Source: an uncultured Rhodospirillaceae bacterium
GTDB lineage: Bacteria; Pseudomonadota; Alphaproteobacteria; UBA2966
NCBI GenBank assembly: GCA_964528595.1
Contig: CAZGTM010000011.1
Coordinates: 3,061-67,060, forward strand
Reading direction: 5' to 3'
Length of the DNA stretch: 64,000 nucleotides
The notes beneath the pieces were generated by a model that saw only the letters and a list, made by a program, of their open reading frames with translations, was not told the DNA's origin and did not search any database. Each line of letters begins with the position of its first letter. The first letter of the stretch is position 1. The translations under genes and the position numbers were made by a program. Shown piece after piece: positions 1 to 64,000 of the stretch.

Positions 1-544
1 CTTGATTTCCAGCCAGACCGAGCGCTGCCGAGAAATCCTGGGCCAATTGTCACGGACGCCGGAGGCCGAAGGCCGGGGCGGCGAATTCAGCCACGTCAGC
101 TTCGTCGCCTTGGTGCGGGAGGCCGCCGAGCCCCACGAGGGCGGCGACATCGATATTCAGGTCGCGGCGATCGGAGACGGCCTGCCGCCCCACGTGCCCC
201 GCCATCCGGAGATCATCCACGGCCTGGGTAACTTCGTCGAGAACGCCGTCGATTTCGCCCGCAACCGGGTTGTCATCGTGGCCAACTGGGAGGACGAGGA
301 CCTCACCATCGAAATAATCGACGACGGTCCCGGCTTTTCCGGCGATATCCTGGGCGCCCTGGGTGAACCGTACGTCACCAGCCGACGGTTGTCCGACGAC
401 GGCGGCGGCGGCATGGGGCTCGGTGTGTTCATCGCCAAGACGCTGTTGGAACGCACCGGCGCGTCCGTCGAATTTCGCAACCAGCGTGGCGGCGGCGCGA
501 AAGTTGTCATATCATGGCCCCGGCTCGATGCGATGAAGGGATAG
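1..544 (+). CDS. regB: RegB/PrrB/ActS-type sensor histidine kinase, C-terminal part (truncated by window start)
   Basis: HATPase boxes GLGNFVENAVDFA, IIDDGPGF, GEPYVT, GGMGLGVFIA; 'ERCREIL' redox-Cys segment typical of RegB; directly upstream of a RegA-like regulator. Confidence 0.9.
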   Translation, partial: LISSQTERCREILGQLSRTPEAEGRGGEFSHVSFVALVREAAEPHEGGDIDIQVAAIGDGLPPHVPRHPEIIHGLGNFVENAVDFARNRVVIVANWEDEDLTIEIIDDGPGFSGDILGALGEPYVTSRRLSDDGGGGMGLGVFIAKTLLERTGASVEFRNQRGGGAKVVISWPRLDAMKG

Positions 545-547
545 ACA

Positions 548-1141
548 ATGACCAAGGAAGACGGCGGCGCCCCCGCCGGCTCGGAAACGGCGGACGCGGA
601 CGCAGCGGGCGAGGTGGAACGCACCGTGCTGATCGTCGACGACGACGAGCCTTTCCGTAAACGCCTGGCCCTTGCGATGGAACGCCGGGGTTTCGAGGTA
701 TCCGCCGCCGAAGGCGTGGCTGAGGCGGTGGAAATCGCCAAACAAAATCCGCCGGCGTTCGCCGTGGTGGATCTGAAATTGATGGATGGCAGCGGTCTCG
801 ACATCGTGCCGGAACTTCGCGCGGCGCGGGACGACATGCGCATTGTCATGTTGACGGGTTACGGCAACATCGCGACGGCCGTGGCGGCGGTTAAATCCGG
901 CGCGGTCGACTATCTCGCCAAGCCGGCGGACGCGGACGAGATCGAAGCGGCTTTACTGGCCAAGCCCGAAGGCCATCCCGACCCGCCGGAACGGCCGATG
1001 TCGGCCGACCGCGTACGCTGGGAACACATCCAACGAGTGTTCGAGCTCTGTGATCGCAACGTTTCGGAAACGGCGCGTCGGCTCAACATGCACCGGCGCA
1101 CCCTGCAGCGCATCCTGGCCAAGCATTCGCCCCGCGAGTAG
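548..1141 (+). CDS. regA: RegA/PrrA/ActR response regulator
   Basis: REC domain (LIVDDD, VVDLKL, LTGYGNIATAV, YLAKP) and the near-invariant C-terminus PMSADRVRWEHIQRVFELCDRNVSETARRLNMHRRTLQRILAK. Confidence 0.96.
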   Translation: MTKEDGGAPAGSETADADAAGEVERTVLIVDDDEPFRKRLALAMERRGFEVSAAEGVAEAVEIAKQNPPAFAVVDLKLMDGSGLDIVPELRAARDDMRIVMLTGYGNIATAVAAVKSGAVDYLAKPADADEIEAALLAKPEGHPDPPERPMSADRVRWEHIQRVFELCDRNVSETARRLNMHRRTLQRILAKHSPRE

Positions 1142-1171
1142 GGCCTTCGGCGAATTCCGGCTGGACCGGCA

Positions 1172-2440
1172 TCAGGCCACGGTGGTCTGGCCTTTTTGCG
1201 AACTCAGCAATTGGTCGATGTAGCGGCCCTGGAACAGCGAAATACCCAGGGACTGGCCGAAGGCGACGGCGTCCTCGTCGTCGACGCGGCACAGAATGAC
1301 GCGGGCCGCGCCCGCCTGCGCCACGGATTTGCGGATCTTCTCGCAACGCGCATCCTGGCCCTCGTCGCTCAGATCGGGTGCCCAGTACATCTTTTTCAGA
1401 TCGACGCCCAGGTCTTCGCGGTTGACCAGGGGAAAGGTGAGATGGGTCAGGCCGTCGACGCAAAACCGGTAGCCGCGATCGTGAATGAACTCGCGGGCGA
1501 ACATATAAGCGCCCATGTCGCTGAAGATATCGGCGGTCTGCAGCTCAAACACCACTGCTTTCTTGGTGGCCGCCCTGAGTTGCATATCGAAGGCGAGAAA
1601 CTCCGGCGATAGCAGCGTCGAGACGTTGACGTTCAGGCTGAAGGCGCGCTCCAGGTCGGATTTCATGTCCGGCAGGGCGGCGAGCACGCGTTTATCGAGG
1701 CTTTGGGTCAACCGCTGGAACAGCGAACTGTCGGCGAACAGATCGACGCCCGGCATGAGTTGGCGCTTCAACTCGGCCATGGCGATGAAAAGCTCGTTGA
1801 AGACCAGTTTCGGCTCGTTCCCCGGGATGACCGCGCAAATGGGCTGGCGCCGGATCAGGCCGCGGATATCCATGCGGCCCAGCGCTTCCTCCAGCCGGCC
1901 CAACAGCTCCGGCGTCAACGGACCCGTGGTTTCCTGCGGGCGGGCGATACCGACGGATTGTCCGTCTTCGCCCCGGCCCTGGCGTTCGCGGTCCCGCCGC
2001 TCCTCGCTGCGGGCATAAAGCTCGTCGGCCAATTGTTTGAAGGCGTCGCGTTCGGGCGGAGTGCCGATGTCAAACCAGGTCGTGAAGCGGGCGCCGCCGC
2101 TATCGCCGGACAGGGCGACGGGGTCTTCGCTGAACAGGGCCCGAAGCTTGTCGACGACGGCCTCGATATCGCTGACCTCGGCGCCTTTGCAGGCAAACAC
2201 GAAGTCGGCGTTCTCCAGTCGGAACAGGCGGCCGTCAAATCGGCGGATCAACTGCTCAAACGACGCCGCCGCCATGCGCTGATGGTGTTCCTGTCGGTTT
2301 TGCGCCCGCAAATTCGACAGATGAATGTAGACGGCGCGCCAGCCTGTCGGGAAGCGCGACAGACGGTGGGCGTGATCGGCCAACTGCGCCTCATCGGCGC
2401 TGCGCTTCACGCTCCCAAAACTAGCTTCCGCCATGCTCAT
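1172..2440 (-). CDS. Degenerate GGDEF-like/EAL-like signalling protein
   Basis: C-terminal half follows the EAL fold pattern (RQPI, SLNVNVSTL, VFELQ, LKKM, LFQGRY) but lacks EAL, DDFGTG and EGVE motifs. Confidence 0.7.
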   Translation of the reverse strand: MSMAEASFGSVKRSADEAQLADHAHRLSRFPTGWRAVYIHLSNLRAQNRQEHHQRMAAASFEQLIRRFDGRLFRLENADFVFACKGAEVSDIEAVVDKLRALFSEDPVALSGDSGGARFTTWFDIGTPPERDAFKQLADELYARSEERRDRERQGRGEDGQSVGIARPQETTGPLTPELLGRLEEALGRMDIRGLIRRQPICAVIPGNEPKLVFNELFIAMAELKRQLMPGVDLFADSSLFQRLTQSLDKRVLAALPDMKSDLERAFSLNVNVSTLLSPEFLAFDMQLRAATKKAVVFELQTADIFSDMGAYMFAREFIHDRGYRFCVDGLTHLTFPLVNREDLGVDLKKMYWAPDLSDEGQDARCEKIRKSVAQAGAARVILCRVDDEDAVAFGQSLGISLFQGRYIDQLLSSQKGQTTVA

Positions 2441-2603
2441 GACGCGTCCCCAATTTCCCGACCGGCATATTCAGGCATTATCATCACTGATACTCCAAGA
2501 CCATTGAAGCATCGACATTTTTTTGCTTCACCCGAATATCTAAATTATCTTGCCAAATAGTGAATTGTTTCAATGATAAATTATCAAGTGCCAAATTTTT
2601 TGT

Positions 2604-3365
2604 GTGCCAAATTATGACGAAATCATGGTGAATCCAAGCGTTCCGGACGGCTGGCGGCTGTATGCGGTCGGGGATATTCACGGCCGGGCGGACCTGCTGC
2701 GCAATCTACACGCCCGGATCGCCGCGGATAGCGAACGGCCCGATCCCGAAACCGGCGCCACCGGCCCCAACATGAGGATTATTTACCTCGGCGACTATAT
2801 CGACCGGGGTGATCACAGCCGCCAGGTGGTGGAAACTCTGGTCGCCGACCGTTTGCCGGGCTTCGACCGGGTCTGCATCGGCGGCAACCACGAGCAATAT
2901 CTGCTCGAGTTTCTCGAGGATCCGGAGGTGTTTTCCGCCTGGCTGTTCAATGGCGGCGACGCCACGCTGCGCAGCTACGGCGTCGAGATCGAGGATCCGG
3001 CCTTCGGACGCGAAGGCGAGGAATGGCTGCAGCGGCAGTTCCGCGAGGCCCTGCCGGACGAACACTTGATGTTCTACCGAGATCTGGTCAGCGGGCATAG
3101 CGCCGGCGATTATTTCTTTTGTCATGCCGGCGTGCGGCCCGGTATCGCCATCGATCAGCAGGTAATCCGGGATTTGACCTGGATCCGGGACGAATTTCTT
3201 CACGCGGCGACGGATTTCGGCAAGATTGTGGTGCACGGCCATTCGGTCACCGACGACGTCGATTTTCGCGCCAACCGCATCGGCGTTGACACCGGGGCCT
3301 ACAGGTCCGGCCGGCTGAGCTGCCTCGTTCTGGAAGGCGCGTCGCGCCGGGTCATCCAAACCTGA
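2604..3365 (+). CDS. PPP-family metallophosphoesterase (Ser/Thr protein phosphatase-like)
   Basis: GDIHG, GDYIDRG, GNHE, FCHAG, VHGH, VDTG motifs; start may be ATG 2625. Confidence 0.9.
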   Translation: MPNYDEIMVNPSVPDGWRLYAVGDIHGRADLLRNLHARIAADSERPDPETGATGPNMRIIYLGDYIDRGDHSRQVVETLVADRLPGFDRVCIGGNHEQYLLEFLEDPEVFSAWLFNGGDATLRSYGVEIEDPAFGREGEEWLQRQFREALPDEHLMFYRDLVSGHSAGDYFFCHAGVRPGIAIDQQVIRDLTWIRDEFLHAATDFGKIVVHGHSVTDDVDFRANRIGVDTGAYRSGRLSCLVLEGASRRVIQT

Positions 3366-3440
3366 GGGCCTGACGCGGGCGGCGTATTCCGCTACAAGAG
3401 AAGCGGAAATTTTGCTTGATCACGATTTTTGGGGCGGCGG

Positions 3441-4025
3441 ATGGATGTTGCGGCGTTTTTAGGCGGGGAATTCAAGGCCCATCAGGAGGTGGCGGCCTCG
3501 ACCCTCGATGCGGTCGCCGAGCCGTTTGAAGCGCTGCTCGGCGCCTGCGTCGCGTCCTTCCGGGCGGGCGGTAAGATCCTCTTTCTCGGCAACGGCGGCA
3601 GTGCCGCCGACGCCCAACACCTGGCCACCGAACTGGTGGTGCGGTTCCGCCGCGACCGCGAGCCCATCGCCGCCCTGGCGCTGACCACCGACAGCTCGCT
3701 GTTGACGGCCGCCGGAAACGATCTGGGCTACGACAATGTTTTTGCCCGCCAAGTTCAGGCCCTGGCGACCGACGCCGATGTCGTCATCGGCATTTCGACC
3801 TCCGGCAACAGCGAAAACGTCGTGCGCGCGCTGGCCGCGGCCCGGGCCATCGGGGCGGTTGCCGCGGCCTTCACGGGCGACGGCGGCGGCCGGCTCTCCA
3901 CCGTGGCCGATCCCCTGATCGCCATACCCGCAACGGACACCGCGCGGATCCAGGAAATGCACATCGCCGTCGGGCATATGCTGTGCGCCGCCCTGGAAAC
4001 CGAGCTTGGCCTGGTGTCGGAATAG
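3441..4025 (+). CDS. gmhA: D-sedoheptulose 7-phosphate isomerase
   Basis: GNGGSAADAQHLA, ISTSGNS, RIQEMH motifs; next to hldE and hldD. Confidence 0.95.
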   Translation: MDVAAFLGGEFKAHQEVAASTLDAVAEPFEALLGACVASFRAGGKILFLGNGGSAADAQHLATELVVRFRRDREPIAALALTTDSSLLTAAGNDLGYDNVFARQVQALATDADVVIGISTSGNSENVVRALAAARAIGAVAAAFTGDGGGRLSTVADPLIAIPATDTARIQEMHIAVGHMLCAALETELGLVSE

Positions 4026-4029
4026 CGCG

Positions 4030-5505
4030 ATGCCCGATCACAACACCGCCATGGACCTCATCGGCCGACTGGGCAGCGCCCGCGTCGCCGTCATCGGCGA
4101 TCTCATGCTGGACCGCTACGTTTACGGCTCGGTCGAGCGGGTTTCACCCGAAGCGCCGATCCCGGTACTGGGCATCGAGCGCGATGCCGCCATGCTGGGC
4201 GGGGCCGGCAACGTGGCCCGCAATATCGCGGCGCTGGGCGCCCGGGCCGTGTTGATCGGCGTGGCCGGCGAGGATGACGCCGGCAAGGCCATCGCCGATT
4301 TGCTCGCCGGCGAAGACAACGTCGAGGCGGTTATCACGGTCTCCGCGGGACGCGCGACGTCAGTGAAAACCCGTTTTGTCGCGGCGGCTCAGCAACTCCT
4401 GCGCACCGACCGCGACGACGGGGCCGAACTGGGATCGGAAGACGCTGCCGCCGTCCGGCAATCGGCCCTGGCCGCCATCGAGGGGGCCGGCGCCGTCGTC
4501 CTGTCGGATTACGCCAAGGGCGTCCTCGGCCCCGCTTTGATCGACGCGGTCTGCGGGGCAGCACAGGCCAAGGGCATTCCCGTCATTGCCGATCCCAAAG
4601 CGCTTGATTTCGGCCGCTACCGGGGGGCCGACATCATCACGCCCAACCGGGCCGAACTGGCGGCGGCGAGCGGTGCGGCGGTCGAAAGCGATGAGGCGGC
4701 GGCCGAGGCGGCGCGCCGGATCATCGCGGACTGCGGCATCGGGGCGGTCCTGGCAACGCGCGGCGGCGACGGCATGACCCTGGTGGAAGGTTCCTCCGAA
4801 CCACTGCACATCGCCGCCCGCGCCCGCGAAGTATTCGATGTTTCGGGTGCCGGCGATACCGTCGTCGCAGCCGTGGCGGCCGGTCTGGCCGCCGGCGCCG
4901 ATCTGGCAGCGGCGGCGCAATTGGCCAATAGCGCCGCCGGCGTCGTCGTCGGCAAAGTCGGCACGGCCGTCGTTTATGCCGACGATCTCGAGGCTTCCCT
5001 GCATGCCGGTGATCTGATGGACGCCGATGCCAAGGTGGCGTCGCTCGGCCGGGCCCTCGACCGCATCGAGAAGTGGCGCCTCACGGGCGACGGCGTCGTC
5101 TTCACCAACGGCTGTTTCGACCTGATCCATCCCGGCCACGTCGCCCTTCTGGCCGAGGCCCGCGCCTGCGGCGACCGGTTGATCGTCGGCCTCAACGCCG
5201 ACGTCTCCGTCCGGCGGCTCAAGGGCGACGGCCGGCCGGTGCAGGGCGAAGCGGCCCGCGCCGCCGTGCTGGCCTCGTTCGCCGCCGTCGATCTCGTGGT
5301 CATCTTCGCCGAGGACACGCCGCTCAGCCTGATCGAGGCGCTGAAGCCGGACGTTCTCGTCAAGGGCGCCGATTATGCCGAAGACGAGGTAGTCGGCGCC
5401 GAGGCCGTCAAGGCTTACGGCGGCAAGGTCGTGCTGGCCAGAATCATCGACGGCCACAGCACGACCGATACGATTTCCAGACTGAACGCCGGAGGCGCAA
5501 CATGA
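4030..5505 (+). CDS. hldE: Bifunctional heptose 7-phosphate kinase / heptose 1-phosphate adenylyltransferase
   Basis: RVSPEAPIPV, GGAGNVA, DVSGAGDT kinase motifs plus FTNGCFDLIHPGH and VKGADY adenylyltransferase motifs. Confidence 0.95.
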   Translation: MPDHNTAMDLIGRLGSARVAVIGDLMLDRYVYGSVERVSPEAPIPVLGIERDAAMLGGAGNVARNIAALGARAVLIGVAGEDDAGKAIADLLAGEDNVEAVITVSAGRATSVKTRFVAAAQQLLRTDRDDGAELGSEDAAAVRQSALAAIEGAGAVVLSDYAKGVLGPALIDAVCGAAQAKGIPVIADPKALDFGRYRGADIITPNRAELAAASGAAVESDEAAAEAARRIIADCGIGAVLATRGGDGMTLVEGSSEPLHIAARAREVFDVSGAGDTVVAAVAAGLAAGADLAAAAQLANSAAGVVVGKVGTAVVYADDLEASLHAGDLMDADAKVASLGRALDRIEKWRLTGDGVVFTNGCFDLIHPGHVALLAEARACGDRLIVGLNADVSVRRLKGDGRPVQGEAARAAVLASFAAVDLVVIFAEDTPLSLIEALKPDVLVKGADYAEDEVVGAEAVKAYGGKVVLARIIDGHSTTDTISRLNAGGAT

Positions 5506-6488
5506 TTGTCGTGACGGGCGGCGCCGGGTTTATCGGCTCGAACATCGTCGCGGCGCTCGAGGCGCGCGGCCACCACGATGTCGTGGTCTGCGACTGGCTC
5601 GGCGCGGAGGACAAGTGGCGCAACATCGCCAAGCGCGAAATCGAAGCCGTCGTGCGGCCCGACGATCTTTTCGAATTCCTCTCCCGCGAAGGCGACAGGC
5701 TGGAGGCGGTCTTTCATATGGGGGCGATTTCCGCCACCACAGAGACCGACGGCGACAAGATCATCGAGAACAACTTCGATCTCTCCATGCACCTCTGGCA
5801 GTGGTGCATCGAGCATGGCGCCCGCTTTATCTATGCCTCCTCGGCGGCGACCTACGGCGACGGCAGCGCCGGCTTCGACGACGACGGTTCGATCGAAAGC
5901 CTGGCCGGGCTGCGGCCGCTCAACCTCTACGGCTGGTCCAAGCATCTCTTTGACCGGCGCATCGCCCGTTTGGTGGTTGACGGCGCGCCGGCGCCGAGCC
6001 AGTGGGCCGGGCTAAAATTCTTCAACGTCTACGGCCCCAACGAATACCACAAGGGCAACATGCGCAGCGTCGTCTGTCAGGTCCACGAGAGCATCAGCGA
6101 CGGCCACCCTGTCATGCTGTTCCGCTCGCACCACCCCGACTATGAGGACGGCGGCCAGATGCGGGACTTCGTGTTCGTCGACGACTGCGTCGACGTGATG
6201 ATGTGGCTTTATGACAATCCCGGCGTCAGCGGCCTGTTCAATCTCGGCAGCGGCAAGGCCCGGACGTTTTCCGACCTGGCCGCGGCGGTCTTTTCCGCCC
6301 TGGGCAAGGCGCCCGATATCAGCTTCGTCGATACGCCGGTCAATATCCGCGACAAGTACCAATACTTCACCGAAGCCGCCATGACCCGCCTGGCCGAGGC
6401 CGGCTATGTCCGGCCCTTCACCGACTTGGAAGACGGCGTGCAGACCTACGTCCGCGATTTCCTCGAAAAAGACGACCGCTACAAGTAA
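5502..6488 (+). CDS. hldD: ADP-L-glycero-D-manno-heptose 6-epimerase
   Basis: MIVVTGGAGFIGSN, YASSAATYG, PLNLYGWSK, FFNVYGPNEYHKG, KYQYFTEA; ATGA overlap with the hldE stop (the ORF-track start at 5073 is too long). Confidence 0.95.
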   Translation: MIVVTGGAGFIGSNIVAALEARGHHDVVVCDWLGAEDKWRNIAKREIEAVVRPDDLFEFLSREGDRLEAVFHMGAISATTETDGDKIIENNFDLSMHLWQWCIEHGARFIYASSAATYGDGSAGFDDDGSIESLAGLRPLNLYGWSKHLFDRRIARLVVDGAPAPSQWAGLKFFNVYGPNEYHKGNMRSVVCQVHESISDGHPVMLFRSHHPDYEDGGQMRDFVFVDDCVDVMMWLYDNPGVSGLFNLGSGKARTFSDLAAAVFSALGKAPDISFVDTPVNIRDKYQYFTEAAMTRLAEAGYVRPFTDLEDGVQTYVRDFLEKDDRYK

Positions 6489-6548
6489 CGGATCGGGCGT
6501 TTACCTTCCTTAAGCGTCTGACCCCGAACAGCGCCCAAATAGCGCCCG

Positions 6549-6995
6549 CTATTCGGGTGGCGGATCGAGCAGGGCGGTGAGACGGCGCGCCGCCGTTCGG
6601 GCGAAGGATAGCGTCAGGGCCTTGCGCCGGGCGGCGTTGACCTTGCGCACCTCGGCCTGGCGCACGATTTCGGCGCCGTAGCGGTCGGCGATAATCAATC
6701 CCTGATCCTCGGGCAGAATGTCTACCGGGAAGGTTTCGTCGACGGCGAAGTAGAAGCGGTCGCAATGGTCGAGGTAGTCCGGCCATTTGTTGTCGGCGCG
6801 GTAGTCGGCCACGGAGGACTTGATCTCAACGATGACAATGTTGCCCTTGCGCTCGATGGCGGCGACGTCGGCGCGCCGGCCGTTATTCAAATTGAATTCC
6901 TGCAGGGAGGCGTAGCCCAAATCTGCCAGCATGCGGGCCACGCCGCGGGCAAGCTGGCGGGCGGCGTCAGACCAATCCGCTGACGGCGACGGCAT
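6549..6995 (-). CDS. mmcB: MmcB family putative DNA-repair endonuclease
   Basis: GRRADV, IVEIKSS, DNKWPDYLDHCDRFYFAV, GLIIADRYGAEI signature. Confidence 0.88.
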   Translation of the reverse strand: MPSPSADWSDAARQLARGVARMLADLGYASLQEFNLNNGRRADVAAIERKGNIVIVEIKSSVADYRADNKWPDYLDHCDRFYFAVDETFPVDILPEDQGLIIADRYGAEIVRQAEVRKVNAARRKALTLSFARTAARRLTALLDPPPE

Positions 6996-7674
6996 CGTAG
7001 AGCGTGGCGAACCCGAGTCCCACAGTGGCGCTGCCCACCGTCAGATTGAGGGCGCGATAGGTGCCGGTGACGGCCCTGGCGCCGGCGCGCAACGGCAGGG
7101 CGATGGCGCAGGACAGCAAACCCATGCCGATCATCGATCCGATGCCGAAGAGGGCGATATAACCCAATCCCGCGGTGACCGAGGAGACGCTGTCGAGGGT
7201 GAGCAGGACCAGCGCGGCCGAGCCCGCCAGCCCGTGCATCAGCCCGAGCAGCAACGCCCGCCGGGGCAGGTTGCGCGCGTGGCGGTGGCTGTGCGCCGAC
7301 GCCCGGTGCTCGCCCTCGCCTCGGTGGGAGTGGGCGTGAACGTGGACCTCGTCGCCGTGGGCATGAGCGTGGAAGTGAACCCGGTCGCGCCACAAGCGCC
7401 ACAGCACATCGCCGCCCAGCGCGATCAGCATGATGCCGACCATAATCTCGGCGATCTGGGCCACCTCTCGCGCCGCCCCCCACTGGAAAACCAGGACCGC
7501 CGCGCCGAAGATGCTCAGCGTGACGGTATGCCCCACACCCCAGGCCAGGCCGAGCCGGACGGTGCGCCCGACCGACGAGCTCGCCGTGGCCAGCGAGGCG
7601 ACGGCGGCAACGTGATCGGCTTCCAGCGCATGCTTCATGCCGATCAGCAGGCCGAGGAACAGGATTGAGGTCAT
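6967..7674 (-). CDS. High-affinity Ni/Co transporter, UreH/HoxN-like
   Basis: HALEADHVAAV, WGVGHT, His-rich loop HFHAHAHGDEVHVHAHSH, GLMHGLAGSA; about six hydrophobic segments. Confidence 0.82.
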   Translation of the reverse strand: MTSILFLGLLIGMKHALEADHVAAVASLATASSSVGRTVRLGLAWGVGHTVTLSIFGAAVLVFQWGAAREVAQIAEIMVGIMLIALGGDVLWRLWRDRVHFHAHAHGDEVHVHAHSHRGEGEHRASAHSHRHARNLPRRALLLGLMHGLAGSAALVLLTLDSVSSVTAGLGYIALFGIGSMIGMGLLSCAIALPLRAGARAVTGTYRALNLTVGSATVGLGFATLYDAVAVSGLV

Positions 7675-7819
7675 GGAGGAGAAAATCCGGGAAGGGGGGT
7701 AGACGTCGTCATTATAAGCGCTCCCGGCCCGCCAGCGCCATGCCGGAGTGCGATATCGCACCCACGGAACGGAGAATTTATAACCTTAAGAAAATTGTGG
7801 TTTAATTTATGCATTATGC

Positions 7820-7833
7820 TTGATCTACGTCAA
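7820..7833. promoter_or_regulatory. FNR/DNR-type box TTGAT-ctac-GTCAA
   Basis: One mismatch to TTGAT-N4-ATCAA; TATCCT at 7855-7860 and GGAGGA at 7869-7874 fit a class II (-41.5) promoter for the 7884 ORF. Confidence 0.8.
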
Positions 7834-7883
7834 GTGACCTTTGGGGCGAAACCTTATCCTTCAGTCCCGGAGGATCAGTTGTC

Positions 7884-8066
7884 ATGGAATACGTTTATTT
7901 CACGATTGTGGCCATCGGGGCCTACATAATTTCCGACCGTCTGCTCGACTGGCTGGAGCGCCGGCGCGGTGAGCGGTTCGAATATCGGCAAGTTTACTTC
8001 TTCGCCATCCTGTTGGTTCTGGCCGTCGGCTCGTTCCAAATCATCGGCTTGTTGTCGCAGCAATAG
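7884..8066 (+). CDS. Small two-helix membrane protein (60 aa), unknown function
   Basis: GGAGGA RBS, two hydrophobic segments flanking a basic loop, own FNR-type box. Confidence 0.75.
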   Translation: MEYVYFTIVAIGAYIISDRLLDWLERRRGERFEYRQVYFFAILLVLAVGSFQIIGLLSQQ

Positions 8067-8106
8067 GCGAAGCATCGTGATGACGATCCAAATCCAACAT
8101 TCAAGT

Positions 8107-8121
8107 GCGGCATTCCGTCGC
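8107..8121. promoter_or_regulatory. RegA/RegR-type box GCGGC-attcc-GTCGC
   Basis: Exact match to the GCGGC-N5-GTCGC consensus, within the inverted repeat AAGTGCG...CGCACTT (8103-8125), upstream of the heme-copper operon. Confidence 0.65.
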
Positions 8122-8146
8122 ACTTTACCCCTGGCACGAGACAATC

Positions 8147-8160
8147 TTGATCAACGTCAA
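8147..8160. promoter_or_regulatory. FNR/DNR-type box TTGAT-caac-GTCAA
   Basis: One mismatch to consensus; about 110 nt upstream of the first gene of the heme-copper operon. Confidence 0.82.
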
Positions 8161-8267
8161 GGCTCCGCCCGCGCGGACGGTGTGATGTGTCGAACACTTG
8201 GCTGGGAGCGCTGTTTCTGCGCCCGGCCCGCCATTCATTGGCAAATATTTTTTTTGGGAGGTAGCCC

Positions 8268-8441
8268 ATGACCAATCAAGACGATGCGTCGCAGACCGGC
8301 GGCGACGACGAGCACGTCCCGTTCATGCAGCGTGTGCTCGACAATCATTTTTTGCTGCTCTTCATCGGCGTCGTGATGCCGACGGTTTTCTACATCCTCT
8401 GGGGGATTATGGAAATCGCCACAATCCCGATCGCCAGTTAG
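8268..8441 (+). CDS. 57-aa single-TM protein, probable small subunit of the heme-copper enzyme (absent from the ORF track)
   Basis: GGGAGGT RBS; translates to MTNQDDASQTGGDDEHVPFMQRVLDNHFLLLFIGVVMPTVFYILWGIMEIATIPIAS; its stop overlaps the RBS of subunit II. Confidence 0.85.
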   Translation: MTNQDDASQTGGDDEHVPFMQRVLDNHFLLLFIGVVMPTVFYILWGIMEIATIPIAS

Positions 8442-8453
8442 GAGGCCTGACCA

Positions 8454-8996
8454 ATGGCAATAACCCCCCCTGATGTAAAGCTGTGGTGGAAAGAGCCCAT
8501 CCACAGCATGGAAATCTGGTGGGCGCTGATCGCGCTCATCTGGTCATTGATCATGTTCGTGATGATGCCTTACTGGCATGTCTACGGAGAGCAGAACATC
8601 TCCAACGAAGCCTACCGCATTACGCCCGAGGCGTTCGGCGCCAAGGTCGAAGAGATGACCGAGAAGTACACGGTGCGCGAAGAAGGCGACACCGGCATCC
8701 CGGTCGTCCGCCCGCCGGCCGGCTCGGACGTCTATCTGCTGAGCCGCCTGTGGGAGTGGTGGCCGATCCTCGAACTGGAAAAGGGCAAGAGCTATCGTTT
8801 GCACCTGAGTTCGATGGACTGGCAGCACGGCTTCTCGCTGCAGCCCACCAACCTCAACCTGCAGGTCCATCCGGGCTATGACTTCGTCGTCACCGTCAAG
8901 CCGAACGAAGCCGGCACGTTTTCCATCGTCTGCAACGAGTACTGCGGAGAAGGGCATCACACGATGCTTGGCCGCATGTACGTCACAGACAAGTAA
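8454..8996 (+). CDS. Heme-copper oxidase superfamily subunit II (CuA cupredoxin, one TM)
   Basis: WQHGF...CNEYCGEGHHTM gives a complete CuA ligand set; single N-terminal TM as in B-family subunit II. Confidence 0.92.
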   Translation: MAITPPDVKLWWKEPIHSMEIWWALIALIWSLIMFVMMPYWHVYGEQNISNEAYRITPEAFGAKVEEMTEKYTVREEGDTGIPVVRPPAGSDVYLLSRLWEWWPILELEKGKSYRLHLSSMDWQHGFSLQPTNLNLQVHPGYDFVVTVKPNEAGTFSIVCNEYCGEGHHTMLGRMYVTDK

Positions 8997-9008
8997 GGGG
9001 AGGTCGCA

Positions 9009-10709
9009 ATGTCGATACTTTCGAAATTCCGTATCTGCCCTGAGTCAGGTCTCTACTTTGACGATGCGGCGGAGAAGCTGATCAAATGGAATGCCGTTAC
9101 GGCGGTCGTGTTCCTGCTGGTCGGCGGTCTGTTCGGATTGCTGATGGCGCTGACGCGCTGGCCAGAGGTCCACATTCTGCCGGCAGACCTGTTCTATATG
9201 CTGCTGACCGCGCACGGCCTCGACGCCCTTGTCGTCTGGATCGTGTTCTTCGAGATGGCGGTGCTCTACTTCGCTTCGTCGACGCTGCTGAAGGTCCGCC
9301 TGGCGGCGCCCAATTGGGCCTGGCTGGGCTACATCCTGATGCTGGTCGGCGCCGTTCTCACCAACGTCATGGTGCTGATGGGCGAATCGAGCGTCATGTT
9401 CACGGCCTACCCGCCGATGAAAGCCGATCCGCTGTTCTATCTCGGCATCATCCTGTTTGCCGTCGGCGCGCTGATCGGAACCTTCGTTTTCTTCGGCACC
9501 CTGGTGCTGGCGAAGGATCAGAAGACCTATGAAGGATCCGTCCCGCTGGTGACCTTCGGCGCCCTGACGGCGGCCATTATCGCCGTCTTCACGATCGCGT
9601 CGGGCGCCATCATCTTCGTGCCCACGCTGTTGTGGTCGCTGGGTTACATCGCCCACATCGATCCCTTGATGTACAAGACGGTGTTCTGGGCCTTCGGTCA
9701 CTCGGCGCAGCAGATCAACGTCTCGGCGCACGTGGCGGTTTGGTATGCCATCGCGGCCATCGTCTTCGGCGCCAAGCCGTTGAGCGAAAAAGTCAGCCGC
9801 ATGGCCTTCCTCTTCTACATCATGTTCCTGCAGCTCGCCTCGGCTCACCACTTGCTGGTGGAACCGGGCCTGTCGCCGGAGTGGAAGATCTTCAACACCT
9901 CCTACGCCATGTACCTCGCCGTGCTGGGCAGCATGATCCACGGTCTGACCGTGCCCGGCAGCATCGAGGCGGCGCAACGCAAGAAGGGTTTCACCAACGG
10001 CCTGTTCGAATGGCTGCGGCGTGCACCCTGGAGCAATCCGGTGTTCTCCGGCATGTTCCTGTCATTGGTCTTCTTCGGTTTCCTGGGCGGCATTACCGGC
10101 GTCATCATGGGCACCGAGCAGATCAACATCATCATGCACAACACCCTCTACGTACCGGGTCACTTCCATGCCACGGTCGTCGCGGGTACCACGTTGGCCT
10201 TCATGGCGATCAGTTACTTCCTGGTGCCGTTGTTGTTCCGGCGTGAGTTGTGGTGGCCGGGACTGGCCCGTTGGCAGCCGTACCTCTTCGGCTTCGGCGT
10301 GGCCGGCAACTCGCTCTTCATGATGGGCGCCGGTACGCTCGGCGTGTCTCGCCGGCACTGGGATATCGGTTTCGCCGATGCCTCGCTCGGTTTCGACTAT
10401 CCGGCTTCCGCCTACATGTTCCTGGCGCTTAACGGCCTCAGCGGCATTCTGGCGGCGGTTGGTGGTGCGGCGTTCTGCATCATCATGGTCGGCACCATCC
10501 TGTGGGGCAAACGCAAGGCCGATGCACCCGCACCGGCGGCCGAGCCCGCACCCGCACCCGCGGCGGAACCCGCCCTGCACACCGCAGGCGGCGCCCACTC
10601 GGTGACGGTGCCCGGTACGTTCGTCCTGGCCTTGGTCTTCCTCGGCACTTTCGTTCTCTACTACTTCGTGAACTGGAAGTACCTCGCCGAAGTCTGGCCG
10701 ATCTCGTAA
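9009..10709 (+). CDS. Heme-copper oxidase superfamily subunit I, eNOR-type nitric oxide reductase
   Basis: Six metal-ligand His present (H69; H231; H280,H281; H385,H387); helix VI reads GHSAQQIN, with Gln where O2 reductases have the cross-linked Tyr (HPxVY) and cNOR/qNOR have Glu (HLWVE); lies in a nir island. Confidence 0.85.
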   Translation: MSILSKFRICPESGLYFDDAAEKLIKWNAVTAVVFLLVGGLFGLLMALTRWPEVHILPADLFYMLLTAHGLDALVVWIVFFEMAVLYFASSTLLKVRLAAPNWAWLGYILMLVGAVLTNVMVLMGESSVMFTAYPPMKADPLFYLGIILFAVGALIGTFVFFGTLVLAKDQKTYEGSVPLVTFGALTAAIIAVFTIASGAIIFVPTLLWSLGYIAHIDPLMYKTVFWAFGHSAQQINVSAHVAVWYAIAAIVFGAKPLSEKVSRMAFLFYIMFLQLASAHHLLVEPGLSPEWKIFNTSYAMYLAVLGSMIHGLTVPGSIEAAQRKKGFTNGLFEWLRRAPWSNPVFSGMFLSLVFFGFLGGITGVIMGTEQINIIMHNTLYVPGHFHATVVAGTTLAFMAISYFLVPLLFRRELWWPGLARWQPYLFGFGVAGNSLFMMGAGTLGVSRRHWDIGFADASLGFDYPASAYMFLALNGLSGILAAVGGAAFCIIMVGTILWGKRKADAPAPAAEPAPAPAAEPALHTAGGAHSVTVPGTFVLALVFLGTFVLYYFVNWKYLAEVWPIS

Positions 10710-10719
10710 GGTCCGGATT

Positions 10720-11583
10720 ATGGGTGCCGCCGTCGGTCAACTGCTCTCGGTATTCAAACTGCGCATCGGCGTGGTGATAATGCTCAGCGCGTTGGCCGGA
10801 CTGGCGGTCACCCCCGGACCGCTACCGACTACCTTCCAAATGTTTGTGCTGGCCGCCGCCGTCTTGGTGTCGGCGGCCAGTGCGGGCGCTTTCAATCAAT
10901 ATGTCGAGCGCGACATCGACGGTCTGATGAAGCGCACGGCGGCCCGCCCGTTCGTTACGGGCGAGTACCTCGCCAGCCCCTATTGGCCGGTCGTCATCTG
11001 GGGTCTGATGGCCCTGGCTGTCGGGGCCGCGGCATTGGCCGTCAACGTCTGGGCGGCCCTCTACACATTTCTCGGCGCCTTCACCTATGCCATCGTCTAC
11101 ACGGTTTGGCTGAAGCGCCGCACTTGGCTCAACATCGTATTCGGTGGCCTCGCCGGCAGTTTTGCTGTTCTTGCCGGTGCTGCAGCCGTAGACCCCGGCT
11201 TTGCCGCATTGCCGTTCCTCATGGCGTTTGTCTTGTTCCTGTGGACCCCCCCCCACTTTTGGAGCTTGGCGCTGGCGCTCAAGGACGATTATGCGGCGGC
11301 CGGGGTCCCCATGTTGCCCGTGGTCATCGGCTCCCGCGCCGCCGCCCGCGTCATCCTGGCGAGCACCATTGCGCTGGTCGCCGTCTCGCTCCTGCCCGCC
11401 TTCGCCGGGCTGGGCTGGATCTACTTCAGCGCCGCCGCCGCCGGCGGTCTGGTTTTTATCTATTTCAGCGTCCGCCTGGTTTCGCAACCGACTCGGCGCC
11501 GCGCCATGCTCAATTTTTTTGCCTCTTTGATTCAACTATCCCTGCTGCTGGCAGGGGCCATGCTTGATCGCTGGCTTTTATAG
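10720..11583 (+). CDS. ctaB: Protoheme IX farnesyltransferase (heme o synthase)
   Basis: NQYVERDIDGLMKRTAARP, YTVWLKRRT, FLWTPPHFWSLA, DDYAAAGVPMLP. Confidence 0.93.
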   Translation: MGAAVGQLLSVFKLRIGVVIMLSALAGLAVTPGPLPTTFQMFVLAAAVLVSAASAGAFNQYVERDIDGLMKRTAARPFVTGEYLASPYWPVVIWGLMALAVGAAALAVNVWAALYTFLGAFTYAIVYTVWLKRRTWLNIVFGGLAGSFAVLAGAAAVDPGFAALPFLMAFVLFLWTPPHFWSLALALKDDYAAAGVPMLPVVIGSRAAARVILASTIALVAVSLLPAFAGLGWIYFSAAAAGGLVFIYFSVRLVSQPTRRRAMLNFFASLIQLSLLLAGAMLDRWLL

Positions 11584-11596
11584 GATCGCGACGGTG

Positions 11597-12466
11597 ATGA
11601 TCGAGCTTAAGCGCCAAATCCTGACGATCGGCGCCACGGTCGGCTTGTTGTCCGCCTTGTGCACGGGTGCGGCGACCGCCGCCGAGACCGCGGCGGCCCC
11701 GGCGCCACAGACGGCTGCGGAACGAACTTCGTTCGACGATAAATCGGCGCTGGCGCAAAGTCAGGCGGCGATCGGCCGTAAACTGCGCGATCACCGCCTC
11801 GTCAGGGCCGACGGCAAGGCGTTTCGCATCGCCGATTTTGCCGGCAAGCCTTTGATCATCAGCCTGGTCTATTCCAGTTGCTACCATATCTGTCCGCAAA
11901 TAACCCAGTCGCTGGCGCGGGCCGTCGATGTGGCCAATGACGCTCTGGGCGAGGGTACCTTCCAAGTGGCGACCATCGGCTTCGACACCGAATACGACAA
12001 GCCGTCCGCCATGCGCGCCTTCGCCAAGCAACAGGGCATCTCGTCCGACAACTGGCATTTCCTCTCGGCCGACGCCCCCACGGTCTGGCGCCTCAGCGAC
12101 GATATCGGCTTCAGTTTCACGCCGTCCTCCAAAGGCTTCGACCACCTCACGCAGACGACCATCATCGACCAGCAAGGCCGCGTCTACGCGCAGGTCTACG
12201 GCGAGGACTTCGCCACGCCCCAGCTGGTCGATCCGCTGAAGCACATGGTCTTCAAGGGCGGCCCCTGGACCGGAGTCCAGTCGCTTTTCGACCGCGTCCG
12301 CCTGGTTTGCACCATTTACGATCCGTCGCGGGACGCCTATTACTTCGACTATTCGCTTTTTATCGGCATGGCGATCGGCTTCGTCTGCGTCGCGTTCGTT
12401 GCCGGTTTTATCGTCCGGGAGTATGTCCGGAGCCGCCGGTCCCCGACGGCGCAAGGTTCCAGCTAA
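11597..12466 (+). CDS. SCO1/SenC copper chaperone with C-terminal membrane anchor
   Basis: Signal peptide, CYHICP (CxxxC), FDH His ligand, C-terminal CTIYDP segment followed by a TM. Confidence 0.88.
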   Translation: MIELKRQILTIGATVGLLSALCTGAATAAETAAAPAPQTAAERTSFDDKSALAQSQAAIGRKLRDHRLVRADGKAFRIADFAGKPLIISLVYSSCYHICPQITQSLARAVDVANDALGEGTFQVATIGFDTEYDKPSAMRAFAKQQGISSDNWHFLSADAPTVWRLSDDIGFSFTPSSKGFDHLTQTTIIDQQGRVYAQVYGEDFATPQLVDPLKHMVFKGGPWTGVQSLFDRVRLVCTIYDPSRDAYYFDYSLFIGMAIGFVCVAFVAGFIVREYVRSRRSPTAQGSS

Positions 12467-12478
12467 GGATTTCACGAC

Positions 12479-14029
12479 GTGTTGAAGATGGTGCAGCGCC
12501 CGCTGTTGCGGGGCTTCGAACTTGCCGAAATCGGCTTTGACAAGCTTTTCGGGCGGGAGTGGAACCCGCTGTTTTATCTGGGCGCCTTGGCCTGGTTCAA
12601 CTTCTGGATCGTCGCGGCCAGCGGCATCTACCTCTACGTCGTTTTCGAGACAAGCATTCAGGGCGTTTACGATTCCATCGAGTACCTCACGCATGAGCAG
12701 TGGTACCTCGGCGGCGTCATGCGCAGCCTGCACCGCTATGCCTCCGACGCCCTGATCCTGGTGACCATGATCCATCTGCTGCGCGAGTTCGCCCTCGACC
12801 GCTACCGCGGCGTGCGCTGGTTCACCTGGACGCTGGGCGTGCCGATGCTCTGGCTCATCATAATGTCGGGCATCAACGGGTATTGGCTGGTGTGGGACGA
12901 AATGGCCCAGATGATCGCCGTCGCCACCGCCGAGTTGATCGACTGGTTTCCCATTTTCGGCGAACCCATCGCCCAGAACTTCCTGACCAAGGGCAGCATG
13001 GGCGACCGCTTCTTCAGCCTGCTGATTTTCCTCCACATTGCCATGCCGCTGATCCTGTTGTTCCTGATGTGGCTCCATCTGCAGCGCATGACCAACGCCC
13101 GCATCAATCCGCCGATGGGACTGGGCGTCGGCACGTTCCTCATGTTGCTCGGTCTCAGCCTGGTCTTTCCCGCCGTCAGCCACCAGCAGGCCGACCTCAG
13201 CCAGGTGCCGGCCGTCATCAACCTCGATTGGTACTATCTCTTCATCTATCCGCTGATCGATCTCTGGTCGGCCGGTCCGGTTTGGGGCCTGATCTACGGC
13301 CTCACCTTCCTGCTGATGCTGATGCCCTGGATGCCGCGCGAAAAACCGGGCGCGCCGGCCGTCGTTTCGGACGAGCAGTGCAACGGCTGCGAACGCTGTT
13401 ATGACGATTGCCCCTACAGTGCCATCCAGATGATGCCGCGCGAGGATGACAGCCCCTACGACAAGATCGCCGTGGTCAATGCCAGCTTGTGTGCGGCTTG
13501 TGGCATCTGCGTCGGTTCCTGCCCCACGCATACGCCGCTTCGGCGCGACGACCGCATCGCTATCGGCATCGACCTGCCCGACATCACGTTGCATCAGATG
13601 CGCGGCCAGGCGGTGGCGGCCGTCGCGGGTCTGCCCGACGGCCAGGCCAAGATCCTGCTGATCGGCTGTACCCGCGCCGTCAATGTCGAGCAACTCCGCC
13701 TCGACGGCATCGCCACGCTCGATCTGCCGTGCACCGGCGCCGTACCGCCGGCGCTGCTGGACTTCATGATGCGGCGCGGCGGCGTCGACGGCATCTTCCT
13801 CACCGGCTGCGGCGACGGTGAATGCTTCCACCGCATGGGCGGGCGCTGGGTCGAACAGCGTCTCGACGGCACGCGGGAAACCTATCTGCGCACGCGCTTC
13901 TCGCGCGACCGCATCCGGCTCTCGTGGGCGGCACCGGCCGATGCCGACCGCTTGCTGCAGGAGGTCATCGATTTCCGCGAACGGCTTGAACCGATCCCGG
14001 ACAAGGACCGCGACGAGGTGGCGTCATGA
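12479..14029 (+). CDS. Cytochrome b (bc-type) fused to 2x[4Fe-4S] ferredoxin and MvhD/FlpD-like [2Fe-2S] domains
   Basis: RSLH-x13-H and FLH-x13-H heme ligands, GYWLVWD, LDWY at the PEWY position; CNGCERCYDDCP and CAACGICVGSCP; LLIGC...LPCTG...GVDGIFLTGCGDGECFH. Confidence 0.88.
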   Translation: MLKMVQRPLLRGFELAEIGFDKLFGREWNPLFYLGALAWFNFWIVAASGIYLYVVFETSIQGVYDSIEYLTHEQWYLGGVMRSLHRYASDALILVTMIHLLREFALDRYRGVRWFTWTLGVPMLWLIIMSGINGYWLVWDEMAQMIAVATAELIDWFPIFGEPIAQNFLTKGSMGDRFFSLLIFLHIAMPLILLFLMWLHLQRMTNARINPPMGLGVGTFLMLLGLSLVFPAVSHQQADLSQVPAVINLDWYYLFIYPLIDLWSAGPVWGLIYGLTFLLMLMPWMPREKPGAPAVVSDEQCNGCERCYDDCPYSAIQMMPREDDSPYDKIAVVNASLCAACGICVGSCPTHTPLRRDDRIAIGIDLPDITLHQMRGQAVAAVAGLPDGQAKILLIGCTRAVNVEQLRLDGIATLDLPCTGAVPPALLDFMMRRGGVDGIFLTGCGDGECFHRMGGRWVEQRLDGTRETYLRTRFSRDRIRLSWAAPADADRLLQEVIDFRERLEPIPDKDRDEVAS

Positions 14030-14532
14030 GCAACATCCTCGACATGATCCGGCGTTACGCCGGCCAGGTAATCGCCTACATCGGCTTCGCCGTCCTGTTG
14101 GGATATTTCTCGGCGGCGCCCGACTGGTCGTACTTTCCCGACGACAAGGCCCTGATCAAGCTCAGCCTGACGCATGGCGGCCAACGCAAGGAAGCCTGCC
14201 GCGAACACACCAAGGAAGAACGCGCCAAGCTGCCGCCCACCGCCAAGCCGCCCAAGATCTGTCCCCGTGAACGCCATCCGGTGCGGGTGTCGATCTGGCT
14301 GGACGACAAGCAAATTTACGATGCGCTCGAAACCCCCATGGGGATCACCCGGGACGGCCCGTCCCAGTTCTACAAGCGCTTCCAGGTGGCGCCGGGCAAA
14401 CGTCTGTTGAAGGTCGAAATCGAGGACAGCGGCGGCAACCTTCCGCCGGTCGCCCAGTCGCGGGAAATCGAGCTGACCGCGCGCGGCGTGCTGGTCATCG
14501 AGGCCGACCACGGCAAACTTAAAATTCGATGA
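14026..14532 (+). CDS. Membrane-anchored protein of unknown function (two Cys)
   Basis: ATGA overlap with the cytochrome b fusion; one N-terminal TM, soluble beta-rich remainder; no CxxCH or Rieske motif. Confidence 0.8.
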   Translation: MSNILDMIRRYAGQVIAYIGFAVLLGYFSAAPDWSYFPDDKALIKLSLTHGGQRKEACREHTKEERAKLPPTAKPPKICPRERHPVRVSIWLDDKQIYDALETPMGITRDGPSQFYKRFQVAPGKRLLKVEIEDSGGNLPPVAQSREIELTARGVLVIEADHGKLKIR

Positions 14533-14555
14533 AGGCGTGGCGAATGGTCGCAGAC

Positions 14556-14569
14556 TTGACCAAAGTCAT
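14556..14569. promoter_or_regulatory. FNR/DNR-like box TTGAC-caaa-GTCAT
   Basis: Near-palindrome upstream of the first Crp/Fnr gene. Confidence 0.6.
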
Positions 14570-14668
14570 GCCGAGGCGACGTTCCTGTGTTAGCCTTTTA
14601 CGGCAACAACGGACACTTGGGGTTTGCGCGGCATGAGCGCCAGCACACAGATCGGGGGATCGGCCGGG

Positions 14669-15364
14669 ATGGAACCCGAGGTAATTTCGCGGGTTGCGAA
14701 AATACCTCTGTTCGCCGGTCTCACCAAGGCGGCGATCGCGGCCCTGTTGGGCAACGCCGTGGTTTCCATCGCACCCGCGGGGACGGTTCTGTTCGCCCAG
14801 GGCGACGTGGCCGACCGCTTCTACGTCCAGCTTGACGGTCAGATCGAACTTTATGTCGTCGCCCCAGACGGGCGCGAAAGCGTGATCGATATCCTGGGCG
14901 CCGGCGAAACCTTCGCCGAGGAGGCCATCTTCGACACCGGCGTGTTTCCGGTCGGCGCCAAGGTGGTGAGCGACGCCCGCATCGTCGCCGTCGAGGCCGA
15001 ACCCTTCCTGGCCCAGCTGACCAGCGAGTTCGATTTGGTGCTGGCGATGATGGGCGGCATGTCACGCCACCTCAGGGTTTTGCTCTATCAGATCAGCGAA
15101 CTCAAATTGAAGTCGACGGCCCAGCGCCTCGGCGGCTTCCTGCTGAGTTTGACCGAGGCCGACGACGGCGAAATCGTCGTCGAGCTGCCCTATGACAAAC
15201 GCCTGCTGGCCAACCGGCTCGGCATGAAGCCCGAAAGCCTCTCCCGCGCCCTGGCCAAGCTCAGGGAAATCGGCGTGCAGGACGTCGAAGGCGTCCTGAC
15301 CATTGCCGATGTCGGCAGCTTGCGCGATTTCTGCCTTGAGGGCGGCCCCGGAGACGCCGCTTGA
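14669..15364 (+). CDS. Crp/Fnr family regulator, DNR/NnrR type
   Basis: LFAQGD, GETFAE, HTH GMKPESLSRAL (E--SR recognition helix); no N-terminal Cys cluster; alternative start 14633. Confidence 0.9.
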   Translation: MEPEVISRVAKIPLFAGLTKAAIAALLGNAVVSIAPAGTVLFAQGDVADRFYVQLDGQIELYVVAPDGRESVIDILGAGETFAEEAIFDTGVFPVGAKVVSDARIVAVEAEPFLAQLTSEFDLVLAMMGGMSRHLRVLLYQISELKLKSTAQRLGGFLLSLTEADDGEIVVELPYDKRLLANRLGMKPESLSRALAKLREIGVQDVEGVLTIADVGSLRDFCLEGGPGDAA

Positions 15365-15435
15365 GCAGCGCTCCCGCGCGGTCGGGTGATTTCGTCTTTG
15401 AGTGATTCACCTTGACCGCCGCCCCCGGCATCCGC

Positions 15436-15449
15436 TTGACTTCAGTTAA
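15436..15449. promoter_or_regulatory. FNR/DNR-like box TTGAC-ttca-GTTAA
   Basis: Near-palindrome ending 24 nt before the start of the second regulator. Confidence 0.55.
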
Positions 15450-15472
15450 CTTAGATTTGTCGGAGGCATCGG

Positions 15473-16189
15473 GTGCCGTCCCATCTGCTCGGACCTGAGG
15501 AAATTGCGCGCATCGCGCACATTGGGCCGTTCGCCGACCTGCCGCTGGATGACGTGGCGGGACTGGTGGGCGGCGCGCACGTGCGCGATCACGCCAAGCA
15601 TTCCCTGCTGTTCAGCCAGGGCGACGTCGCCGACCGCTTCTATGTCTGCCTTGATGGCCGGGTGAAGCTGTTCACCGCGACGGAGGAAGGCGACGAGAAC
15701 GTCGTCGGCGTGTTCAGCTCGGGCCAATCCTTCGGCGAGGCCGCCATGTTCGCCTCCGGCCGCTTCCCGGTAAACGCCGAGGTCGTGGAAGACGCCCGTC
15801 TCGTGCAGATCATGGCCGAACCGATGATCCAGCACCTTTCGGACAACAAGGACCTGGCCTTTCGCATGCTCGGCCTGATGGCGCGCCGGCATCGCAGGTT
15901 TCAGAAGGACATCGCCGATTTCAAGTCAAAATCGCCGGGCCAGCGCCTCGGCGGTTTTCTGCTGGCGCTGACCGATGTCGAAAGCGGACCGGCCAATGCC
16001 CAGCTGCCGTTCGACAAGGCCCTGATCGCCGCCCGCATCGGCATCAAACCGGAAAGCCTGTCCCGGGCACTGGCGCGCCTGCGCGAAATCGGCGTCGATT
16101 GCCATGGCCGGGAAGTCGACATCGAGAATGTCGAAACGCTGAGGGCATTTTGCGAAGAAGGCGACATGCAGGCCCGCCACAAGCTATAG
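15473..16189 (+). CDS. Crp/Fnr family regulator, DNR/NnrR type (second paralogue)
   Basis: LFSQGD, GQSFGEAAMF, GIKPESLSRAL; GGAGG RBS with GTG start. Confidence 0.9.
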   Translation: MPSHLLGPEEIARIAHIGPFADLPLDDVAGLVGGAHVRDHAKHSLLFSQGDVADRFYVCLDGRVKLFTATEEGDENVVGVFSSGQSFGEAAMFASGRFPVNAEVVEDARLVQIMAEPMIQHLSDNKDLAFRMLGLMARRHRRFQKDIADFKSKSPGQRLGGFLLALTDVESGPANAQLPFDKALIAARIGIKPESLSRALARLREIGVDCHGREVDIENVETLRAFCEEGDMQARHKL

Positions 16190-16199
16190 AGATTGGGCG

Positions 16200-17360
16200 T
16201 TAGCCGGGCCGGCCGTCGGGCCTTGGGCTCAGCAGCACCGGCGCATACACCACCACGAATATCGAGAACGCGGCGGTCCACAGAAGGCCGGCGACGTAGT
16301 TGGCTTCGACGCTCAGTCCGGGCGCGATGGACGGCACGATGATCCTGATCAGTGCCGCCGCACTGACGGCGGCATAGGTCCAGGGGATGACGGGCCGGAT
16401 GTCGAGCGGCCGTCCGGTGTGACCCAGGGCAACGCGTGTCATCATGCCCAGGGTGAGGGAGCCCACGGCGCCCAGCGTCAGCGCGTGCAGCGCCGTGGCC
16501 ATGGGCAGGAAGTCGGTTAGTGCCGCGATGCCGCGCAAGGCAAAGCCCACAACGACCCAGAGGTAGGCCAGATGCAGGATCCAAAGGATAGGCGTCTTGA
16601 GCGTCGCCATGCCGCCCCAGCCCGACAGCCGGATGCCGTTGGCTAGGGCGGCGGCAAGGCAAAGCAGTCCGATCGCGATGTTCGGCGCCGCGACAAGGTC
16701 GGCGGCGGCGACGGCCAGGACCAGCGTCACGGCGGCCTTGTCGGCGGCGGGCCGCAGCACCGGCTGGGTGCCTAAGGCGTTGCGCGTAAAGGCCGGCGTA
16801 ATTCGTCCGCCCACCATGACCATGATCAGCAGGACCAGGTCGAGGGCGGCGTAAAGGGCGGCGGTGGCGAAACCGTCGATGTAACCGAGCGCCTCCAGGT
16901 GAATGATCAGGTTGGCCACGGCCATGAGCCCGAGCAGGACGGTAAACGCGGTATTGGCGAACCTGCCCGCCTTCAGAAGCGCCGGCAGCAGGACCAGGGC
17001 GACCCCCGGCAGGAACAGCAGGTCGGCCAGGGCGACCAGCGGGCCGGGCAGGGCGTCGGCAAACAGGAGGGCGAGACGCCCGGCCAGCCAGAACGCGGCC
17101 AGCAGGGCAAGCGGCGCGCCCTTGATGTTCGCCGTGCCCGTCCAGTTGGCCACCGCGGTGAGGAGAAAGCCGGCAATCACGGCGGCCGAATAGCCGAAGA
17201 TCAACTCATGGCCGTGCCAGCCCACAGCGCCGAGGTAGCCGGGGGCGCTGATGACGCCCTGCAGCATGACGACCCAGATGGGGATCAGCACGGCGGCGGC
17301 GATGCCGCCGAATAAAAAGAAGACGCGGAAGCCATAGGTGAAGAGAATTCTGTCGAACAT
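16200..17360 (-). CDS. nnrS: NnrS family membrane protein
   Basis: GFRVFFL, WHGHELIFGY, GFLLTAVANWTG, GGRITPAFT, MMTRVALGHTGR, PRPDGRPG C-terminus. Confidence 0.93.
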   Translation of the reverse strand: MFDRILFTYGFRVFFLFGGIAAAVLIPIWVVMLQGVISAPGYLGAVGWHGHELIFGYSAAVIAGFLLTAVANWTGTANIKGAPLALLAAFWLAGRLALLFADALPGPLVALADLLFLPGVALVLLPALLKAGRFANTAFTVLLGLMAVANLIIHLEALGYIDGFATAALYAALDLVLLIMVMVGGRITPAFTRNALGTQPVLRPAADKAAVTLVLAVAAADLVAAPNIAIGLLCLAAALANGIRLSGWGGMATLKTPILWILHLAYLWVVVGFALRGIAALTDFLPMATALHALTLGAVGSLTLGMMTRVALGHTGRPLDIRPVIPWTYAAVSAAALIRIIVPSIAPGLSVEANYVAGLLWTAAFSIFVVVYAPVLLSPRPDGRPG

Positions 17361-17486
17361 CGAAGGGGTACCGTTGAGAGATGAACTAAAGCGATTTCCG
17401 ATTAATCGGAAACGCCTCGCCTCATGTTTGCGAGGCAGCGAAATGTGTTAACAGCCCTCGGTGTTTCAAGCAAAACTTGAACCACC

Positions 17487-18481
17487 CTAGGCGTCAGCGC
17501 GGAAGCTGGCCTGACTGCCGTTGGTAAACGTGACAAGGGCGGCCTCGCCGCCGGCCTGGCGCAACATTTGGGAAATGGTGTCGGGCGGCATCATCGTCAA
17601 TGCCGTCGAAAGCGCATCGGCAATCGTTGCGGTTTTCGCGATGACCGAAACCGAGCGGTAGCGAACCGGCGACAGACCGTTGCGCGGATCGATCAGATGG
17701 TGGAACCGGCCCCGCGCATCAAAACGCAGGCCGGCGCCGCTGGACGTCGCGATCGCTCCGCCGGACAAGGGCACAATCGATCCCGTCACGGGCGGGGTGT
17801 TACCGTCCGCCAAGGCGATGCGCCAGGGCTGGCCGGGCGCGCGCGGACCCAGGGCCCGATATTCGCCGAGATTGATCAGCACATGGCGAAGACCGGCGGA
17901 CCGCAAAAGATCGGCGATGCGGTCGGTAATGAAGCCCTGGGCGATGCCGTTGAAGGTGAGCGCCTGTCCCGGTCCCAACCGGACGGCGGCGGGGGCGGCT
18001 GAGATCCGCCGCCAGTCCACCCGGCGCAGTGTCCGGTCGACGGACGCGCGGGACGGGCCCTCGGCCGACGCTTTGGGATTTTCGAAGTGACCGGCATACA
18101 AGCGCCACAAGGGCTGCACGGTGGGATCGAACGCGCCGTTCGACAGGCGGGAGATATTAATGGCATCCCCGAGCAGCCGCAGCATGTCGGCGGAGGGGGC
18201 CTCGAGCTCGCCCGCCGCGTTCAGCCTGCGCAATGCGGAGGCCTCCTGGAAGAGGCTGAATTCCGCCTCCAGTCGCCTGATTTCAGCGACGCAGGCGGTA
18301 ATCACCTCCGCTGCCCGCCGTTCTTCAAGGCCGACGATCTTGATGCTGGCCTGGGTGCCCAGCGCCGCGCCCCGCCATTGCCGCATGAGGCGTCCCGAAG
18401 CGGCTGTGGCGCCGGCCGGCAGCAGGGCGGCGCCCGCGGCGGCGGCGGTCAGCGAAATGGCGCGGCGGCGGCTGATGGGGG

Positions 18482-18485
<4 letters not shown>
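17487..18485 (-). CDS. nirX: FAD:protein FMN transferase (ApbE/NosX/NirX)
   Basis: Tat-like signal MTPISRRRAI, ALGT, GAFDPTVQPLW, NGIAQG, ATSS, HLIDP, ADALSTAL; ATGA overlap with the upstream NirI/NosR gene. Confidence 0.88.
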
Positions 18486-22694
<4,209 letters not shown>

Positions 22695-22704
22695 CGGGTC
22701 TCCG

Positions 22705-22730
22705 CCGGGCGGGGTTTCGGCTCCGCCCGG
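22705..22730 (+). terminator. GC-rich hairpin after nirS (terminator or mRNA stabiliser)
   Basis: CCGGGCGGGG-tttcgg-CTCCGCCCGG just after the stop; weak U-tract. Confidence 0.55.
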
Positions 22731-22777
22731 TCGGGCCTTTGGTCAATGTGAAATGTTTTATCCCGTGGGGGGATGAG

Positions 22778-23599
22778 ATGAAAAAAACAGCACCCGGCAG
22801 GTCATCAGATGCGGCGAACGTCTTTCTCGTGGGCGCCGGTCCGGGCGACCCCGAGCTTCTGACGGTCAAAGCCCTGAGGCTCATACAATCGGCGGAGGTC
22901 GTGGTTTACGACCGCCTCGTCGGTCCCGAAATTCTCGATCTTATTCCGGTCGGCGCCAGCCGCATCAATGCGGGCAAGGCCGCCGGCGCGCATCACCTGC
23001 CGCAGGATGAGATCAATCAGACCCTGGTCCGCCTGGGACGTAGCGGCCGCCGCACCGTCCGCCTCAAGGGCGGCGATCCCTTCGTCTTCGGGCGCGGTTC
23101 CGAGGAAGCCCTGGAGCTCGTCGCCGCCGGCATCCCGTTTGAGGTCGTGCCCGGTATCAGCGCCGCCACCGGCGCCAGCGCTTATGCCGGCATTCCGCTC
23201 ACCCATCGTGGGTTGGCGCGCAGCGTCCGTTTTGTCACCGGCCACTGCCGCGAAGACAAACCGCTGGATCTCAACTGGCAGAGCCTGGCTGATGCCGACA
23301 CCACGCTGGTCGTCTATATGGGCCTGGCCAACCTCAAGGAAATTTCGCGCCATCTTATCGAGCACGGCCTGGCCGGGTCGACCCCGGCCGCAGCCATCGA
23401 AAACGGCACGACGAGCGGCCAGCGCCGGCTGGTCTCGACCTTGGCCGAGCTGCCGGGCGACGTGACGGCGCAGGAATTCCGTGCGCCTTGCCTGCTGGTC
23501 ATCGGCCGGGTGGTCGAGCTTGCGGGCGCTCTCGATTGGTTCGCCGACGCCGGGACAGGCGCGGCGGAACTGGACAATGTCTTGGTCGCGGCTCAATAG
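22778..23599 (+). CDS. nirE: Uroporphyrinogen-III C-methyltransferase (heme d1 synthesis)
   Basis: LVGAGPGDPELLT, RLKGGDPFVFGRG, VPGISA, GIPLTHRG; position after nirS. Confidence 0.93.
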   Translation: MKKTAPGRSSDAANVFLVGAGPGDPELLTVKALRLIQSAEVVVYDRLVGPEILDLIPVGASRINAGKAAGAHHLPQDEINQTLVRLGRSGRRTVRLKGGDPFVFGRGSEEALELVAAGIPFEVVPGISAATGASAYAGIPLTHRGLARSVRFVTGHCREDKPLDLNWQSLADADTTLVVYMGLANLKEISRHLIEHGLAGSTPAAAIENGTTSGQRRLVSTLAELPGDVTAQEFRAPCLLVIGRVVELAGALDWFADAGTGAAELDNVLVAAQ

Positions 23600-23909
23600 C
23601 GCCCTCCTCGCATTGCTGATACTCGGGGGGGTATCTCAAGCGGCAGCGGCCGAAATGACTCCGCCGCGCCAGGCGGAGCTCGGCGTCCTGCTGGAACAGG
23701 ATTGCGGCTCGTGCCATGGTCTGACGCGCCGCGGCGGACTGGGGTCTCCCCTGATGCCCGAAGCCCTCGAACATTTTACGGACGACGCCTTGATTGAAAT
23801 AATTCTGGACGGCGTGCCCGGTACGCCGATGCCGCCGTGGCGGCCGTTCCTCACGCACGAGGAGGTGGCCTGGCTGGTCGCCAGATTACGCAAAGGACTG
23901 AAACAATGA
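23577..23909 (+). CDS. nirC: Cytochrome c55X
   Basis: Signal peptide, QDCGSCHG, GGLGSPL, GVPGTPMPPW. Confidence 0.92.
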   Translation: MSWSRLNSALLALLILGGVSQAAAAEMTPPRQAELGVLLEQDCGSCHGLTRRGGLGSPLMPEALEHFTDDALIEIILDGVPGTPMPPWRPFLTHEEVAWLVARLRKGLKQ

Positions 23910-25075
23910 CCGGTCCGCGCCTCGCCTTCGTTTCGCTGTGCGCCCTGCTGGCCGCCGCCTGCACGGAAGTGCGCGGCACCGGCGACCTCGGCATCGTCAT
24001 CGAACGCGCCGACGGCAACGTCCAGATCGTCGACAATTCGACGCGCACGAGCCTGGCCAGCGTTTCCGGTCTGGGCGATCTTTCCCATGCCTCGGCGGTT
24101 TATTCGCGCGATGCCCGCTATGCCTTCATCTTCGGCCGTGACGGCGGATTGACCAAGGTGGACCTGTTGGAACGCCGCATCACGGGCCGCACCATCCAGG
24201 CCGGAAACTCCATCGGCGGCGCCATCTCCCAGGACGGCAAGCTGGTCGCCGTGTCCAACTACAAGCCGGGCGGCGTACGTATTTTCGACACGGAAACGCT
24301 CGAGATGGTGGCCGACATCCCGGCCATCGGCGCCGACGGCGAACAATCGAAGACCGTCGGCCTGGTCGACGCACCGGGCCAGCGCTTCGTCTTCGGGCTT
24401 TACGACGCCGGTGAGATCTGGGTGGTCGACATGACCGACCCGGCCCAGCCGGCGATCACCAAGATGACCGACATCGGCAAGCTGCCTTACGACGGCCTGA
24501 TCACGCCGGACGGGCGTTGGTACGTCGCCGGCCTGTTCGGCGAGGACGGTCTGGCCATGGTCGATCTTTGGAATGTCGAAGCCGGCGCCAAGCGCATCCT
24601 TTCGGGTTACGGCCGGGGCGGCAAGAAGATGCCGGTCTACAAGATGCCGCACCTCGAAGGCTGGGCGATGGCCGACGGCCACGCCTTCTTCCCCGCCATC
24701 GGCCACCACGAAGTGTTGATCGCCGAAGCCGGTTCCTGGAACGAGGTCGGGCGCATCGCCGTCCACGGCCAGCCGGTGTTCGTCATGGCGCGGCCCGACG
24801 GGCGGCAGATCTGGGTCAACTTCGCCTTCCCCGACAACGACACCATTCAGGTCATCGACGTGCCGAGCCGCCGCATCGTTAAGACCTTGAAGCCCGGCCC
24901 CGCCGTGCTGCATATGGAATTCACGCCGCGCGGCGAGGAAGTCTGGCTCTCGGTGCGCGACGCCGGCAAGGTCGTGGTTTACGACACCAGGACGTTCGAG
25001 CAGCGCGCCAGCCTCAAGGCGGCAAAGCCCAGCGGTATATTCTTCACCAGCCGCGCCCACCGGATCGGCTTGTAG
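23906..25075 (+). CDS. nirF: Heme d1 biosynthesis lipoprotein NirF
   Basis: Lipobox LAAAC, RGTGDLG, GLGDLSHAS, YKMPHLEGW, PSGIFFTSRAHRIGL. Confidence 0.94.
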   Translation: MTGPRLAFVSLCALLAAACTEVRGTGDLGIVIERADGNVQIVDNSTRTSLASVSGLGDLSHASAVYSRDARYAFIFGRDGGLTKVDLLERRITGRTIQAGNSIGGAISQDGKLVAVSNYKPGGVRIFDTETLEMVADIPAIGADGEQSKTVGLVDAPGQRFVFGLYDAGEIWVVDMTDPAQPAITKMTDIGKLPYDGLITPDGRWYVAGLFGEDGLAMVDLWNVEAGAKRILSGYGRGGKKMPVYKMPHLEGWAMADGHAFFPAIGHHEVLIAEAGSWNEVGRIAVHGQPVFVMARPDGRQIWVNFAFPDNDTIQVIDVPSRRIVKTLKPGPAVLHMEFTPRGEEVWLSVRDAGKVVVYDTRTFEQRASLKAAKPSGIFFTSRAHRIGL

Positions 25076-25085
25076 GGGACGCGGC

Positions 25086-26078
25086 ATGGCGCGGGATACC
25101 GCTCACCAGCTCCTGAACGATTATCAACGGGATTTTCCGTTGGTGGCGCAACCCTATGCCGTCATCGCCCACGAGCTTGGTTTGACCGAGGCCGAGGTCA
25201 TGTCGGGCCTCGGGGAGCTCAAGGAAGCGGGGTCGGTCAGCCGCATCGGCGCCACCTTGCGGCCCGGCGCCATCGGTGCTGCGACGCTTGCCGCATTGAA
25301 CGCGCCGGCGGATCAGCTCGAAGCCGTGGCCGGACTGGTCAGCGCCTATGACGAGGTCAACCACAACTACGAACGGGAGCACGATTATAATCTCTGGTTC
25401 GTCGTGACCGCCGCCAGCAAGGCCGGCGTCGCCCGCGTCCTCGCCGATATCGAGGGGCGGACCGGACTGGCGGTGCTCGACCTGCCTATGGTGCGGGACT
25501 ATTTCATCGATCTCGGCTTCGACATCGACGGCCGCGACGAAGATATCGCGCCCTGCATGCCGGCGGCCCAGCCGCCGCCGCCGGATGCCCGCGATCGCGA
25601 TCTCCTGGGTGTGCTCGAGGCCGGTTTGCCGCTGGTGCCCGAGCCCTACGAGGAAATCGGCGCGGCCTGCGGGATGACCGGCGAGGCGGTCATTTTCCGC
25701 CTGCGCGCCCTACAGCAGGCCTGCACCATCCGGCGCTTCGGCGTCATCGTGCGCCACCACGAACTGGGTTTTCAGGCCAACGCCATGACGGTCTGGCAGG
25801 TCGCCGAGGACCAGGTGGACAAGGTCGGCGCGCGCCTGGGCGAACTACCATACGTGCGGCTCTGCTATCAGCGCCGGCCCGACCCCAACTGGCCTTACAA
25901 TCTTTACGCCATGGTGCACGGCCGCGACCGGGACATCGTCAAGTCCCAGGTGGCCGAAGCCGCAAAGCACTGCGGCCTCGAGGACGTGCCCCAGGACGTC
26001 CTGTTCAGCACGCGGCGCTTCAAGCAGCGCGGCGCGCACTACCTCGGCCGCACCGGCCGGGGGGAGGCGGCGGAATGA
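25086..26078 (+). CDS. nirD: Siroheme decarboxylase, fused NirD-NirL
   Basis: Two Lrp/AsnC-like modules (QRDFPL...VNHNYERE...NLWFV; GLPLVPEPY...HHELGFQANAM...WPYNLYAMVHG...FKQRGA). Confidence 0.9.
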   Translation: MARDTAHQLLNDYQRDFPLVAQPYAVIAHELGLTEAEVMSGLGELKEAGSVSRIGATLRPGAIGAATLAALNAPADQLEAVAGLVSAYDEVNHNYEREHDYNLWFVVTAASKAGVARVLADIEGRTGLAVLDLPMVRDYFIDLGFDIDGRDEDIAPCMPAAQPPPPDARDRDLLGVLEAGLPLVPEPYEEIGAACGMTGEAVIFRLRALQQACTIRRFGVIVRHHELGFQANAMTVWQVAEDQVDKVGARLGELPYVRLCYQRRPDPNWPYNLYAMVHGRDRDIVKSQVAEAAKHCGLEDVPQDVLFSTRRFKQRGAHYLGRTGRGEAAE

Positions 26079-26554
26079 CGACGCCCGACGACACGACATT
26101 GCTGGCCAGCCTGGACGACACCGACCGGGCGATCATCAACGCCCTGCAGCGCGGCTTTCCCATCGCGGAAAACCCGTACGCCGAGGCCGCCAGCCAGTTT
26201 GGCCTGAGCGAAGACCAGCTGATCGAGCGTCTGCAACGGCTGCTCGATGACGGGGTTTTGAGCCGCTTCGGTCCGATGTATCACGCCGAGCGCCTCGGCG
26301 GCGAACTGACGCTGGCCGCCATGAAGGTGCCGCAGGCGCGCTTCGATGCGGTGGCCGAGCAGGTCAACGCCCACGACGAGGTGGCCCACAACTACGCCCG
26401 GGACGACGATTTCAACATGTGGTTCGTCGTCGCCACCGACACGCCCGGCCGCATTGCCGAGGTGATCGGCGAAATCGAGGCCGAAACCGGCCTCGCCGTC
26501 CACGACATGCCGAAGACCGACGAGTATTTCGTCGGCCTGCACTTCGAGGTTTAG
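26075..26554 (+). CDS. nirG: Siroheme decarboxylase subunit NirG
   Basis: QRGFPI, SRFGPMY, VAHNYAR, NMWFV; gene order. Confidence 0.9.
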   Translation: MTTPDDTTLLASLDDTDRAIINALQRGFPIAENPYAEAASQFGLSEDQLIERLQRLLDDGVLSRFGPMYHAERLGGELTLAAMKVPQARFDAVAEQVNAHDEVAHNYARDDDFNMWFVVATDTPGRIAEVIGEIEAETGLAVHDMPKTDEYFVGLHFEV

Positions 26555-26557
26555 GCC

Positions 26558-27088
26558 ATGAGCAGCGCCGGCGAATTCGACACCGAAACAGGCCTGGATG
26601 CCGTCGACCGCCTGATCGTGGCGGCGACGCAGCAGGGCCTGCCGTTGACGCCCCGGCCCTACCACGACATCGCCGAGCAACTGGGCCTGACGGGACCGGA
26701 GGTCATGGCGCGCCTGGAGGCGATGCTTGAGGCCGGCATCATCCGCCGCATCGCCGCCGTGCCCAATCATTACAAGCTGGGTTACCGCGGCAACGGCATG
26801 AGCGTCTGGAACGTCTCGGACGAGGACGCCGATGCGGCGGGGCGGGAAATCGGCGCGCTCGATTTCGTCAGCCACTGTTACCGCCGGCCGCGCCATTTGC
26901 CCGACTGGCCCTACAACCTGTTCGCCATGGTGCACGGCCGAGACCGCGCGGCGGTCCACGATCAAGTGGCCCAGATCGCGGACCTGCTGGGTGCCCGCGA
27001 CCGGAGCCACAAGGTGCTGTTCAGCACGGCAATTTTAAAGAAGACCGGCTTTCGTATGGGCCCGCCCAAATCCGGTGATCGGAGGTAG
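26558..27088 (+). CDS. nirH: Siroheme decarboxylase subunit NirH
   Basis: VPNHYKLG, NGMSVW, VSHCYRRPR, WPYNLFAMVHG, LKKTG. Confidence 0.92.
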   Translation: MSSAGEFDTETGLDAVDRLIVAATQQGLPLTPRPYHDIAEQLGLTGPEVMARLEAMLEAGIIRRIAAVPNHYKLGYRGNGMSVWNVSDEDADAAGREIGALDFVSHCYRRPRHLPDWPYNLFAMVHGRDRAAVHDQVAQIADLLGARDRSHKVLFSTAILKKTGFRMGPPKSGDRR

Positions 27089-27091
27089 CCC

Positions 27092-28309
27092 ATGTTCCGC
27101 GTTTCCCAATACATGCGAACCCTGGCCGGCAACGCGCCCGAAACCCGGCGCGGCAGCGGTGGCGGATCGCCGCCGGGTCCCGTCGTCATCTGGAACCTGA
27201 TCCGGCGCTGCAACCTGACCTGCAAGCACTGCTATTCGATTTCCGCCGACAAGGACTTCACTGGCGAATTGTCGACCGATGAGATCTTCGGCGTGATGGA
27301 CGATCTCAGGGAATTCCGCGTGCCCGTGCTGATCCTCTCGGGCGGCGAGCCCCTGCTGCGGCCCGATATTTTCGATATCTCCCGGCGCGCCAAGGCCAAG
27401 GGCTTCTACGTCGGGTTGTCGACCAACGGCACCCTGATCGACGCCGACAACATCGACGCCATCGCCGAGGTCGGCTACGACTACGTCGGCGTTTCCATCG
27501 ACGGCCTGCAGGCGACCCACGACACCTTCCGGCGCAAGGCCGGCGCCTACGACCAGTCCATGCGCGGCATCGCGCTGTGTCAGGACCGCGACCTGCGCGT
27601 CGGCCTGCGCTTTACCATGACGCAGGACAACGCCCACGAACTGCCCGAGATGATGGACAAGATGGAGGCCGACGGCATCGACCGCTTCTACCTCTCGCAC
27701 CTCAACTACGCCGGCCGCGGCAACCACAACCGGGGTTCCGACGCCGTCTTCCAGGCCACGCGCGAGGCGCTCGACATGCTGTTCGACCGGGCCTGGAAAG
27801 ATGCCGAAGCCGGCGGGATGCGCGATTACGTCACCGGCAACAACGACGCCGACGCCATCTACTTCCTGATGTGGGTGGAGCGCAACATGCCCGAGCGCCT
27901 CAACGATATTCGCCCGATGCTGGAGCGCTGGGGCGGTAATTCCTCGGGCGTCAACATCGCCAACATCGACAACCTGGGCAATGTCCATCCCGACACCATG
28001 TGGTGGCATCACACCCTGGGCAACGTGCGGGAACGGGCGTTCTCCGAGATCTGGCGGGACACCTCCGATCCGCTGATGGCGGGCCTCAAACAATCGCCCC
28101 GCAAGGTCAAGGGCCGCTGCGCCGGCTGCGCCCATTTCAGCATCTGCGGCGGCAATACCCGCGTGCGGGCCTACCAGCTGACCGGCGACGCCTGGGCCGA
28201 GGACCCGGGTTGTTACCTTTCGGACGAGGAGATCGGGGTCTCGGGTGGCGGCGACCGCCTCAAAGTCGTACCTTTCTCCGCGACACGGGGAAAACGAAGG
28301 ACCGCCTGA
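27092..28309 (+). CDS. nirJ: Heme d1 biosynthesis radical SAM protein
   Basis: MFRVSQYM, GPVVIWNLIRRCNLTCKHCY, SPASM Cys, WAEDPGCYL. Confidence 0.96.
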   Translation: MFRVSQYMRTLAGNAPETRRGSGGGSPPGPVVIWNLIRRCNLTCKHCYSISADKDFTGELSTDEIFGVMDDLREFRVPVLILSGGEPLLRPDIFDISRRAKAKGFYVGLSTNGTLIDADNIDAIAEVGYDYVGVSIDGLQATHDTFRRKAGAYDQSMRGIALCQDRDLRVGLRFTMTQDNAHELPEMMDKMEADGIDRFYLSHLNYAGRGNHNRGSDAVFQATREALDMLFDRAWKDAEAGGMRDYVTGNNDADAIYFLMWVERNMPERLNDIRPMLERWGGNSSGVNIANIDNLGNVHPDTMWWHHTLGNVRERAFSEIWRDTSDPLMAGLKQSPRKVKGRCAGCAHFSICGGNTRVRAYQLTGDAWAEDPGCYLSDEEIGVSGGGDRLKVVPFSATRGKRRTA

Positions 28310-28310
28310 C

Positions 28311-29867
28311 ATGCGCCTATTCGGCATCCTTGCGGTGGCGGCAGGGATTGTGACGGCTTCCGCGACACTGGCGCTGGGCCAGACGCCGCGGCAGAACTAC
28401 GATAATTTCTGCGCCTGGTGCCACGGCGCCGACCGGCTCGGCGGACAGGGCCCGGCGCTGTTGCCGGAAAACTTGAAACGCTTGCGCAAGGCCAAAGCGG
28501 CCGGCGTCATCGCCCGCGGCCGCCCGGCCAGCCAAATGCCGGCCTTCGGGCAACAGCTCTCGAAAGCCGATATCGATGCCCTGGTGACGTTGATCTACAC
28601 GCCGCTTGCGCACATTCCCGACTGGGGTATGGCGGAGATCTCGAAATCGCGTAAATTTATAACGCGCCTGGCGGACCTGCCGAAAGCGCCTCAACACCAG
28701 GCCGATCCCCTTAACCTCTTCACCGTGGTGGAAACCTTCGATCACCACATCACCATCCTCGACGGCGACCGCTTCGAGCCGCTGGCCCGCATGAAGACGC
28801 GCTTCGCGGTGCACGGCGGCGCCAAGTATTCGCCGGACGGCCGCTTCGTCTACCTCGCCTCCCGCGACGGCTGGGTCTCGATGTACGATCTTTGGGGTCT
28901 GCAGCCGGTGGCCGAAATCCGCGCGGGCATCAACACGCGCAACGTGGCGGTCTCGTCGGACGGCAAGTTCCTGATGGTGGCCAACAACCTGCCGCACACC
29001 CTGGTCGCCCTGTCGGCCAGGGACCTGGCGCCGATCAAGGTGATCGACGTGAAAGACAACAAGGGCCGGTCCTCGCGGGTCAGCGCCGTCTACACGGCAC
29101 CGCCGCGCAACAGCTTCGTGGCGGCCCTGAAGGACATCCCGGAGATTTGGGAAATTCCGTACGATCCCGCCATCAAGGTCTACCCCGGCTTGGTGCATAA
29201 TCACGAGGAGGGCATGGAAGAGGCGATCCCCATGCCGGGACCGTTTCCGGTGCGGCGCATCATGCTCGACGATTATCTCGACGATTTCTTCTTCGACCTC
29301 GACTACCGCAACCTGATCGGCGCGGCGCGCAACGCCAAGAACGGCCAGGTCGTGAACCTCAACGTCGGGCGCAAGATCGCCGACATCGAGCTGGCCGGCA
29401 TGCCGCACCTGGGCTCCGGCATCACCTGGCAATATGAAGGCCGCGACGTCATGGCGACGCCGCATTTGCGCGGCGGTCTGGTCAGCGTGATCGACATGCA
29501 ATCGTGGCAGACCATCAAGATCATCGAGACCCTGGGGCCCGGTTTCTTCATGCGCAGTCATGAAAGTTCGCCTTACGCCTGGGTCGACGTTTTTTTCGGC
29601 GACAACCGCGATGTCTTGCACGTCATCGACAAACGCACGCTGAAGATCGTCAAGACCGTCAACCCCGCGCCCGGCCTGACCAACGCCCACGTCGAGTTCG
29701 ACCGCGACGGCAGCCACGCCCTCATCAGCATCTGGGAGAACGACGGCGCCATCGTGATTTACGACGCCAAGACGCTGGCGGAGGTCAAGCGCCTGCCCAT
29801 GAAGAAGCCGAGCGGCAAGTACAACGTCTGGAACAAAACCCGCTACGCCGCCGGCACCAGCCATTAG
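28311..29867 (+). CDS. nirN: Dihydro-heme d1 dehydrogenase NirN
   Basis: CAWCHG heme c, DPLNLF, HGGAKYSPDGRF, GMPHLGSG, GPGFFMRSHE, KPSGKYNV. Confidence 0.93.
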   Translation: MRLFGILAVAAGIVTASATLALGQTPRQNYDNFCAWCHGADRLGGQGPALLPENLKRLRKAKAAGVIARGRPASQMPAFGQQLSKADIDALVTLIYTPLAHIPDWGMAEISKSRKFITRLADLPKAPQHQADPLNLFTVVETFDHHITILDGDRFEPLARMKTRFAVHGGAKYSPDGRFVYLASRDGWVSMYDLWGLQPVAEIRAGINTRNVAVSSDGKFLMVANNLPHTLVALSARDLAPIKVIDVKDNKGRSSRVSAVYTAPPRNSFVAALKDIPEIWEIPYDPAIKVYPGLVHNHEEGMEEAIPMPGPFPVRRIMLDDYLDDFFFDLDYRNLIGAARNAKNGQVVNLNVGRKIADIELAGMPHLGSGITWQYEGRDVMATPHLRGGLVSVIDMQSWQTIKIIETLGPGFFMRSHESSPYAWVDVFFGDNRDVLHVIDKRTLKIVKTVNPAPGLTNAHVEFDRDGSHALISIWENDGAIVIYDAKTLAEVKRLPMKKPSGKYNVWNKTRYAAGTSH

Positions 29868-29868
29868 C

Positions 29869-29908
29869 AATTATTTGGTGTCTTAATTGGTGTCAGGCAC
29901 TTAATTAA
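29869..29908. repeat. REP-like short element GGTGTCAGGCAC with AT-rich flanks, plus a partial duplicate
   Basis: TTAATT-GGTGTCAGGCAC-TTAATTAA directly after the nirN stop; core 10/12 identical to the element at 57836-57866. Confidence 0.45.
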
Positions 29909-29991
29909 GGTTAACGGTTGTTGGCCGTTGGTTTTCAACGCGGCGAAAAGTCTCTAGGCTTTCAGCTTCACCCGACCGGAAAGAGGCTTTC

Positions 29992-31008
29992 ATGGAATAC
30001 CACACCCTCGGCCAGAGCGGCCTTCGCGTCTCGCCACTGTGCCTCGGCACCATGATGTTCGGCGGCCCGACCGACGAGGCCACGGCGGCGCGCATCGTCG
30101 ACACGGCGTACGACCAGGGCGTCAACTTCATCGATACCGCGGACGTTTACACCGGCGGCGCCTCGGAGGAAATCACCGGCCGCGCCATCGCCGCCCACCG
30201 CCACGACTGGGTGCTGGCGACCAAGTGCGGCAACCAGATCGGCGATGGCGCCAACCGCGCGGGTGCGGGTCGCAAATGGGTGCTGCAGGCCTGTGATGAG
30301 AGCCTCGCGCGCCTCGGCACCGACTACATCGACGTCTACTACCTGCACAAGGAAGACCTCGAAACGCCGCTGGAGGAAACCGTTTCGGCCCTGGGCGACC
30401 TGATCCGGGCGGGCAAGGTGCGCCACTTCGGCGTCTCCAATTTCCGCGCCTGGCGGGTGGCCGAGATCGTCAACGTCTGCGCCGATCTCGGCGTCGACAA
30501 ACCCATCGTCAGCCAGCCCTACTACAACGCCATGAACCGCATGCCCGAGGTCGAACACCTGCCGGCCTGCGACCACTACGGCATGGGCGTGGTGCCCTAC
30601 AGCCCGCTGGCGCGCGGCGTGCTGACCGGCAAGTACAAGCCGGAGGAACTCAGCAAGCCGACCGAGGGAACCCGGGCCGGACGCAACGACATGCGCCTGA
30701 TGCAGACGGAATGGCGCGAGGAATCGCTGATCATCGCCCAGGATCTCAAATCCTATTGCGACGACAAGGGGATCAAACTGACGCACTACGCCGTCAACTG
30801 GGTCCTCAACAATGCACTGGTGACGGCGGTCATCGGCGGCCCGCGCACGGAAGAGCAGTGGGACGACTACGTGGCCGCGCTGGACTACGAGTTTACGGCC
30901 GAGGACGAAGACCTGCTCAACAGCCTGGTCACCGTCGGCCACCCCTCGACGCCCGGCTACAACGATCCGGCCTACCCCATCGAGGGCCGCGTGACCTATT
31001 CGGAATAA
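29992..31008 (+). CDS. Aldo/keto reductase
   Basis: LCLGTMMFG, DTADVY, LATK, DYIDVYYLH, GVSN, SQPYYN, YSPLARG. Confidence 0.93.
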   Translation: MEYHTLGQSGLRVSPLCLGTMMFGGPTDEATAARIVDTAYDQGVNFIDTADVYTGGASEEITGRAIAAHRHDWVLATKCGNQIGDGANRAGAGRKWVLQACDESLARLGTDYIDVYYLHKEDLETPLEETVSALGDLIRAGKVRHFGVSNFRAWRVAEIVNVCADLGVDKPIVSQPYYNAMNRMPEVEHLPACDHYGMGVVPYSPLARGVLTGKYKPEELSKPTEGTRAGRNDMRLMQTEWREESLIIAQDLKSYCDDKGIKLTHYAVNWVLNNALVTAVIGGPRTEEQWDDYVAALDYEFTAEDEDLLNSLVTVGHPSTPGYNDPAYPIEGRVTYSE

Positions 31009-31012
31009 CTCC

Positions 31013-32101
31013 ATGGCCAAGTACAAGATCGCCGTGGTGCCGGGCGACGGCATCGGGCCCGAGGTTTGCCGGGCCGCCGTGTCGGTATTGCAAGCCAGCG
31101 CCGTCGCCGAGCGGTTTGAATTCACCGAACATGCCGCCGGGGCGGATAGCTACACGGCGACCGGCGATGCTTTTCCTGAAGACACCATGGCGGCCTGTCG
31201 CAGCGCCGATGCCGTGTTGCATGGCGCCGCGGGGTTGCCCGACGTGCTTTATCCGGACGGCACGGAGGCCGGCCAGGATTTTTCCATGAAAATCCGCGCC
31301 GCCCTTGATCTTTACGCCAACGTGCGGCCGATCAAGTTGTTCGACGGCATTGCCTCGCCCCTGGCGGGACGCAAACCCGGCGACATCGAGTACGTCATCG
31401 TGCGGGAAAATACCGAAGGCCTCTATGCCGCGCGGTCGGGCGGCAATCTCCTGAGGGACGAGATCGCCAGCGATACCATGGTGATCACGCGCAAGGGCAC
31501 GGCGCGGGTTGTGCGCCAAGCGGCGGAACTGGCCCTGCAGCGGAACGGCGCGCCGGCCGACGGCAAGCGCCGCGTCACCATCGTCGACAAATCCAACGTG
31601 CTGAGGTCCTTCGCCTTCTTCCGCCGCGTCGCCGAGGAGGTTTTGGCGGACTATCCCGCCGTCGAGGTCGACTACGCCCTTTCGGACGCCGTCACCATCC
31701 GTATGGTGGAGCGGCCCGATACCCTCGACGTATTGGTCTCTGAAAATTTCATCGGCGATATCATTTCGGACCTCGGCGCCGCCACTGTCGGCGGCATGGG
31801 CCTCGCGCCCTCGGCCGAACTCGGCGACGACTACGGTTATTTCCAGGGCTCCCACGGCACCGCGCCCGATATCGCCGGTAAAGGCGTCGCCAATCCGGTG
31901 GCGACGATCCTGTCCGCCGCCGAGATGCTCGACTGGCTGGGCCGGCGGCACCAGGACCAGCCGCTTACCGCCGCCGCCCAATCCATCCGCGATGCGGCCG
32001 GCGGCGTGCTCAAGGCCGGCGACGCCGCCACGCCCGACCTCGGCGGCAACGGCACGACGGAGAGCTTCGCCGACGCCATCAGCCGGGCGATGACAGCCTA
32101 G
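31013..32101 (+). CDS. Isocitrate/isopropylmalate/tartrate dehydrogenase family protein
   Basis: GDGIGPEV, LYANVRP, VRENTEGLY, DKSNVL, GDIISD, HGTAPDIAGKG, TPDLGG. Confidence 0.9.
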   Translation: MAKYKIAVVPGDGIGPEVCRAAVSVLQASAVAERFEFTEHAAGADSYTATGDAFPEDTMAACRSADAVLHGAAGLPDVLYPDGTEAGQDFSMKIRAALDLYANVRPIKLFDGIASPLAGRKPGDIEYVIVRENTEGLYAARSGGNLLRDEIASDTMVITRKGTARVVRQAAELALQRNGAPADGKRRVTIVDKSNVLRSFAFFRRVAEEVLADYPAVEVDYALSDAVTIRMVERPDTLDVLVSENFIGDIISDLGAATVGGMGLAPSAELGDDYGYFQGSHGTAPDIAGKGVANPVATILSAAEMLDWLGRRHQDQPLTAAAQSIRDAAGGVLKAGDAATPDLGGNGTTESFADAISRAMTA

Positions 32102-32141
32102 CGGTTGCCGCCTGGGGTGGGCATGGCGGCTGCGCCCGGCT

Positions 32142-32738
32142 TTATTTATTCGCCGCCATGCCCGCGATATAGGTATGGATCATGTCCTCCACCATGACAT
32201 CGATGTCCTCGTTTGAAATGAGATCGAGCTTATCGGTCAGCCCGAGCGAACAGATGCCGTGCAGCGAGGACCACAAAATTCGGGCGGCGCGTTTGTGGTC
32301 GTCGGAACCGGGATCGGCGAAGAGCGGCGAAATGACCTCTTCCACCATGTCGAACAGCACATTGAGTTTTTGCCGGTACCAGGGGGGCACGGTCCGGCCC
32401 TCGGGCAGCGAATGCTCGAACAGCGCCAACCACAGATGGCGTTCCTCCGTCGTGAACATCAGGTATCCGCGGGCGAGCCCGATCAGGCGGTCTTCGATAC
32501 CGCCGTCTCCGGTAATTCCGGCGGCGATTGCCGGCGCCAGCCGCTCCAGGGTGCGGCCGTGGACCTCAACAATCAGGTCGTCGAGATCCTCGAAGACATT
32601 GTAGATCGATCCAACGGCGCAGTTGACGCCGGCAGCCAGGCGGCGGGCGGTCAGGGCCGACAGGCCCTCCTTCCTGATGATTTTTTCGGCTTCCGCGATC
32701 AAATCGTCACGTAATCCCTCGCGCGGCTTTCTAGGCAT
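32142..32738 (-). CDS. TetR family regulator (WHG-type C-terminus)
   Basis: N-terminal HTH LTARRLA...VGSIYNVF; LWSSLHG. Confidence 0.9.
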   Translation of the reverse strand: MPRKPREGLRDDLIAEAEKIIRKEGLSALTARRLAAGVNCAVGSIYNVFEDLDDLIVEVHGRTLERLAPAIAAGITGDGGIEDRLIGLARGYLMFTTEERHLWLALFEHSLPEGRTVPPWYRQKLNVLFDMVEEVISPLFADPGSDDHKRAARILWSSLHGICSLGLTDKLDLISNEDIDVMVEDMIHTYIAGMAANK

Positions 32739-32795
32739 AAGTGTTTGGCTCCGCTTCAATTTTCGGGCTGGATAGAAAAACCTCAAAATTATGCT

Positions 32796-32841
32796 TGAAC
32801 ATAGTTCATTTTTCCGCCATATTCAAATTGAACGTTGTTCA
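32796..32841. promoter_or_regulatory. Two TetR operator palindromes TGAAC-N3-GTTCA
   Basis: TGAACataGTTCA (32796-32808) and TGAACgttGTTCA (32829-32841) between the divergent tetR and MFS genes. Confidence 0.75.
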
Positions 32842-32865
32842 TTTATTATTATTCGAGGTCATGCC

Positions 32866-34743
32866 ATGTCGAGCCAGACCCAAGACTCTCTCCTCAAGAG
32901 CGGTCGGTTCCTGCCGTTTTTTCTGACGCAGTTTCTGGGCGCCTTCAACGACAACGTCTTCAAGAACGCGTTGATCATCATGATTGCGCTCAGTGTGGCC
33001 AAGGCGGAGGGGAACATGCTCATCAACCTTTGTGCGGGGATGTTCATACTGCCGTTCCTGCTGTTTTCCGCTCAGGCCGGACAAATCGCCGAAAAATTCG
33101 AAAAATCAGAGCTCATGCGTACGATCAAATTGGCTGAAATCGGCATCATGGGCGTGGCGGGTGTGGGTTTCGTCCTCAACAGCCTGCCGCTGCTGATCGG
33201 AACGCTTTTCCTGATGGGTCTGCAATCGACGTTTTTCGGCCCGGTGAAATACAGCCTGATGCCGCAGCACCTCGCGCAGGACGAACTGGTGGAGGGCAAC
33301 GGCCTGGTGGAGATGGGCACGTTCCTGGCCATCCTGCTGGGCACGGTGGGCGGCGGGTTGCTGATCGGACTGGAGACCGGGCGCTTCGTGGTCGGTGCGG
33401 CGATTATCGTCTTTGCCGCTCTGGGCTGGTTGGCGTCGCGGCATATTCCCCGCGCCGAGGCAGGTGCACCGGATCTTCGGATCGGCTGGAATCCCGTGAA
33501 GGAGACCTACAAGATAATCCGTCTCGCCCGCCAGGACATCGTTGTCTTCCGCTGCGTCCTCGGCATTTCTTGGTTTTGGCTGATGGGGGCGAGCTACCTT
33601 ACCCAGTTGCCGAACTATGCCCGCTTCACCCTGGGCGGCGACGAGCACGTGATTACGCTGCTGCTGGCGATCTTCTCCATCGGCATCGGCGTGGGGTCGA
33701 TCCTTTGTGACCGGCTCTCCGGCCACCGGGTCGAACTTGGCCTGGTGCCGTTCGGCTCACTCGGGCTCTGCTTGTTCGGCTTCGATCTTTATTTCGCGGC
33801 CAACCAGCCCTGGACGGGCGCCGGGCTGGTCGGACCGGCAGCCTTCGCCGCCAACCCGGACAACTGGCGCGTCATGTTTGACCTGGTCATGCTGGGCGTC
33901 TTCGGCGGATTTTACATCGTGCCGCTCTACGCCATCATCCAGAGCCGCACGCCGGCCCGCAACCGCAGCCGCGTCATCGCCGCCAACAATGTCCTGAACG
34001 CCCTGTTCATGGTGGCGTCGGCGGGTCTGGCCATGCTGCTGCTGGGACCGTTAGGCCTCAGCATCCCGGTGCTGTTCCTGGTGGTCGCCGGATTGAACGT
34101 CGCGGTGGCCGGTTACATCTATGGCCTGGTGCCTGAATTTCTGCTGCGCTTCGTCGTTTGGCTTTTGACCATCACAGTCTACCGCGTGAACGCCACCGGT
34201 CTGAAAAACATCCCCGAGGAAGGGCCGGCTCTTTTGGTCAGCAATCATGTGTCCTACGTCGATGCGCTGGTTATCACGGCTGCTTGCCGGCGGCCCATCC
34301 GCTTCGTCATGCATGCCGACATCTACAATCTGCCGGTGCTGCACTTCCTCTTTCGCATCGCCGGTACCATTCCCATCCTGCCGGAGCACCAGGATGCGGC
34401 CGTCTATGACGCGGCCTTCCGGCGCATTGCCGACTATCTCGCCGCCGGTGAAGTCGTCTGCATTTTTCCCGAAGGCAAGATCACCTACGACGGCGAGATG
34501 AACGAATTCCGCCGCGGCGTTTCGCGCATTCTCGACGATACCCCGGTCCCGGTCGTGCCGCTGGCCATCCAGGGACTTTGGGGCAGCCTTTTCAGCCGCG
34601 CCGGCAAAGCCACCAAATGGTATTGGCTGAGGACCGCCAGACGCCGCGTCGGCATCGTCATCGATGAGGTCGTGGCGGCCGTGGAGGCCGAGCCTGAACT
34701 TCTACAGGCGAGGGTGGCGGCGCTGCGCGGAGATTTACGCTAG
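32866..34743 (+). CDS. LplT-like MFS lysophospholipid transporter fused to a PlsC acyltransferase
   Basis: TQFLGAFNDNVFKNAL, FFGPVKYS; NHVSYVD (HxxxxD) and IFPEG. Confidence 0.9.
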   Translation: MSSQTQDSLLKSGRFLPFFLTQFLGAFNDNVFKNALIIMIALSVAKAEGNMLINLCAGMFILPFLLFSAQAGQIAEKFEKSELMRTIKLAEIGIMGVAGVGFVLNSLPLLIGTLFLMGLQSTFFGPVKYSLMPQHLAQDELVEGNGLVEMGTFLAILLGTVGGGLLIGLETGRFVVGAAIIVFAALGWLASRHIPRAEAGAPDLRIGWNPVKETYKIIRLARQDIVVFRCVLGISWFWLMGASYLTQLPNYARFTLGGDEHVITLLLAIFSIGIGVGSILCDRLSGHRVELGLVPFGSLGLCLFGFDLYFAANQPWTGAGLVGPAAFAANPDNWRVMFDLVMLGVFGGFYIVPLYAIIQSRTPARNRSRVIAANNVLNALFMVASAGLAMLLLGPLGLSIPVLFLVVAGLNVAVAGYIYGLVPEFLLRFVVWLLTITVYRVNATGLKNIPEEGPALLVSNHVSYVDALVITAACRRPIRFVMHADIYNLPVLHFLFRIAGTIPILPEHQDAAVYDAAFRRIADYLAAGEVVCIFPEGKITYDGEMNEFRRGVSRILDDTPVPVVPLAIQGLWGSLFSRAGKATKWYWLRTARRRVGIVIDEVVAAVEAEPELLQARVAALRGDLR

Positions 34744-34751
34744 GCGGGGCG

Positions 34752-36353
34752 TTAGAACCCAGGCATATCCTCGGGCACGTAGATCGTCTGTTTTTCGCTG
34801 ACGCCGCGCAGTTCAAACTCGCCGATGGGCGCAAGCGGCGTGGAACAGCGCTCGGCGAAAGCCGACGAGACGACGACGCGCGGGTCGACCTCCTTGGTCA
34901 GGCTTTCGATGCGGGCGGCCTCGTTGGCGGCGGCGCCGATGACGGTAAATTCCAGGCGCTCGGGGATGCCGATGTTGCCGTAGGTCAGGCGTCCGACGTG
35001 CAGGCCGATGCCGAAGTCCAGCGGGTCGAGGCCTTCGGCCGCGCGTTCCTCGTTGAACTTCTTCATGCGGTCCTCGGCGTCGGACGCCGCCGTCAGGGCA
35101 TCGTCACAGGCGCGCTGATAAACCGCGTCCCCGTCCAGCAAGGGAAACACGGCGAGCACGGCGTCGCCGATGAAACGCAGCACCTCGCCGCCGTATTCGA
35201 CGACTGGCTTGACCATGCACTCGAAGAAATGATTGAGGATGGCGAGGAACTCCTCGCGCGACATGCTCTCGGCCAACGGCGTCGACCCGCGCAGGTCACA
35301 GAACCAGATCACGGCGTTCAGTTCCTCCGAATCGCCCCGCTTGATCAATCCCTTGAGCACCTTTTCACCGGTATGCCGGCCCAAATAGGTCTGCAGCAGC
35401 GAATTGCTCATGCTGCGGGCGGCGTGGACTTCGTAGAAACGGCTGAGCACCGGCAGGATCTCGTGCACGCGGCCCAGTTCGGCCGTGGTGAAGCCGCCGT
35501 CGCGGTCGGTCGACATCGTCAGCGCGTTGATCTGGCCGTCGGAGAAGGTCATCGGCATGGCGGCGTAATCGGTCATGCCTTCCTCGTGCAGCTGTTTGAT
35601 GATGCCGTAATCCAGCAGCGGGTTGTCGCCCTCCAGCCGGCGGCGGATGCCGCCCGCGCCGTTGAATATGGGGATCAGGGGACTGTCGAGGAACAGCGGG
35701 CTTGAAAGCGTATCGTGGGTCAGGACGAAGGAATGCACATCCTCCTTGTCGGGCCGCCAGACGTAGGCCGAACCGATCAGCAGGGGGTGCAGCGTGCGGA
35801 TGAAAACCGACATGCGGCTTACCGACATGCCGCTTTCGACCAGCACGCGGCCCAGTTGCTGGGTCAAATCGGACGGCGACTGGGTGTCCCAGCCCTCCCG
35901 CATCAGCCAGTCGACGAAGACGCTGCCGTGGCTGTCCATTTCGGTATGGACGGATTCGTAATCGCTGTCCTCGTTGTACGAAACACCCATCTTGGAGAGA
36001 TAGAAGGCCAGGTGCCCCTTGATGGCGTTGGCCTCCGGCAGGGGGTTTTCGTACGACCAGACGGCGTCTTCGATCTTGTTGTCGCCGACCTCGAGCGACC
36101 AGTACGAGGCGTTGCCCTTGAAGGGGCAGTGGGTGCGGTGGCGGGTGCGCTGCATGAGGTCCATGCGCACATCCTCGCGGGGGAAGTAGTAGACAGCGGG
36201 CAGCCGCGATTCCCGGTAAAGCACCGCCTTGTCGCTGTCGACGACGGTGACGCCGTTGTATTCGATCCGGACGTTGTAGTCGGAAACCTCGGCGGAAATT
36301 CCGTACTCCGGCAGGGCGCCGTCACCGGCGCCCGCTTGATCCGTATCCGACAT
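34752..36353 (-). CDS. DUF427 domain fused to a class III nucleotidyl cyclase
   Basis: N-terminal VYYFP...THCPFKGNASYW...VWSYENP...IKGHLAFY; C-terminal FCDLRGST, LRFIGDAV, IGLHVG, FTVIGAAANEAARIE. Confidence 0.85.
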   Translation of the reverse strand: MSDTDQAGAGDGALPEYGISAEVSDYNVRIEYNGVTVVDSDKAVLYRESRLPAVYYFPREDVRMDLMQRTRHRTHCPFKGNASYWSLEVGDNKIEDAVWSYENPLPEANAIKGHLAFYLSKMGVSYNEDSDYESVHTEMDSHGSVFVDWLMREGWDTQSPSDLTQQLGRVLVESGMSVSRMSVFIRTLHPLLIGSAYVWRPDKEDVHSFVLTHDTLSSPLFLDSPLIPIFNGAGGIRRRLEGDNPLLDYGIIKQLHEEGMTDYAAMPMTFSDGQINALTMSTDRDGGFTTAELGRVHEILPVLSRFYEVHAARSMSNSLLQTYLGRHTGEKVLKGLIKRGDSEELNAVIWFCDLRGSTPLAESMSREEFLAILNHFFECMVKPVVEYGGEVLRFIGDAVLAVFPLLDGDAVYQRACDDALTAASDAEDRMKKFNEERAAEGLDPLDFGIGLHVGRLTYGNIGIPERLEFTVIGAAANEAARIESLTKEVDPRVVVSSAFAERCSTPLAPIGEFELRGVSEKQTIYVPEDMPGF

Positions 36354-36443
36354 TGTGACCCCCATCACAGCCCGCAAATTCCGGAATCATTCTAACAAAC
36401 AATATGAGAAAGGGACATGACCGTACCGGTGATGACGCAGATG

Positions 36444-37607
36444 TTACCCGGTCGGCAGGACGAAGCGGTTCTTGCCGGTCTTTTTTGCCTGATACATGCG
36501 CTCATCCGCCAGGGCCACGAGGTCTGACCAGCTTTCCGGCTCGTCCGCCTGGAGTTCGGCAATGCCCATGCTTATGGTCAGGGGCCGGCCCTCCGGCCGC
36601 TCCCCCAGGCCCTCCTCGAAGATGCGGGCGGCAACCCGGCGGGCGCCCTCGGTGTCCGTACCGGGCAGCAGGATGACAAATTCCTCGCCGCCCCAGCGCA
36701 CCAGCACGTCGGCCCGTCTCAGGTGCTGCGACAGGTGATCGGCCGCCTGGCGCAGGATGCGGTCGCTTTCGTCGTGCCCGAAGCGGTCATTGACCGATTT
36801 GAAATCATCGATGTCGGCGAACGCGACGGCCAGCGGCGACTTTTGCCGGTCGGCCACGTTGAACTGGTTCTCCAGCACTTGCTGCCCGATGCGGCGCACC
36901 ATGGCGTGCGTCAGCGGGTCGACGGCGGCCTGGCGGGCGATCTCGATAATAAGCTGCAACTGGCTCATGCCCGCGATGGCCGATACCGCGGCGGCCAGAA
37001 CCAGCAGCCAGAGAATGCCGGTCAGGGTGTAAATATTTTCGACGTCGACGAGAAAGACGTGGATGGCGCCGTTGGCCAGCAGCAGGGGAACGGCAAACGC
37101 CAGGGCTTCGGCCAGCGAGATCGGCAGAATACTCAAGCCCGCGATGACGATGAAAGGCAGCAGGGCGTAGCCCGTGAAGATGGTCTTGGCCCAGCCCATG
37201 GTCTCGAAATCCGAAAGGTACGGATAGAAGGCGGCGTAAAAGAGGGTCGGGATAGCGAACATGAAGGCGGCACAAAGACGCGCGTCGGTCATCTCGCCGG
37301 GCTTGTTCGAGACATAAGCCAGGAACAATAAAGCCCCCGCCGTCATGGCCCGGCCGACGGCCAGGGTTTGCCAAACCTCGGTCGGGAAGGCGAGGGCGTC
37401 GACGGCGATCCACAGAAGCGTGAGTGCCGAAAACGTGGCGGCGGTCAGGTGGACCCGGGCCAGGATCATTTCGGCCCGCAGGCGCGATACGTCGGCGGGG
37501 TGTTCGCGCGCGGACAAAAGCAGCGCGAAAATGCTCAAAACTTCCCACTTGGTTACGGCGCCAAGTGAATTACTTAATGTCTTGAGAATGTACTGCATAC
37601 CGACCAC
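36444..37607 (-). CDS. Membrane-bound diguanylate cyclase
   Basis: About six TMs, DPLT, DIDDFKSVNDRFGH, RRAD I-site, RWGGEEF, MYQAKKTGKNR; start uncertain. Confidence 0.9.
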   Translation of the reverse strand: MVGMQYILKTLSNSLGAVTKWEVLSIFALLLSAREHPADVSRLRAEMILARVHLTAATFSALTLLWIAVDALAFPTEVWQTLAVGRAMTAGALLFLAYVSNKPGEMTDARLCAAFMFAIPTLFYAAFYPYLSDFETMGWAKTIFTGYALLPFIVIAGLSILPISLAEALAFAVPLLLANGAIHVFLVDVENIYTLTGILWLLVLAAAVSAIAGMSQLQLIIEIARQAAVDPLTHAMVRRIGQQVLENQFNVADRQKSPLAVAFADIDDFKSVNDRFGHDESDRILRQAADHLSQHLRRADVLVRWGGEEFVILLPGTDTEGARRVAARIFEEGLGERPEGRPLTISMGIAELQADEPESWSDLVALADERMYQAKKTGKNRFVLPTG

Positions 37608-37822
37608 GTCGTTCCGGGCGGCGCTTCGACCACAGCCGCGAACGTCAGACTATTGTAGGTTTCAGGTGCTGAATAGCCTTTGATTTATATCAATTCCAAA
37701 AGGTACACTTGAAACCAATAGGCGGTCGCGGGTAGGGTGCGCGGCACGAATTTTTCGGGGTTTGCGCAGGTCCGGCCGATCGGACCGCGCGTTCAGCAAA
37801 TCGATTGGAAGGATGACACATC

Positions 37823-38359
37823 ATGGCCATCAAAGGGGTGCACCACGTTGCCTACCGTTGCAACAATTCCCAGGAAACGGTGGATTTCTACACCAAGGTC
37901 ATGGGGATGAAATTCGCGATGGCGATGTCGGAGGACCGGGTGCCGTCGACTCATGAACCCGACCCCTACATGCACATTTTTTTCGAAGCCGGTCCGGGCA
38001 GCTATATGGCGTTCTTCGAATTGCCCAATTCGCCCAAGATGGGCCGCGATGAAAATACGCCCGACTGGGTTCAGCACATCGCTTTTGAAGTCGAGGACAT
38101 GGACGATCTGCTGGCGGCCAAGGAGCGCTGGGAATCACACGGCCTGGATGTCGTCGGCGTCACCGACCATACCCTGTTCAAGTCGATCTATTGCTTCGAT
38201 CCCAACGGACACCGCCTGGAGCTCTCGTGCAACGTCGGGGACAAGGAGCTTTGGGACCGTACCACCGGCATTGCCGAGGACATGCTCAAGGAATGGAACG
38301 AAACCGGCCAGGCCCCCAAGGTCGGCGCCTGGATTCACGAAAAGGAATTCGCTGAATAA
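37823..38359 (+). CDS. VOC/glyoxalase family metalloprotein
   Basis: VHHVAYRC, YMHIFF, MAFFE, QHIAF, SIYCFDPNGHRLE. Confidence 0.9.
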   Translation: MAIKGVHHVAYRCNNSQETVDFYTKVMGMKFAMAMSEDRVPSTHEPDPYMHIFFEAGPGSYMAFFELPNSPKMGRDENTPDWVQHIAFEVEDMDDLLAAKERWESHGLDVVGVTDHTLFKSIYCFDPNGHRLELSCNVGDKELWDRTTGIAEDMLKEWNETGQAPKVGAWIHEKEFAE

Positions 38360-38384
38360 GCCGCTCAGGCCATTGAAACCGGTC

Positions 38385-38420
38385 AAAGGGGCATGTACTC
38401 GTTACATGTCCTTTTTCTTT
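38385..38420 (+). terminator. Rho-independent terminator after the VOC gene
   Basis: AAAGGGGCATGTA-ctcgt-TACATGTCCTTT followed by TTCTTT. Confidence 0.7.
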
Positions 38421-38442
38421 GCTGAATGATGATCCGGTAACC

Positions 38443-39687
38443 ATGGCAACCGATACCAATTCCCCGCTGACGCCGGGCGCTCTCTCCGGCGTTCGTATTC
38501 TCGATCTGACGCGCATCCTCGCCGGTCCGACCTGTACGCAGCTGATGGGCGATCTGGGCGCGGACGTCATCAAGATCGAACGAGCCGGCGTGGGCGACGA
38601 TACCCGGACCTGGGGGCCGCCCTACGTCAAGGACGCCGGCGGGGCGGACACCTCGGAAAGCGCCTATTATCTCTGCGCCAACCGCAACAAGCGCTCGGTC
38701 GCCGTCGATATCTCCAAGACCGAAGGCGCGGACCTGGTGCGCCGGCTGGCGGCACAGTGCGACATACTGATCGAGAACTTCAAAGTGGGCGGCCTGGCGG
38801 CCTATGGCCTCGGCTACGATGACCTCAAGGAAAGCCACCCCCAACTGGTTTATTGCTCCATCACCGGCTTCGGCCAGTACGGCCCGCATGCCGAACAGGC
38901 CGGCTACGACATCCTGGCCCAGGGCCAGGGCGGCATGATGAGCATCACCGGCGATCCCGACGGCGAGCCCATGAAGGTCGGCGTCGGTATTGCCGACGTC
39001 ATGTGCGGTATGTACGCCGGCGTCGCCATTCTCGGGGCGCTGCGCCACCGCGACCTCACGGGCCAGGGCCAGTACATCGACATATCGCTGCTGGACAGCC
39101 AGATCGCCTGGCTGATCAACGAAGGTACGAACTACCTGACGTCCGGTCAGCCGCCCACCCGCCGCGGCAACCAGCACCCCAACATCGTGCCCTACCAGGT
39201 GTTCGAGGCCTCCGACGGCCACGTCATCGTCGCCGTCGGCAACGACCGGCAGTTCGAACGTTTCTGCGACATGCTGGCGGTGCCCGACCTGGCGGCGGAC
39301 GCGCGCTTCGTCAGAAACGCCGACCGGCTGGCGCACCGCGACGAATTGGTGGCGCTACTGGAGGTCGAGGTCAGGAAGTTCAGCAAGGCTGACGTTCTGG
39401 AAGGATTGAAGCAGCGCGGCGTCCCGGTGGGTCCGGTCGATACCGTGCCGGAAGTATTCGCCAGCGAACAGGTGGCGGTCCGCGACATGAAGATATCGAT
39501 GCCCCATCCCAGCGCCGGTTCCGGGGCCGTCGACCTGATCGGCAATCCGTTGAAGATGGGCGCAACGCCCGTCAGCTACCGCCGTCCGCCGCCGACGCTG
39601 GGCCAACATACCGACGAGGTGCTGGCGGAACTGCTGGAACTGGATGACGGGGCGCTGGCCGACCTGCGCCGCGGCAAGGTGATCTGA
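38443..39687 (+). CDS. CaiB/BaiF (family III) CoA-transferase
   Basis: DLTRILAGP, LGADVIKIE, GDDTR, NRNKRS, ENFK, SITGFG, AGYD, IAD catalytic Asp. Confidence 0.93.
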   Translation: MATDTNSPLTPGALSGVRILDLTRILAGPTCTQLMGDLGADVIKIERAGVGDDTRTWGPPYVKDAGGADTSESAYYLCANRNKRSVAVDISKTEGADLVRRLAAQCDILIENFKVGGLAAYGLGYDDLKESHPQLVYCSITGFGQYGPHAEQAGYDILAQGQGGMMSITGDPDGEPMKVGVGIADVMCGMYAGVAILGALRHRDLTGQGQYIDISLLDSQIAWLINEGTNYLTSGQPPTRRGNQHPNIVPYQVFEASDGHVIVAVGNDRQFERFCDMLAVPDLAADARFVRNADRLAHRDELVALLEVEVRKFSKADVLEGLKQRGVPVGPVDTVPEVFASEQVAVRDMKISMPHPSAGSGAVDLIGNPLKMGATPVSYRRPPPTLGQHTDEVLAELLELDDGALADLRRGKVI

Positions 39688-39704
39688 GGCAGGGGGGCAG
39701 GAAC

Positions 39705-40910
39705 ATGCTTCGATTGAGCGAAACGCAAATTCAGATCCGCGACGCCGCGCGGGCCCTGGCGACGGACGTCATCGCGCCGCGCGCCGCGGAGGTTGACCGC
39801 ACGGAGGAATACCCCTGGGACAACGTCGCGGCGCTGGCCGACGCCGGCTTCATGGGCATGACCATCCCCGAGGCCTACGGCGGACAGGGTTTGGGTTATG
39901 CCGAGGCCGTGCTGGTCATTGAGGAAATGGCCAAGGTCTGCGGCGTCACGGGACGCATCGCGGTGGAGGCCAACATGGGCGCCATCGGCGCGGTCATGCA
40001 ATTCGGTTCGGACGCGCAGAAGCGTCTGGCCGCCGCCGCCGTGCTGGCCGGCGACAAACCGGCCATCTGCATCACCGAACCCGGCGCCGGCAGCGCCGCT
40101 ACGGAAATGACGACGCGCGCCGACAAACAGGGCGACCGGTACGTCATCAACGGCGGCAAGCACTGGATCACGGGCGGCGGCGTTTCCAAGCTTCACCTGA
40201 TCTTCGCCCGCGTCTTCGAGGACGGCGAGGAACAGGGCATCGGCGGCTTCCTCTGCCTGCGCGATGCCGAGGCCGGAACGCCCCAGGGCCTGCGCATCGG
40301 CCGGCGCGAGCCCGCCATGGGTCTCAGGGGCATTCCCGAGACCGAGGTTCTGTTCGAGGATCTCGAAGTTCCGGAAGACATGATCGTGTTGCCGCCCGAG
40401 GGGCTGCGCCGGGGTTTCGCCGGACTGATGAACGCCTACAACGCCCAGCGCGTCGGCGCGGCGACCGTGGCGCTGGGTATCGCCGAGGGGTCCTATGAAC
40501 TGGCGCTCGACTACGCCCAGACCCGCGAACAGTTCGGCCGACCGATCTGTGAATTTCAGGGCCTGCAGTGGATGCTCTCGGACATGAGCATTTCCCTGGC
40601 GGCGGCCCAGGCGCTGATCTACAAGGCCGCCGCGGGCGACGGTTTCCCCGATCCGTTGGAGGCCGCCCAGGCCAAGATCCTGGCTTCCGAAACCGCCATC
40701 AAGGTAACCAACGACGCGCTGCAGGTGTTCGGCGCGGCGGGCTATTCACGCAATCTGCCGCTGGAGCGCATGGTGCGCGATGCGCGCATGTTCACCATCG
40801 GCGGCGGCACAGCGCAGATCCTGCGCACCGTCGTGGCCTCCCGCCTGTTGGACCGCAAACTGCCGCAGACCCGCGACGGCTATTCGCGGCTCAATTCGCC
40901 GGCCCGCTGA
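39705..40910 (+). CDS. acd: 3-sulfinopropionyl-CoA desulfinase (acyl-CoA dehydrogenase fold)
   Basis: YPWDNV, TGRI, GDKPAICITEP, WITGGGVSKLHLIFARVF, YNAQRVGA, RDARMFTIGGGTAQILR, LPQTRDGY closely resemble the Advenella desulfinase as I recall it; no catalytic Glu at either ACAD position. Confidence 0.85.
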   Translation: MLRLSETQIQIRDAARALATDVIAPRAAEVDRTEEYPWDNVAALADAGFMGMTIPEAYGGQGLGYAEAVLVIEEMAKVCGVTGRIAVEANMGAIGAVMQFGSDAQKRLAAAAVLAGDKPAICITEPGAGSAATEMTTRADKQGDRYVINGGKHWITGGGVSKLHLIFARVFEDGEEQGIGGFLCLRDAEAGTPQGLRIGRREPAMGLRGIPETEVLFEDLEVPEDMIVLPPEGLRRGFAGLMNAYNAQRVGAATVALGIAEGSYELALDYAQTREQFGRPICEFQGLQWMLSDMSISLAAAQALIYKAAAGDGFPDPLEAAQAKILASETAIKVTNDALQVFGAAGYSRNLPLERMVRDARMFTIGGGTAQILRTVVASRLLDRKLPQTRDGYSRLNSPAR

Positions 40911-42517
40911 TGGCGACCAGCGCCGAGATTATCGCCCAGCGCCTCTACGACGCCGGCTGCCGTCACGCCTTCGGCATACCGGGCGGCGAGGTCCTGGCCC
41001 TGATGGCGGCGCTGGAACGCGTCGGTATGCGCGTGGTGCTGGCCAAGCACGAGAACAGCGCGGGCTTCATGGCGGAGGGCGTCCACCACCACGACGGCGC
41101 GCCGGGCATCCTGGTGGCGACTATCGGTCCGGGCATCGCCAACGCCGCCAACGTCGTCGCCAACGCCCTGCAGGACCGGGTGCCGATGATCGTGCTTACG
41201 GGCTCGGTGCCCGATGTCGAAGGCCATACCTACACACACCAGATATTCGACCAGGTGAGGTTCCTCGAACCGGTGACCAAGGCGGCCTTCCGGGTGGTGC
41301 AGGGCACGGCGTCGGTACTGGCCGACAAGGCCGTCGCCATCGCCACGCAGGACCGGCCTGGCCCGGTGCTGCTCGACGTGGCGATGGACGCCCAGGACGC
41401 CGAACAGCCCGATGCCGCCCAGCCCAACCGCGCCCCGCTCGCCCCGATGGCGCCGGCGGCGGGCGATGACTTGGAAACGGCGCGGCGCTGGTTGGCCGAG
41501 GCCGAACGGCCGTTGATGATCGCCGGCGTTGACGTTCTCAATCAGGGCTGCGCGGCGGAGGTCGCCGGCTTCTGCCGGGATTTGGACGTGCCGCTGATCA
41601 CCACCTACAAGGCCAAGGGCGTCTTGCCGGAAGACGATGAGCTTGCCCTGGGGGCGGCGGGCCTATCGCCCAAGGCCGACCGCCATCTGCTGCCGCTGGT
41701 GGGGATGAGCGATTGCCTCGTGCTGGCGGGCTACGACCCCATCGAAATGCGCCAGGGCTGGCGCGATCCCTGGGACGGGGACGCCCGCGTGATCGAGTTT
41801 TCCGCCGCCGCCAATACCCATTACGTGCACCAGGCGGCGCTCAATTTCATCGGCGATGTCGGCGCCGGGCTGGCGGCGTTGCGCCGGGACGCAGCGGCCC
41901 GGCCCCGCTGGGCGAACGGTGAAGCCGCCGGTGTGCGCGAAACCCTGCGAGGCGATTTTGCCCGCGACGAGGACTGGGGGCCGGCCGCCGTGGTCGATGA
42001 AAGCCGCCGCGCGTTGCCGCGCGAGACGGTGGCGACGGTGGACACCGGCGCCCACCGCATCCTGTTGAGCCAGATCTGGAACTGCTTCGAACCGCGCGGC
42101 CTGCTGCAGTCCTCGGCGCTCTGCACCATGGGCTGCGCCCTGCCGCTGGCCATCGGGCGCAAGCTGGCGGAACCCTCGCGGCCCGTGGCGGTGTTCGTCG
42201 GTGACGCCGGGCTGGAGATGTTCCTGGGCGAACTTGCCACCTTGCGCGACCTGCAGCTTGGATTGCCCATCGTCGTCTTCGTCGACGAGAGCCTCGGCCT
42301 GATCGAACTGAAACAACGCGGTTCCCAGATGCCCAACCTGGCCGTCGATTTCGGCGGCACCGATTTTCCCGCCGTGGCCGAGGCTCTGGGCGGCGCGGGC
42401 TGTTGGGTGGAGGACCGCGCCGGTTTGGCCAAGGCGTTGGAGGCTGCGTTAGCGCGCGATACCTTCACCCTTATCGCCGCCGTGATCGGACGCCAGGCCT
42501 ACGACGGGCGATTTTAG
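40910..42517 (+). CDS. Thiamine diphosphate-dependent enzyme (acetolactate synthase superfamily)
   Basis: FGIPGGE, KHENSAGFMA, TIGPG, TMGCALP, GDAG; start overlaps the acd stop (TGATG). Confidence 0.9.
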   Translation: MATSAEIIAQRLYDAGCRHAFGIPGGEVLALMAALERVGMRVVLAKHENSAGFMAEGVHHHDGAPGILVATIGPGIANAANVVANALQDRVPMIVLTGSVPDVEGHTYTHQIFDQVRFLEPVTKAAFRVVQGTASVLADKAVAIATQDRPGPVLLDVAMDAQDAEQPDAAQPNRAPLAPMAPAAGDDLETARRWLAEAERPLMIAGVDVLNQGCAAEVAGFCRDLDVPLITTYKAKGVLPEDDELALGAAGLSPKADRHLLPLVGMSDCLVLAGYDPIEMRQGWRDPWDGDARVIEFSAAANTHYVHQAALNFIGDVGAGLAALRRDAAARPRWANGEAAGVRETLRGDFARDEDWGPAAVVDESRRALPRETVATVDTGAHRILLSQIWNCFEPRGLLQSSALCTMGCALPLAIGRKLAEPSRPVAVFVGDAGLEMFLGELATLRDLQLGLPIVVFVDESLGLIELKQRGSQMPNLAVDFGGTDFPAVAEALGGAGCWVEDRAGLAKALEAALARDTFTLIAAVIGRQAYDGRF

Positions 42518-42662
42518 AAACACCCCAACCAATACGTTGAATACGCAACTCTGCTAATTTCGCAACCGCGGCGTCACTGGTATTTTCCCTTGGTTTTCCG
42601 TGCCTTATGCGTTGGGCGGAAGGCTTGCGAGTTACATTTGTCAGACCCAAGGGATGATTTTC

Positions 42663-43742
42663 ATGCTCAGTTCGATGGTACGGCCCCCCCTCGCCAAATT
42701 CCTGGCGGCATCAGTCATCATCGCCGGATCGCTGGCCGCCGGTGCGGGTTCCGCCTGGGCCCAGGATGCCGAAAGCAGCGACAACGACACCACGGCCCGC
42801 CCGGCGTCCGACGTCTTGATTTCCGAGCAACAGCGCGTAACGACGGTGCAGACGATCAACAACATTTTCGCCCACACGCGTTCGATCGCGCTGCGGCGCC
42901 AGGCCAACCCGCTGGCCAAGATGGCCAGCCTGCCGGGTGAGTTCGGCAGCGGCATCGCCGCGGGTGACGGTTCGGCCGGCATGTCCGGCTTCCTGGCGCT
43001 TTCCCGTTCCTCGGCCGAGGATGATTTCGTGTCGACGGCTTACGATTCCGACACCAACAGCCTTTCCTTCGGCGCCGACAAATCATTTGGCGACAGCATG
43101 ACGGTGGGCTTAAGCGCCAGTTATTCCAGCACGGATACGACCTCGACCTTCAACGGCGGCAGCACCGACACCACGGGCTGGAGCCTCAGCCCCTATGCCG
43201 CCTTCGTCATCAACGACATGGTCAGCATCGACGCCAGCGCCGGTCTGTCGCGCTCGGAGAGCGACAACACCCGCGTCGCGGCAGGCGCGACCATAACCGG
43301 CACGCAGGATTCAAGCAGCCGTTTCGCCGCGCTCAACCTCAACGTCTCCACCTGGAAGGGCAACGTCGGATTGAGTGGCCGCGCCGGCTATACCTACTCG
43401 AACACCGACAACGACGCCTTCACCGAAAGCAACGGAACGGCCATTGCCTCGAGCTCATCCACCTTCAAGCAGATTTCGCTGGGCGGGCAGGTGAGCTATT
43501 ACGCCGGAACCGTGATGCCGTACGCCAAGCTCACCTACAACCGGGAACTGGGCAAGGACCGCATCGTCGTCGCCGCCGGTCAGGCGCAGCCCTCGAACGA
43601 CGCGGACGAGGTTGTCTTGGGCGGCGGCTTGAGCATTTTCGGCTCGGGCGCCATGTCAGGCGGTTTGGACATCAGCAAAACGTTGAGCCGCAGCAACTTC
43701 GACGGCACGGCGGTCTCGGGCAGCCTCTCGATCACCTTCTAG
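42663..43742 (+). CDS. Autotransporter-type outer-membrane beta-barrel with no passenger domain
   Basis: Signal peptide ending AWA, short helical linker, GIAAGD, amphipathic Ser/Thr/Gly-rich strands, C-terminal LSITF. Confidence 0.8.
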   Translation: MLSSMVRPPLAKFLAASVIIAGSLAAGAGSAWAQDAESSDNDTTARPASDVLISEQQRVTTVQTINNIFAHTRSIALRRQANPLAKMASLPGEFGSGIAAGDGSAGMSGFLALSRSSAEDDFVSTAYDSDTNSLSFGADKSFGDSMTVGLSASYSSTDTTSTFNGGSTDTTGWSLSPYAAFVINDMVSIDASAGLSRSESDNTRVAAGATITGTQDSSSRFAALNLNVSTWKGNVGLSGRAGYTYSNTDNDAFTESNGTAIASSSSTFKQISLGGQVSYYAGTVMPYAKLTYNRELGKDRIVVAAGQAQPSNDADEVVLGGGLSIFGSGAMSGGLDISKTLSRSNFDGTAVSGSLSITF

Positions 43743-43782
43743 ATCACCTCGGAGCAACACTCTCTCATTGCCGGAGGTCCAA

Positions 43783-43817
43783 ACGGGGCTCGGTTTGCGC
43801 CGGGCCCCGTCTCTTTT
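43783..43817 (+). terminator. Rho-independent terminator between convergent genes
   Basis: ACGGGGCTCGG-tttgcg-CCGGGCCCCGT followed by CTCTTTT. Confidence 0.75.
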
Positions 43818-44470
43818 CAGATCATGTTGTTGCGGACGGCGAAGGCCGAGAGCTCGGCGACCGTGCCGAGACCGAGCTTGCGTTTGATGTTTTCGCGGTG
43901 TTTGCGCACCGTGTGGGTGCTGATGCCGAGAAGTTCGCCGGCGCTGTTGGAGGTATGACCTTCCGCCACCAGCTTGATGACCTGCATTTCGCAGTTGCTC
44001 AAGAGGTCGGCCACGTCCGCGGCGCCCGAAGACAGGCCGTCGGTTTCGTCGGAAAATTCCAGATCGGTGGGGAAGTACTGGTCGCCGTTGAGCGCCGCGG
44101 TTACGGCCTCGTTGACCTGTTTGAGTTCGGCGGTCTTGAAGAAGAAGGCGTCGACGTGGACGCGGTTCAGGGCTTCCAGAGCCAGGTTTTCAGCGCTCAA
44201 ACCGGTCATGATCACGACCCGCGTGGGCATTTCGCGCCGCCGGATTTCGCGGGCGATATCGAGACCGGTCAATCCGGGCAGCCCGATATCCAGCACCACG
44301 AGTTCAAAAGTCCGTTTCAAGATCAGATCGAGCGCCGAGCGGCCGTTGCCGGTCTGGACGACCTCTGAAATGCCGTCGATGCGCTCCAGCAGCGACGCAA
44401 TGCCCTCACGGATCAGGGTGTGATCGTCCGCGACGAGGACGGCATTGGAGGCGTTGGACAGTTGGTTCAT
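43817..44470 (-). CDS. NarL/FixJ (LuxR-HTH) response regulator
   Basis: VADDHTLIREG, LDIGLPGLTG, C-terminal HTH ISTHTVRKHRENIKRKLG. Confidence 0.92.
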   Translation of the reverse strand: MNQLSNASNAVLVADDHTLIREGIASLLERIDGISEVVQTGNGRSALDLILKRTFELVVLDIGLPGLTGLDIAREIRRREMPTRVVIMTGLSAENLALEALNRVHVDAFFFKTAELKQVNEAVTAALNGDQYFPTDLEFSDETDGLSSGAADVADLLSNCEMQVIKLVAEGHTSNSAGELLGISTHTVRKHRENIKRKLGLGTVAELSAFAVRNNMI

Positions 44471-44578
44471 CGGTCTTGTTGGTCCGTTCGGTAAAGACGA
44501 AAGCATGTGCCGGGATAAAAGCTTAACTGGGACGATCCTGAGCCGGGTCAACTATGTCTAAACGGCTAGGGCCGGGAC

Positions 44579-44596
44579 ATACGCATTCCTGCGTAT
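44579..44596. promoter_or_regulatory. Inverted repeat ATACGCA-ttcc-TGCGTAT, candidate response-regulator site
   Basis: Perfect 7-bp arms in the regulator/kinase divergent region; a related site lies at 42541-42558. Confidence 0.55.
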
Positions 44597-44696
44597 TTAC
44601 TCATGCGTTGCGTCAACTCAGGTTCTATTTGGTGGAGAGCCGCCCCGCCACCTGCAGGATGGGGTACAATTAGGGTGTTTTTTGAGGTGACGGGCT

Positions 44697-47150
44697 TTGA
44701 TTTTTGTCAAGTTGATCCGGATTATTTTCTTAAGCTTCGCCCTGGCCGCGGTCGTTGCGTTCGGGCGGCCCGCCGTGGCGGAAAATACCATCGCCGACAG
44801 CTCGCCGGCAGCGCCGACCCAAGCGGCACCGCTACCGCTGACCGGCCCCTGGCAGATCATTCGCGGCAAGATCGCCAGGCCCGGCGACTTTTCACGCCTG
44901 TACACCGGCGACGTGACGGCGCTGCCCGATGCCTGGCACCGCCGCGACGAGACCGATCAAAGCTCATCCGCGCCACTCGGCTTCGGTGTGGCCAGCTACC
45001 GGTTGAAATTGAAACTGCCCGAGCACGCCCGTTCGCTGGCCGTCAATCTGCAGCACCCCTACTCGGCACATGAATTCTGGATCAACGGCGAGTTGGCCGG
45101 CTCGAACGGCAGGATCACGGAAACGCCGGAGGGATTTGAGGCGTTTTACCTGCAACGCATCTTTGCACTGCCGGAGACGGATGAGGTGGAACTCGTTCTG
45201 ATCGTCGCCAATTTCGAGCATTTCGCGGGCGGCGTGTTGCGGCCCCTGCTGATCGGCGACGAGGCGGACATGCAATCGCGGGTCCGGACCTTCTATTTCT
45301 CCTACGTCTTCGTCTTCGGCGCCCTGCTGGCCCTGCTGGTCTTCCAGCTCGCCTACTTCATCCGCAGTCTCGGCGGGCCGCCGGAATGGGCTCACTTCTG
45401 GTACTGCGCCTTGTCGGTGGTGCTGCTTGTCCGGCTCTTTACGGTGCAGGCCATTCCCTATTTTCTCGATCCCGATCTGCCGCAGACCAGCACGAAGCTG
45501 ATCGAGTACCAGACCTTGTACCTCGCCCCGCTGACCTATATCGCCTTCATGGCGGCGATGTTCCCGCGCGAATTCCCCAAGCTCGTGCGCTGGCCGGTCT
45601 ATGGCCTCTCCCTGGCCATGACCGCCCTGGCGACGGTGGCGCCGGTTCACGTCTATACGAGCTTCCAGGATTTCTGGATCTTCGTCATGCTGGTGGTCAT
45701 CGTTTACGCTCAGGGCGCGCTCATCTTGGCCTGGATCCGCAAGCAGCATGGCGCGGCGGCGGTGGTGATATGCACCGTCCTCTTTTTCTTCACACTGCTG
45801 AATGATTCGGCCGCCTACCTCCACACCTTCGACCTGAAGCCCTGGGCGCTGCCGGACCTCACGCCGTTCGGCATTGCCATTCTATCGGCCGGTTTCGCCA
45901 TCGCGCTGGGATCGCGGACCCGCGCGGTTTACGACCAGGCGCGCAAACTTTCGTCCGAGCTGGAAGCGCTGACCGGTTCGCTGGAACAACAGGTCGCCGA
46001 CCGCACCTCGGATTTGGAACACGCCCGCGCCGAGGCCGAAAAGACGGCGCGGGAGAAGTCAAACTTCCTCGCCACGGCCAGCCATGACCTGCGCCAGCCC
46101 ATCCACGCCCTGTCGGTGTTCAATCAGTCACTGCTCTATCAGGTCGAACACGAGGCGGGCCTCAAGGACATCGCCGACAAGCAGGCCCAATTGGTGCGGT
46201 CCCTGTCGGGCATGCTGGAAACCATGCTGGATATTTCCCGCCTCGAGGCGGGGACGGTCGAGCCCAGTGTGGCGGCGGTGTCGCTGAACGATCTATTCCG
46301 CGAGGTGCAATACGCCGTCGAGGCCCAGGCGCTCAGGCGCGGGGTGGCCTTGAAGTTCGTCGATCCCAGCCTGTCCGTGCGGGCCGACAGGCGTCTGCTG
46401 CGGCGGATTTTGGTGAACCTCCTCGTCAATGCCGTCAACGCCGCGCCGGATGGCAAGATCGTGGTCGGCGCGCGGCGGCGGGGAGATCAGGTGAGGCTCT
46501 GCGTCGTCGACAACGGCCGGGGCATTCCGGAAAACGAGCAGGAGCGCATCTTCGAGCAATTCGTTCAGCTGCGCCAGGAAGGCACCGCCTCACCGTCGGG
46601 TCTGGGGTTGGGGCTTTCCATCGTGGCTGATTTGTGCCGCCTGATGGAATTCCAAATCGATCTGGAGTCGCAACCGGGACGGGGCACCGCGTTTACCGTT
46701 ACCGCACCGGCGGCGGTCGGCGGCCCTACGGCGGAGACCGAGGAGGAAGACGCGGCGGCTGTCCGGGATGAACCAGAGGTGCAAAGACTGGTTATCCTCG
46801 TCGTCGATGACGAACCGGCCGTTCTCGACGCCATGGTGGCCCTGCTGCGGGACTGGGGACACGCGGCGATGGGCGCGGCGTCGGCGCTCGAGACCATCCG
46901 GGAGCTCGATGAGTTGGGCAAACCCGACCTCATATTGTGTGACTACCAGCTCGACGGCGGCGCCACGGGCTTCGAACTTATCGCCCAGGTGCGGCGGTAT
47001 TTCCACACCGACATTCCCGCCGCCATCATCACCGGTGCGACCCGGCCCGACGACCTTCGGGTTTTGTTCCGCTCGGGCTTTCCGGTACTGCACAAGCCCC
47101 TGGAATTCGATCACTTGAACCGTCTGCTGGCGCGGGTGGGTACGGCCTGA
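44697..47150 (+). CDS. Hybrid sensor histidine kinase (7TM-DISM-like input, HisKA, HATPase, REC)
   Basis: Signal peptide, periplasmic beta domain, about seven TMs, ASHDLRQP, NLLVNA, DNGRGI, GLGLGL, VVDDE...CDYQL. Confidence 0.9.
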   Translation: MIFVKLIRIIFLSFALAAVVAFGRPAVAENTIADSSPAAPTQAAPLPLTGPWQIIRGKIARPGDFSRLYTGDVTALPDAWHRRDETDQSSSAPLGFGVASYRLKLKLPEHARSLAVNLQHPYSAHEFWINGELAGSNGRITETPEGFEAFYLQRIFALPETDEVELVLIVANFEHFAGGVLRPLLIGDEADMQSRVRTFYFSYVFVFGALLALLVFQLAYFIRSLGGPPEWAHFWYCALSVVLLVRLFTVQAIPYFLDPDLPQTSTKLIEYQTLYLAPLTYIAFMAAMFPREFPKLVRWPVYGLSLAMTALATVAPVHVYTSFQDFWIFVMLVVIVYAQGALILAWIRKQHGAAAVVICTVLFFFTLLNDSAAYLHTFDLKPWALPDLTPFGIAILSAGFAIALGSRTRAVYDQARKLSSELEALTGSLEQQVADRTSDLEHARAEAEKTAREKSNFLATASHDLRQPIHALSVFNQSLLYQVEHEAGLKDIADKQAQLVRSLSGMLETMLDISRLEAGTVEPSVAAVSLNDLFREVQYAVEAQALRRGVALKFVDPSLSVRADRRLLRRILVNLLVNAVNAAPDGKIVVGARRRGDQVRLCVVDNGRGIPENEQERIFEQFVQLRQEGTASPSGLGLGLSIVADLCRLMEFQIDLESQPGRGTAFTVTAPAAVGGPTAETEEEDAAAVRDEPEVQRLVILVVDDEPAVLDAMVALLRDWGHAAMGAASALETIRELDELGKPDLILCDYQLDGGATGFELIAQVRRYFHTDIPAAIITGATRPDDLRVLFRSGFPVLHKPLEFDHLNRLLARVGTA

Positions 47151-47252
47151 CGGCGCGGCCAGCGAACAATTGCGCCCGCTCAACCTATCTGTATTGTGAA
47201 CCCGGCCCGTCGGTGATCGTTCCCGGCGGCCGAATTTTCGCAGGGGGTGGCA

Positions 47253-48794
47253 ATGGTTGACGAAATCCTGATCGATCCCGGATCCGCGCAATTGGCGCAG
47301 TGGCGCGCCGTTATGGACGGGGGGGCAACGGTGCGCCTGGCCGAAGGCGTGCGGGATAACGTCCGCCGCTGTCGGCTGACGGTCGAAAACCTGTTGGCCG
47401 GGGAAGATGCGATTTACGGCGTCAATACCGGTTTCGGCAAGCTCGCCCAGATCCGCGTCGAGGACGACCAGCTGCAAGCGCTTCAGCGCAACCTGATCAT
47501 GTCCCACAGCGTCGGCACGGGAGACTTGCTGGACGACGATACCGTTCGCCTTGTCCTGGTGATGAAGGCGGCGTCGCTTGCCCAAGGCCACTCCGGCGTG
47601 CGCTGGCTGGTCATCGAACGCCTGCTGGAAATGGCCAACCTGGGTTTATTCCCGGCAGTCCCCGCCAAAGGTTCGGTTGGCGCATCGGGCGATCTGGCGC
47701 CGTTGGCCCACGTGGCGGCGGCGATGATCGGGCTCGGCGATATCCGGCGCGAGGGCGAACTCATGCCCGCCGCCGACGCCCTGAAGGCGGCGAAGCTCGA
47801 AGCGCTGGAATTCGGCCCCAAGGAAGGCCTTGCCCTGATCAACGGTACACAGGTGTCGACGGCCTTGGCTCTCAAGGGTCTGTTTGCCGCCGAGGACCTG
47901 TTGCGCGCCGCCCTGGTCACGGGCGCCGCCACCGTCGATGCCAGCAAGGGTTCCGATACGCCCTTCGACGAGCGCATCCACAAATTGCGCCGGCAACTGG
48001 GCCAGCAATCGGTGGCGGCCGTTTACCGCCGCCTGCTGGCCGGCAGCCGCATCCGCGAATCCCACGTCGATTGCGAGAAAGTCCAGGACCCCTACTGTCT
48101 GCGCTGTCAGCCCCAGGTGATGGGCGCCTGCCTCGATCAGCTGGATCATGCGGCCCGGGTTCTGGAACGCGAAGCCAATGCCGTCACGGACAATCCCCTG
48201 GTCTTTCCCGACGAAGGCGAGGTGCTGTCGGGCGGCAACTTCCACGCCGAGCCGGTGGCGTTGGCGGCCGACAACATCGCCCTGGCCATCGCCGAGATCG
48301 GCTCCCTGTCGGAGCGCCGCCAGGCCATGCTGGTGGACGCCTCGCTGTCGGGCCTGCCGGCCTTCCTGGTCAAGGAGAGCGGCATCAATTCCGGCTTCAT
48401 GATGCCCCAGGTCACCTCCGCCGCTCTAGTGTCGGAAAACAAGAGCCTGGCTCATCCCGCATCGGTCGACAGCATTCCGACCTCGGCCAACCAGGAGGAC
48501 CACGTCTCCATGGCGACGCATGCCGCGCGCCGTCTGACCGACATGGCGGAAAACGCCTTCACCGTGATTGCCATCGAGTGGCTGGCGGCGTCGCAGGCCG
48601 TGGAATTCCACGCGCCGCTGGAAACTTCCAAGCCGCTGCGCGCTGCCCATGATGCGTTGCGCGAGGCCGTGCCGGCGTTCGACCACGACCGTTTTTTCGC
48701 GCCCGAGATCGAAACCGCCAAGCAGCTTGTCAAACAAGGCGTCCTCGGCGACCTTGTGAGCGAAGCCATCGGCCCCAGTTATCAACCCGCGTAA
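47253..48794 (+). CDS. hutH: Histidine ammonia-lyase
   Basis: YGVNTGFG, LIMSH, GSVGASGDLAPL (MIO), KEGLALINGT, QDPYCLRC, GGNFH, NQEDHVSM. Confidence 0.96.
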   Translation: MVDEILIDPGSAQLAQWRAVMDGGATVRLAEGVRDNVRRCRLTVENLLAGEDAIYGVNTGFGKLAQIRVEDDQLQALQRNLIMSHSVGTGDLLDDDTVRLVLVMKAASLAQGHSGVRWLVIERLLEMANLGLFPAVPAKGSVGASGDLAPLAHVAAAMIGLGDIRREGELMPAADALKAAKLEALEFGPKEGLALINGTQVSTALALKGLFAAEDLLRAALVTGAATVDASKGSDTPFDERIHKLRRQLGQQSVAAVYRRLLAGSRIRESHVDCEKVQDPYCLRCQPQVMGACLDQLDHAARVLEREANAVTDNPLVFPDEGEVLSGGNFHAEPVALAADNIALAIAEIGSLSERRQAMLVDASLSGLPAFLVKESGINSGFMMPQVTSAALVSENKSLAHPASVDSIPTSANQEDHVSMATHAARRLTDMAENAFTVIAIEWLAASQAVEFHAPLETSKPLRAAHDALREAVPAFDHDRFFAPEIETAKQLVKQGVLGDLVSEAIGPSYQPA

Positions 48795-48809
48795 ACACAA
48801 GGATACCTC

Positions 48810-49418
48810 ATGCCCTGGATCGAAACCGTTCCCTACGACGAAGCCGACGGCCGACTCAAGAAGCTCTACGACCGGGTCAAGGGGCCCGACAACAACGTCG
48901 ACAACATCATGATGATGCACAGCCTGCGCCCCCACACCATGGAAGGGCACATGGCGATCTACAAGTACGTCCTGCACCATTCCGCCAACAAGGTGCCGAA
49001 GTGGTTCCTGGAGACCATCGGCGTCTGGGTCAGCCTGTTGAACCGCTGCGCCTACTGCGTCGATCATCATTTTCAGGGTCTGGTCAGGCTGCTTGACGAC
49101 GAGGCGCGGTCGTCCGCCATTCGCGCCGCCCTCGACGCCGACGACCCGGAGGCGGCGCCGCTCGAGGACAAGGAAAAAATCGCGCTGCGCTATGCCAAGG
49201 CCCTGACCCTGACGCCCTCCGCGGTGACCGAAGAGATGGTCGGGGAAATGCGGGCGGCGGGTTACGACGACGGCGAGGTCCTCGAGATCAACCAGGTGAC
49301 GGCCTACTTCGGTTACGCCAACCGCACCGTCCTGGGGCTCGGCTGTTCGACCGAGGGCGACATCATCGGCCTTTCGCCCAACAACTCCGACGATCCGGAC
49401 GACTGGTCGCACCAGTGA
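48810..49418 (+). CDS. AhpD/CMD-like peroxidase-related protein
   Basis: E-x10-CAYCVDHH core, AYFGYANR. Confidence 0.85.
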   Translation: MPWIETVPYDEADGRLKKLYDRVKGPDNNVDNIMMMHSLRPHTMEGHMAIYKYVLHHSANKVPKWFLETIGVWVSLLNRCAYCVDHHFQGLVRLLDDEARSSAIRAALDADDPEAAPLEDKEKIALRYAKALTLTPSAVTEEMVGEMRAAGYDDGEVLEINQVTAYFGYANRTVLGLGCSTEGDIIGLSPNNSDDPDDWSHQ

Positions 49419-50521
49419 CCGGCTCGGTCCACAACCGGCGCATTGCCGATCTCAGCATCGCCAGACCGCCGGAGATCGCGGAGCCGGATTGCCGGCCCGC
49501 CTCCGATATGCGCCGGCTCAACCTCAACGAATCGCTGCTGCCGCCATCGCCCCATGCCTTGGCCGCCATGGCGGAGGCTTTGCAGCAGGCACAGGCCTAC
49601 ACCGATCACGGCTGCTCGGCGCTGGCGGTTCTGCTTTCCGAGCGGACGGGATTGCCGGCGAATCGCATCAGCTTCGGCAACGGCAGCGGCGAGCTATTGA
49701 CCATGGCGGCGGCCATCGCCCTGGAACCGGGCGACGAAGCGATCTTTCCCGCACCGACCTTTCCCACCTGCGCCAAAGGCGTCGCCGTCTCGGGCGGCCG
49801 CCTCGTCGAAGTGCCGGTGCGCGCCGACGGCGCCAACGACATCCCCGCCATGCTGGCGGCGCTGACGGACAAGACCCGGCTTTTCTATGTCTGCACCCCC
49901 AACAACCCGACCGGCGCGGCGATCGGCGAGGACGATCTGATTGCCGCCATCGAGGGCGTGCCGGCGGGCTGCCTGCTGGTGGTGGACGAGGCCTACCACG
50001 AATTCGCCGCCGCCGAAGGTTACCCCGATGTTCTTTCGTTACTGGACAAGCGCAGCGGTCCCTGGGTGGTGACACGCACGTTCTCCAAAGCCTACTGCAT
50101 GGCGGGACTGCGCGTGGGCTACGCCTTTACCAGCGATACCGAATTGCGCAACGCCTTTTGGAAACTGCGGGGCAATTTCAACGTAAACCGCATCGGCCTG
50201 GCCGGCGCGGTTGCGGCGATGAAGGACGAGGCATACCTGCAGGAGACGTTAAGCAGTTTGCTGACGCAGCGAAAACGCCTGGCCGCAGGTTTGGAAGAAA
50301 TGGGTTTTGAGAATCTACCCAGCCAGGCGAATTTTCTGACCAGCCTATCCCCCGAGCCCGCTTCGGGCCTCGCCGATGGACTGGCTGGACGGGGGTTGCT
50401 AGTCCAGGCGATGCCCTGGCCCGGCGGCAACGGCAGCCTGCGCATCACTATCGGCGAGGCGCGGGACGTCGACGAACTGTTAGGCGGCTTGGCCGATCTG
50501 CTGCGCGGTTCGGCCCATTGA
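49415..50521 (+). CDS. HisC-like PLP aminotransferase (class I/II)
   Basis: LNLNES, NGSGE, CTPNNPTG, VDEAYHEF, RTFSKAYCMAGLRVGY; GTGA overlap. Confidence 0.88.
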   Translation: MTGSVHNRRIADLSIARPPEIAEPDCRPASDMRRLNLNESLLPPSPHALAAMAEALQQAQAYTDHGCSALAVLLSERTGLPANRISFGNGSGELLTMAAAIALEPGDEAIFPAPTFPTCAKGVAVSGGRLVEVPVRADGANDIPAMLAALTDKTRLFYVCTPNNPTGAAIGEDDLIAAIEGVPAGCLLVVDEAYHEFAAAEGYPDVLSLLDKRSGPWVVTRTFSKAYCMAGLRVGYAFTSDTELRNAFWKLRGNFNVNRIGLAGAVAAMKDEAYLQETLSSLLTQRKRLAAGLEEMGFENLPSQANFLTSLSPEPASGLADGLAGRGLLVQAMPWPGGNGSLRITIGEARDVDELLGGLADLLRGSAH

Positions 50522-51924
50522 CCTCCCTGCTTGAACGACTCGGCGGCACCCTCGGTCCCAAGGGTTGCCTAACCGAAGCCAACGACATCCAGGCTTACAT
50601 TACCGACCTGCTGGGATTGGACGTCGCGGCGCCGCTCTGCGTCACACGCCCGGCGACCACTGCGGAGGTTGCAGAAACGGTTCGCTGCTGCCGTGAACAC
50701 GCCGTGGCGGTCATTCCTCAGGGCGGAAATACCGGATTATGCGGCGGGGCCGTGCCGCTGGACAGGCGCGATACCGTTATCGTGGCACTCGATCGGCTGA
50801 AGTCGATCCGCGAGGTCGATCCCGCGGGTAACATAATCGTCGCCGAATCCGGCGTGGTACTGGCGGACGTCCAGGCGGCTGCGGCCGGCGTGGACCGGAT
50901 CTTTCCCCTGACCCATGGCGGAGAAGCATCCAGCCGCATCGGCGGCAACCTTTCGACCAACGCCGGCGGCAACAATGCACTGCGTTATGGTACGGCGCGC
51001 GACCAGGTCTTGGGCCTCGAAGTCGTCCTGCCGTCGGGCGAGGTGTGGCACGGACTGCGCGCCTTGCGCAAGAACACAGCCGGGTACGATCTGAAGCACC
51101 TGTTCATCGGCGCCGAAGGAACGCTCGGTATCATCACGGCGGCAGCTCTTAAGATCAGGCCCGCACCGAAAGCGCGGGAGACCGTCTTCGCCGCCCTGGC
51201 GAGCCCCGCCGCCGGCCTTGATTTCCTGCGCCGGCTTGAGGGTCATGTCGGCGAAATAGTAACGGCCTTTGAACTTCTTTCCGCTAACGCGGTCTCGGCT
51301 GCATTGAGCCTCGAGGGGGTGCGCTATCCCTTGGCGGAACGCCACGACTGGTGTGCTCTTATTGAAGTCGACAGCGCGAGCACGCGGTTCGATCTGCAGG
51401 GGGCCGTCGAGGACGCGCTGGCGGAAGGATTTGACAATGGTATTGTCCTGGATGCCGTGATCACGCAGTCCGAAGCCCAGCGGGAAGACTTGTGGCGACT
51501 TCGCGAAAGCGTCGCCTTCGCGCTGATCGAGGACAAGAGCTGCCTAAAAAGCGACACCGCCGTTCCCGTCGCCGCCGTTCCGGAATTTGTCCGCCGCGCC
51601 GAGGCCGCCGTCGTTGCCGCGGTGCCGGGCGTCCGCTGCACGCCCTTCGGCCACCTCGGCGATGGCAATGTGCACTTCAACGTTCAAAGGCCCGAGGGCG
51701 ATACCGACGCGGAATTCAAACGCTTTTGGCCGGAGCTCGCCGATGTCATCTGCGGGGTTTCATTGGAACTGGGCGGCACGATGAGCGCCGAACACGGCAT
51801 CGGCCGAACCAAACAGGCCGTCTTCGGCGACGTCACGCCGGTGACGGAAATCGATCTGATGAAGAAGTTGAAAGCCGCGCTCGATCCCGACGGGTTGATG
51901 AATCCCGGCGTGCTGTTTCCGTAA
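50518..51924 (+). CDS. FAD-linked D-2-hydroxyacid dehydrogenase (VAO/PCMH family)
   Basis: PQGGNTGLCGG, IGGNLSTNAGG, LRKNTAGYDL, GAEGTLGII, GHLGDGNVH, SAEHGIG, MNPG. Confidence 0.88.
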   Translation: MTSLLERLGGTLGPKGCLTEANDIQAYITDLLGLDVAAPLCVTRPATTAEVAETVRCCREHAVAVIPQGGNTGLCGGAVPLDRRDTVIVALDRLKSIREVDPAGNIIVAESGVVLADVQAAAAGVDRIFPLTHGGEASSRIGGNLSTNAGGNNALRYGTARDQVLGLEVVLPSGEVWHGLRALRKNTAGYDLKHLFIGAEGTLGIITAAALKIRPAPKARETVFAALASPAAGLDFLRRLEGHVGEIVTAFELLSANAVSAALSLEGVRYPLAERHDWCALIEVDSASTRFDLQGAVEDALAEGFDNGIVLDAVITQSEAQREDLWRLRESVAFALIEDKSCLKSDTAVPVAAVPEFVRRAEAAVVAAVPGVRCTPFGHLGDGNVHFNVQRPEGDTDAEFKRFWPELADVICGVSLELGGTMSAEHGIGRTKQAVFGDVTPVTEIDLMKKLKAALDPDGLMNPGVLFP

Positions 51925-51931
51925 TGGCGGG

Positions 51932-52687
51932 CTACTGGCCGGTACTGAAGCGCCCGACCAGGCGGTGCCGCTCGCCGGGATAGGTCAGCCGGACCTGGGT
52001 GAGGGCGTCGTCTCCCATCCAGGTCGTGCGCTCCACCTGCAGGCAGGCCTCGCCGGCTGAAATGCCCAGTTGTTTGGCAACGTTCTCGGAGGCGTTGACC
52101 GCCGCGATGACATGTTCGACGCGGGACCAGGGAATATTTTTCAACAGCCAGCGGTTCGGCGGCTCCCGCTCGAAGGTTTCCTTCCGGGCCGCGGGCACGG
52201 TGGTGAGGTTGATGGCGCGTTCTTCCATCAGCACCGGTTCGCCGTCGCTGGAATGACGGCAGGTGAGGCGCAACACGGACTTGGCCGAGCCGTTGGCGAA
52301 AATTCCCGCCAGCGCCGCATCCGGTTTATCGACCCGGCGTTCGATCAGCTCATAGCCGTAGGCTGCGCCCGTAGCTTCGATCTCGTCGGCGATATCGCGC
52401 AACTCCATCACGGCGTGCTCGGATACCTGTTGGGCGACGAAGGTGCCGTGACGGCGGCGGCGCACCACCAGGCCCTCGTCGGCCAGCATCTGCAGCGCCC
52501 GGTTGACGGTCATGCGGGAGGCGCCGAAGAGGTCCATGAAGGCATGCTCCGACGGCAGCCGAGCACCGGGCGCCAATCGGCCCGCCAGGATCGGCGTGGC
52601 GATGGCGCGGCGGATCTGGCGGTAGACCGGACCGCGCCCGTCCAGGGAAAAACCGGTGGCGTCGGGGGATTGGTTCTTCGCCGTCAT
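51932..52687 (-). CDS. hutC: Histidine utilization repressor (GntR/UTRA)
   Basis: LPSE, SRMTVNRAL, GTFV, IPWSRVEH; coupled to hutF. Confidence 0.9.
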   Translation of the reverse strand: MTAKNQSPDATGFSLDGRGPVYRQIRRAIATPILAGRLAPGARLPSEHAFMDLFGASRMTVNRALQMLADEGLVVRRRRHGTFVAQQVSEHAVMELRDIADEIEATGAAYGYELIERRVDKPDAALAGIFANGSAKSVLRLTCRHSSDGEPVLMEERAINLTTVPAARKETFEREPPNRWLLKNIPWSRVEHVIAAVNASENVAKQLGISAGEACLQVERTTWMGDDALTQVRLTYPGERHRLVGRFSTGQ

Positions 52688-54054
52688 GGGTTGAGCAATT
52701 TCGTCAGGGTGTCGGCGTAACGCCGGGCGATGGCGCCGGCGTCACGGTGTCGGCCGCCGCAGACAACGTGGCGGGCGCCGCACCAGACATCCGAAACAAC
52801 ATTGGTACTTGCGGCAAACAGCCAGCCGTCCAGCCAGCCGTCGCCTTCGCGCGCCACCAGGGCGGGGTGTTCGGCGTCCAGCGAAACGATGTCGGCGCGG
52901 TAGCCCGCCTCAAGCCGCCCGATCCGGCGTCCGCTGGCTTGAGCACCCCCGGCCAGCAGTGCCTCGAACAGGGCCCGGCCTGTCGAGCCGCCTTGCGGGC
53001 TGAGCCGGTTGCGTTGGCGGTCGCGCAGGCGTTGGCCGTATTCCAGCAGGCGAATTTCCTCCGCCACGCTGATCAGCACGTTGCTGTCGGAGCCGATCGC
53101 CAGGCGGCCGCCGCCGGCCATGAAGCCGACGCCGGCGAAAATGCCGTCGCCCAGATTGGCCTCGGTGATCGGGCAAAGTCCCGCCACCGCGCCGCTTGTT
53201 CTGATGGCATCGCTCTCCGCTGGTGTCAGGTGCGTGGCGTGCACCAGGCACCAGCGTTCATCTACGCCCGAGTGGTTGAACAGCCATTCGACGGGGCGCT
53301 CTGCCGACCAGGCGAGGCAGTCGTCCACCTCGCGCGTTTGTTCGGCGATATGAATGTGAATGGGGCCGGACGGTTCAAGGGCGACCACCTCAGCCAGGCT
53401 CTCCGGCGTCACGGCCCGCAAGCTGTGGGGGGCGATACCGACGGCGGCGTCGGTCACCTCCCGGCTGATCTCGCGTACCCGTTCCAGCAAACGCCCGAAG
53501 CTATCCGTCGAATTGACGAAACGGCGCTGGGCGTCACCAGGTTCGATCCCGCCGAAACCGCCGTTGGCGTAAAAGACGGGCAGGAAGGTCAGGCCGATGC
53601 CCGTACCCGCCCCGGCCTCCGCGATCGCCGCCGACATTTCGCCGGGGTCGACGTATGAATTGCCGCCGGGGGCGTGGTGGAGGTAGTGAAACTCGGCGAC
53701 GGCGGTGAAACCCGATTCGAGCATCTCGGCATAGGCCTGGGCGGCGATGGCGGCCAGATCCGGCGGCGTCAATGATCCGACGAAGCCGTACATAACGTTG
53801 CGCCAGCTCCAGAAATCGTCTTCGCCTGGGTTGCCGCTCTCGGCCAGCCCGGCCATGGCGCGCTGGAAGGCGTGGCTGTGGCAGTTGGGCATGCCGGGTA
53901 GCGCAATGCCGCCCCGCATGTCCGTCCCGGCTGCATCCGCGCCGGCACTGACATTTGTGATCCAGCCGTCCCCGTCGGCTTCGATGATCACGTCGCGGGC
54001 CCAGCCGCCGGGCAGCAGGGCATGGTCGAAATGTAGGCGCGTTTGGGCGGGCAT
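52684..54054 (-). CDS. hutF: Formimidoylglutamate deiminase
   Basis: [60 protein letters not shown]. Confidence 0.95.
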
Positions 54055-54057
54055 GTA

Positions 54058-54107
54058 TTGTCTATACAAAAAAGCTTGCCCCCTGTCCATTCTAATTGTA
54101 TATACAA
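54058..54107. promoter_or_regulatory. Two HutC operators
   Basis: TTGTCTATACAA (54058-54069) and TTGTATATACAA (54096-54107) between divergent hutF and hutI; fits TGTA-N2-TACA. Confidence 0.88.
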
Positions 54108-54127
54108 ATGAACAGGGGGAGGGAGCA

Positions 54128-55339
54128 ATGACCGTCGCCGTCGACAAAATCTGGAAAAACGCCCGCCTCGCGACGATGGATCCCGGCTGCGAAGGCTACG
54201 GCGCCGTCGAAGGCGGTCTGATCGCCGCCAGGGACGGCCGCATCGCCTGGGCAGGGTCCGAGGCCGAGGCCCCGGAGATGTCCGCCGCCTCCACGGTTGA
54301 CGTCGAGGGCCGCTGGATCACGCCGGGCCTGGTCGACTGCCATACCCACCTGGTTTACGGCGGCAACCGCGCAACCGAGTTTGAACAGCGCCTCAAGGGT
54401 GCGAGCTACGAAGAGATCTCGAAAGCCGGCGGCGGCATCGTGTCGACCGTGGCGGCCACCCGCGAGGCCAGCGAGGCCGAGTTGATCGAAAGGGCATTGC
54501 CCCGGCTCGACAGCCTGATCGCCGACGGCGTGACGACCATCGAGATCAAGTCGGGCTACGGCCTCAATACCGAGACCGAATGCAAGATGCTGCGCGCCGC
54601 GCGGGCACTTGGGCTTGAGCGCGACGTCCGGGTCAAGATGACATTTCTCGGCGCCCATGCCCTGCCGCCGGAGGCCGGGGGCGATGCGGACGCTTATATC
54701 GGCGATGTCTGCGACAACCAGCTGCCCGCCGCGCACAACGAGGGCCTGGCTGACGCCGTCGACGCCTTTTGCGAGGGCATCGGATTTTCCAACGATCAGA
54801 CCCGCCGGGTGTTCGAGGCCGCCCAGGCTTTGGGACTGCCGGTCAAGCTCCATGCCGAACAACTCAGCAATCTCGGCGGCGCGGCCCTGGCTGCCGAATT
54901 CGGCGCGCTGTCCGCCGATCACCTGGAATACGTCGACGAGGCAGGCATCGAGGCGATGGCGGGGGCCGGCACGGTGGCGGTGCTGCTGCCGGGTGCCTTC
55001 TATTTCCTGCGTGACGAGACTGTGCCGCCGGTCGACCTGTTCCGGCGCCACGGCGTACCGATGGCGCTGGCCACCGACAGCAACCCGGGTTCCTCGCCCA
55101 TGGGGTCGCTGCTGCTCGTGCTCAACATGGCCTGCACGTTGTTCCGCCTGACGCCGGAAGAGGCCCTGGCCGGGATTACCCGCCACGGCGCCCGCGCTCT
55201 CGGTCTGCAGGACGAGGTGGGCACGATCGAGACCGGCAAGGCCTGCGACCTGGCGATTTGGGATATCGAACACCCGGCCGAACTGAGCTACGGCATCGGC
55301 GTCAACCCGCTACATGAGCGCGTGCGGAACGGCGCATGA
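54128..55339 (+). CDS. hutI: Imidazolonepropionase
   Basis: [53 protein letters not shown]. Confidence 0.96.
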
Positions 55340-56148
55340 TTGACGTCGTTGAAGTTCATCGAGGCGGCTCGGCCCTGATCCTCAGTATGCCGCATTGCGG
55401 CCAGGACCTCGTGCCCGAGGTTGAGCAAGGGCTGAACGGCGAAGGCCGGGCCATCGCCGATACCGATTGGTGGATCGAAAAGCTCTATGGCTTTCACCGC
55501 GATCTCGATGCCAGCGTCGTGCAGGCCAAGCTGTCGCGCTACGTCATCGACCTCAACCGGGATCCCTCGGGCGCCTCGCTTTATCCCGGCCAGGCCACCA
55601 CCGGCCTGTGTCCGGTCACGACATTCGACGGTGAAACGATCTACAACGCCGGCGCGGAACCTGACGAGGCCGAGATCAAGCGCCGCGTCGAGGCCTACTA
55701 CGAGCCTTATCACAGAGCCCTGGTCGGGCTCATCGAAGAATCCGTCAAGCGCCACGGCTATGCCTTGCTGTTCGACTGCCATTCGATCCGCTCGGCGGTA
55801 CCGCGCCTGTTCGAGGGCCGGTTGCCGGACTTCAATATCGGCAGTAACGACGGTTCATCGTGCGACCCGGCGATGGCGGACGTTCTCAGTAAAGCCTGCC
55901 GCGCGGCGCCCGGTTTGACGACGGTGGTCAACGGCCGCTTCAAGGGCGGTTGGATCACGCGGCACTACGGCGATCCGGCCGGCAACGTCCACGCCCTGCA
56001 GCTTGAATTGGCGCAATGCGCCTACATGGAAGAAGCGCCGCCCTGGACCTACCAGGAACCCAAGGCGGCAATCGTTGGAGACATCTTGAAACGCGCCCTC
56101 GGCGACATGATCGGCTGGGCGCAGCGGAATTTGGGAGAAACGAGATGA
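55336..56148 (+). CDS. hutG: N-formylglutamate deformylase
   Basis: [56 protein letters not shown]. Confidence 0.95.
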
Positions 56149-57827
56149 CGCAATCCTCACGCCTCGACAACACGCGCGAGATCCGCGCCCCGCGCGGTAG
56201 CGAACTCAACGCCAAAAGCTGGCTGACGGAAGCGCCCTTGCGCATGCTGATGAACAACCTCGATGCCGAGGTTGCGGAAAAACCGCAGGAACTGGTGGTC
56301 TACGGCGGCATCGGCCGGGCGGCGCGCAGCTGGGAGGCCTTCGACCAGATCACGGCCAGCCTCAAGGACCTCGAGGACGACGAAACCCTGATCGTCCAGT
56401 CCGGTAAGCCCGTCGGCGTCTTCCGCACCCACAAGGACGCGCCCCGCGTCCTGATCGCCAATTCGAATTTGGTGCCGGAGTGGGCCAATTGGGATCACTT
56501 CAACGAACTCGATAAGGTCGGCCTGATGATGTACGGCCAGATGACGGCGGGATCGTGGATCTATATCGGCAGTCAGGGCATCGTCCAGGGCACCTACGAA
56601 ACCTTCGTCGAGGTCGGCCGCCAGCACTACGACGGAGATCTGTCGGGGCGCTGGATCCTGACCGGCGGTCTCGGCGGCATGGGCGGCGCGCAGCCTCTGG
56701 CCGCCACCATGGCGGGGGCTTCGATGCTGGCGGTGGAATGCCAGCCCAGCCGCATCGACTTCCGCCTGCGCAGCGGCTACCTCGACGCCAAGGCGGACAA
56801 TCTCGATGATGCCTTGGCGATGATGGAAAAATCCTGCGCCGAGAAAAAACCCATCTCCGTCGGCCTGCTGGGCAATGCCGCGGAACTCTACCCCGAGATG
56901 GTGCGCCGGGGCGTCCGTCCCGACGCCGTCACCGATCAGACTTCGGCCCACGATCCGCTCAACGGCTACCTGCCCGCCGGCTGGACGCTCGATCAATGGG
57001 AGACGCAGAAGGAGCGCGATCCCAAGGCCGTCGAGGCGGCCGCCAAGGAGAGCATGGCGGTCCAGGTCCGGGCGATGCTGGACTTCTGGCATGCCGGCGT
57101 ACCGACGCTGGACTACGGCAACAATATCCGCCAGGTGGCGAAGGACATGGGCGTCGCCGATGCCTTCGATTTTCCCGGTTTCGTGCCGGCCTATATCCGG
57201 CCGCTCTTTTGCCGCGGCATCGGCCCCTTCCGCTGGGCCGCGCTGTCGGGGGATCCGGAGGACATCTACCGCACCGACGAAAAGGTCAAGGAGGTGATCC
57301 CCGACGATCCGCACCTCCACAACTGGCTCGACATGGCGCGGGAGCGTATTCATTTTCAGGGCCTGCCGTCGCGCATCTGCTGGGTCGGCCTGGGCCAGCG
57401 TCACCGTTTGGGGCTGGCCTTCAACGAGATGGTGGCCAACGGCGAATTATCGGCGCCCGTCGTGATCGGGCGCGACCATCTCGACAGCGGTTCCGTCGCC
57501 AGTCCCAACCGCGAAACCGAGGCCATGAAGGACGGCTCGGACGCCGTCTCCGACTGGCCGTTGCTGAACGCCCTGATCAACTGCGCGTCGGGCGCCACCT
57601 GGGTATCGCTTCACCACGGTGGCGGCGTCGGCATGGGCTATTCACAGCATGCCGGCATGGTGATCGTCTGCGACGGCACGGCGGACGCGGCGCGCCGCAT
57701 CGAAAGGGTTTTGTGGAACGATCCGGCGTCGGGCGTCATGCGCCACGCCGACGCGGGCTACGAAAGCGCCGTCGAATGCGCCCGGGAATTCGGCCTCAAA
57801 CTACCGTCGTTGGGGATCGGGGGTTAA
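56145..57827 (+). CDS. hutU: Urocanate hydratase
   Basis: [63 protein letters not shown]. Confidence 0.98.
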
Positions 57828-57835
57828 GCCGTCCG

Positions 57836-57866
57836 GCAATAAATCGTACCTGTCACCATTTATTGC
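57836..57866. repeat. REP-like hairpin GCAATAAAT-cGTACCTGTCACC-ATTTATTGC
   Basis: 9-bp inverted repeat around a core related to that at 29889-29900; between convergent genes. Confidence 0.45.
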
Positions 57867-57880
57867 GCCCCAATTCGGCT

Positions 57881-59044
57881 TTAAGGCCACTTGACGACTT
57901 TGCAGTATTTGACGCCTTTTTCCTTGATCGCCTGGCAGATGCCGGCGGCGATGGCCCGTTGGCCGACGGGGCCGTAGATCAGGCGATAAAATGTCCCCTT
58001 GTCCTTGACCTCCACCGACTGTTGGGTGTGGTCCAGGTCCTCCAGCTCCAGCTCAAGCGACTTGCGCAGTTTGCCCGCCCCTCGCTTCAACGCGGCCTCG
58101 TTGCTGAAGGAACTGAGGTGAATGCCGAAACCGCCCGTCGGTCTCGGCGCCGGCTTCGTTGACGCTGCCTTTTTCTCTTCCTTTTTCGGCTTCATTTCGG
58201 GTGCCGGCTGCGGTGGCAGCGGCGAACCCGGTTCAGGGGCCGGCATGCCGGTCGACTTCGCCGACAGATAAGCGCCCAGCGCGGACAGCTTACGCACTTC
58301 CGTGTTCAAGCGGTCAACCCGGGTCGTCAGGCTCTCCATACCCAGCTCGACGGCCAGCAGGCGGGATTCGGTACCGGGGTCCGACGCCATGCTTTTGGCC
58401 GGCATCGCCGGTTCGTCGGATTTCATCTCTTCCTTGTGTTCTTCCTGCTTGGCTTCTTCCTCGGCCCCGGCTTTCGTCATCGGCTCCGGTTTTTTCTCGG
58501 CCATTTTCGGTTCCGGGGCGGCCGGCTTCGTCTCTTTGGCCCGCTGGGTACTCCGCGCCATGGTCCGCCGGACACGCACCTGCGTGAGCTTGCCGTCTTC
58601 GCTCATATGCTGATAGCGCTGCATGCGCAGGCTGTTGAGGTCGGGCAGCGCCGATTCGAAATTACGGAAGTCGAGGGCGACATTACCGAACATCACGTCG
58701 AGCCCCACCGTCATCTCGATGTAGCGCGTTTCACCTTCCTCAAGGTCGAACGACAACCGCTTTTCCGCGTCCATTGTCGTTGCGACGTCATGGGGGCCGG
58801 GCGGGGCGTCAACCACCAGGAACTGGCCGTTAACGAACTTTCCCAGGAACTTGTTGTCGAGGTAGGCGTGCGGTTCCACGGAGTAACCGAACATGCCGGC
58901 GCGATAGAAGAAGATACGTCCGGCGCCCTCGGCAAGCGGCGGTATATCGTTGATTTGGGGTCCGGGATCTGCGGGCGCACGGGTGCAGGCCGAAATTCCA
59001 AAAATGATGGAAATCACGACGGCCAGCCGGATTGCGACGCGCAT
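57881..59044 (-). CDS. Lipoprotein with a DUF2846-like N-terminal domain and a C-terminal SPOR domain
   Basis: Lipobox ISAC; GRIFFYR...GQFLVVDAPPGPH; Pro/Glu/Lys linker and short coiled coil; FGIHLSSF...FYRLIYGP...ICQAIK...YC. Confidence 0.75.
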   Translation of the reverse strand: MRVAIRLAVVISIIFGISACTRAPADPGPQINDIPPLAEGAGRIFFYRAGMFGYSVEPHAYLDNKFLGKFVNGQFLVVDAPPGPHDVATTMDAEKRLSFDLEEGETRYIEMTVGLDVMFGNVALDFRNFESALPDLNSLRMQRYQHMSEDGKLTQVRVRRTMARSTQRAKETKPAAPEPKMAEKKPEPMTKAGAEEEAKQEEHKEEMKSDEPAMPAKSMASDPGTESRLLAVELGMESLTTRVDRLNTEVRKLSALGAYLSAKSTGMPAPEPGSPLPPQPAPEMKPKKEEKKAASTKPAPRPTGGFGIHLSSFSNEAALKRGAGKLRKSLELELEDLDHTQQSVEVKDKGTFYRLIYGPVGQRAIAAGICQAIKEKGVKYCKVVKWP

Positions 59045-59256
59045 AAGCTCCCCCGTTACCAAACCAGATTCAGACGCGGGGCAATCGTCGCGTTTGGACG
59101 AAGCCAAGTCAATCAATCATTGAAGGAGTGGCGCCCAAAAAGGCAGCCAAACCAACAGATAACCGGAAATTTTCACCGTTTCGCGGCTTTAGCCTATATG
59201 TTCTCCCTGCAGCGCAATCAGCCGGCCAGACCGGTATTCCTTGAAGGTTGAGACTT

Positions 59257-60543
59257 ATGCGAACACCCGAATTTTTCCGTCCGGACGTTATGGCGCGGGT
59301 CCGGGACAAATTTCACCATGTCGATCATTGTCCCGTCATCGACGCGGCCCGGATTTTTTTCGAAAGCGGCGGTGGTTCGCTGAAACTGAAAGCGGCGGTC
59401 GCCGCCAGCGCCGAAGTCGAGGCCTTGCCGGACCAGGAAGGCCGGGACAATGACGCTTCGCGTTATCTCTCGAAACTTCTTGATGACGGCCGCGAAGACC
59501 TTCACCTGGTGTTCGGTTCGGCCAATCTGGGCGCCGCCCGCGGTCAGGTGATATCGGGCGAGACGGGCACGCGATTGCTTTACCGGGTCATCCGCTCCAT
59601 CGCTCTGTCATGCCCACCGGGCCCGGTGTTGTCGTGCACGCTGGAGCATCCGGCCAGTCTCGATGCCGCCAAGCAATGGGCCGCCAATACCGGGCGCGAG
59701 TGGATCGAGGTGCCGTTCGACGCTGAAACCGGGACGGCCCGGCCCGAGCACTACGCCGCCTCGATCACGCCCGATACCCGCCTTGCCACGGTCATCCACA
59801 CCAGCATGCTGACGGGCTTCGTCGTCGATCTGCCGGGCATTGTCGAGGCCATCCGAAGCGTCGCGCCCGACTGCTTCATCGTCGTGGACGGCATCCAGCA
59901 CGCGCCTCACGGGGCCATGCACGTCGACAAGTACGGCGTCGATGCCTACGTCTTTTCGCCCTACAAGGCCTATTCCCGCCTGTCGCTGGGTTTCGGCTGG
60001 ATCAACGACCGGGTCATCAAGCTGCCGCATGAATACATGCTGGGCGGCGATCCCGATAAATGGGAACTGGGGTCCCGCGATCCGGCTTTCTATGCCGCCC
60101 AGACGAAAGTCGTCGATTATTTTTGCTGGCTCGGCGGATTGACGTCGGAGGCGGACGGCCGGCAGGATCTGATGGACGCGGGTTCGGCGGCCATGGCGGC
60201 GCACGAAGCCGCCCTGATCGACCTCCTGCTGTTCGGCGACGACGAGGCCAGGGGACTTTCGCAGTTCGACAACATCACCCTGGTCGGCCCGGCCCAGCTG
60301 GAGGGCCGCGAGGGTATCGTGTCGTTCAATCTGACCGGTACGCCGGCCCAGGAACTGGTGCGCAAGTTCGCCGCCCGCGGCATCCGCGTCCACGCCCGGA
60401 TTTCAGACGCCTATTCGGGCCGTATCCTGGCGGCCCTGGGCATCGAGGACTGCCTTCGGGTTTCGCTCTGCCATTACAATTCGCCGGCCGAGGTCAAAAC
60501 CTTCCTCGCCGTTCTAACCGAGTTCGCTGCCGACGCTCAGTAA
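59257..60543 (+). CDS. Class V PLP enzyme (cysteine desulfurase-like fold)
   Basis: FFESGGGS, LEHPAS, VDGIQHAPH, FSPYK (PLP Lys), LRVSLCHYN. Confidence 0.85.
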   Translation: MRTPEFFRPDVMARVRDKFHHVDHCPVIDAARIFFESGGGSLKLKAAVAASAEVEALPDQEGRDNDASRYLSKLLDDGREDLHLVFGSANLGAARGQVISGETGTRLLYRVIRSIALSCPPGPVLSCTLEHPASLDAAKQWAANTGREWIEVPFDAETGTARPEHYAASITPDTRLATVIHTSMLTGFVVDLPGIVEAIRSVAPDCFIVVDGIQHAPHGAMHVDKYGVDAYVFSPYKAYSRLSLGFGWINDRVIKLPHEYMLGGDPDKWELGSRDPAFYAAQTKVVDYFCWLGGLTSEADGRQDLMDAGSAAMAAHEAALIDLLLFGDDEARGLSQFDNITLVGPAQLEGREGIVSFNLTGTPAQELVRKFAARGIRVHARISDAYSGRILAALGIEDCLRVSLCHYNSPAEVKTFLAVLTEFAADAQ

Positions 60544-61134
60544 CCCGGCCAGATCATAAAGCAGTAGGCTGCTCCCGGCGCCCGGGGCGTCGGCGAGCTG
60601 CATGCCGGCGATCACCGGCTCGGCCAGCTGGCGATAGATCAGGGGGCCGAGGAAGAGCGAGAGAAAGTCGGAAAACTCAAGCCTCGACAATCGGCCTTCG
60701 GGGCTTTCGTCCCGGGCCGCGTGAAAAAGTTCTTCAAGATGGGCGACGAAAAACCTGAGCGGCCAGACGTGCGCGGCGTCGGCGTTCGTCTCTCCGATCC
60801 GGTCAATCATGTCGCGCATCACGAGGCGCAGCGACGGCGGCCGGCGCTTGGCCCAGGCTTCGATCCGGATGGCGATGCCGAGGAGTTCCGCCTTCGCCGA
60901 TCCGCCTTCGCTTGCCGAAACCACTTCCCGCAATTCCGCCGCGACCTCTTCGAGCACGGCGGCGTAGAGTTTTTCCTTGGACGGATAGTGGTGCAGCAGG
61001 GAAGCCTTCGAGAGACCCACGACGCCGCAGATATCGGCCAGCGAGGTGGCCGCGAACCCCTTGTCGGCGATCATGCGCCAGGCGACATCGAGGATTTCTC
61101 CCTTGGTGTCGCGTCCCGCCGCCGGCCTGGCCAT
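60514..61134 (-). CDS. TetR family regulator
   Basis: GFAATSLADI...LSKASLLHHYPSKEKLY; 3' end overlaps the convergent gene by 30 nt. Confidence 0.9.
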   Translation of the reverse strand: MARPAAGRDTKGEILDVAWRMIADKGFAATSLADICGVVGLSKASLLHHYPSKEKLYAAVLEEVAAELREVVSASEGGSAKAELLGIAIRIEAWAKRRPPSLRLVMRDMIDRIGETNADAAHVWPLRFFVAHLEELFHAARDESPEGRLSRLEFSDFLSLFLGPLIYRQLAEPVIAGMQLADAPGAGSSLLLYDLAGLLSVGSELG

Positions 61135-61165
61135 GGCGTCCTTCCTCCCCGTGATCCGGTCCGAC

Positions 61166-62071
61166 CTACGGTGAGGCCGCCGCCCGCCGCCGGGGCTTCT
61201 TGCCGGCCGGCGCCTGGCTGTAGTCGCCGAACGGGCCGTCCCGCTCCGCCACGGCCTGTTGCACGCCGCCGTCCATGGCGCTGCGCACGAAATCCCGGCC
61301 TTCCGGTGTGTTGCGCATGATGCCGTCGAGGATGGGCCCCAGCGTCTGGGTCGACTGAAGGCCCATGTTGTCGAAAGCCTGGTTGACGATGAGCTTCATG
61401 GCGGCCAGTTGGGTGACCGGAATACGCGCCATGCGCTCGGCAAAATAGCGGACCCGGTCGTCGAGATCTTCCAGCGGCACGGCATCGTTGATCAGGCCGA
61501 TTTCCGCCGCCTCGGCGCCTGAGATGCTGTCCCCCATCAGGGCATAGTGCTTCGCCTTGGTCAGCCCCAGCCGGTAGATCCACATGCCCGTCAGGTGGCA
61601 GCCCCAGACCCGCGAATACGGCGTGCCCAGGCAGGCGTCGTCGGCCGCCACGATATAATCGGCGCACAAGGCCATTTCCGAACCGCCGCCGACGCAATAA
61701 CCCTGGACCTTGGCGATTACCGGCTTGGGGCTGCGCCAGATCGACATGAACTTGGGCACGGGGCCGACGAACGGACTGGTCGCCATCATCATGTCGAGGC
61801 CGGGATCGTAGTTTTCCGGCTTCATGTTGAGGCCCCAGACCTCGAAGTGCTCGAGATCGTCGGAAAAATCGAAGCCGGCGCAAAACGAATCGCCCTCGCC
61901 CTCAAGCACGATAACCCGGACCTCGGGATCGAGGTTGGCCACGCCCAGGGCATGGTGGAGTTCCTCGGGCATCGGCGGCTTGATGGTGTTGAACTTTTCC
62001 GGCCGCGTGAACGTTATCGTCGCGATCGCGCCTTCGGTGCCATAGCTCAGCATCGTGTATTCCATCATCAC
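61166..62071 (-). CDS. Crotonase/enoyl-CoA hydratase family protein
   Basis: RPEKFN, FCAGFD, KPVIAKVQGYCVGGGSE, AAEIGLIN. Confidence 0.9.
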   Translation of the reverse strand: MMMEYTMLSYGTEGAIATITFTRPEKFNTIKPPMPEELHHALGVANLDPEVRVIVLEGEGDSFCAGFDFSDDLEHFEVWGLNMKPENYDPGLDMMMATSPFVGPVPKFMSIWRSPKPVIAKVQGYCVGGGSEMALCADYIVAADDACLGTPYSRVWGCHLTGMWIYRLGLTKAKHYALMGDSISGAEAAEIGLINDAVPLEDLDDRVRYFAERMARIPVTQLAAMKLIVNQAFDNMGLQSTQTLGPILDGIMRNTPEGRDFVRSAMDGGVQQAVAERDGPFGDYSQAPAGKKPRRRAAASP

Positions 62072-62110
62072 CTCCCACTCGGCATAACTAACTGTTAATT
62101 CAGGGCTAAT

Positions 62111-62138
62111 AATCTACCGACCGATCGGTAGATGTCAA
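62111..62138 (-). promoter_or_regulatory. Sigma70-like promoter overlapped by a TetR-type operator
   Basis: Minus strand TTGACA-N16-TAGATT; perfect inverted repeat ATCTACCGA-ccga-TCGGTAGAT (62112-62133) covering the spacer and -10. Confidence 0.75.
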
Positions 62139-62154
62139 GGCAAAGCGAGGCGGA

Positions 62155-63816
62155 TCAGGCCCGCGACGCCGAATTTCCTTCGAGATCGACGCGCACGCCG
62201 TAGTCCTCAAGCGCGCCCGCGACGCTGACGGCGCGGCGCTGTACGTCCGCCAGCACCCGCGCCGGTAGCCGGTCGGCGGGGTCGCCGTAACCGCCGCCGC
62301 CGGCCTCAAAGACCGTCAGCGTCGAGCCTGCCTCGAGGACGATGCGGCCCTTGGGCGGAATGGGCTCCCCGTTGATCTCGAAGCGCCGCGGCGCGCCGGG
62401 CCGGCCGCCCAGAAAACCGCGGGCGGGAAATTCGGTGCGCATGCCGAACATGAAGATGGTCTTGGCCTGGCCGCTGGTGTTGGTCATTTCGGCGACCTGG
62501 CCGAGGCCGCCGCGGAATTCGCCGGCGCCGCCGGAATCGGGCAACAGCTGGCGCCGCACGACGGTCATGCCGGTCTCGTTCTCCCAGACCTCGCTGGCGA
62601 CCACGGCGTTGTTGGTCGGCGACGGCGTCGTGTTGTGGCCGTCCAGTCCGGCCATGGCGCCGAGACCGCCTGCCAGGAAATATTGCACCGAGGCGGCCTC
62701 GCCGCCCTTGCCCTCGGCGTGAACGATGAAAAGCGAGGCCATGCCGGCGTCGGCCTGGACGCGGTCGGGTATGGCGTCGGCCAGGGCGCCCATGATCAGG
62801 GGCACGATGTACCAGCCGACGGAGTGCCGCCCGCCCGTCGGGGAGGGGCGCCGGGCGTCGAGGATGCAGCCCTCGGGCGCGCTCACCTCGATGGGCAAGG
62901 TGGCGCCCTCGTTGTTGGGAATGCCCGGCGTGGTCAGACATTTAATGGTGTAGGCCGTGAACGCCCGCGTATAGCACATTGGCACGTTGACGGCGTAGGG
63001 CGAGGACGGCCCGGTGCCGGCGAAATCGACATCGACCGAACCGCCCTTGACGGTGACGGTACAGGTGAGCTCCGTCGCGTCGCCGACGGTCTCGACGCCG
63101 ATGCGGTTGCTGTAGACGCCGTCGGGGATATCCTCGATGCGGCCGCGGATGGCTTGTTCCGAATTGTCGATGACGCCGTCGGCCAGCTCGGCGAGGTCGT
63201 CGAGGCCGTATTCCGCCATCAATTCCAGCAGCAGGCGTTCGCCCACCGTACAGCCCGAAACGTTGGCCAGCAGATCGCCGAACACCAGGTCAGCGCCGCG
63301 AACGTTGGCGCCGATCAGGTCGTGCAGCTGGCGGTCGGGCTCGCCTGCGTTGTAAAGCTTGCAGACCGGCAGGATCAGGCCTTCCTGGTAGATCTCGGTG
63401 TTGTGGGCCGAGAGGCCGACGCCGCCGACATCTGGCAGGTGGGAGATCGTCATGACGAAACCCACCAGCCTGTCGCCGCTGAAGACCGCGCGGGCGACGC
63501 AGATATCCGGCGTGTGGCCGGTGCCGAGCCAGGGGTCGTTGGTGACGACGACGTCGCCCGGCCGCCATTCCTCGACGGGGAAGCGGGCCAGCATGTGCTT
63601 CATGGTGAAGGGCGCGGTGCCGATGAAGGCCGGCATGGAAAGCGTCGCCTGGCCGATCGAACGGCCTTGGGCGTCGAACACGACGCAGGCGGCGTCCCAG
63701 GCTTCGCGCACGCCGACCGAGAAGGCAGTACGGACGATGGAGATCAGCACTTCGTCGGTGATGGCCGTCAAACGGTCCCACATGATGCCGAGGTCGACGG
63801 CGTCGATCTTCCTCAT
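62155..63816 (-). CDS. Hydantoinase B / oxoprolinase family subunit
   Basis: RTAFS, TNDPWLGTGHTPD, HLPDVGG, EIYQEGL, DSGGAGEFRGG, GGGGYGDP. Confidence 0.92.
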   Translation of the reverse strand: MRKIDAVDLGIMWDRLTAITDEVLISIVRTAFSVGVREAWDAACVVFDAQGRSIGQATLSMPAFIGTAPFTMKHMLARFPVEEWRPGDVVVTNDPWLGTGHTPDICVARAVFSGDRLVGFVMTISHLPDVGGVGLSAHNTEIYQEGLILPVCKLYNAGEPDRQLHDLIGANVRGADLVFGDLLANVSGCTVGERLLLELMAEYGLDDLAELADGVIDNSEQAIRGRIEDIPDGVYSNRIGVETVGDATELTCTVTVKGGSVDVDFAGTGPSSPYAVNVPMCYTRAFTAYTIKCLTTPGIPNNEGATLPIEVSAPEGCILDARRPSPTGGRHSVGWYIVPLIMGALADAIPDRVQADAGMASLFIVHAEGKGGEAASVQYFLAGGLGAMAGLDGHNTTPSPTNNAVVASEVWENETGMTVVRRQLLPDSGGAGEFRGGLGQVAEMTNTSGQAKTIFMFGMRTEFPARGFLGGRPGAPRRFEINGEPIPPKGRIVLEAGSTLTVFEAGGGGYGDPADRLPARVLADVQRRAVSVAGALEDYGVRVDLEGNSASRA

Positions 63817-64000
63817 GCCCGGTCTCCCTCCGTTGCGGATCCGGCGATGCTGACGATCAGGTTGCCGTGGTCGTCGACCACCACCTCGTCGCCGTCGCCC
63901 ACGACATAGGTCGATTCTCGCTCCTCCACCAGCGCCGGGCCGATGAAGCGGTCGCCCGGGTTGAGGGCGTAGCGGTCGTAGACCGGGCAGTCGCTGAATT
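63813..64000 (-). CDS. Hydantoinase A / oxoprolinase subunit, C-terminal fragment (truncated by window end)
   Basis: Manual translation FSDCPVYDRYALNPGDRFIGPALVEERESTYVVGDGDEVVVDDHGNLIVSIAGSATEGDRA*; ATGA overlap with the B subunit. Confidence 0.85.
   Translation of the reverse strand, partial: FSDCPVYDRYALNPGDRFIGPALVEERESTYVVGDGDEVVVDDHGNLIVSIAGSATEGDRA

Follow-up and report, generated by a model that had tools for sequence, protein, structure and literature searches.

The window considered here, a stretch of 64,000 nucleotides from the genome of a marine alphaproteobacterium, carries a gene pair of the kind annotated as cytochrome c oxidase, and the question raised by this locus is whether the encoded enzyme reduces oxygen or nitric oxide. 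The earlier note had suggested an eNOR-type NO reductase standing in for norCB. Based on the evidence described below, we consider it highly probable that the gene pair encodes a B-family-derived NO reductase of the eNOR family, which supplies the NO step between NirS and NosZ in this organism. The pair is an additional member of a family that has already been described in print, as has its annotation as cox. The features of the locus are listed in Table 1.

Table 1. Features in and around the putative eNOR operon (positions refer to the window)
Feature	Position	Strand	Basis or remark
FNR/DNR-type box TTGATCTACGTCAA upstream of orf60	7820..7833		motif match
orf60, small predicted membrane protein	7884..8066	+	one hydrophobic segment
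FNR/DNR-type box TTGATCAACGTCAA, about 108 nt upstream of orf57	8147..8160		motif match
orf57, conserved single-helix protein, 57 aa	8268..8441	+	GGGAGG ahead of ATG
Probable eNOR subunit II, one membrane helix and CuA cupredoxin domain	8454..8996	+	180 aa
Probable eNOR subunit I, catalytic, haem-copper type, Gln235 at the cross-link Tyr position	9009..10709	+	566 aa
Haem O synthase (CtaB/CyoE paralogue)	10720..11583	+	TIGR01473, 263.7 bits, cut-off 210.3
Sco1/SenC-type copper chaperone, C-terminal membrane anchor, C-x3-C-P motif	11564..12466	+	PF02630, E 1.1e-10
Fusion of dihaem cytochrome b (bc1/b6 type), two [4Fe-4S] motifs and MvhD/FlpD-like domain	12479..14029	+	Pfam
orf168, N-terminal membrane helix and beta-sandwich domain, two invariant Cys	14026..14532	+	22-row alignment
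Crp/Fnr-family regulator, no N-terminal Cys cluster, DNR/NnrR-like or FixK-like	14624..15364	+	
Second Crp/Fnr-family regulator, no N-terminal Cys cluster	15473..16189	+	
NnrS	16200..17360	-	PF05940, E 3.7e-106
ApbE-family gene (NirX-like) and NosR/NirI-like Fer4_5 membrane protein	17487..20764	-	PF02424, E 4.8e-61; PF12801, E 2.8e-16
cd1 nitrite reductase cluster nirS, nirE, nirF, nirDL, nirG, nirH, nirJ, nirN	20754..29867	+	domain matches
FNR/DNR-type box TTGATCTGCGTCAA at the nirS promoter, inside the longest nirS ORF	20800..20813		motif match

Subunit I matched the Pfam family COX1 with an E-value of 6.2e-67. Its best relative of solved structure was subunit I of the T. thermophilus ba3 oxidase (1ehk_A, E 5.3e-45), and the A-family oxidases followed as the next families from E 7e-5 on. 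In the alignment with ba3, six histidines pair with the haem and CuB ligands, H231, H280 and H281 being those of the non-haem metal and H69, H385 and H387 those of the haems, and all six were invariant in a 50-row alignment. Helix VI showed H231-S-A-Q-Q235 instead of the B-family cross-link motif H-P-x-V-Y, with Q235 opposite Tyr237 of ba3, and the H-x3-E(-x3-E) motif of cNOR and qNOR, which was also looked for in subunit I, was absent. The ligand set and the Tyr-less helix described in the earlier note were therefore confirmed. Among database relatives, the motif H-x-x-Q-Q was shared by 120 of 120 and by 118 of 119, and it recurred in 80 of 80 genomic loci; these loci represent the best 80 of 587 relatives, each sharing 66% identity or more with the window protein. 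Given this recurrence in the examined relatives, it is not a product of chance. Furthermore, Q234, Q235 and all ligands did not vary in either of the two bacterial clades or in the haloarchaeal row of the 50-row alignment. A Gln at the position of the cross-link Tyr is a published eNOR marker, as the earlier note had stated (PMC8756737, in the part available).

As a possible refutation, a Tyr supplied from helix VII as in the C-family had to be considered. The corresponding position, six residues before the HH pair, is occupied by L274 in subunit I and by a Tyr in the ccoN of the same genome; for this assignment the HH pairs were registered by hand, MAFFT being one column off, and the columns of MAFFT itself give Q275, which is not a Tyr either. 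In addition, the ccoN model reached only 22.3 bits on subunit I versus a cut-off of 583.

With regard to the proton path, S309, T315 and Y248 of ba3 are aligned with S308, T314 and Y246 of subunit I, T312 with H311 and Y244 with V242. T315, Y248 and T312 are part of the K-channel of ba3. S308, H311 and Y246 were invariant in the 50 rows, and all of the K-channel-like polar residues looked for in an eNOR (S308, H311, T314 and Y246) were found; the accessible text of PMC11214002 counts the equivalent of S309 among the residues conserved in eNOR. Protons would probably enter from the cytoplasm via this K-channel-like path to the binuclear centre, and since the uptake would be cytoplasmic, the NO step would be electrogenic.

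The ORF of subunit II ends 12 nt ahead of subunit I, so that a gene for a CuA cupredoxin directly adjoins the catalytic subunit, as described for eNOR. A phmmer comparison with ba3 subunit II yielded an E-value of 2e-13 with the CuA ligands aligned, to which H125, C160, C164, H168 and M171 correspond; together with E20, these were invariant in 46 rows. Against the NCBIfam model CoxB the protein scored 40.3 bits, which lies under the cut-off of 147.7. Electrons would pass from a periplasmic donor to CuA in subunit II, and from there via the low-spin haem to the binuclear centre in subunit I. There, two NO would be turned into N2O by an enzyme that has lost the cross-linked Tyr and carries Gln in its place, presumably with haem a-type cofactors and with iron instead of copper in the centre. 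By analogy with the eNOR family, the reduction of NO by the window protein would conserve energy.

The phylogeny was based on 36 rows and 564 columns, without the named reference eNORs of R. marinus, Magnetospirillum and Natronomonas. In the maximum-likelihood tree, 14 Gln-bearing rows, including the window protein and one haloarchaeal sequence (Natrarchaeobius), formed a clade with a support of 100/100, while 12 HPxVY B-family rows formed a separate one (95/92). The nearest sister grade of the Gln clade shows H-x-x-Q-Y and has retained the Tyr. Constraining the window row, together with its nearest homolog, to group with the Tyr-bearing B-family rows cost 113.85 lnL and was rejected by the AU test (p-AU 3.1e-7); the tested group was put together with the tree already known, although the hypothesis itself, a placement in the B family as the refuting case, stems from the earlier note. 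The available part of PMC8756737 lists Halobacteria and Proteobacteria as carriers of eNOR. The assignment to eNOR is based on the marker residue, the clade with the haloarchaeal member and these published taxa lists, the characterised eNORs being compared by description only.

Cluster relatives of subunit I were found in Natrarchaeobius, Hodarchaeales, Thermoproteota and other MAGs. The representative of a related clade was 55% identical to the window protein, and its relatives in the protein search were MAGs.

In order to place the enzyme in a pathway, the gene inventory of the assembly was considered. The assembly is 94.5% complete and comprises NapA (1551 bits), NirS and NosZ (1113 bits), whereas no match to NarG over its cut-off was obtained. 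NapA would act as nitrate reductase. A norB-like gene for subunit I of cNOR or qNOR was found neither in the window, as already noted, nor in the whole assembly at this completeness, and the NorQ marker CbbQ_C had no match in the assembly. Since NapA, NirS and NosZ are present and neither norB nor norQ was found, eNOR plausibly fills the NO step. The proposal that it stands in for norCB holds to this extent, with the qualification that a further enzyme may share the step. The search of the assembly yielded just four genes for a haem-copper subunit I, namely aa3, cbb3, the window eNOR and one on contig C51. The latter is also Tyr-less and shows a Glu at the Tyr position (H-N-L-M-E) and a Met replacing the second His of helix X (G-H-T-M), and its subunit II carries the motif C-x3-C-x3-H-x2-M. 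These features fit the published description of nNOR, for which cNOR-like active-site residues and a His/Met ligation of the low-spin haem are given (PMC11214002, available part); the match is by described features only. With such an enzyme present, eNOR need not be the sole NO reductase of the organism.

As the earlier note had read from the sequence, nnrS, regulators of the DNR type and a full nirS cluster lie with the gene pair, and all of them, the regulators being two Crp/Fnr proteins, were recovered by Pfam and NCBIfam matches. For the nir cluster, these comprise Cytochrom_D1 (E 3.1e-150), TP_methylase, NirDL-like HTH, Radical_SAM and other domains. The ApbE-family and NosR/NirI-like ORFs overlap as listed, their starts being approximate; the names NirX and NirI follow the usage in Paracoccus. 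The motif TTGAT-N4-ATCAA with at most one mismatch occurred five times in the window compared to 0.80 expected, and none of 100 shuffles reached five. Among the related loci (best 80 of 587), 55 of 73 showed a box at most 350 nt upstream of the orf57 homolog, at a chance level of 0.035 per 360 nt calculated from the box density over all 80 loci. The box about 108 nt ahead of orf57 is likely the control site of the operon, which is thereby preceded by the same kind of FNR/DNR-type box as is found at the nirS promoter. Since the latter lies inside the longest nirS ORF, the true start of nirS is probably downstream of the start of this ORF. Scans from 7700 to 14700 yielded promoter-like sites at shuffle level and no terminator-like site at an operon end. 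The sequencing runs listed as carrying this DNA were all marine or seawater metagenome DNA, with no RNA run among them, and eight of them may be its source. In related loci with full flanks, nirS was found within 8 kb in 14 of 42 and any nir gene in 15 of 42 (best 80 of 587), which speaks for a link to denitrification. The restriction of this adjacency to about one third of the loci counts against the main reading.

The genes of orf57, subunit II and subunit I, together with those of haem O synthase, Sco, the cytochrome b/Fe-S fusion and orf168, would form one tightly packed and probably co-transcribed operon. The presence of these genes was determined in the related loci (best 80 of 587) with enough upstream DNA or at least 4 kb downstream. 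Upstream, a homolog of orf57 was present in 75 of 75 loci and one of orf60, for which no match was obtained among the Pfam families searched, in 40 of 75. Downstream, Sco, the fusion and orf168 were each present in 66 of 66 loci and haem O synthase in 46 of 66; a second eNOR clade had the fusion in 28 of 28 loci as well. Altogether, the eNOR subunits, orf57, Sco, the fusion and orf168 constitute a fixed module in two eNOR clades, and its distribution equals that of eNOR exactly in 200 sampled genomes, the fusion and eNOR being borne by the same 12.

The small protein orf57 has a variable N-terminus and a conserved helix (46 rows). The ba3 oxidase has a small third subunit, IIa. A predicted complex of orf57 with the eNOR subunits scored 0.94, compared to 0.24 for the best of three controls, and this model makes orf57 a candidate for an analogous third subunit. 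For orf168, the AlphaFold2 model had a mean pLDDT of 90.9. Searches of Pfam and NCBIfam assigned it to no family, the members of its cluster are all named 'hypothetical protein', and Foldseek gave no match in the PDB at E <= 0.001, the best ones being generic beta-sandwiches with a query-normalised TM-score of at most 0.39.

The fusion matched cytochrome b6 (E 1.2e-16) and MvhD (E 1.9e-6) in the PDB, and its cofactor ligands were all invariant in 63 rows. It keeps the four haem-ligand His, and D-W-x-Y takes the place of the PEWY of the quinol-oxidation site of cytochrome b. Homologs of at least 904 aa at E <= 1e-20 were not found, which is weak evidence. These features could be explained by a Rieske-less quinol-oxidising assembly of which bacterial eNOR is the terminal part, a proposal that we regard as rather unlikely. 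In such an assembly, the fusion would oxidise quinol at the periplasmic face and pass one electron toward CuA and NO, while the other would travel via the b haems and the cytoplasmic Fe-S clusters to a low-potential acceptor, this uphill flow being driven by the very exergonic reduction of NO. Alternatively, the fusion could serve in the maturation of eNOR specifically, supplying for example reductant for the synthesis of haem a at low oxygen.

The synthesis of haem a is also of interest for the conditions under which the enzyme works. A host without haem A synthesis was considered and rejected, as ctaA was located on contig C29. The genes toward the modified haem a (haem As), which eNOR carries in both haem sites, are accordingly the haem O synthase of the operon and this single ctaA; of the 80 related loci (best 80 of 587), only 7 had ctaA within a distance of 8 kb. 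According to the accessible part of PMC11214002, the haem a of eNOR requires the O2-dependent CtaA. Due to this dependence, eNOR may work under microoxic conditions only.

This last point leads to the explanations that compete with a respiratory eNOR. It could be that eNOR reduces NO, but that the nNOR-like enzyme on C51 is the main respiratory NO reductase and eNOR a microoxic enzyme or a detoxifier. The nNOR features of the C51 pair would allow for this, and the expression of the R. marinus eNOR needed microoxic conditions (PMC11214002, available part). We nevertheless consider it unlikely, since nirS, NnrS and the regulators adjoin the eNOR operon and share its type of box, whereas the C51 pair is flanked by genes for a Cu-ATPase and a DsbD_2 protein and by unrelated metabolic genes, and a C51 homolog was present in only one of ten other eNOR-bearing alphaproteobacterial genomes examined. 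In eight of these ten, no C-family-related NOR-like gene was found. Two contain such genes; eNOR is therefore not always their replacement. A qNOR-like gene in genome G068 reads HMWVEVTFE, in contrast to the H-S-A-Q-Q of the window.

A reductase of O2 from an unusual B-type lineage, working without the His-Tyr cofactor or with a Tyr from elsewhere, would agree with the ba3 fold, with the complete set of ba3 metal ligands and with the Tyr kept in the sister grade. It could also rely on Y222, Y270 or Y299, which are invariant in the 50 rows and, lying opposite Arg, Leu and Val, not common to ba3. However, both known Tyr positions are non-Tyr (Q235 at helix VI +4, L274 at helix VII -6), and Y270, 10 residues before HH, would by helix geometry sit deeper than the Tyr of the C-family by roughly one turn. 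Moreover, the box of the operon is of an anaerobic type and nir genes lie nearby, and the available part of PMC11214002 reports reduction of NO but not of O2 by the eNOR of R. marinus and no Tyr that had migrated elsewhere among the family members, which makes an O2 reductase scarcely credible. Almost as improbable is another reaction, with a different nitrogen oxide or one that needs the cytochrome b/Fe-S partner, so that the activity of R. marinus would not be transferable. This could be assumed because the window protein and the haloarchaeal member of the Gln clade are only about 43% identical, the characterised eNOR was compared by description only, and the fusion, which has no assigned role, occurs in every locus of the window protein's clade (best 80 of 587). 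The invariance of Q234, Q235 and all ligands in both bacterial clades and the haloarchaeal row speaks against it, as do data on Ferrigenium straubiae, whose eNOR transcripts were under denitrifying conditions the most abundant of its three haem-copper enzymes and in whose proteome proteins of the eNOR operon were detected (10.64898/2026.01.22.701106, available part).

With the eNOR reading, an apparently incomplete denitrifier (nap, nirS, nosZ, no nor) becomes a probable complete one, and its NO step may conserve energy; this matters for estimating how much N2O is produced and consumed in the sea. For the eNOR family as a whole, both points are already in the literature. The expectation that such genes are annotated as cox and missed by norB surveys proved right for the annotation and too general for the surveys, as at least one marine survey uses eNOR HMMs (PMC10359470, available part). 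The new part is comparative, namely the fixed partner set of orf57, Sco, fusion and orf168 that tracks eNOR in the sampled genomes and offers a testable lead on its electron supply and on haem a synthesis at scarce oxygen.

A comparison with the ba3 oxidase of Thermus thermophilus (1EHK) shows the six His, the CuA ligands and the equivalents of S309, T315 and Y248 in common, while Tyr237 is replaced by Gln235, Y244 by V242 and T312 by H311, and the two belong to separate clades. With cNOR (NorCB) and qNOR the window enzyme would share the reaction, as judged here from sequence comparison, and the place in the pathway. In Paracoccus, norCB adjoins nirS. In contrast to cNOR and qNOR, the window enzyme lacks H-x3-E-x3-E, has a CuA cupredoxin instead of a cytochrome c and is kin to the B- and not to the C-family. 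A characterised counterpart described in the available part of PMC11214002 (Murali et al. 2024) is the eNOR of Rhodothermus marinus DSM 4252, which is likewise two-subunit, CuA-containing, B-family-derived and Tyr-less with a K-channel-like path. Its host resembles that of the window enzyme in combining NapA, NirS and NosZ while lacking both cNOR and qNOR. The same source counts the 'cytochrome a1-like' haemoprotein of Magnetospirillum magnetotacticum (Tamegai 1993), compared here by description only, as an alphaproteobacterial eNOR. In M. magneticum AMB-1 the eNOR neighbourhood has ctaA and ctaB, whereas the ctaA of the window's host is off-operon on C29. For Ferrigenium straubiae, the accessible part of the preprint (10.64898/2026.01.22.701106) gives an operon of eNOR II, eNOR I, haem o synthase, sco1, a scaffold protein without assigned function and a cytochrome b/[Fe-S] protein, and the parts of the window operon follow one another in the same order. 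Ferrigenium further possesses a paralogue bearing FAD and NADH domains, of which there is none in the window. While the cytochrome b/[Fe-S] genes are described in the preprint as 'rather unusual', the fusion was present here in 66 of 66 loci (best 80 of 587) and in 28 of 28 loci of the second clade.

The two genes in the window most probably encode a new member of the eNOR family, which itself is already known. According to Schwartz et al. (PMC8756737), subunit I of eNOR is defined by a Gln that is conserved where the oxygen reductases have their cross-linking Tyr, and many of its homologs in Proteobacteria carry the annotation cytochrome c oxidase. Murali et al. (PMC11214002) describe that the purified eNOR of R. 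marinus reduces NO and not O2, and that the family has subunits of the CuA type as well as a K channel that resembles that of ba3 and retains an equivalent of Ser309.

Subunit I from the window matched its Pfam model with an E of 6.2e-67, while every NCBIfam oxidase cut-off was far above its scores (77.5 bits vs 670.75 for CtaD, 22.3 bits vs 583 for ccoN). The closest solved structure was 1ehk_A (E 5.3e-45), the ba3 oxidase subunit I from Thermus thermophilus, followed in the PDB list by A-family oxidases at 7e-5 and worse; no NOR or cbb3 chains were among the PDB matches at E <= 0.001. In the alignment with 1ehk_A, the haem and CuB ligands of ba3 pair with H69, H231, H280, H281, H385 and H387, and G-H-S-A-Q-Q stands opposite G-H-P-I-V-Y, placing Q235 at the position of the cross-link Tyr237. 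The motif H-x-x-Q-Q was present in 120/120 top database relatives, in 80/80 genomic loci and in 118 of 119 relatives from a second eNOR clade, which is about 55% identical and whose members are named only as Deltaproteobacteria or 'bacterium' MAGs. Subunit II showed no Pfam match; it aligned with ba3 subunit II (E 2e-13), the CuA ligands of which are met by H125, C160, C164, H168 and M171, all invariant in 46 relatives. Both the ba3 alignments and the conservation in relatives agree with the earlier note, which had claimed six His ligands, a CuA subunit II and H231-S-A-Q-Q235 without a Tyr. Channel-like residues were observed as well: S309, T312, T315 and Y248 of the ba3 K channel stand opposite S308, H311, T314 and Y246, and Y244 opposite V242, with S308, H311 and Y246 invariant in the subunit I alignment (50 rows).

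Features of the window, its assembly and the compared loci (L-numbers denote loci, G068 a genome; C51 is another contig of the window's assembly)
Feature	Location	Strand	Remarks
orf60	window 7884-8066	+	small, hydrophobic
eNOR-like subunit II ORF	window 8454-8996	+	180 aa
eNOR-like subunit I ORF	window 9009-10709	+	566 aa; Pfam COX1
ApbE-family and NosR/NirI-like ORFs	window 17487-20764	-	divergent from nirS
A-type aa3 subunit I	window's assembly		543 bits
ccoN	window's assembly		765 bits to TIGR00780
Divergent subunit I	contig C51, L091 9592-11127	-	Pfam and phmmer searches
C51 subunit II	L091 11154-11720	-	CuA motif
Example hemerythrin-domain gene	L048 12565-12966	+	133 aa; PF01814, E 4e-10
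G068 qNOR-like protein	L109 1354-3855	-	834 aa; H-x3-E-x3-E

An alternative would be an O2 reductase of the B or C family with a Tyr supplied from another helix. The IQ-TREE analysis (36 rows, 564 columns) comprised 14 rows of the Gln type, 12 of the B family (HPxVY), 4 with H-x-x-Q-Y and 3 whose motif is odd and His-poor, together with the genome's own aa3, ccoN and C51 proteins. All 14 Gln rows, including the window protein and a Natrarchaeobius protein, fell into one clade (100/100), and the B family formed a separate one (95/92). A constraint that grouped the window protein and its closest homolog with the rows of the B family changed the log-likelihood by -113.85 units and was rejected (p-AU 3.1e-7), for a group composed after tree inspection that expresses the alternative raised in the earlier note. 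Within the tree, the window protein is tied to the name eNOR only via the marker residue and published taxon lists. In C-family oxidases, the Tyr is located on helix VII, six residues ahead of the HH pair. This region reads L-Y-I-W-A-G-P-H-H in the genome's own ccoN, compared to L274-Q-L-A-S-A-H-H in the eNOR-like protein. With the HH pairs registered by hand (MAFFT was one column off), the C-family position corresponds to L274, and by MAFFT's own columns to Q275, so that no rescuing Tyr is found there. The invariant Tyr of subunit I (Y222, Y270 and Y299; 50 rows) stand opposite Arg, Leu and Val in the ba3 alignment and are therefore not common to ba3. Y270, ten residues ahead of the HH pair and about one turn deeper than the C-family Tyr, is possibly a channel residue.

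The H-x-x-Q-Y rows, which keep the Tyr, formed a sister grade to the Gln clade. These proteins (P0134, P0135, P0139 and P0151) already carry Gln at His+3 and bear names of Hodarchaeales and Thermoproteota MAGs; the grade may represent a transitional form from B-type oxidases to eNOR.

The synteny was determined by tblastn of the window's proteins against the best 80 of 587 relatives (named genomic loci, subunit I at 66-98% identity), with counts limited to loci with enough flank except where all 80 are given as the total. Their hosts comprise Rhodospirillaceae, Woeseiaceae, Hyphomicrobiaceae, Sulfuricaulis and many unclassified proteobacterial MAGs, the closest being an uncultured Rhodospirillaceae MAG (98% identity). 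The small gene orf57 was found in 75/75 loci, the genes for Sco, the cytochrome b/Fe-S fusion and orf168 in 66/66 each, ctaB in 46 of 66, and ctaA close by in 7 of 80. In the second clade, 28 metagenome loci extend 5 kb or more beyond subunit I on its downstream side; all 28 carry the fusion, 22 Sco, 20 orf57, 19 orf168 and 14 ctaB. In 56 of the 80 related loci, orf168 is followed by a hemerythrin-domain gene, which is absent from this place in the window and its two closest relatives, and absent from 28/28 second-clade loci. Furthermore, at cut-offs of E <= 1e-60 for eNOR subunit I and E <= 1e-30 for the fusion, both were found in the same 12 of 200 sampled Alphaproteobacteria, each time on one contig, where the fusion match starts about 1-2 kb past the end of the subunit I match; neither was found in the other 188.

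The fusion carries His pairs of the bc1/b6 type (H85/H99 and H186/H200), a conserved D250-W-x-Y253 opposite P-V-W-Y of cytochrome b in a weak alignment, two C-x2-C-x2-C-x3-C motifs and an MvhD-like domain with four further invariant Cys. A hydropathy scan gave four hydrophobic segments ahead of the Fe-S part; by analogy with cytochrome b we infer six membrane helices, which would place the Fe-S domains in the cytoplasm. Since the fusion was found with eNOR and nothing else in the sampled genomes, it can be considered a putative dedicated electron-transfer or maturation partner. A bolder reading, a Rieske-less quinol-oxidising assembly delivering one electron to NO and the other to cytoplasmic Fe-S clusters, seems quite improbable. 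In Ferrigenium straubiae, such genes beside eNOR were called 'rather unusual' in a 2026 preprint (10.64898/2026.01.22.701106), the only text on them found in our literature search, although such neighbourhoods may also be shown in the supplementary data of Murali et al.

In the product of orf57 (57 aa), the N-terminus varies among relatives and the helix is strongly conserved. A three-chain prediction from alignments of subunit I (50 rows), subunit II (46 rows) and orf57 (46 rows) scored 0.94, compared to 0.24 for the best of 3 controls; in the calibration, based on single-chain pairs and other alignments, 58 of the 80 solved complexes reached this mark, compared to 2 of the 110 mismatched pairs. 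Contacts were predicted with residues 162-300 of subunit I and 10-13 and 51-61 of subunit II, with at least 98% agreement among three runs and a partner pLDDT of at least 79, which supports a predicted binding of orf57 to both subunits. Because a three-subunit structure of the ba3 oxidase including the small subunit IIa is solved, the score may reflect likeness to it.

From orf57 to orf168, neighbouring genes overlap or lie no more than 12 nt apart, which suggests one putative operon. Five FNR-type boxes were found in the window compared to 0.8 expected, three of them of the form TTGATC-N4-GTCAA at 7820 (before orf60), 8147 (before orf57/eNOR) and 20800 (nirS promoter). Of 73 related loci, 55 have a box of this type no more than 350 nt upstream of their orf57 homolog, compared to 0.035 expected per 360 nt from the box density over all 80 loci. 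The FNR-type N-terminal Cys cluster is absent from both Crp/Fnr proteins, which would fit DNR/NnrR-type and FixK-type regulators alike. For 42 related loci the full 8 kb is available on either side of the operon; 14 of these include nirS, 15 at least one nir gene, 12 a Crp/Fnr gene and 7 nnrS. Beside the operon, orf60 with its own box occurred in 40 of 75 related loci with enough flank and was not found in 80 loci of the second clade. The ApbE-family and NosR/NirI-like ORFs run divergently from nirS, as nirI-nirX do in Paracoccus; in the window the two longest ORFs overlap by about 600 nt, therefore at least one of the two starts is over-called.

Judged from the family, 2 NO would be converted to N2O at subunit I, with iron in the binuclear centre and electrons passing from a periplasmic donor to CuA. 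Haem a-type cofactors would be provided by the operon's haem O synthase and a chromosomal, O2-dependent CtaA, Sco would load CuA, and the step would be electrogenic through protons taken up from the cytoplasm. The family, its marker residue, the cox annotation, the pairing with nirS without norB and a possible energy conservation are already in print (PMC11214002, PMC8756737, 10.64898/2026.01.22.701106). The expectation of the earlier note that such genes are annotated as cox is thus covered by published work, and its view that norB surveys would miss them is partly out of date, as eNOR HMMs are already in use in at least one survey of marine data (PMC10359470). What is added here is an accessory module fixed across two eNOR clades and a second candidate NO reductase, nNOR-like and encoded on C51, in the same genome.

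Four haem-copper subunit I genes were found by Pfam in the assembly (140 contigs, 94.5% complete), and the same four were recovered by phmmer with three queries from 17,505 six-frame ORFs. NosZ (TIGR04244, 1113 bits), NapA (1551 bits) and one CtaA were detected; a NorQ-type CbbQ_C domain was not found in the assembly, and NarG gave no match above its cut-off. In subunit I on C51, Glu takes the place of the Tyr (H-N-L-M-E), and Met that of the second His of helix X (G-H-T-M); the motif of its subunit II is C-x3-C-x3-H-x2-M. These features agree with nNOR as described in PMC11214002, and by its motifs the putative enzyme matches this rare family. Next to it are encoded a Cu P-type ATPase and a DsbD_2 protein, with a hemerythrin-like ORF about 4 kb off and no denitrification genes as neighbours. 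That eNOR stands in for norCB is consistent with NapA, NirS and NosZ and the missing NorQ, but it cannot be claimed as the exclusive NO reductase, since the nNOR-like enzyme is present.

In a survey of 10 of the 12 other eNOR-bearing genomes from the sample of 200, C-family-related NOR-like genes occurred in two, as the G068 protein and, in the other genome, as a 459-aa protein that lacks H-x3-E-x3-E and is encoded directly behind a cytochrome c gene; 8 of 10 had no cNOR- or qNOR-like gene. A C51 homolog was present in 1 of 10 and the odd His-poor type in 2 of 10 (locus L107 in genome G037, L133 in G104). The G068 protein contains H-M-W-V-E-V-T-F-E and no HH pair anywhere in its sequence, which may resemble the loss of a metal-ligand His reported for NO dismutase candidates. 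The His-poor lineage (P0190, P0197 and P0200) shows F-H-x-x-H-Y in helix VI, Y-H for the HH pair and Y-x-H for H-x-H in helix X, several canonical metal ligands thus being replaced, and is also present in a Dehalococcoidia MAG.

Compared to known systems, the genome of the window shows the same inventory of NapA, NirS, eNOR and NosZ as reported for R. marinus (PMC11214002).

Follow-up and report, generated by a model that had tools for sequence, protein, structure and literature searches.

What does a bc-type cytochrome b do in an operon for a nitric-oxide reductase when it carries ferredoxin and MvhD-type domains at its C-terminus and has no Rieske or cytochrome c1 gene beside it? Such a gene, here called FUS, lies with its downstream neighbor p168 in the 64,000-nucleotide stretch of an uncultured Rhodospirillaceae genome (the window) that we analysed. 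FUS probably carries electrons across the membrane for the reductase, eNOR. In the literature accessible to us, no description of eNOR electron supply and maturation was found, and the literature searched gave no functional characterisation of the fusion, as the original prediction had supposed. That prediction also called the conduit undescribed, which holds for its function but not for the genes themselves: the accessible part of a 2026 preprint already notes cytochrome b-[Fe-S] genes in one eNOR operon (bioRxiv 10.64898/2026.01.22.701106).

The eNOR operon and the domains of FUS

The features of the locus are collected in Table 1. Its first two structural genes fit eNOR by sequence. The literature characterises eNOR by a Gln that stands in for the active-site Tyr cross-linked in oxygen reductases (PMC8756737), by kinship with the B family and by a subunit II that contains CuA (Murali et al. 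2024). The closest solved relatives of subunit I are Thermus ba3 oxidases (E about 1e-45), and its HSAQQ aligns opposite the HPIVY of ba3, so the cross-link Tyr is a Gln here. Subunit II contains the CuA motif H125...C160-x3-C164-x3-H168-x2-M171 (H-x34-C-x3-C-x3-H-x2-M). The operon is surrounded by a denitrification island with NnrS, NirI/NirX, NirS, NirE and NirDL, and the window contains five FNR/Dnr-type boxes against 0.8 expected, a number reached in none of 100 shuffles. This context of nirS, nnrS, nirI and FNR boxes is consistent with NO reductase activity. The true start of the SCO gene may be an ATG ten codons into the frame.

Table 1 Features of the FUS locus, in window coordinates.
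Feature	Position	Strand	Description and basis
FNR/Dnr-type box	7820-7833		
FNR/Dnr-type box TTGATCAACGTCAA	8147..8160	+	About 300 bp upstream of eNOR II
eNOR subunit II (CuA cupredoxin)	8454..8996	+	Weak CoxB and NosZ CuA-region matches; CuA motif
eNOR subunit I (B-family-related haem-copper oxidoreductase, Tyr to Gln)	9009..10709	+	PF00115, E 6e-67
Haem O synthase CtaB	10720..11583	+	TIGR01473, 263.7 bits, above cut-off
SCO1/SenC-type copper chaperone	11564..12466	+	PF02630, E 1.1e-10; CYHIC motif, C-terminal TM helix
FUS	12479..14029	+	516-aa ORF, GTG start; fusion of cytochrome b, 2x[4Fe-4S] ferredoxin and MvhD/FlpD; Pfam/NCBIfam domains
FUS residues 1-290, six-helix dihaem cytochrome b domain	12479..13348	+	His 85/99/186/200, LDWY 249-252; AF2 helices, Foldseek
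FUS residues 295-352, two-cluster [4Fe-4S] ferredoxin domain	13361..13534	+	Fer4 families
FUS residues 395-505, MvhD/FlpD-type domain	13661..13993	+	Four Cys, presumed [2Fe-2S]; PF02662
p168	14026..14532	+	168 aa; single-pass, TM 2-30, periplasmic beta-sandwich; conserved H50, C58, C79, R81, R83
Crp/FNR (FtrB-like) regulator	14624..15364	+	Pfam, NCBIfam
Second Crp/FNR (FtrB-like) regulator	15473-16189		Pfam, NCBIfam
NirI/NosR-like gene	18482-20764		FMN_bind and Fer4_5; with ApbE, 4 kb from the FUS locus

Translation and Pfam searches bear out the composition first read from the letters, a bc-type cytochrome b with an LDWY motif that continues into two ferredoxin motifs and a four-Cys MvhD/FlpD domain. 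Cytochrome_B (PF00033) matches residues 29-203 (E 1.4e-18), Fer4 families match 295-351 (E about 1e-8; Fer4_7 scores 36 bits against a cut-off of 27) and FlpD (PF02662) matches 411-504 (E 3.6e-13; 50 bits against 22.3). The haem His pairs are H85/H99 and H186/H200, giving H-x13-H twice, and the ferredoxin motifs are C301-x2-C304-x2-C307-x3-C311-P and C338-x2-C341-x2-C344-x3-C348-P. The MvhD domain contributes Cys 397, 418, 444 and 449 (in IGC, PCTG and GCGDGEC). In printed alignments with the solved MvhD chains 9sw2_D (E 6.8e-12) and 5odc_D (E 8.6e-11), C418, C444 and C449 each stand opposite a Cys. By comparison with the Mvh-Hdr structures, this four-Cys cluster is presumed to be [2Fe-2S].

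Cytochrome b6 is a sequence relative of the membrane domain (E 1e-24), and the top Foldseek matches are bc1 cytochromes b over ~285-290 columns (E 2e-7), after which the ferredoxin domain starts. The latter matches FwdF, polyferredoxin and the C-terminus of HdrA. The AF2 model of FUS is of moderate confidence (pLDDT 75.6, pTM 0.73; below 50 in the ef loop, residues 243-252, of the monomer) and has six predicted TM helices at 30-55, 77-106, 114-137, 176-202, 213-229 and 265-284. Ligand conservation in the aligned sequences is far beyond chance: none of the 92 homologues has lost any of the four haem His or eight ferredoxin Cys, and C397, C418, C444 and C449 are present in 92, 92, 91 and 91 of them. 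At the position of PEWY these homologues have LDWF (57), LDWY (11), IDWF (8), PDWF (6), FDWF (5), MDWF (2), PDWY (2) or LDWW (1), an xDW[FY]-type motif in which the carboxylate and Trp are invariant and the Pro is mostly lost.

The FUS-p168 pair

The 168-aa product encoded downstream had been listed as an unknown protein translationally coupled to the fusion. The coupling is real, with the FUS stop and p168 start overlapping as ATGA at 14026-14029, but p168 is not incidental, and natural fusions and complex prediction make it the second subunit of the module. In 79 of 80 genome loci p168 comes after FUS; in the remaining one the contig ends 2 nt past FUS. The pair is also intact in all seven fetched regions (L091-L096, L102) in which FUS is detached from eNOR, either by 12 kb to about 930 kb or on another contig. 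FUS and p168 are thus a conserved two-gene unit. Among the best 150 family representatives, 71 have a p168 domain in the same chain as FUS parts and 67 combine cytochrome b, ferredoxin, MvhD and p168 in one polypeptide; residues 547-658 of P0125, for example, match p168 at 38% identity (E 2e-27). The natural fusions run from MvhD through one extra helix to the p168 domain. Together with the six predicted helices of FUS, this order would place the FeS domains in the cytoplasm, in line with what had been expected. The informative fusions fell in the 600-830 aa range, and a search of longer fused forms of 904-2580 aa gave only an HdrA at E 1e-4. The tail of P0129 looks out of frame, and P0204, a cytochrome b plus EF-Ts, is likely chimeric; both were set aside.

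The p168 chain is modelled by AF2 with a pLDDT of 95. It has no match in Pfam or NCBIfam, its ESM Atlas matches are only 'hypothetical protein' clusters from Pseudomonadota, and a Foldseek comparison of its fold with the PDB gave nothing at E <=0.001. A wide VIA-align comparison returned only generic beta-sandwiches, the best being the luminal domain of HGSNAT (Z 8.8), and fold comparisons therefore give no functional lead. The only possible ligands conserved in p168 are H50, C58 and C79, and C58 and C79 occupy paired bridge positions in the model, where they look like a disulfide. The p168 alignment contains no conserved redox-ligand set able to relay electrons to CuA and no conserved CxH/CxxH boxes. 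With only these ligands, two of them disulfide-like, there is no evident route from haem bL to CuA. We also considered p168 as a Rieske substitute, since a CxxH...CxxxxH pattern in the window's sequence hinted at a 2Cys-2His site; neither H61 nor H84 is conserved across 90 sequences, and the idea was rejected.

Binding of p168 to FUS is supported by complex prediction. The ipSAE was 0.81 in each of three runs, and the best of three controls reached 0.00. The runs share at least 94% of contacts, with a partner pLDDT of at least 79. Of 80 solved complexes, 58 attain this mark, as do 2 of 110 mismatched pairs; these counts are only a rough guide to FUS-p168, which was predicted from our own alignments with haem and FeS ligands included. 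The predicted interface joins FUS residues 20-25, 86-94, 145-170, 218-232 and 240-261 to p168 residues 10-39, 43-49, 105, 114, 116 and 153-159. It sets the p168 helix beside FUS helices B and E and the beta-sandwich over the Qo-like cd/ef-loop face, including D250-W251, which is the face where the Rieske head docks in bc complexes. Because conserved p168 residues are predicted onto D250/W251, the Qo-like pocket may be occupied.

Distribution with eNOR and variation of the cytoplasmic end

A distribution independent of eNOR, which would have spoken against a dedicated module, is contradicted by a survey of 400 other genomes of Pseudomonadota: eNOR I was detected in 50, FUS in 52, both in 49 and neither in 347. 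The three genomes with FUS and no detected eNOR are all fragmented, and in the single eNOR-only genome the contig ends directly after SCO. Of the 49 genomes with both, 24 place the two genes within 5 kb of each other, 4 separate them by 12 kb to about 930 kb of the same contig, and 21 carry them on separate contigs. Across 80 related loci, eNOR I is upstream on the same strand in 68, all of which have the order eNORII-eNORI-(CtaB)-SCO-FUS-p168; in the other 12 the sequence available upstream is no longer than 1,986 nt. SCO precedes FUS in 77 of the 80. FUS is thus near-universal among the sampled proteobacterial eNOR genomes and is inherited together with p168 and eNOR.

Of the 74 loci with enough room downstream of p168, 58 have a hemerythrin gene there. 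We rejected hemerythrin as an obligate partner: none lies beside the window's operon, and the hemerythrins encoded elsewhere in the genome are only 27-30% identical. One locus carries a haloarchaeon label; archaeal ribosomal protein S19e was not found in its genome.

FUS has more than 4818 homologues, and its Rieske-less cytochrome b branch comprises 698 cluster representatives at E 1e-30 or better. The cytoplasmic end varies between MvhD, FNR-like and CPR-like modules, MvhD being usual, and tandem FUS duplicates occur. In some paralogues the ferredoxin-MvhD part is replaced, by Flavodoxin+FAD+NAD in P0161 and by Fer2+FAD+NAD in P0162. Modules of this kind serve as NAD(P)H-driven electron donors in cytochrome P450 reductase, phthalate dioxygenase reductase and NADPH oxidases. 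Paralogues bearing them are located in eNOR clusters (L104, L139, L141), which suggests that electrons flow from the cytoplasm to the p side.

Electron path, alternatives and significance

Our preferred reading, on which our confidence is evenly balanced, is that FUS and p168 together make up a two-subunit cytochrome b complex, without a Rieske protein, that specifically serves the nitric-oxide reductase eNOR. Its direct support comes from the domains and their ligands, the co-inheritance with eNOR, the fusion of p168 to FUS in single genes, and the predicted binding. The six-helix dihaem cytochrome b would span the membrane with its 2x[4Fe-4S] ferredoxin and MvhD-type domains hanging in the cytoplasm, and p168 would be anchored by its one helix at helices B and E, its beta-sandwich covering the cd/ef-loop face on the periplasmic side. 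What follows on cofactor loading, the direction of electron flow, the acceptor on the p side and the role in the cell is inferred. Electrons would pass from a cytoplasmic carrier to the MvhD cluster, the two [4Fe-4S] clusters, haem bH, haem bL and the p-side pocket, where the acceptor may be quinone or another molecule. By the argument from paralogues, the direction is most likely from the cytoplasm to the p side. No Q-cycle would operate, and the module would most likely deliver reductant to eNOR as a private line, so that the enzyme and its metal centres stay supplied or active. It is not needed for eNOR catalysis in vitro, since isolated R. marinus eNOR reduces NO with TMPD/ascorbate, according to the accessible part of Murali et al. 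2024.

Several known systems share parts of this design. The C-terminus of HdrA2 also joins a ferredoxin to a four-Cys MvhD domain (NCBIfam HdrA2 570-772 against FUS 292-507, E 8e-21); in FUS, however, the MvhD domain is attached to a membrane cytochrome, and the bearer is a denitrifier, with no HdrA or hydrogenase gene among the annotated neighbors. The redox loop of NarI-NarH follows a similar logic, with a dihaem membrane cytochrome b, a p-side quinone site and a cytoplasmic FeS chain, although the NarI-type fold is unrelated to the bc type. Unlike for NarI-NarH, we know of no catalytic subunit at the end of the FUS chain. NosR and NirI, likewise membrane proteins, carry [4Fe-4S] motifs on the cytoplasmic side, are encoded next to a periplasmic or membrane-bound Cu or haem N-oxide reductase, and are thought to supply or maintain reducing power for NosZ and NirS. 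This is a functional analogy only: they have no sequence relationship to FUS and contain FMN_bind and Fer4_5 without haems, and Pfam finds neither of these domains in FUS.

The nearest description is that of the Ferrigenium straubiae eNOR operon. The preprint lists two cytochrome b fusion genes, cytochrome b-[Fe-S](-FAD-NAD), which it calls 'rather unusual', alongside eNOR II, eNOR I, haem O synthase, sco1 and a 'scaffold protein of unknown function', and it proposes a supercomplex (bioRxiv 10.64898/2026.01.22.701106). We regard this as the same operon type by description rather than by sequence. Beyond that account, the present analysis adds that nearly all of the proteobacterial eNOR genomes sampled contain the fusion, that p168 is its partner and that its cytoplasmic end is usually MvhD. 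In anammox bacteria, Rieske/cytochrome b complexes have been proposed to link to NAD(P)H-forming FeS/flavin subunits in N-oxide metabolism; as described in the accessible part of that paper, they retain Rieske proteins, whereas the FUS module is without one (PMC12954380).

An unlikely alternative restricts the module to assembly, as a transmembrane metalloreductase or thiol reductant source that works with SCO in CuA or FeB insertion and plays no part once eNOR is mature, comparable to CcoG, the FeS cupric reductase for cbb3 oxidase. The position of FUS after ctaB and sco, outside the structural genes, agrees with this, as does its separation with p168 from eNOR I in the four same-contig genomes and in others across contigs. 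CtaB and SCO remain by eNOR in both fetched separated eNOR regions (L100 and L101), and the unusual C-terminal TM helix of SCO could pack against the module. P0255 even fuses SCO to cytochrome b, but no TM segment links its SCO domain, which is periplasmic, to the N-terminus of its cytochrome b, which is cytoplasmic, and P0255 may therefore be an assembly or frameshift artefact. Against a role confined to assembly, the occurrence of tandem duplicates and of NAD(P)H-linked paralogues better resembles diversification of a respiratory system, a PCuAC gene is already present elsewhere in the genome, and the Ferrigenium counterparts were detected in the proteome of a denitrifying culture, according to the accessible part of the preprint.

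Energy coupling is a reading that we find still less likely. Here quinol would be oxidised at the Qo-like pocket and its electrons bifurcated in an eNOR supercomplex, one passing to a high-potential acceptor linked to NO reduction and the other by way of bL, bH and the FeS chain into a low-potential reductant in the cytoplasm, either NAD(P)H or ferredoxin. The invariant carboxylate-Trp pair points this way, and the MvhD homologues belong, by their PDB titles, to bifurcating Hdr complexes. NAD(P)-binding paralogues occur in eNOR clusters, and in P0245, 1 of the 150 representatives, a periplasmic cytochrome c domain follows the p168-like domain. FUS carriers also include MAGs recorded as Sulfuricaulis and Acidiferrobacterales, which we take to be chemolithoautotrophs. 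Yet no one-electron high-potential centre lies by the pocket, given that p168 is without a conserved redox-ligand set and no Rieske gene is nearby, and conserved p168 residues are predicted onto D250/W251. On bioenergetic principles, moreover, electron movement from the p to the n side would oppose the membrane potential and run uphill in redox potential. Energy coupling of this kind is what the Ferrigenium preprint proposes.

Rather improbable, too, is the larger construct in which FUS-p168 docks on eNOR and the two build a new type of NO-respiratory supercomplex, with bc1 and cytochrome c left out of the path; in some lineages FUS-p168 would do so as a heterodimer with a paralogue that bears an NAD(P)H-flavoprotein module. 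In it, either cytoplasmic NAD(P)H or ferredoxin would directly drive NO reduction across the membrane, or the large free energy of NO reduction would bifurcate quinol electrons toward a low-potential reductant. If the bifurcating version were true, it would constitute Rieske-independent Q-type bifurcation.

A sensor of NO or redox state, or a protective electron sink, whose haems and FeS clusters report or buffer NO stress without sustained flux, is very unlikely. FeS clusters and haems do react with NO, NnrS and FNR-type regulators are adjacent, and a hemerythrin gene commonly follows p168. FUS nonetheless has no output domain, the window's operon has no hemerythrin gene beside it, and an invariant full chain of electron-transfer ligands with interchangeable NAD(P)H modules argues for throughput.

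Finally, it is extremely improbable that FUS is the cytochrome b of an ordinary bc complex, with a Rieske protein and cytochrome c1 encoded elsewhere. FUS is homologous to cytochromes b6 and b of bc1, sharing with them the four-helix dihaem bundle, two H-x13-H pairs, helices E and F and a motif resembling PEWY, and it is the sole PF00033 match, as well as the sole FlpD match, in the source genome. It differs in the xDW[FY] form of that motif, in its C-terminal FeS domains and novel single-pass subunit, and in having six predicted helices, where bc1 has eight and b6 plus subunit IV seven; p168 is predicted on the Rieske-docking face. As first noted, no Rieske or c1/f gene is nearby: profile matches across the genome place none on the window's contig, and the Rieske matches lie on contigs C36, C4 and C87, in frames of 382, 464 and 131 aa. 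No ORF with a bc-type Rieske motif occurs in 92 related loci with flanks up to 10 kb. FUS is also absent from roughly 300 genomes of the phylum that have only normal cytochrome b. The source genome (assembly 94.5% complete) gave no match to cytochrome c1 or normal cytochrome b, and we dropped the idea that FUS replaces bc1 there. All five relatives tested have c1 and a normal cytochrome b (260-268 bits), including one whose FUS is 95% identical, so the missing genes probably reflect an assembly gap.

In the sampled Pseudomonadota, then, eNOR is accompanied by a dedicated two-subunit cytochrome b/FeS module, and FUS-p168 is a concrete target for knock-out and co-purification. According to the accessible part of Murali et al. 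2024, eNOR is a widespread and recently validated N2O source that may conserve energy, and FUS with p168 is a candidate marker pair for eNOR-type denitrifiers in metagenomes. With this module the cytochrome b family also gains a Rieske-less branch with many members, whose exchange of cytoplasmic ends bears on how bc-type cytochromes may be rewired into transmembrane electron conduits.

Gene neighbourhood and architecture of the fusion

The cytochrome b-ferredoxin-MvhD/FlpD fusion (FUS) is encoded in a tight gene row with both subunits of the nitric-oxide reductase eNOR, and its stop codon overlaps the start of p168, the 168-aa protein that follows, in an ATGA. For eNOR subunit I the nearest solved structures are Thermus ba3 oxidases, and the alignment sets its HSAQQ opposite their HPIVY, so that Gln replaces the cross-link Tyr. 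The same replacement is the eNOR-defining criterion in a published survey (PMC8756737). Subunit II contains the CuA ligand motif. The genes 3' of the operon are NnrS, an ApbE/NirX-like gene, a NirI/NosR-like gene, NirS, NirE and NirDL, and the neighbourhood is that of an eNOR within a denitrification island. FNR-type boxes lie 5' of the operon and of nirS (five matches against 0.8 expected); the box at 20800 falls within the longest nirS ORF. The overlap of the ApbE/NirX-like and NirI/NosR-like ORFs probably means that one of their starts is over-called. Typical Sco proteins have an N-terminal anchor only. The SCO protein here contains CYHIC and, besides its N-terminal signal or anchor, an extra C-terminal transmembrane helix with a basic tail. 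The 245-aa ORF 5' of the operon has no Pfam or NCBIfam match and recurs at the same position, with 62% identity, in a close relative (L011).

Features of the eNOR region and COX1-like ORFs of related loci
Feature	Position	Strand	Remark
245-aa ORF	6931-7668	+	5' of eNOR operon
eNOR subunit II	8454-8996	+	tight gene row
eNOR subunit I	9009-10709	+	tight gene row
Haem O synthase CtaB	10720-11583	+	tight gene row
SCO1/SenC protein	11564-12466	+	tight gene row
FUS, 516 aa	12479-14029	+	tight gene row
p168, 168-aa ORF	14026-14532	+	tight gene row
Two Crp/FNR regulators	14624-15364 and 15473-16189	+	tight gene row
NnrS-to-NirE stretch	16200-23599		
NnrS	16200-17360	-	
ApbE/NirX-like gene	17487-19097	-	
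NirI/NosR-like gene	18482-20764	-	
NirS	20754-22694		divergent from the three preceding genes, as is NirE
COX1-like ORF	L098:12392-13777		
COX1-like ORF	L137:10473-11843		
COX1-like ORF	L128:10581-11939	-	

Every sequence detail of the fusion in the original prediction is present in the translation: haem-type histidines H85/H99 and H186/H200, LDWY at residues 249-252, two CxxCxxCxxxCP motifs (C301-C311 and C338-C348) and C-terminal cysteines at 397, 418, 444 and 449. In Pfam, residues 29-203 match Cytochrome_B, 295-351 Fer4 families and 411-504 FlpD. The best partial NCBIfam matches, none of which reaches its cut-off, pair the N-terminus with ExtP/cytochrome b6, residues 220-294 with ExtQ and residues 292-507 with the C-terminal part of HdrA2. 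Among solved structures, a profile search recovered cytochrome b6 (E 1e-24), polyferredoxins and MvhD (E 7e-12), and the top Foldseek matches of the AlphaFold2 model were bc1 cytochrome b chains over approximately 285-290 columns. The model has six transmembrane helices followed by two soluble domains (pLDDT 75.6, pTM 0.73); FUS is thus predicted to stop after helix F, with helices G and H missing. With six helices, the N-terminus and the C-terminal domains fall on one side of the membrane, which for the N-terminus of cytochrome b in bc and b6f complexes is the cytoplasmic (n) side. Public annotations of the family read "cytochrome b N-terminal domain-containing protein" or "hydrogenase iron-sulfur subunit".

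FUS is not the cytochrome b of a bc1 complex. No ORF with a bc-type Rieske motif occurs in the 92 loci examined. Neither cytochrome c1 nor an ordinary cytochrome b was found in the window's genome (94.5% complete, 140 contigs). Since all five relatives tested, one with a 95% identical FUS, carry a normal cytochrome b (260-268 bits) besides FUS, the latter two absences probably reflect an assembly gap. On the same five genomes we rejected FUS as a bc1 replacement; it is an addition to bc1. Were the absence real, this organism would encode four haem-copper enzymes and yet have no bc1.

p168 as the second subunit

p168 belongs to no Pfam or NCBIfam family, and fold searches returned no informative structural relatives; its model (pLDDT 95) consists of one N-terminal helix and a β-sandwich. 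It directly follows FUS in 79 of 80 genome loci carrying FUS relatives (46-95% identity), and in the sole exception the contig ends 2 nt after FUS. The pair is also intact in all seven fetched regions where FUS is detached from eNOR (12 kb to ~930 kb away, or on another contig), and nirS adjoins two of the three detached pairs with annotated neighbours. A profile search against 1.84 billion cluster representatives gave 698 relatives at E 1e-30 or better. A p168 domain forms part of the chain in 71 of the best 150, and 67 of these show the complete order cytochrome b, ferredoxin, MvhD, p168; the p168-like part of one representative (P0125) is 38% identical to p168 (E 2e-27). These natural fusions fix the topology, with MvhD in the cytoplasm, a single helix, and the β domain in the periplasm.

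Binding is supported by a complex prediction that included two haems and two clusters: ipSAE reached 0.81 in three runs versus 0.00 for the best of three controls, with at least 94% contact agreement and partner pLDDT of at least 79. Of 80 solved complexes 58 attained that mark, as did 2 of 110 mismatched pairs; these counts apply only roughly to FUS-p168, since our own alignments and ligands were used. The p168 helix (10-39) is predicted to pack on FUS helix B (86-94) and helix E (218-232), and the start of its β domain to contact the cd and ef loops (145-170 and 240-261), the latter with the invariant D250-W251. In bc complexes the Rieske head docks on this same face. We conclude that p168 is a second subunit beside FUS. 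Its homologues keep H50, C58, C79, R81 and R83. C58 and C79 occupy paired bridge positions in the model and are read as a putative periplasmic disulfide. A 2Cys-2His site was ruled out, as H61 and H84 are not kept.

Linkage to eNOR and variation within the family

When the same 401 genomes of the phylum were searched with eNOR I and with FUS (counts exclude the window's own genome), eNOR I was found in 50 (49 at E below 1e-175 and one truncated copy) and a strong FUS match (E below 1e-100) in 52. Both occur in 49 and neither in 347, one of which (G383) is flagged unpublished. The single genome with eNOR I but no FUS has a contig that stops directly after SCO, and completeness of the three genomes with FUS alone is 77%, 82% and 96%, the 96% assembly being split into 730 contigs. 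Where both are present, they lie less than 5 kb apart in 24 genomes, on different contigs in 21, and 12 kb to ~930 kb apart on one contig in 4. The 80 loci are best-scoring relatives from one orthologous group and not independent. In 68 of them eNOR I lies 5' of FUS in the same orientation, and none of the remaining 12 has more than 1,986 nt of DNA on that side. SCO comes before FUS in 77, the three exceptions having no more than 244 nt upstream, and CtaB lies in between in 37. Co-occurrence and locus order together argue against a distribution independent of eNOR, which would have refuted the original prediction.

Other genes recur in these clusters. Of the 74 loci with enough DNA after p168, 58 have a gene for a hemerythrin-domain protein of 131 aa there (66 of 92 by clustering; e.g., L012:12089-12484). 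It is absent beside the window's operon (after 14532), and the hemerythrins of that genome, on C24 and C40, are only 27-30% identical. Several clusters, including L104 and L141, contain a divergent COX1-like ORF of ~455 aa directly after p168 or close by, with a Pfam COX1 score of only 45-54 bits, ~26% identity to eNOR I and no NCBIfam match; in L098 a CtaA homologue comes next. Locus L054 (G406) is titled a haloarchaeal MAG in the public record, yet carries a proteobacterial-type eNOR operon; archaeal ribosomal protein S19e was not found in this genome, and the label is likely wrong.

The cytoplasmic end of the family is modular. Among the best 150 representatives, cytochrome b is combined with a cytochrome P450 reductase-like Flavodoxin+FAD+NAD module (P0161), a phthalate dioxygenase reductase-like Fer2+FAD+NAD module (P0162) or Fer2 alone (P0160), and in two it joins straight to p168 (P0199, P0233). 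Flavoprotein paralogues also occur beside standard FUS in eNOR clusters from metagenomes: a CPR-type paralogue 4.5 kb downstream of eNORI-CtaB-FUS-p168 (L104), an FNR-type one within eNORII-I-CtaB-SCO-FNR-type-p168-FUS (L139), and an FNR-type one divergent to the operon (L141). In one family of small genomes (f38; 1.7-2.3 Mb) FUS is present as a tandem pair, flanked by SCO and a single p168 (G105:C1 and G069:C1, loci L097 and L098, and other members), and both copies keep all 16 ligands (4 His and 12 Cys). The cytochrome b of bc complexes is a functional dimer, so heterodimers are conceivable. ORFs of 736-739 aa in three eNOR-carrying genomes (G106:C245, G134:C78, G186:C96) match FUS only in its ferredoxin-MvhD region (298-506), at ~29% identity, and are possibly HdrA2-like proteins. 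One further representative of the 150 (P0245) has a cytochrome c domain (CKVCH) after the p168-like domain, resembling an ORF in Table A3 of PMC8756737 with cytochrome b6, DMSOR_beta-like, FlpD and cytochrome c domains.

Proposed role of FUS-p168

FUS-p168 is best read as a Rieske-less cytochrome b complex dedicated to eNOR, in which a cytoplasmic FeS relay would connect through two haems with a p-side pocket that p168 caps. NAD(P)H-flavoprotein modules of the CPR and phthalate dioxygenase reductase types donate electrons to haem or FeS acceptors in known relatives, which favours electron flow from the cytoplasm to the p side; the membrane potential would also help this direction. Its most likely role, at about even odds, is that of a private reductant line for eNOR, with a logic comparable to NosR/NirI. 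The complex may act during turnover, in activation or maintenance, or only in metal insertion with SCO. Against a direct feed to CuA, p168 has no evident redox centre, and eNOR isolated from R. marinus works with artificial donors (Murali et al. 2024). Paralogue diversification speaks against a pure assembly role, as does the report of the Ferrigenium proteins in a proteome (bioRxiv 10.64898/2026.01.22.701106). Bifurcation is possible, but no high-potential centre adjoins the pocket. The original prediction of an electron conduit in the eNOR operon is upheld as an observation and only in part as an interpretation.

Our full-text literature search found no characterisation of a cytochrome b-FeS-MvhD fusion, as the prediction had supposed. 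The words MvhD, ferredoxin, "gene cluster" and "neighborhood" do not occur in the main text of Murali et al. 2024, whose six "cytochrome b" matches all concern other enzymes or references. The eNOR operon presented in section 6.5.2 of the bioRxiv preprint includes, besides a "scaffold protein of unknown function", two genes for cytochrome b fusions; the preprint terms them "rather unusual" and proposes a supercomplex coupling NO reduction to NAD+ reduction. New here are the partnership of p168 with FUS, the near-complete co-inheritance of FUS with eNOR across the sampled Pseudomonadota, and the modular cytoplasmic end of the family. FUS-p168 belongs among the cytochrome b-based membrane redox modules, as an uncharacterised member that is directly testable.
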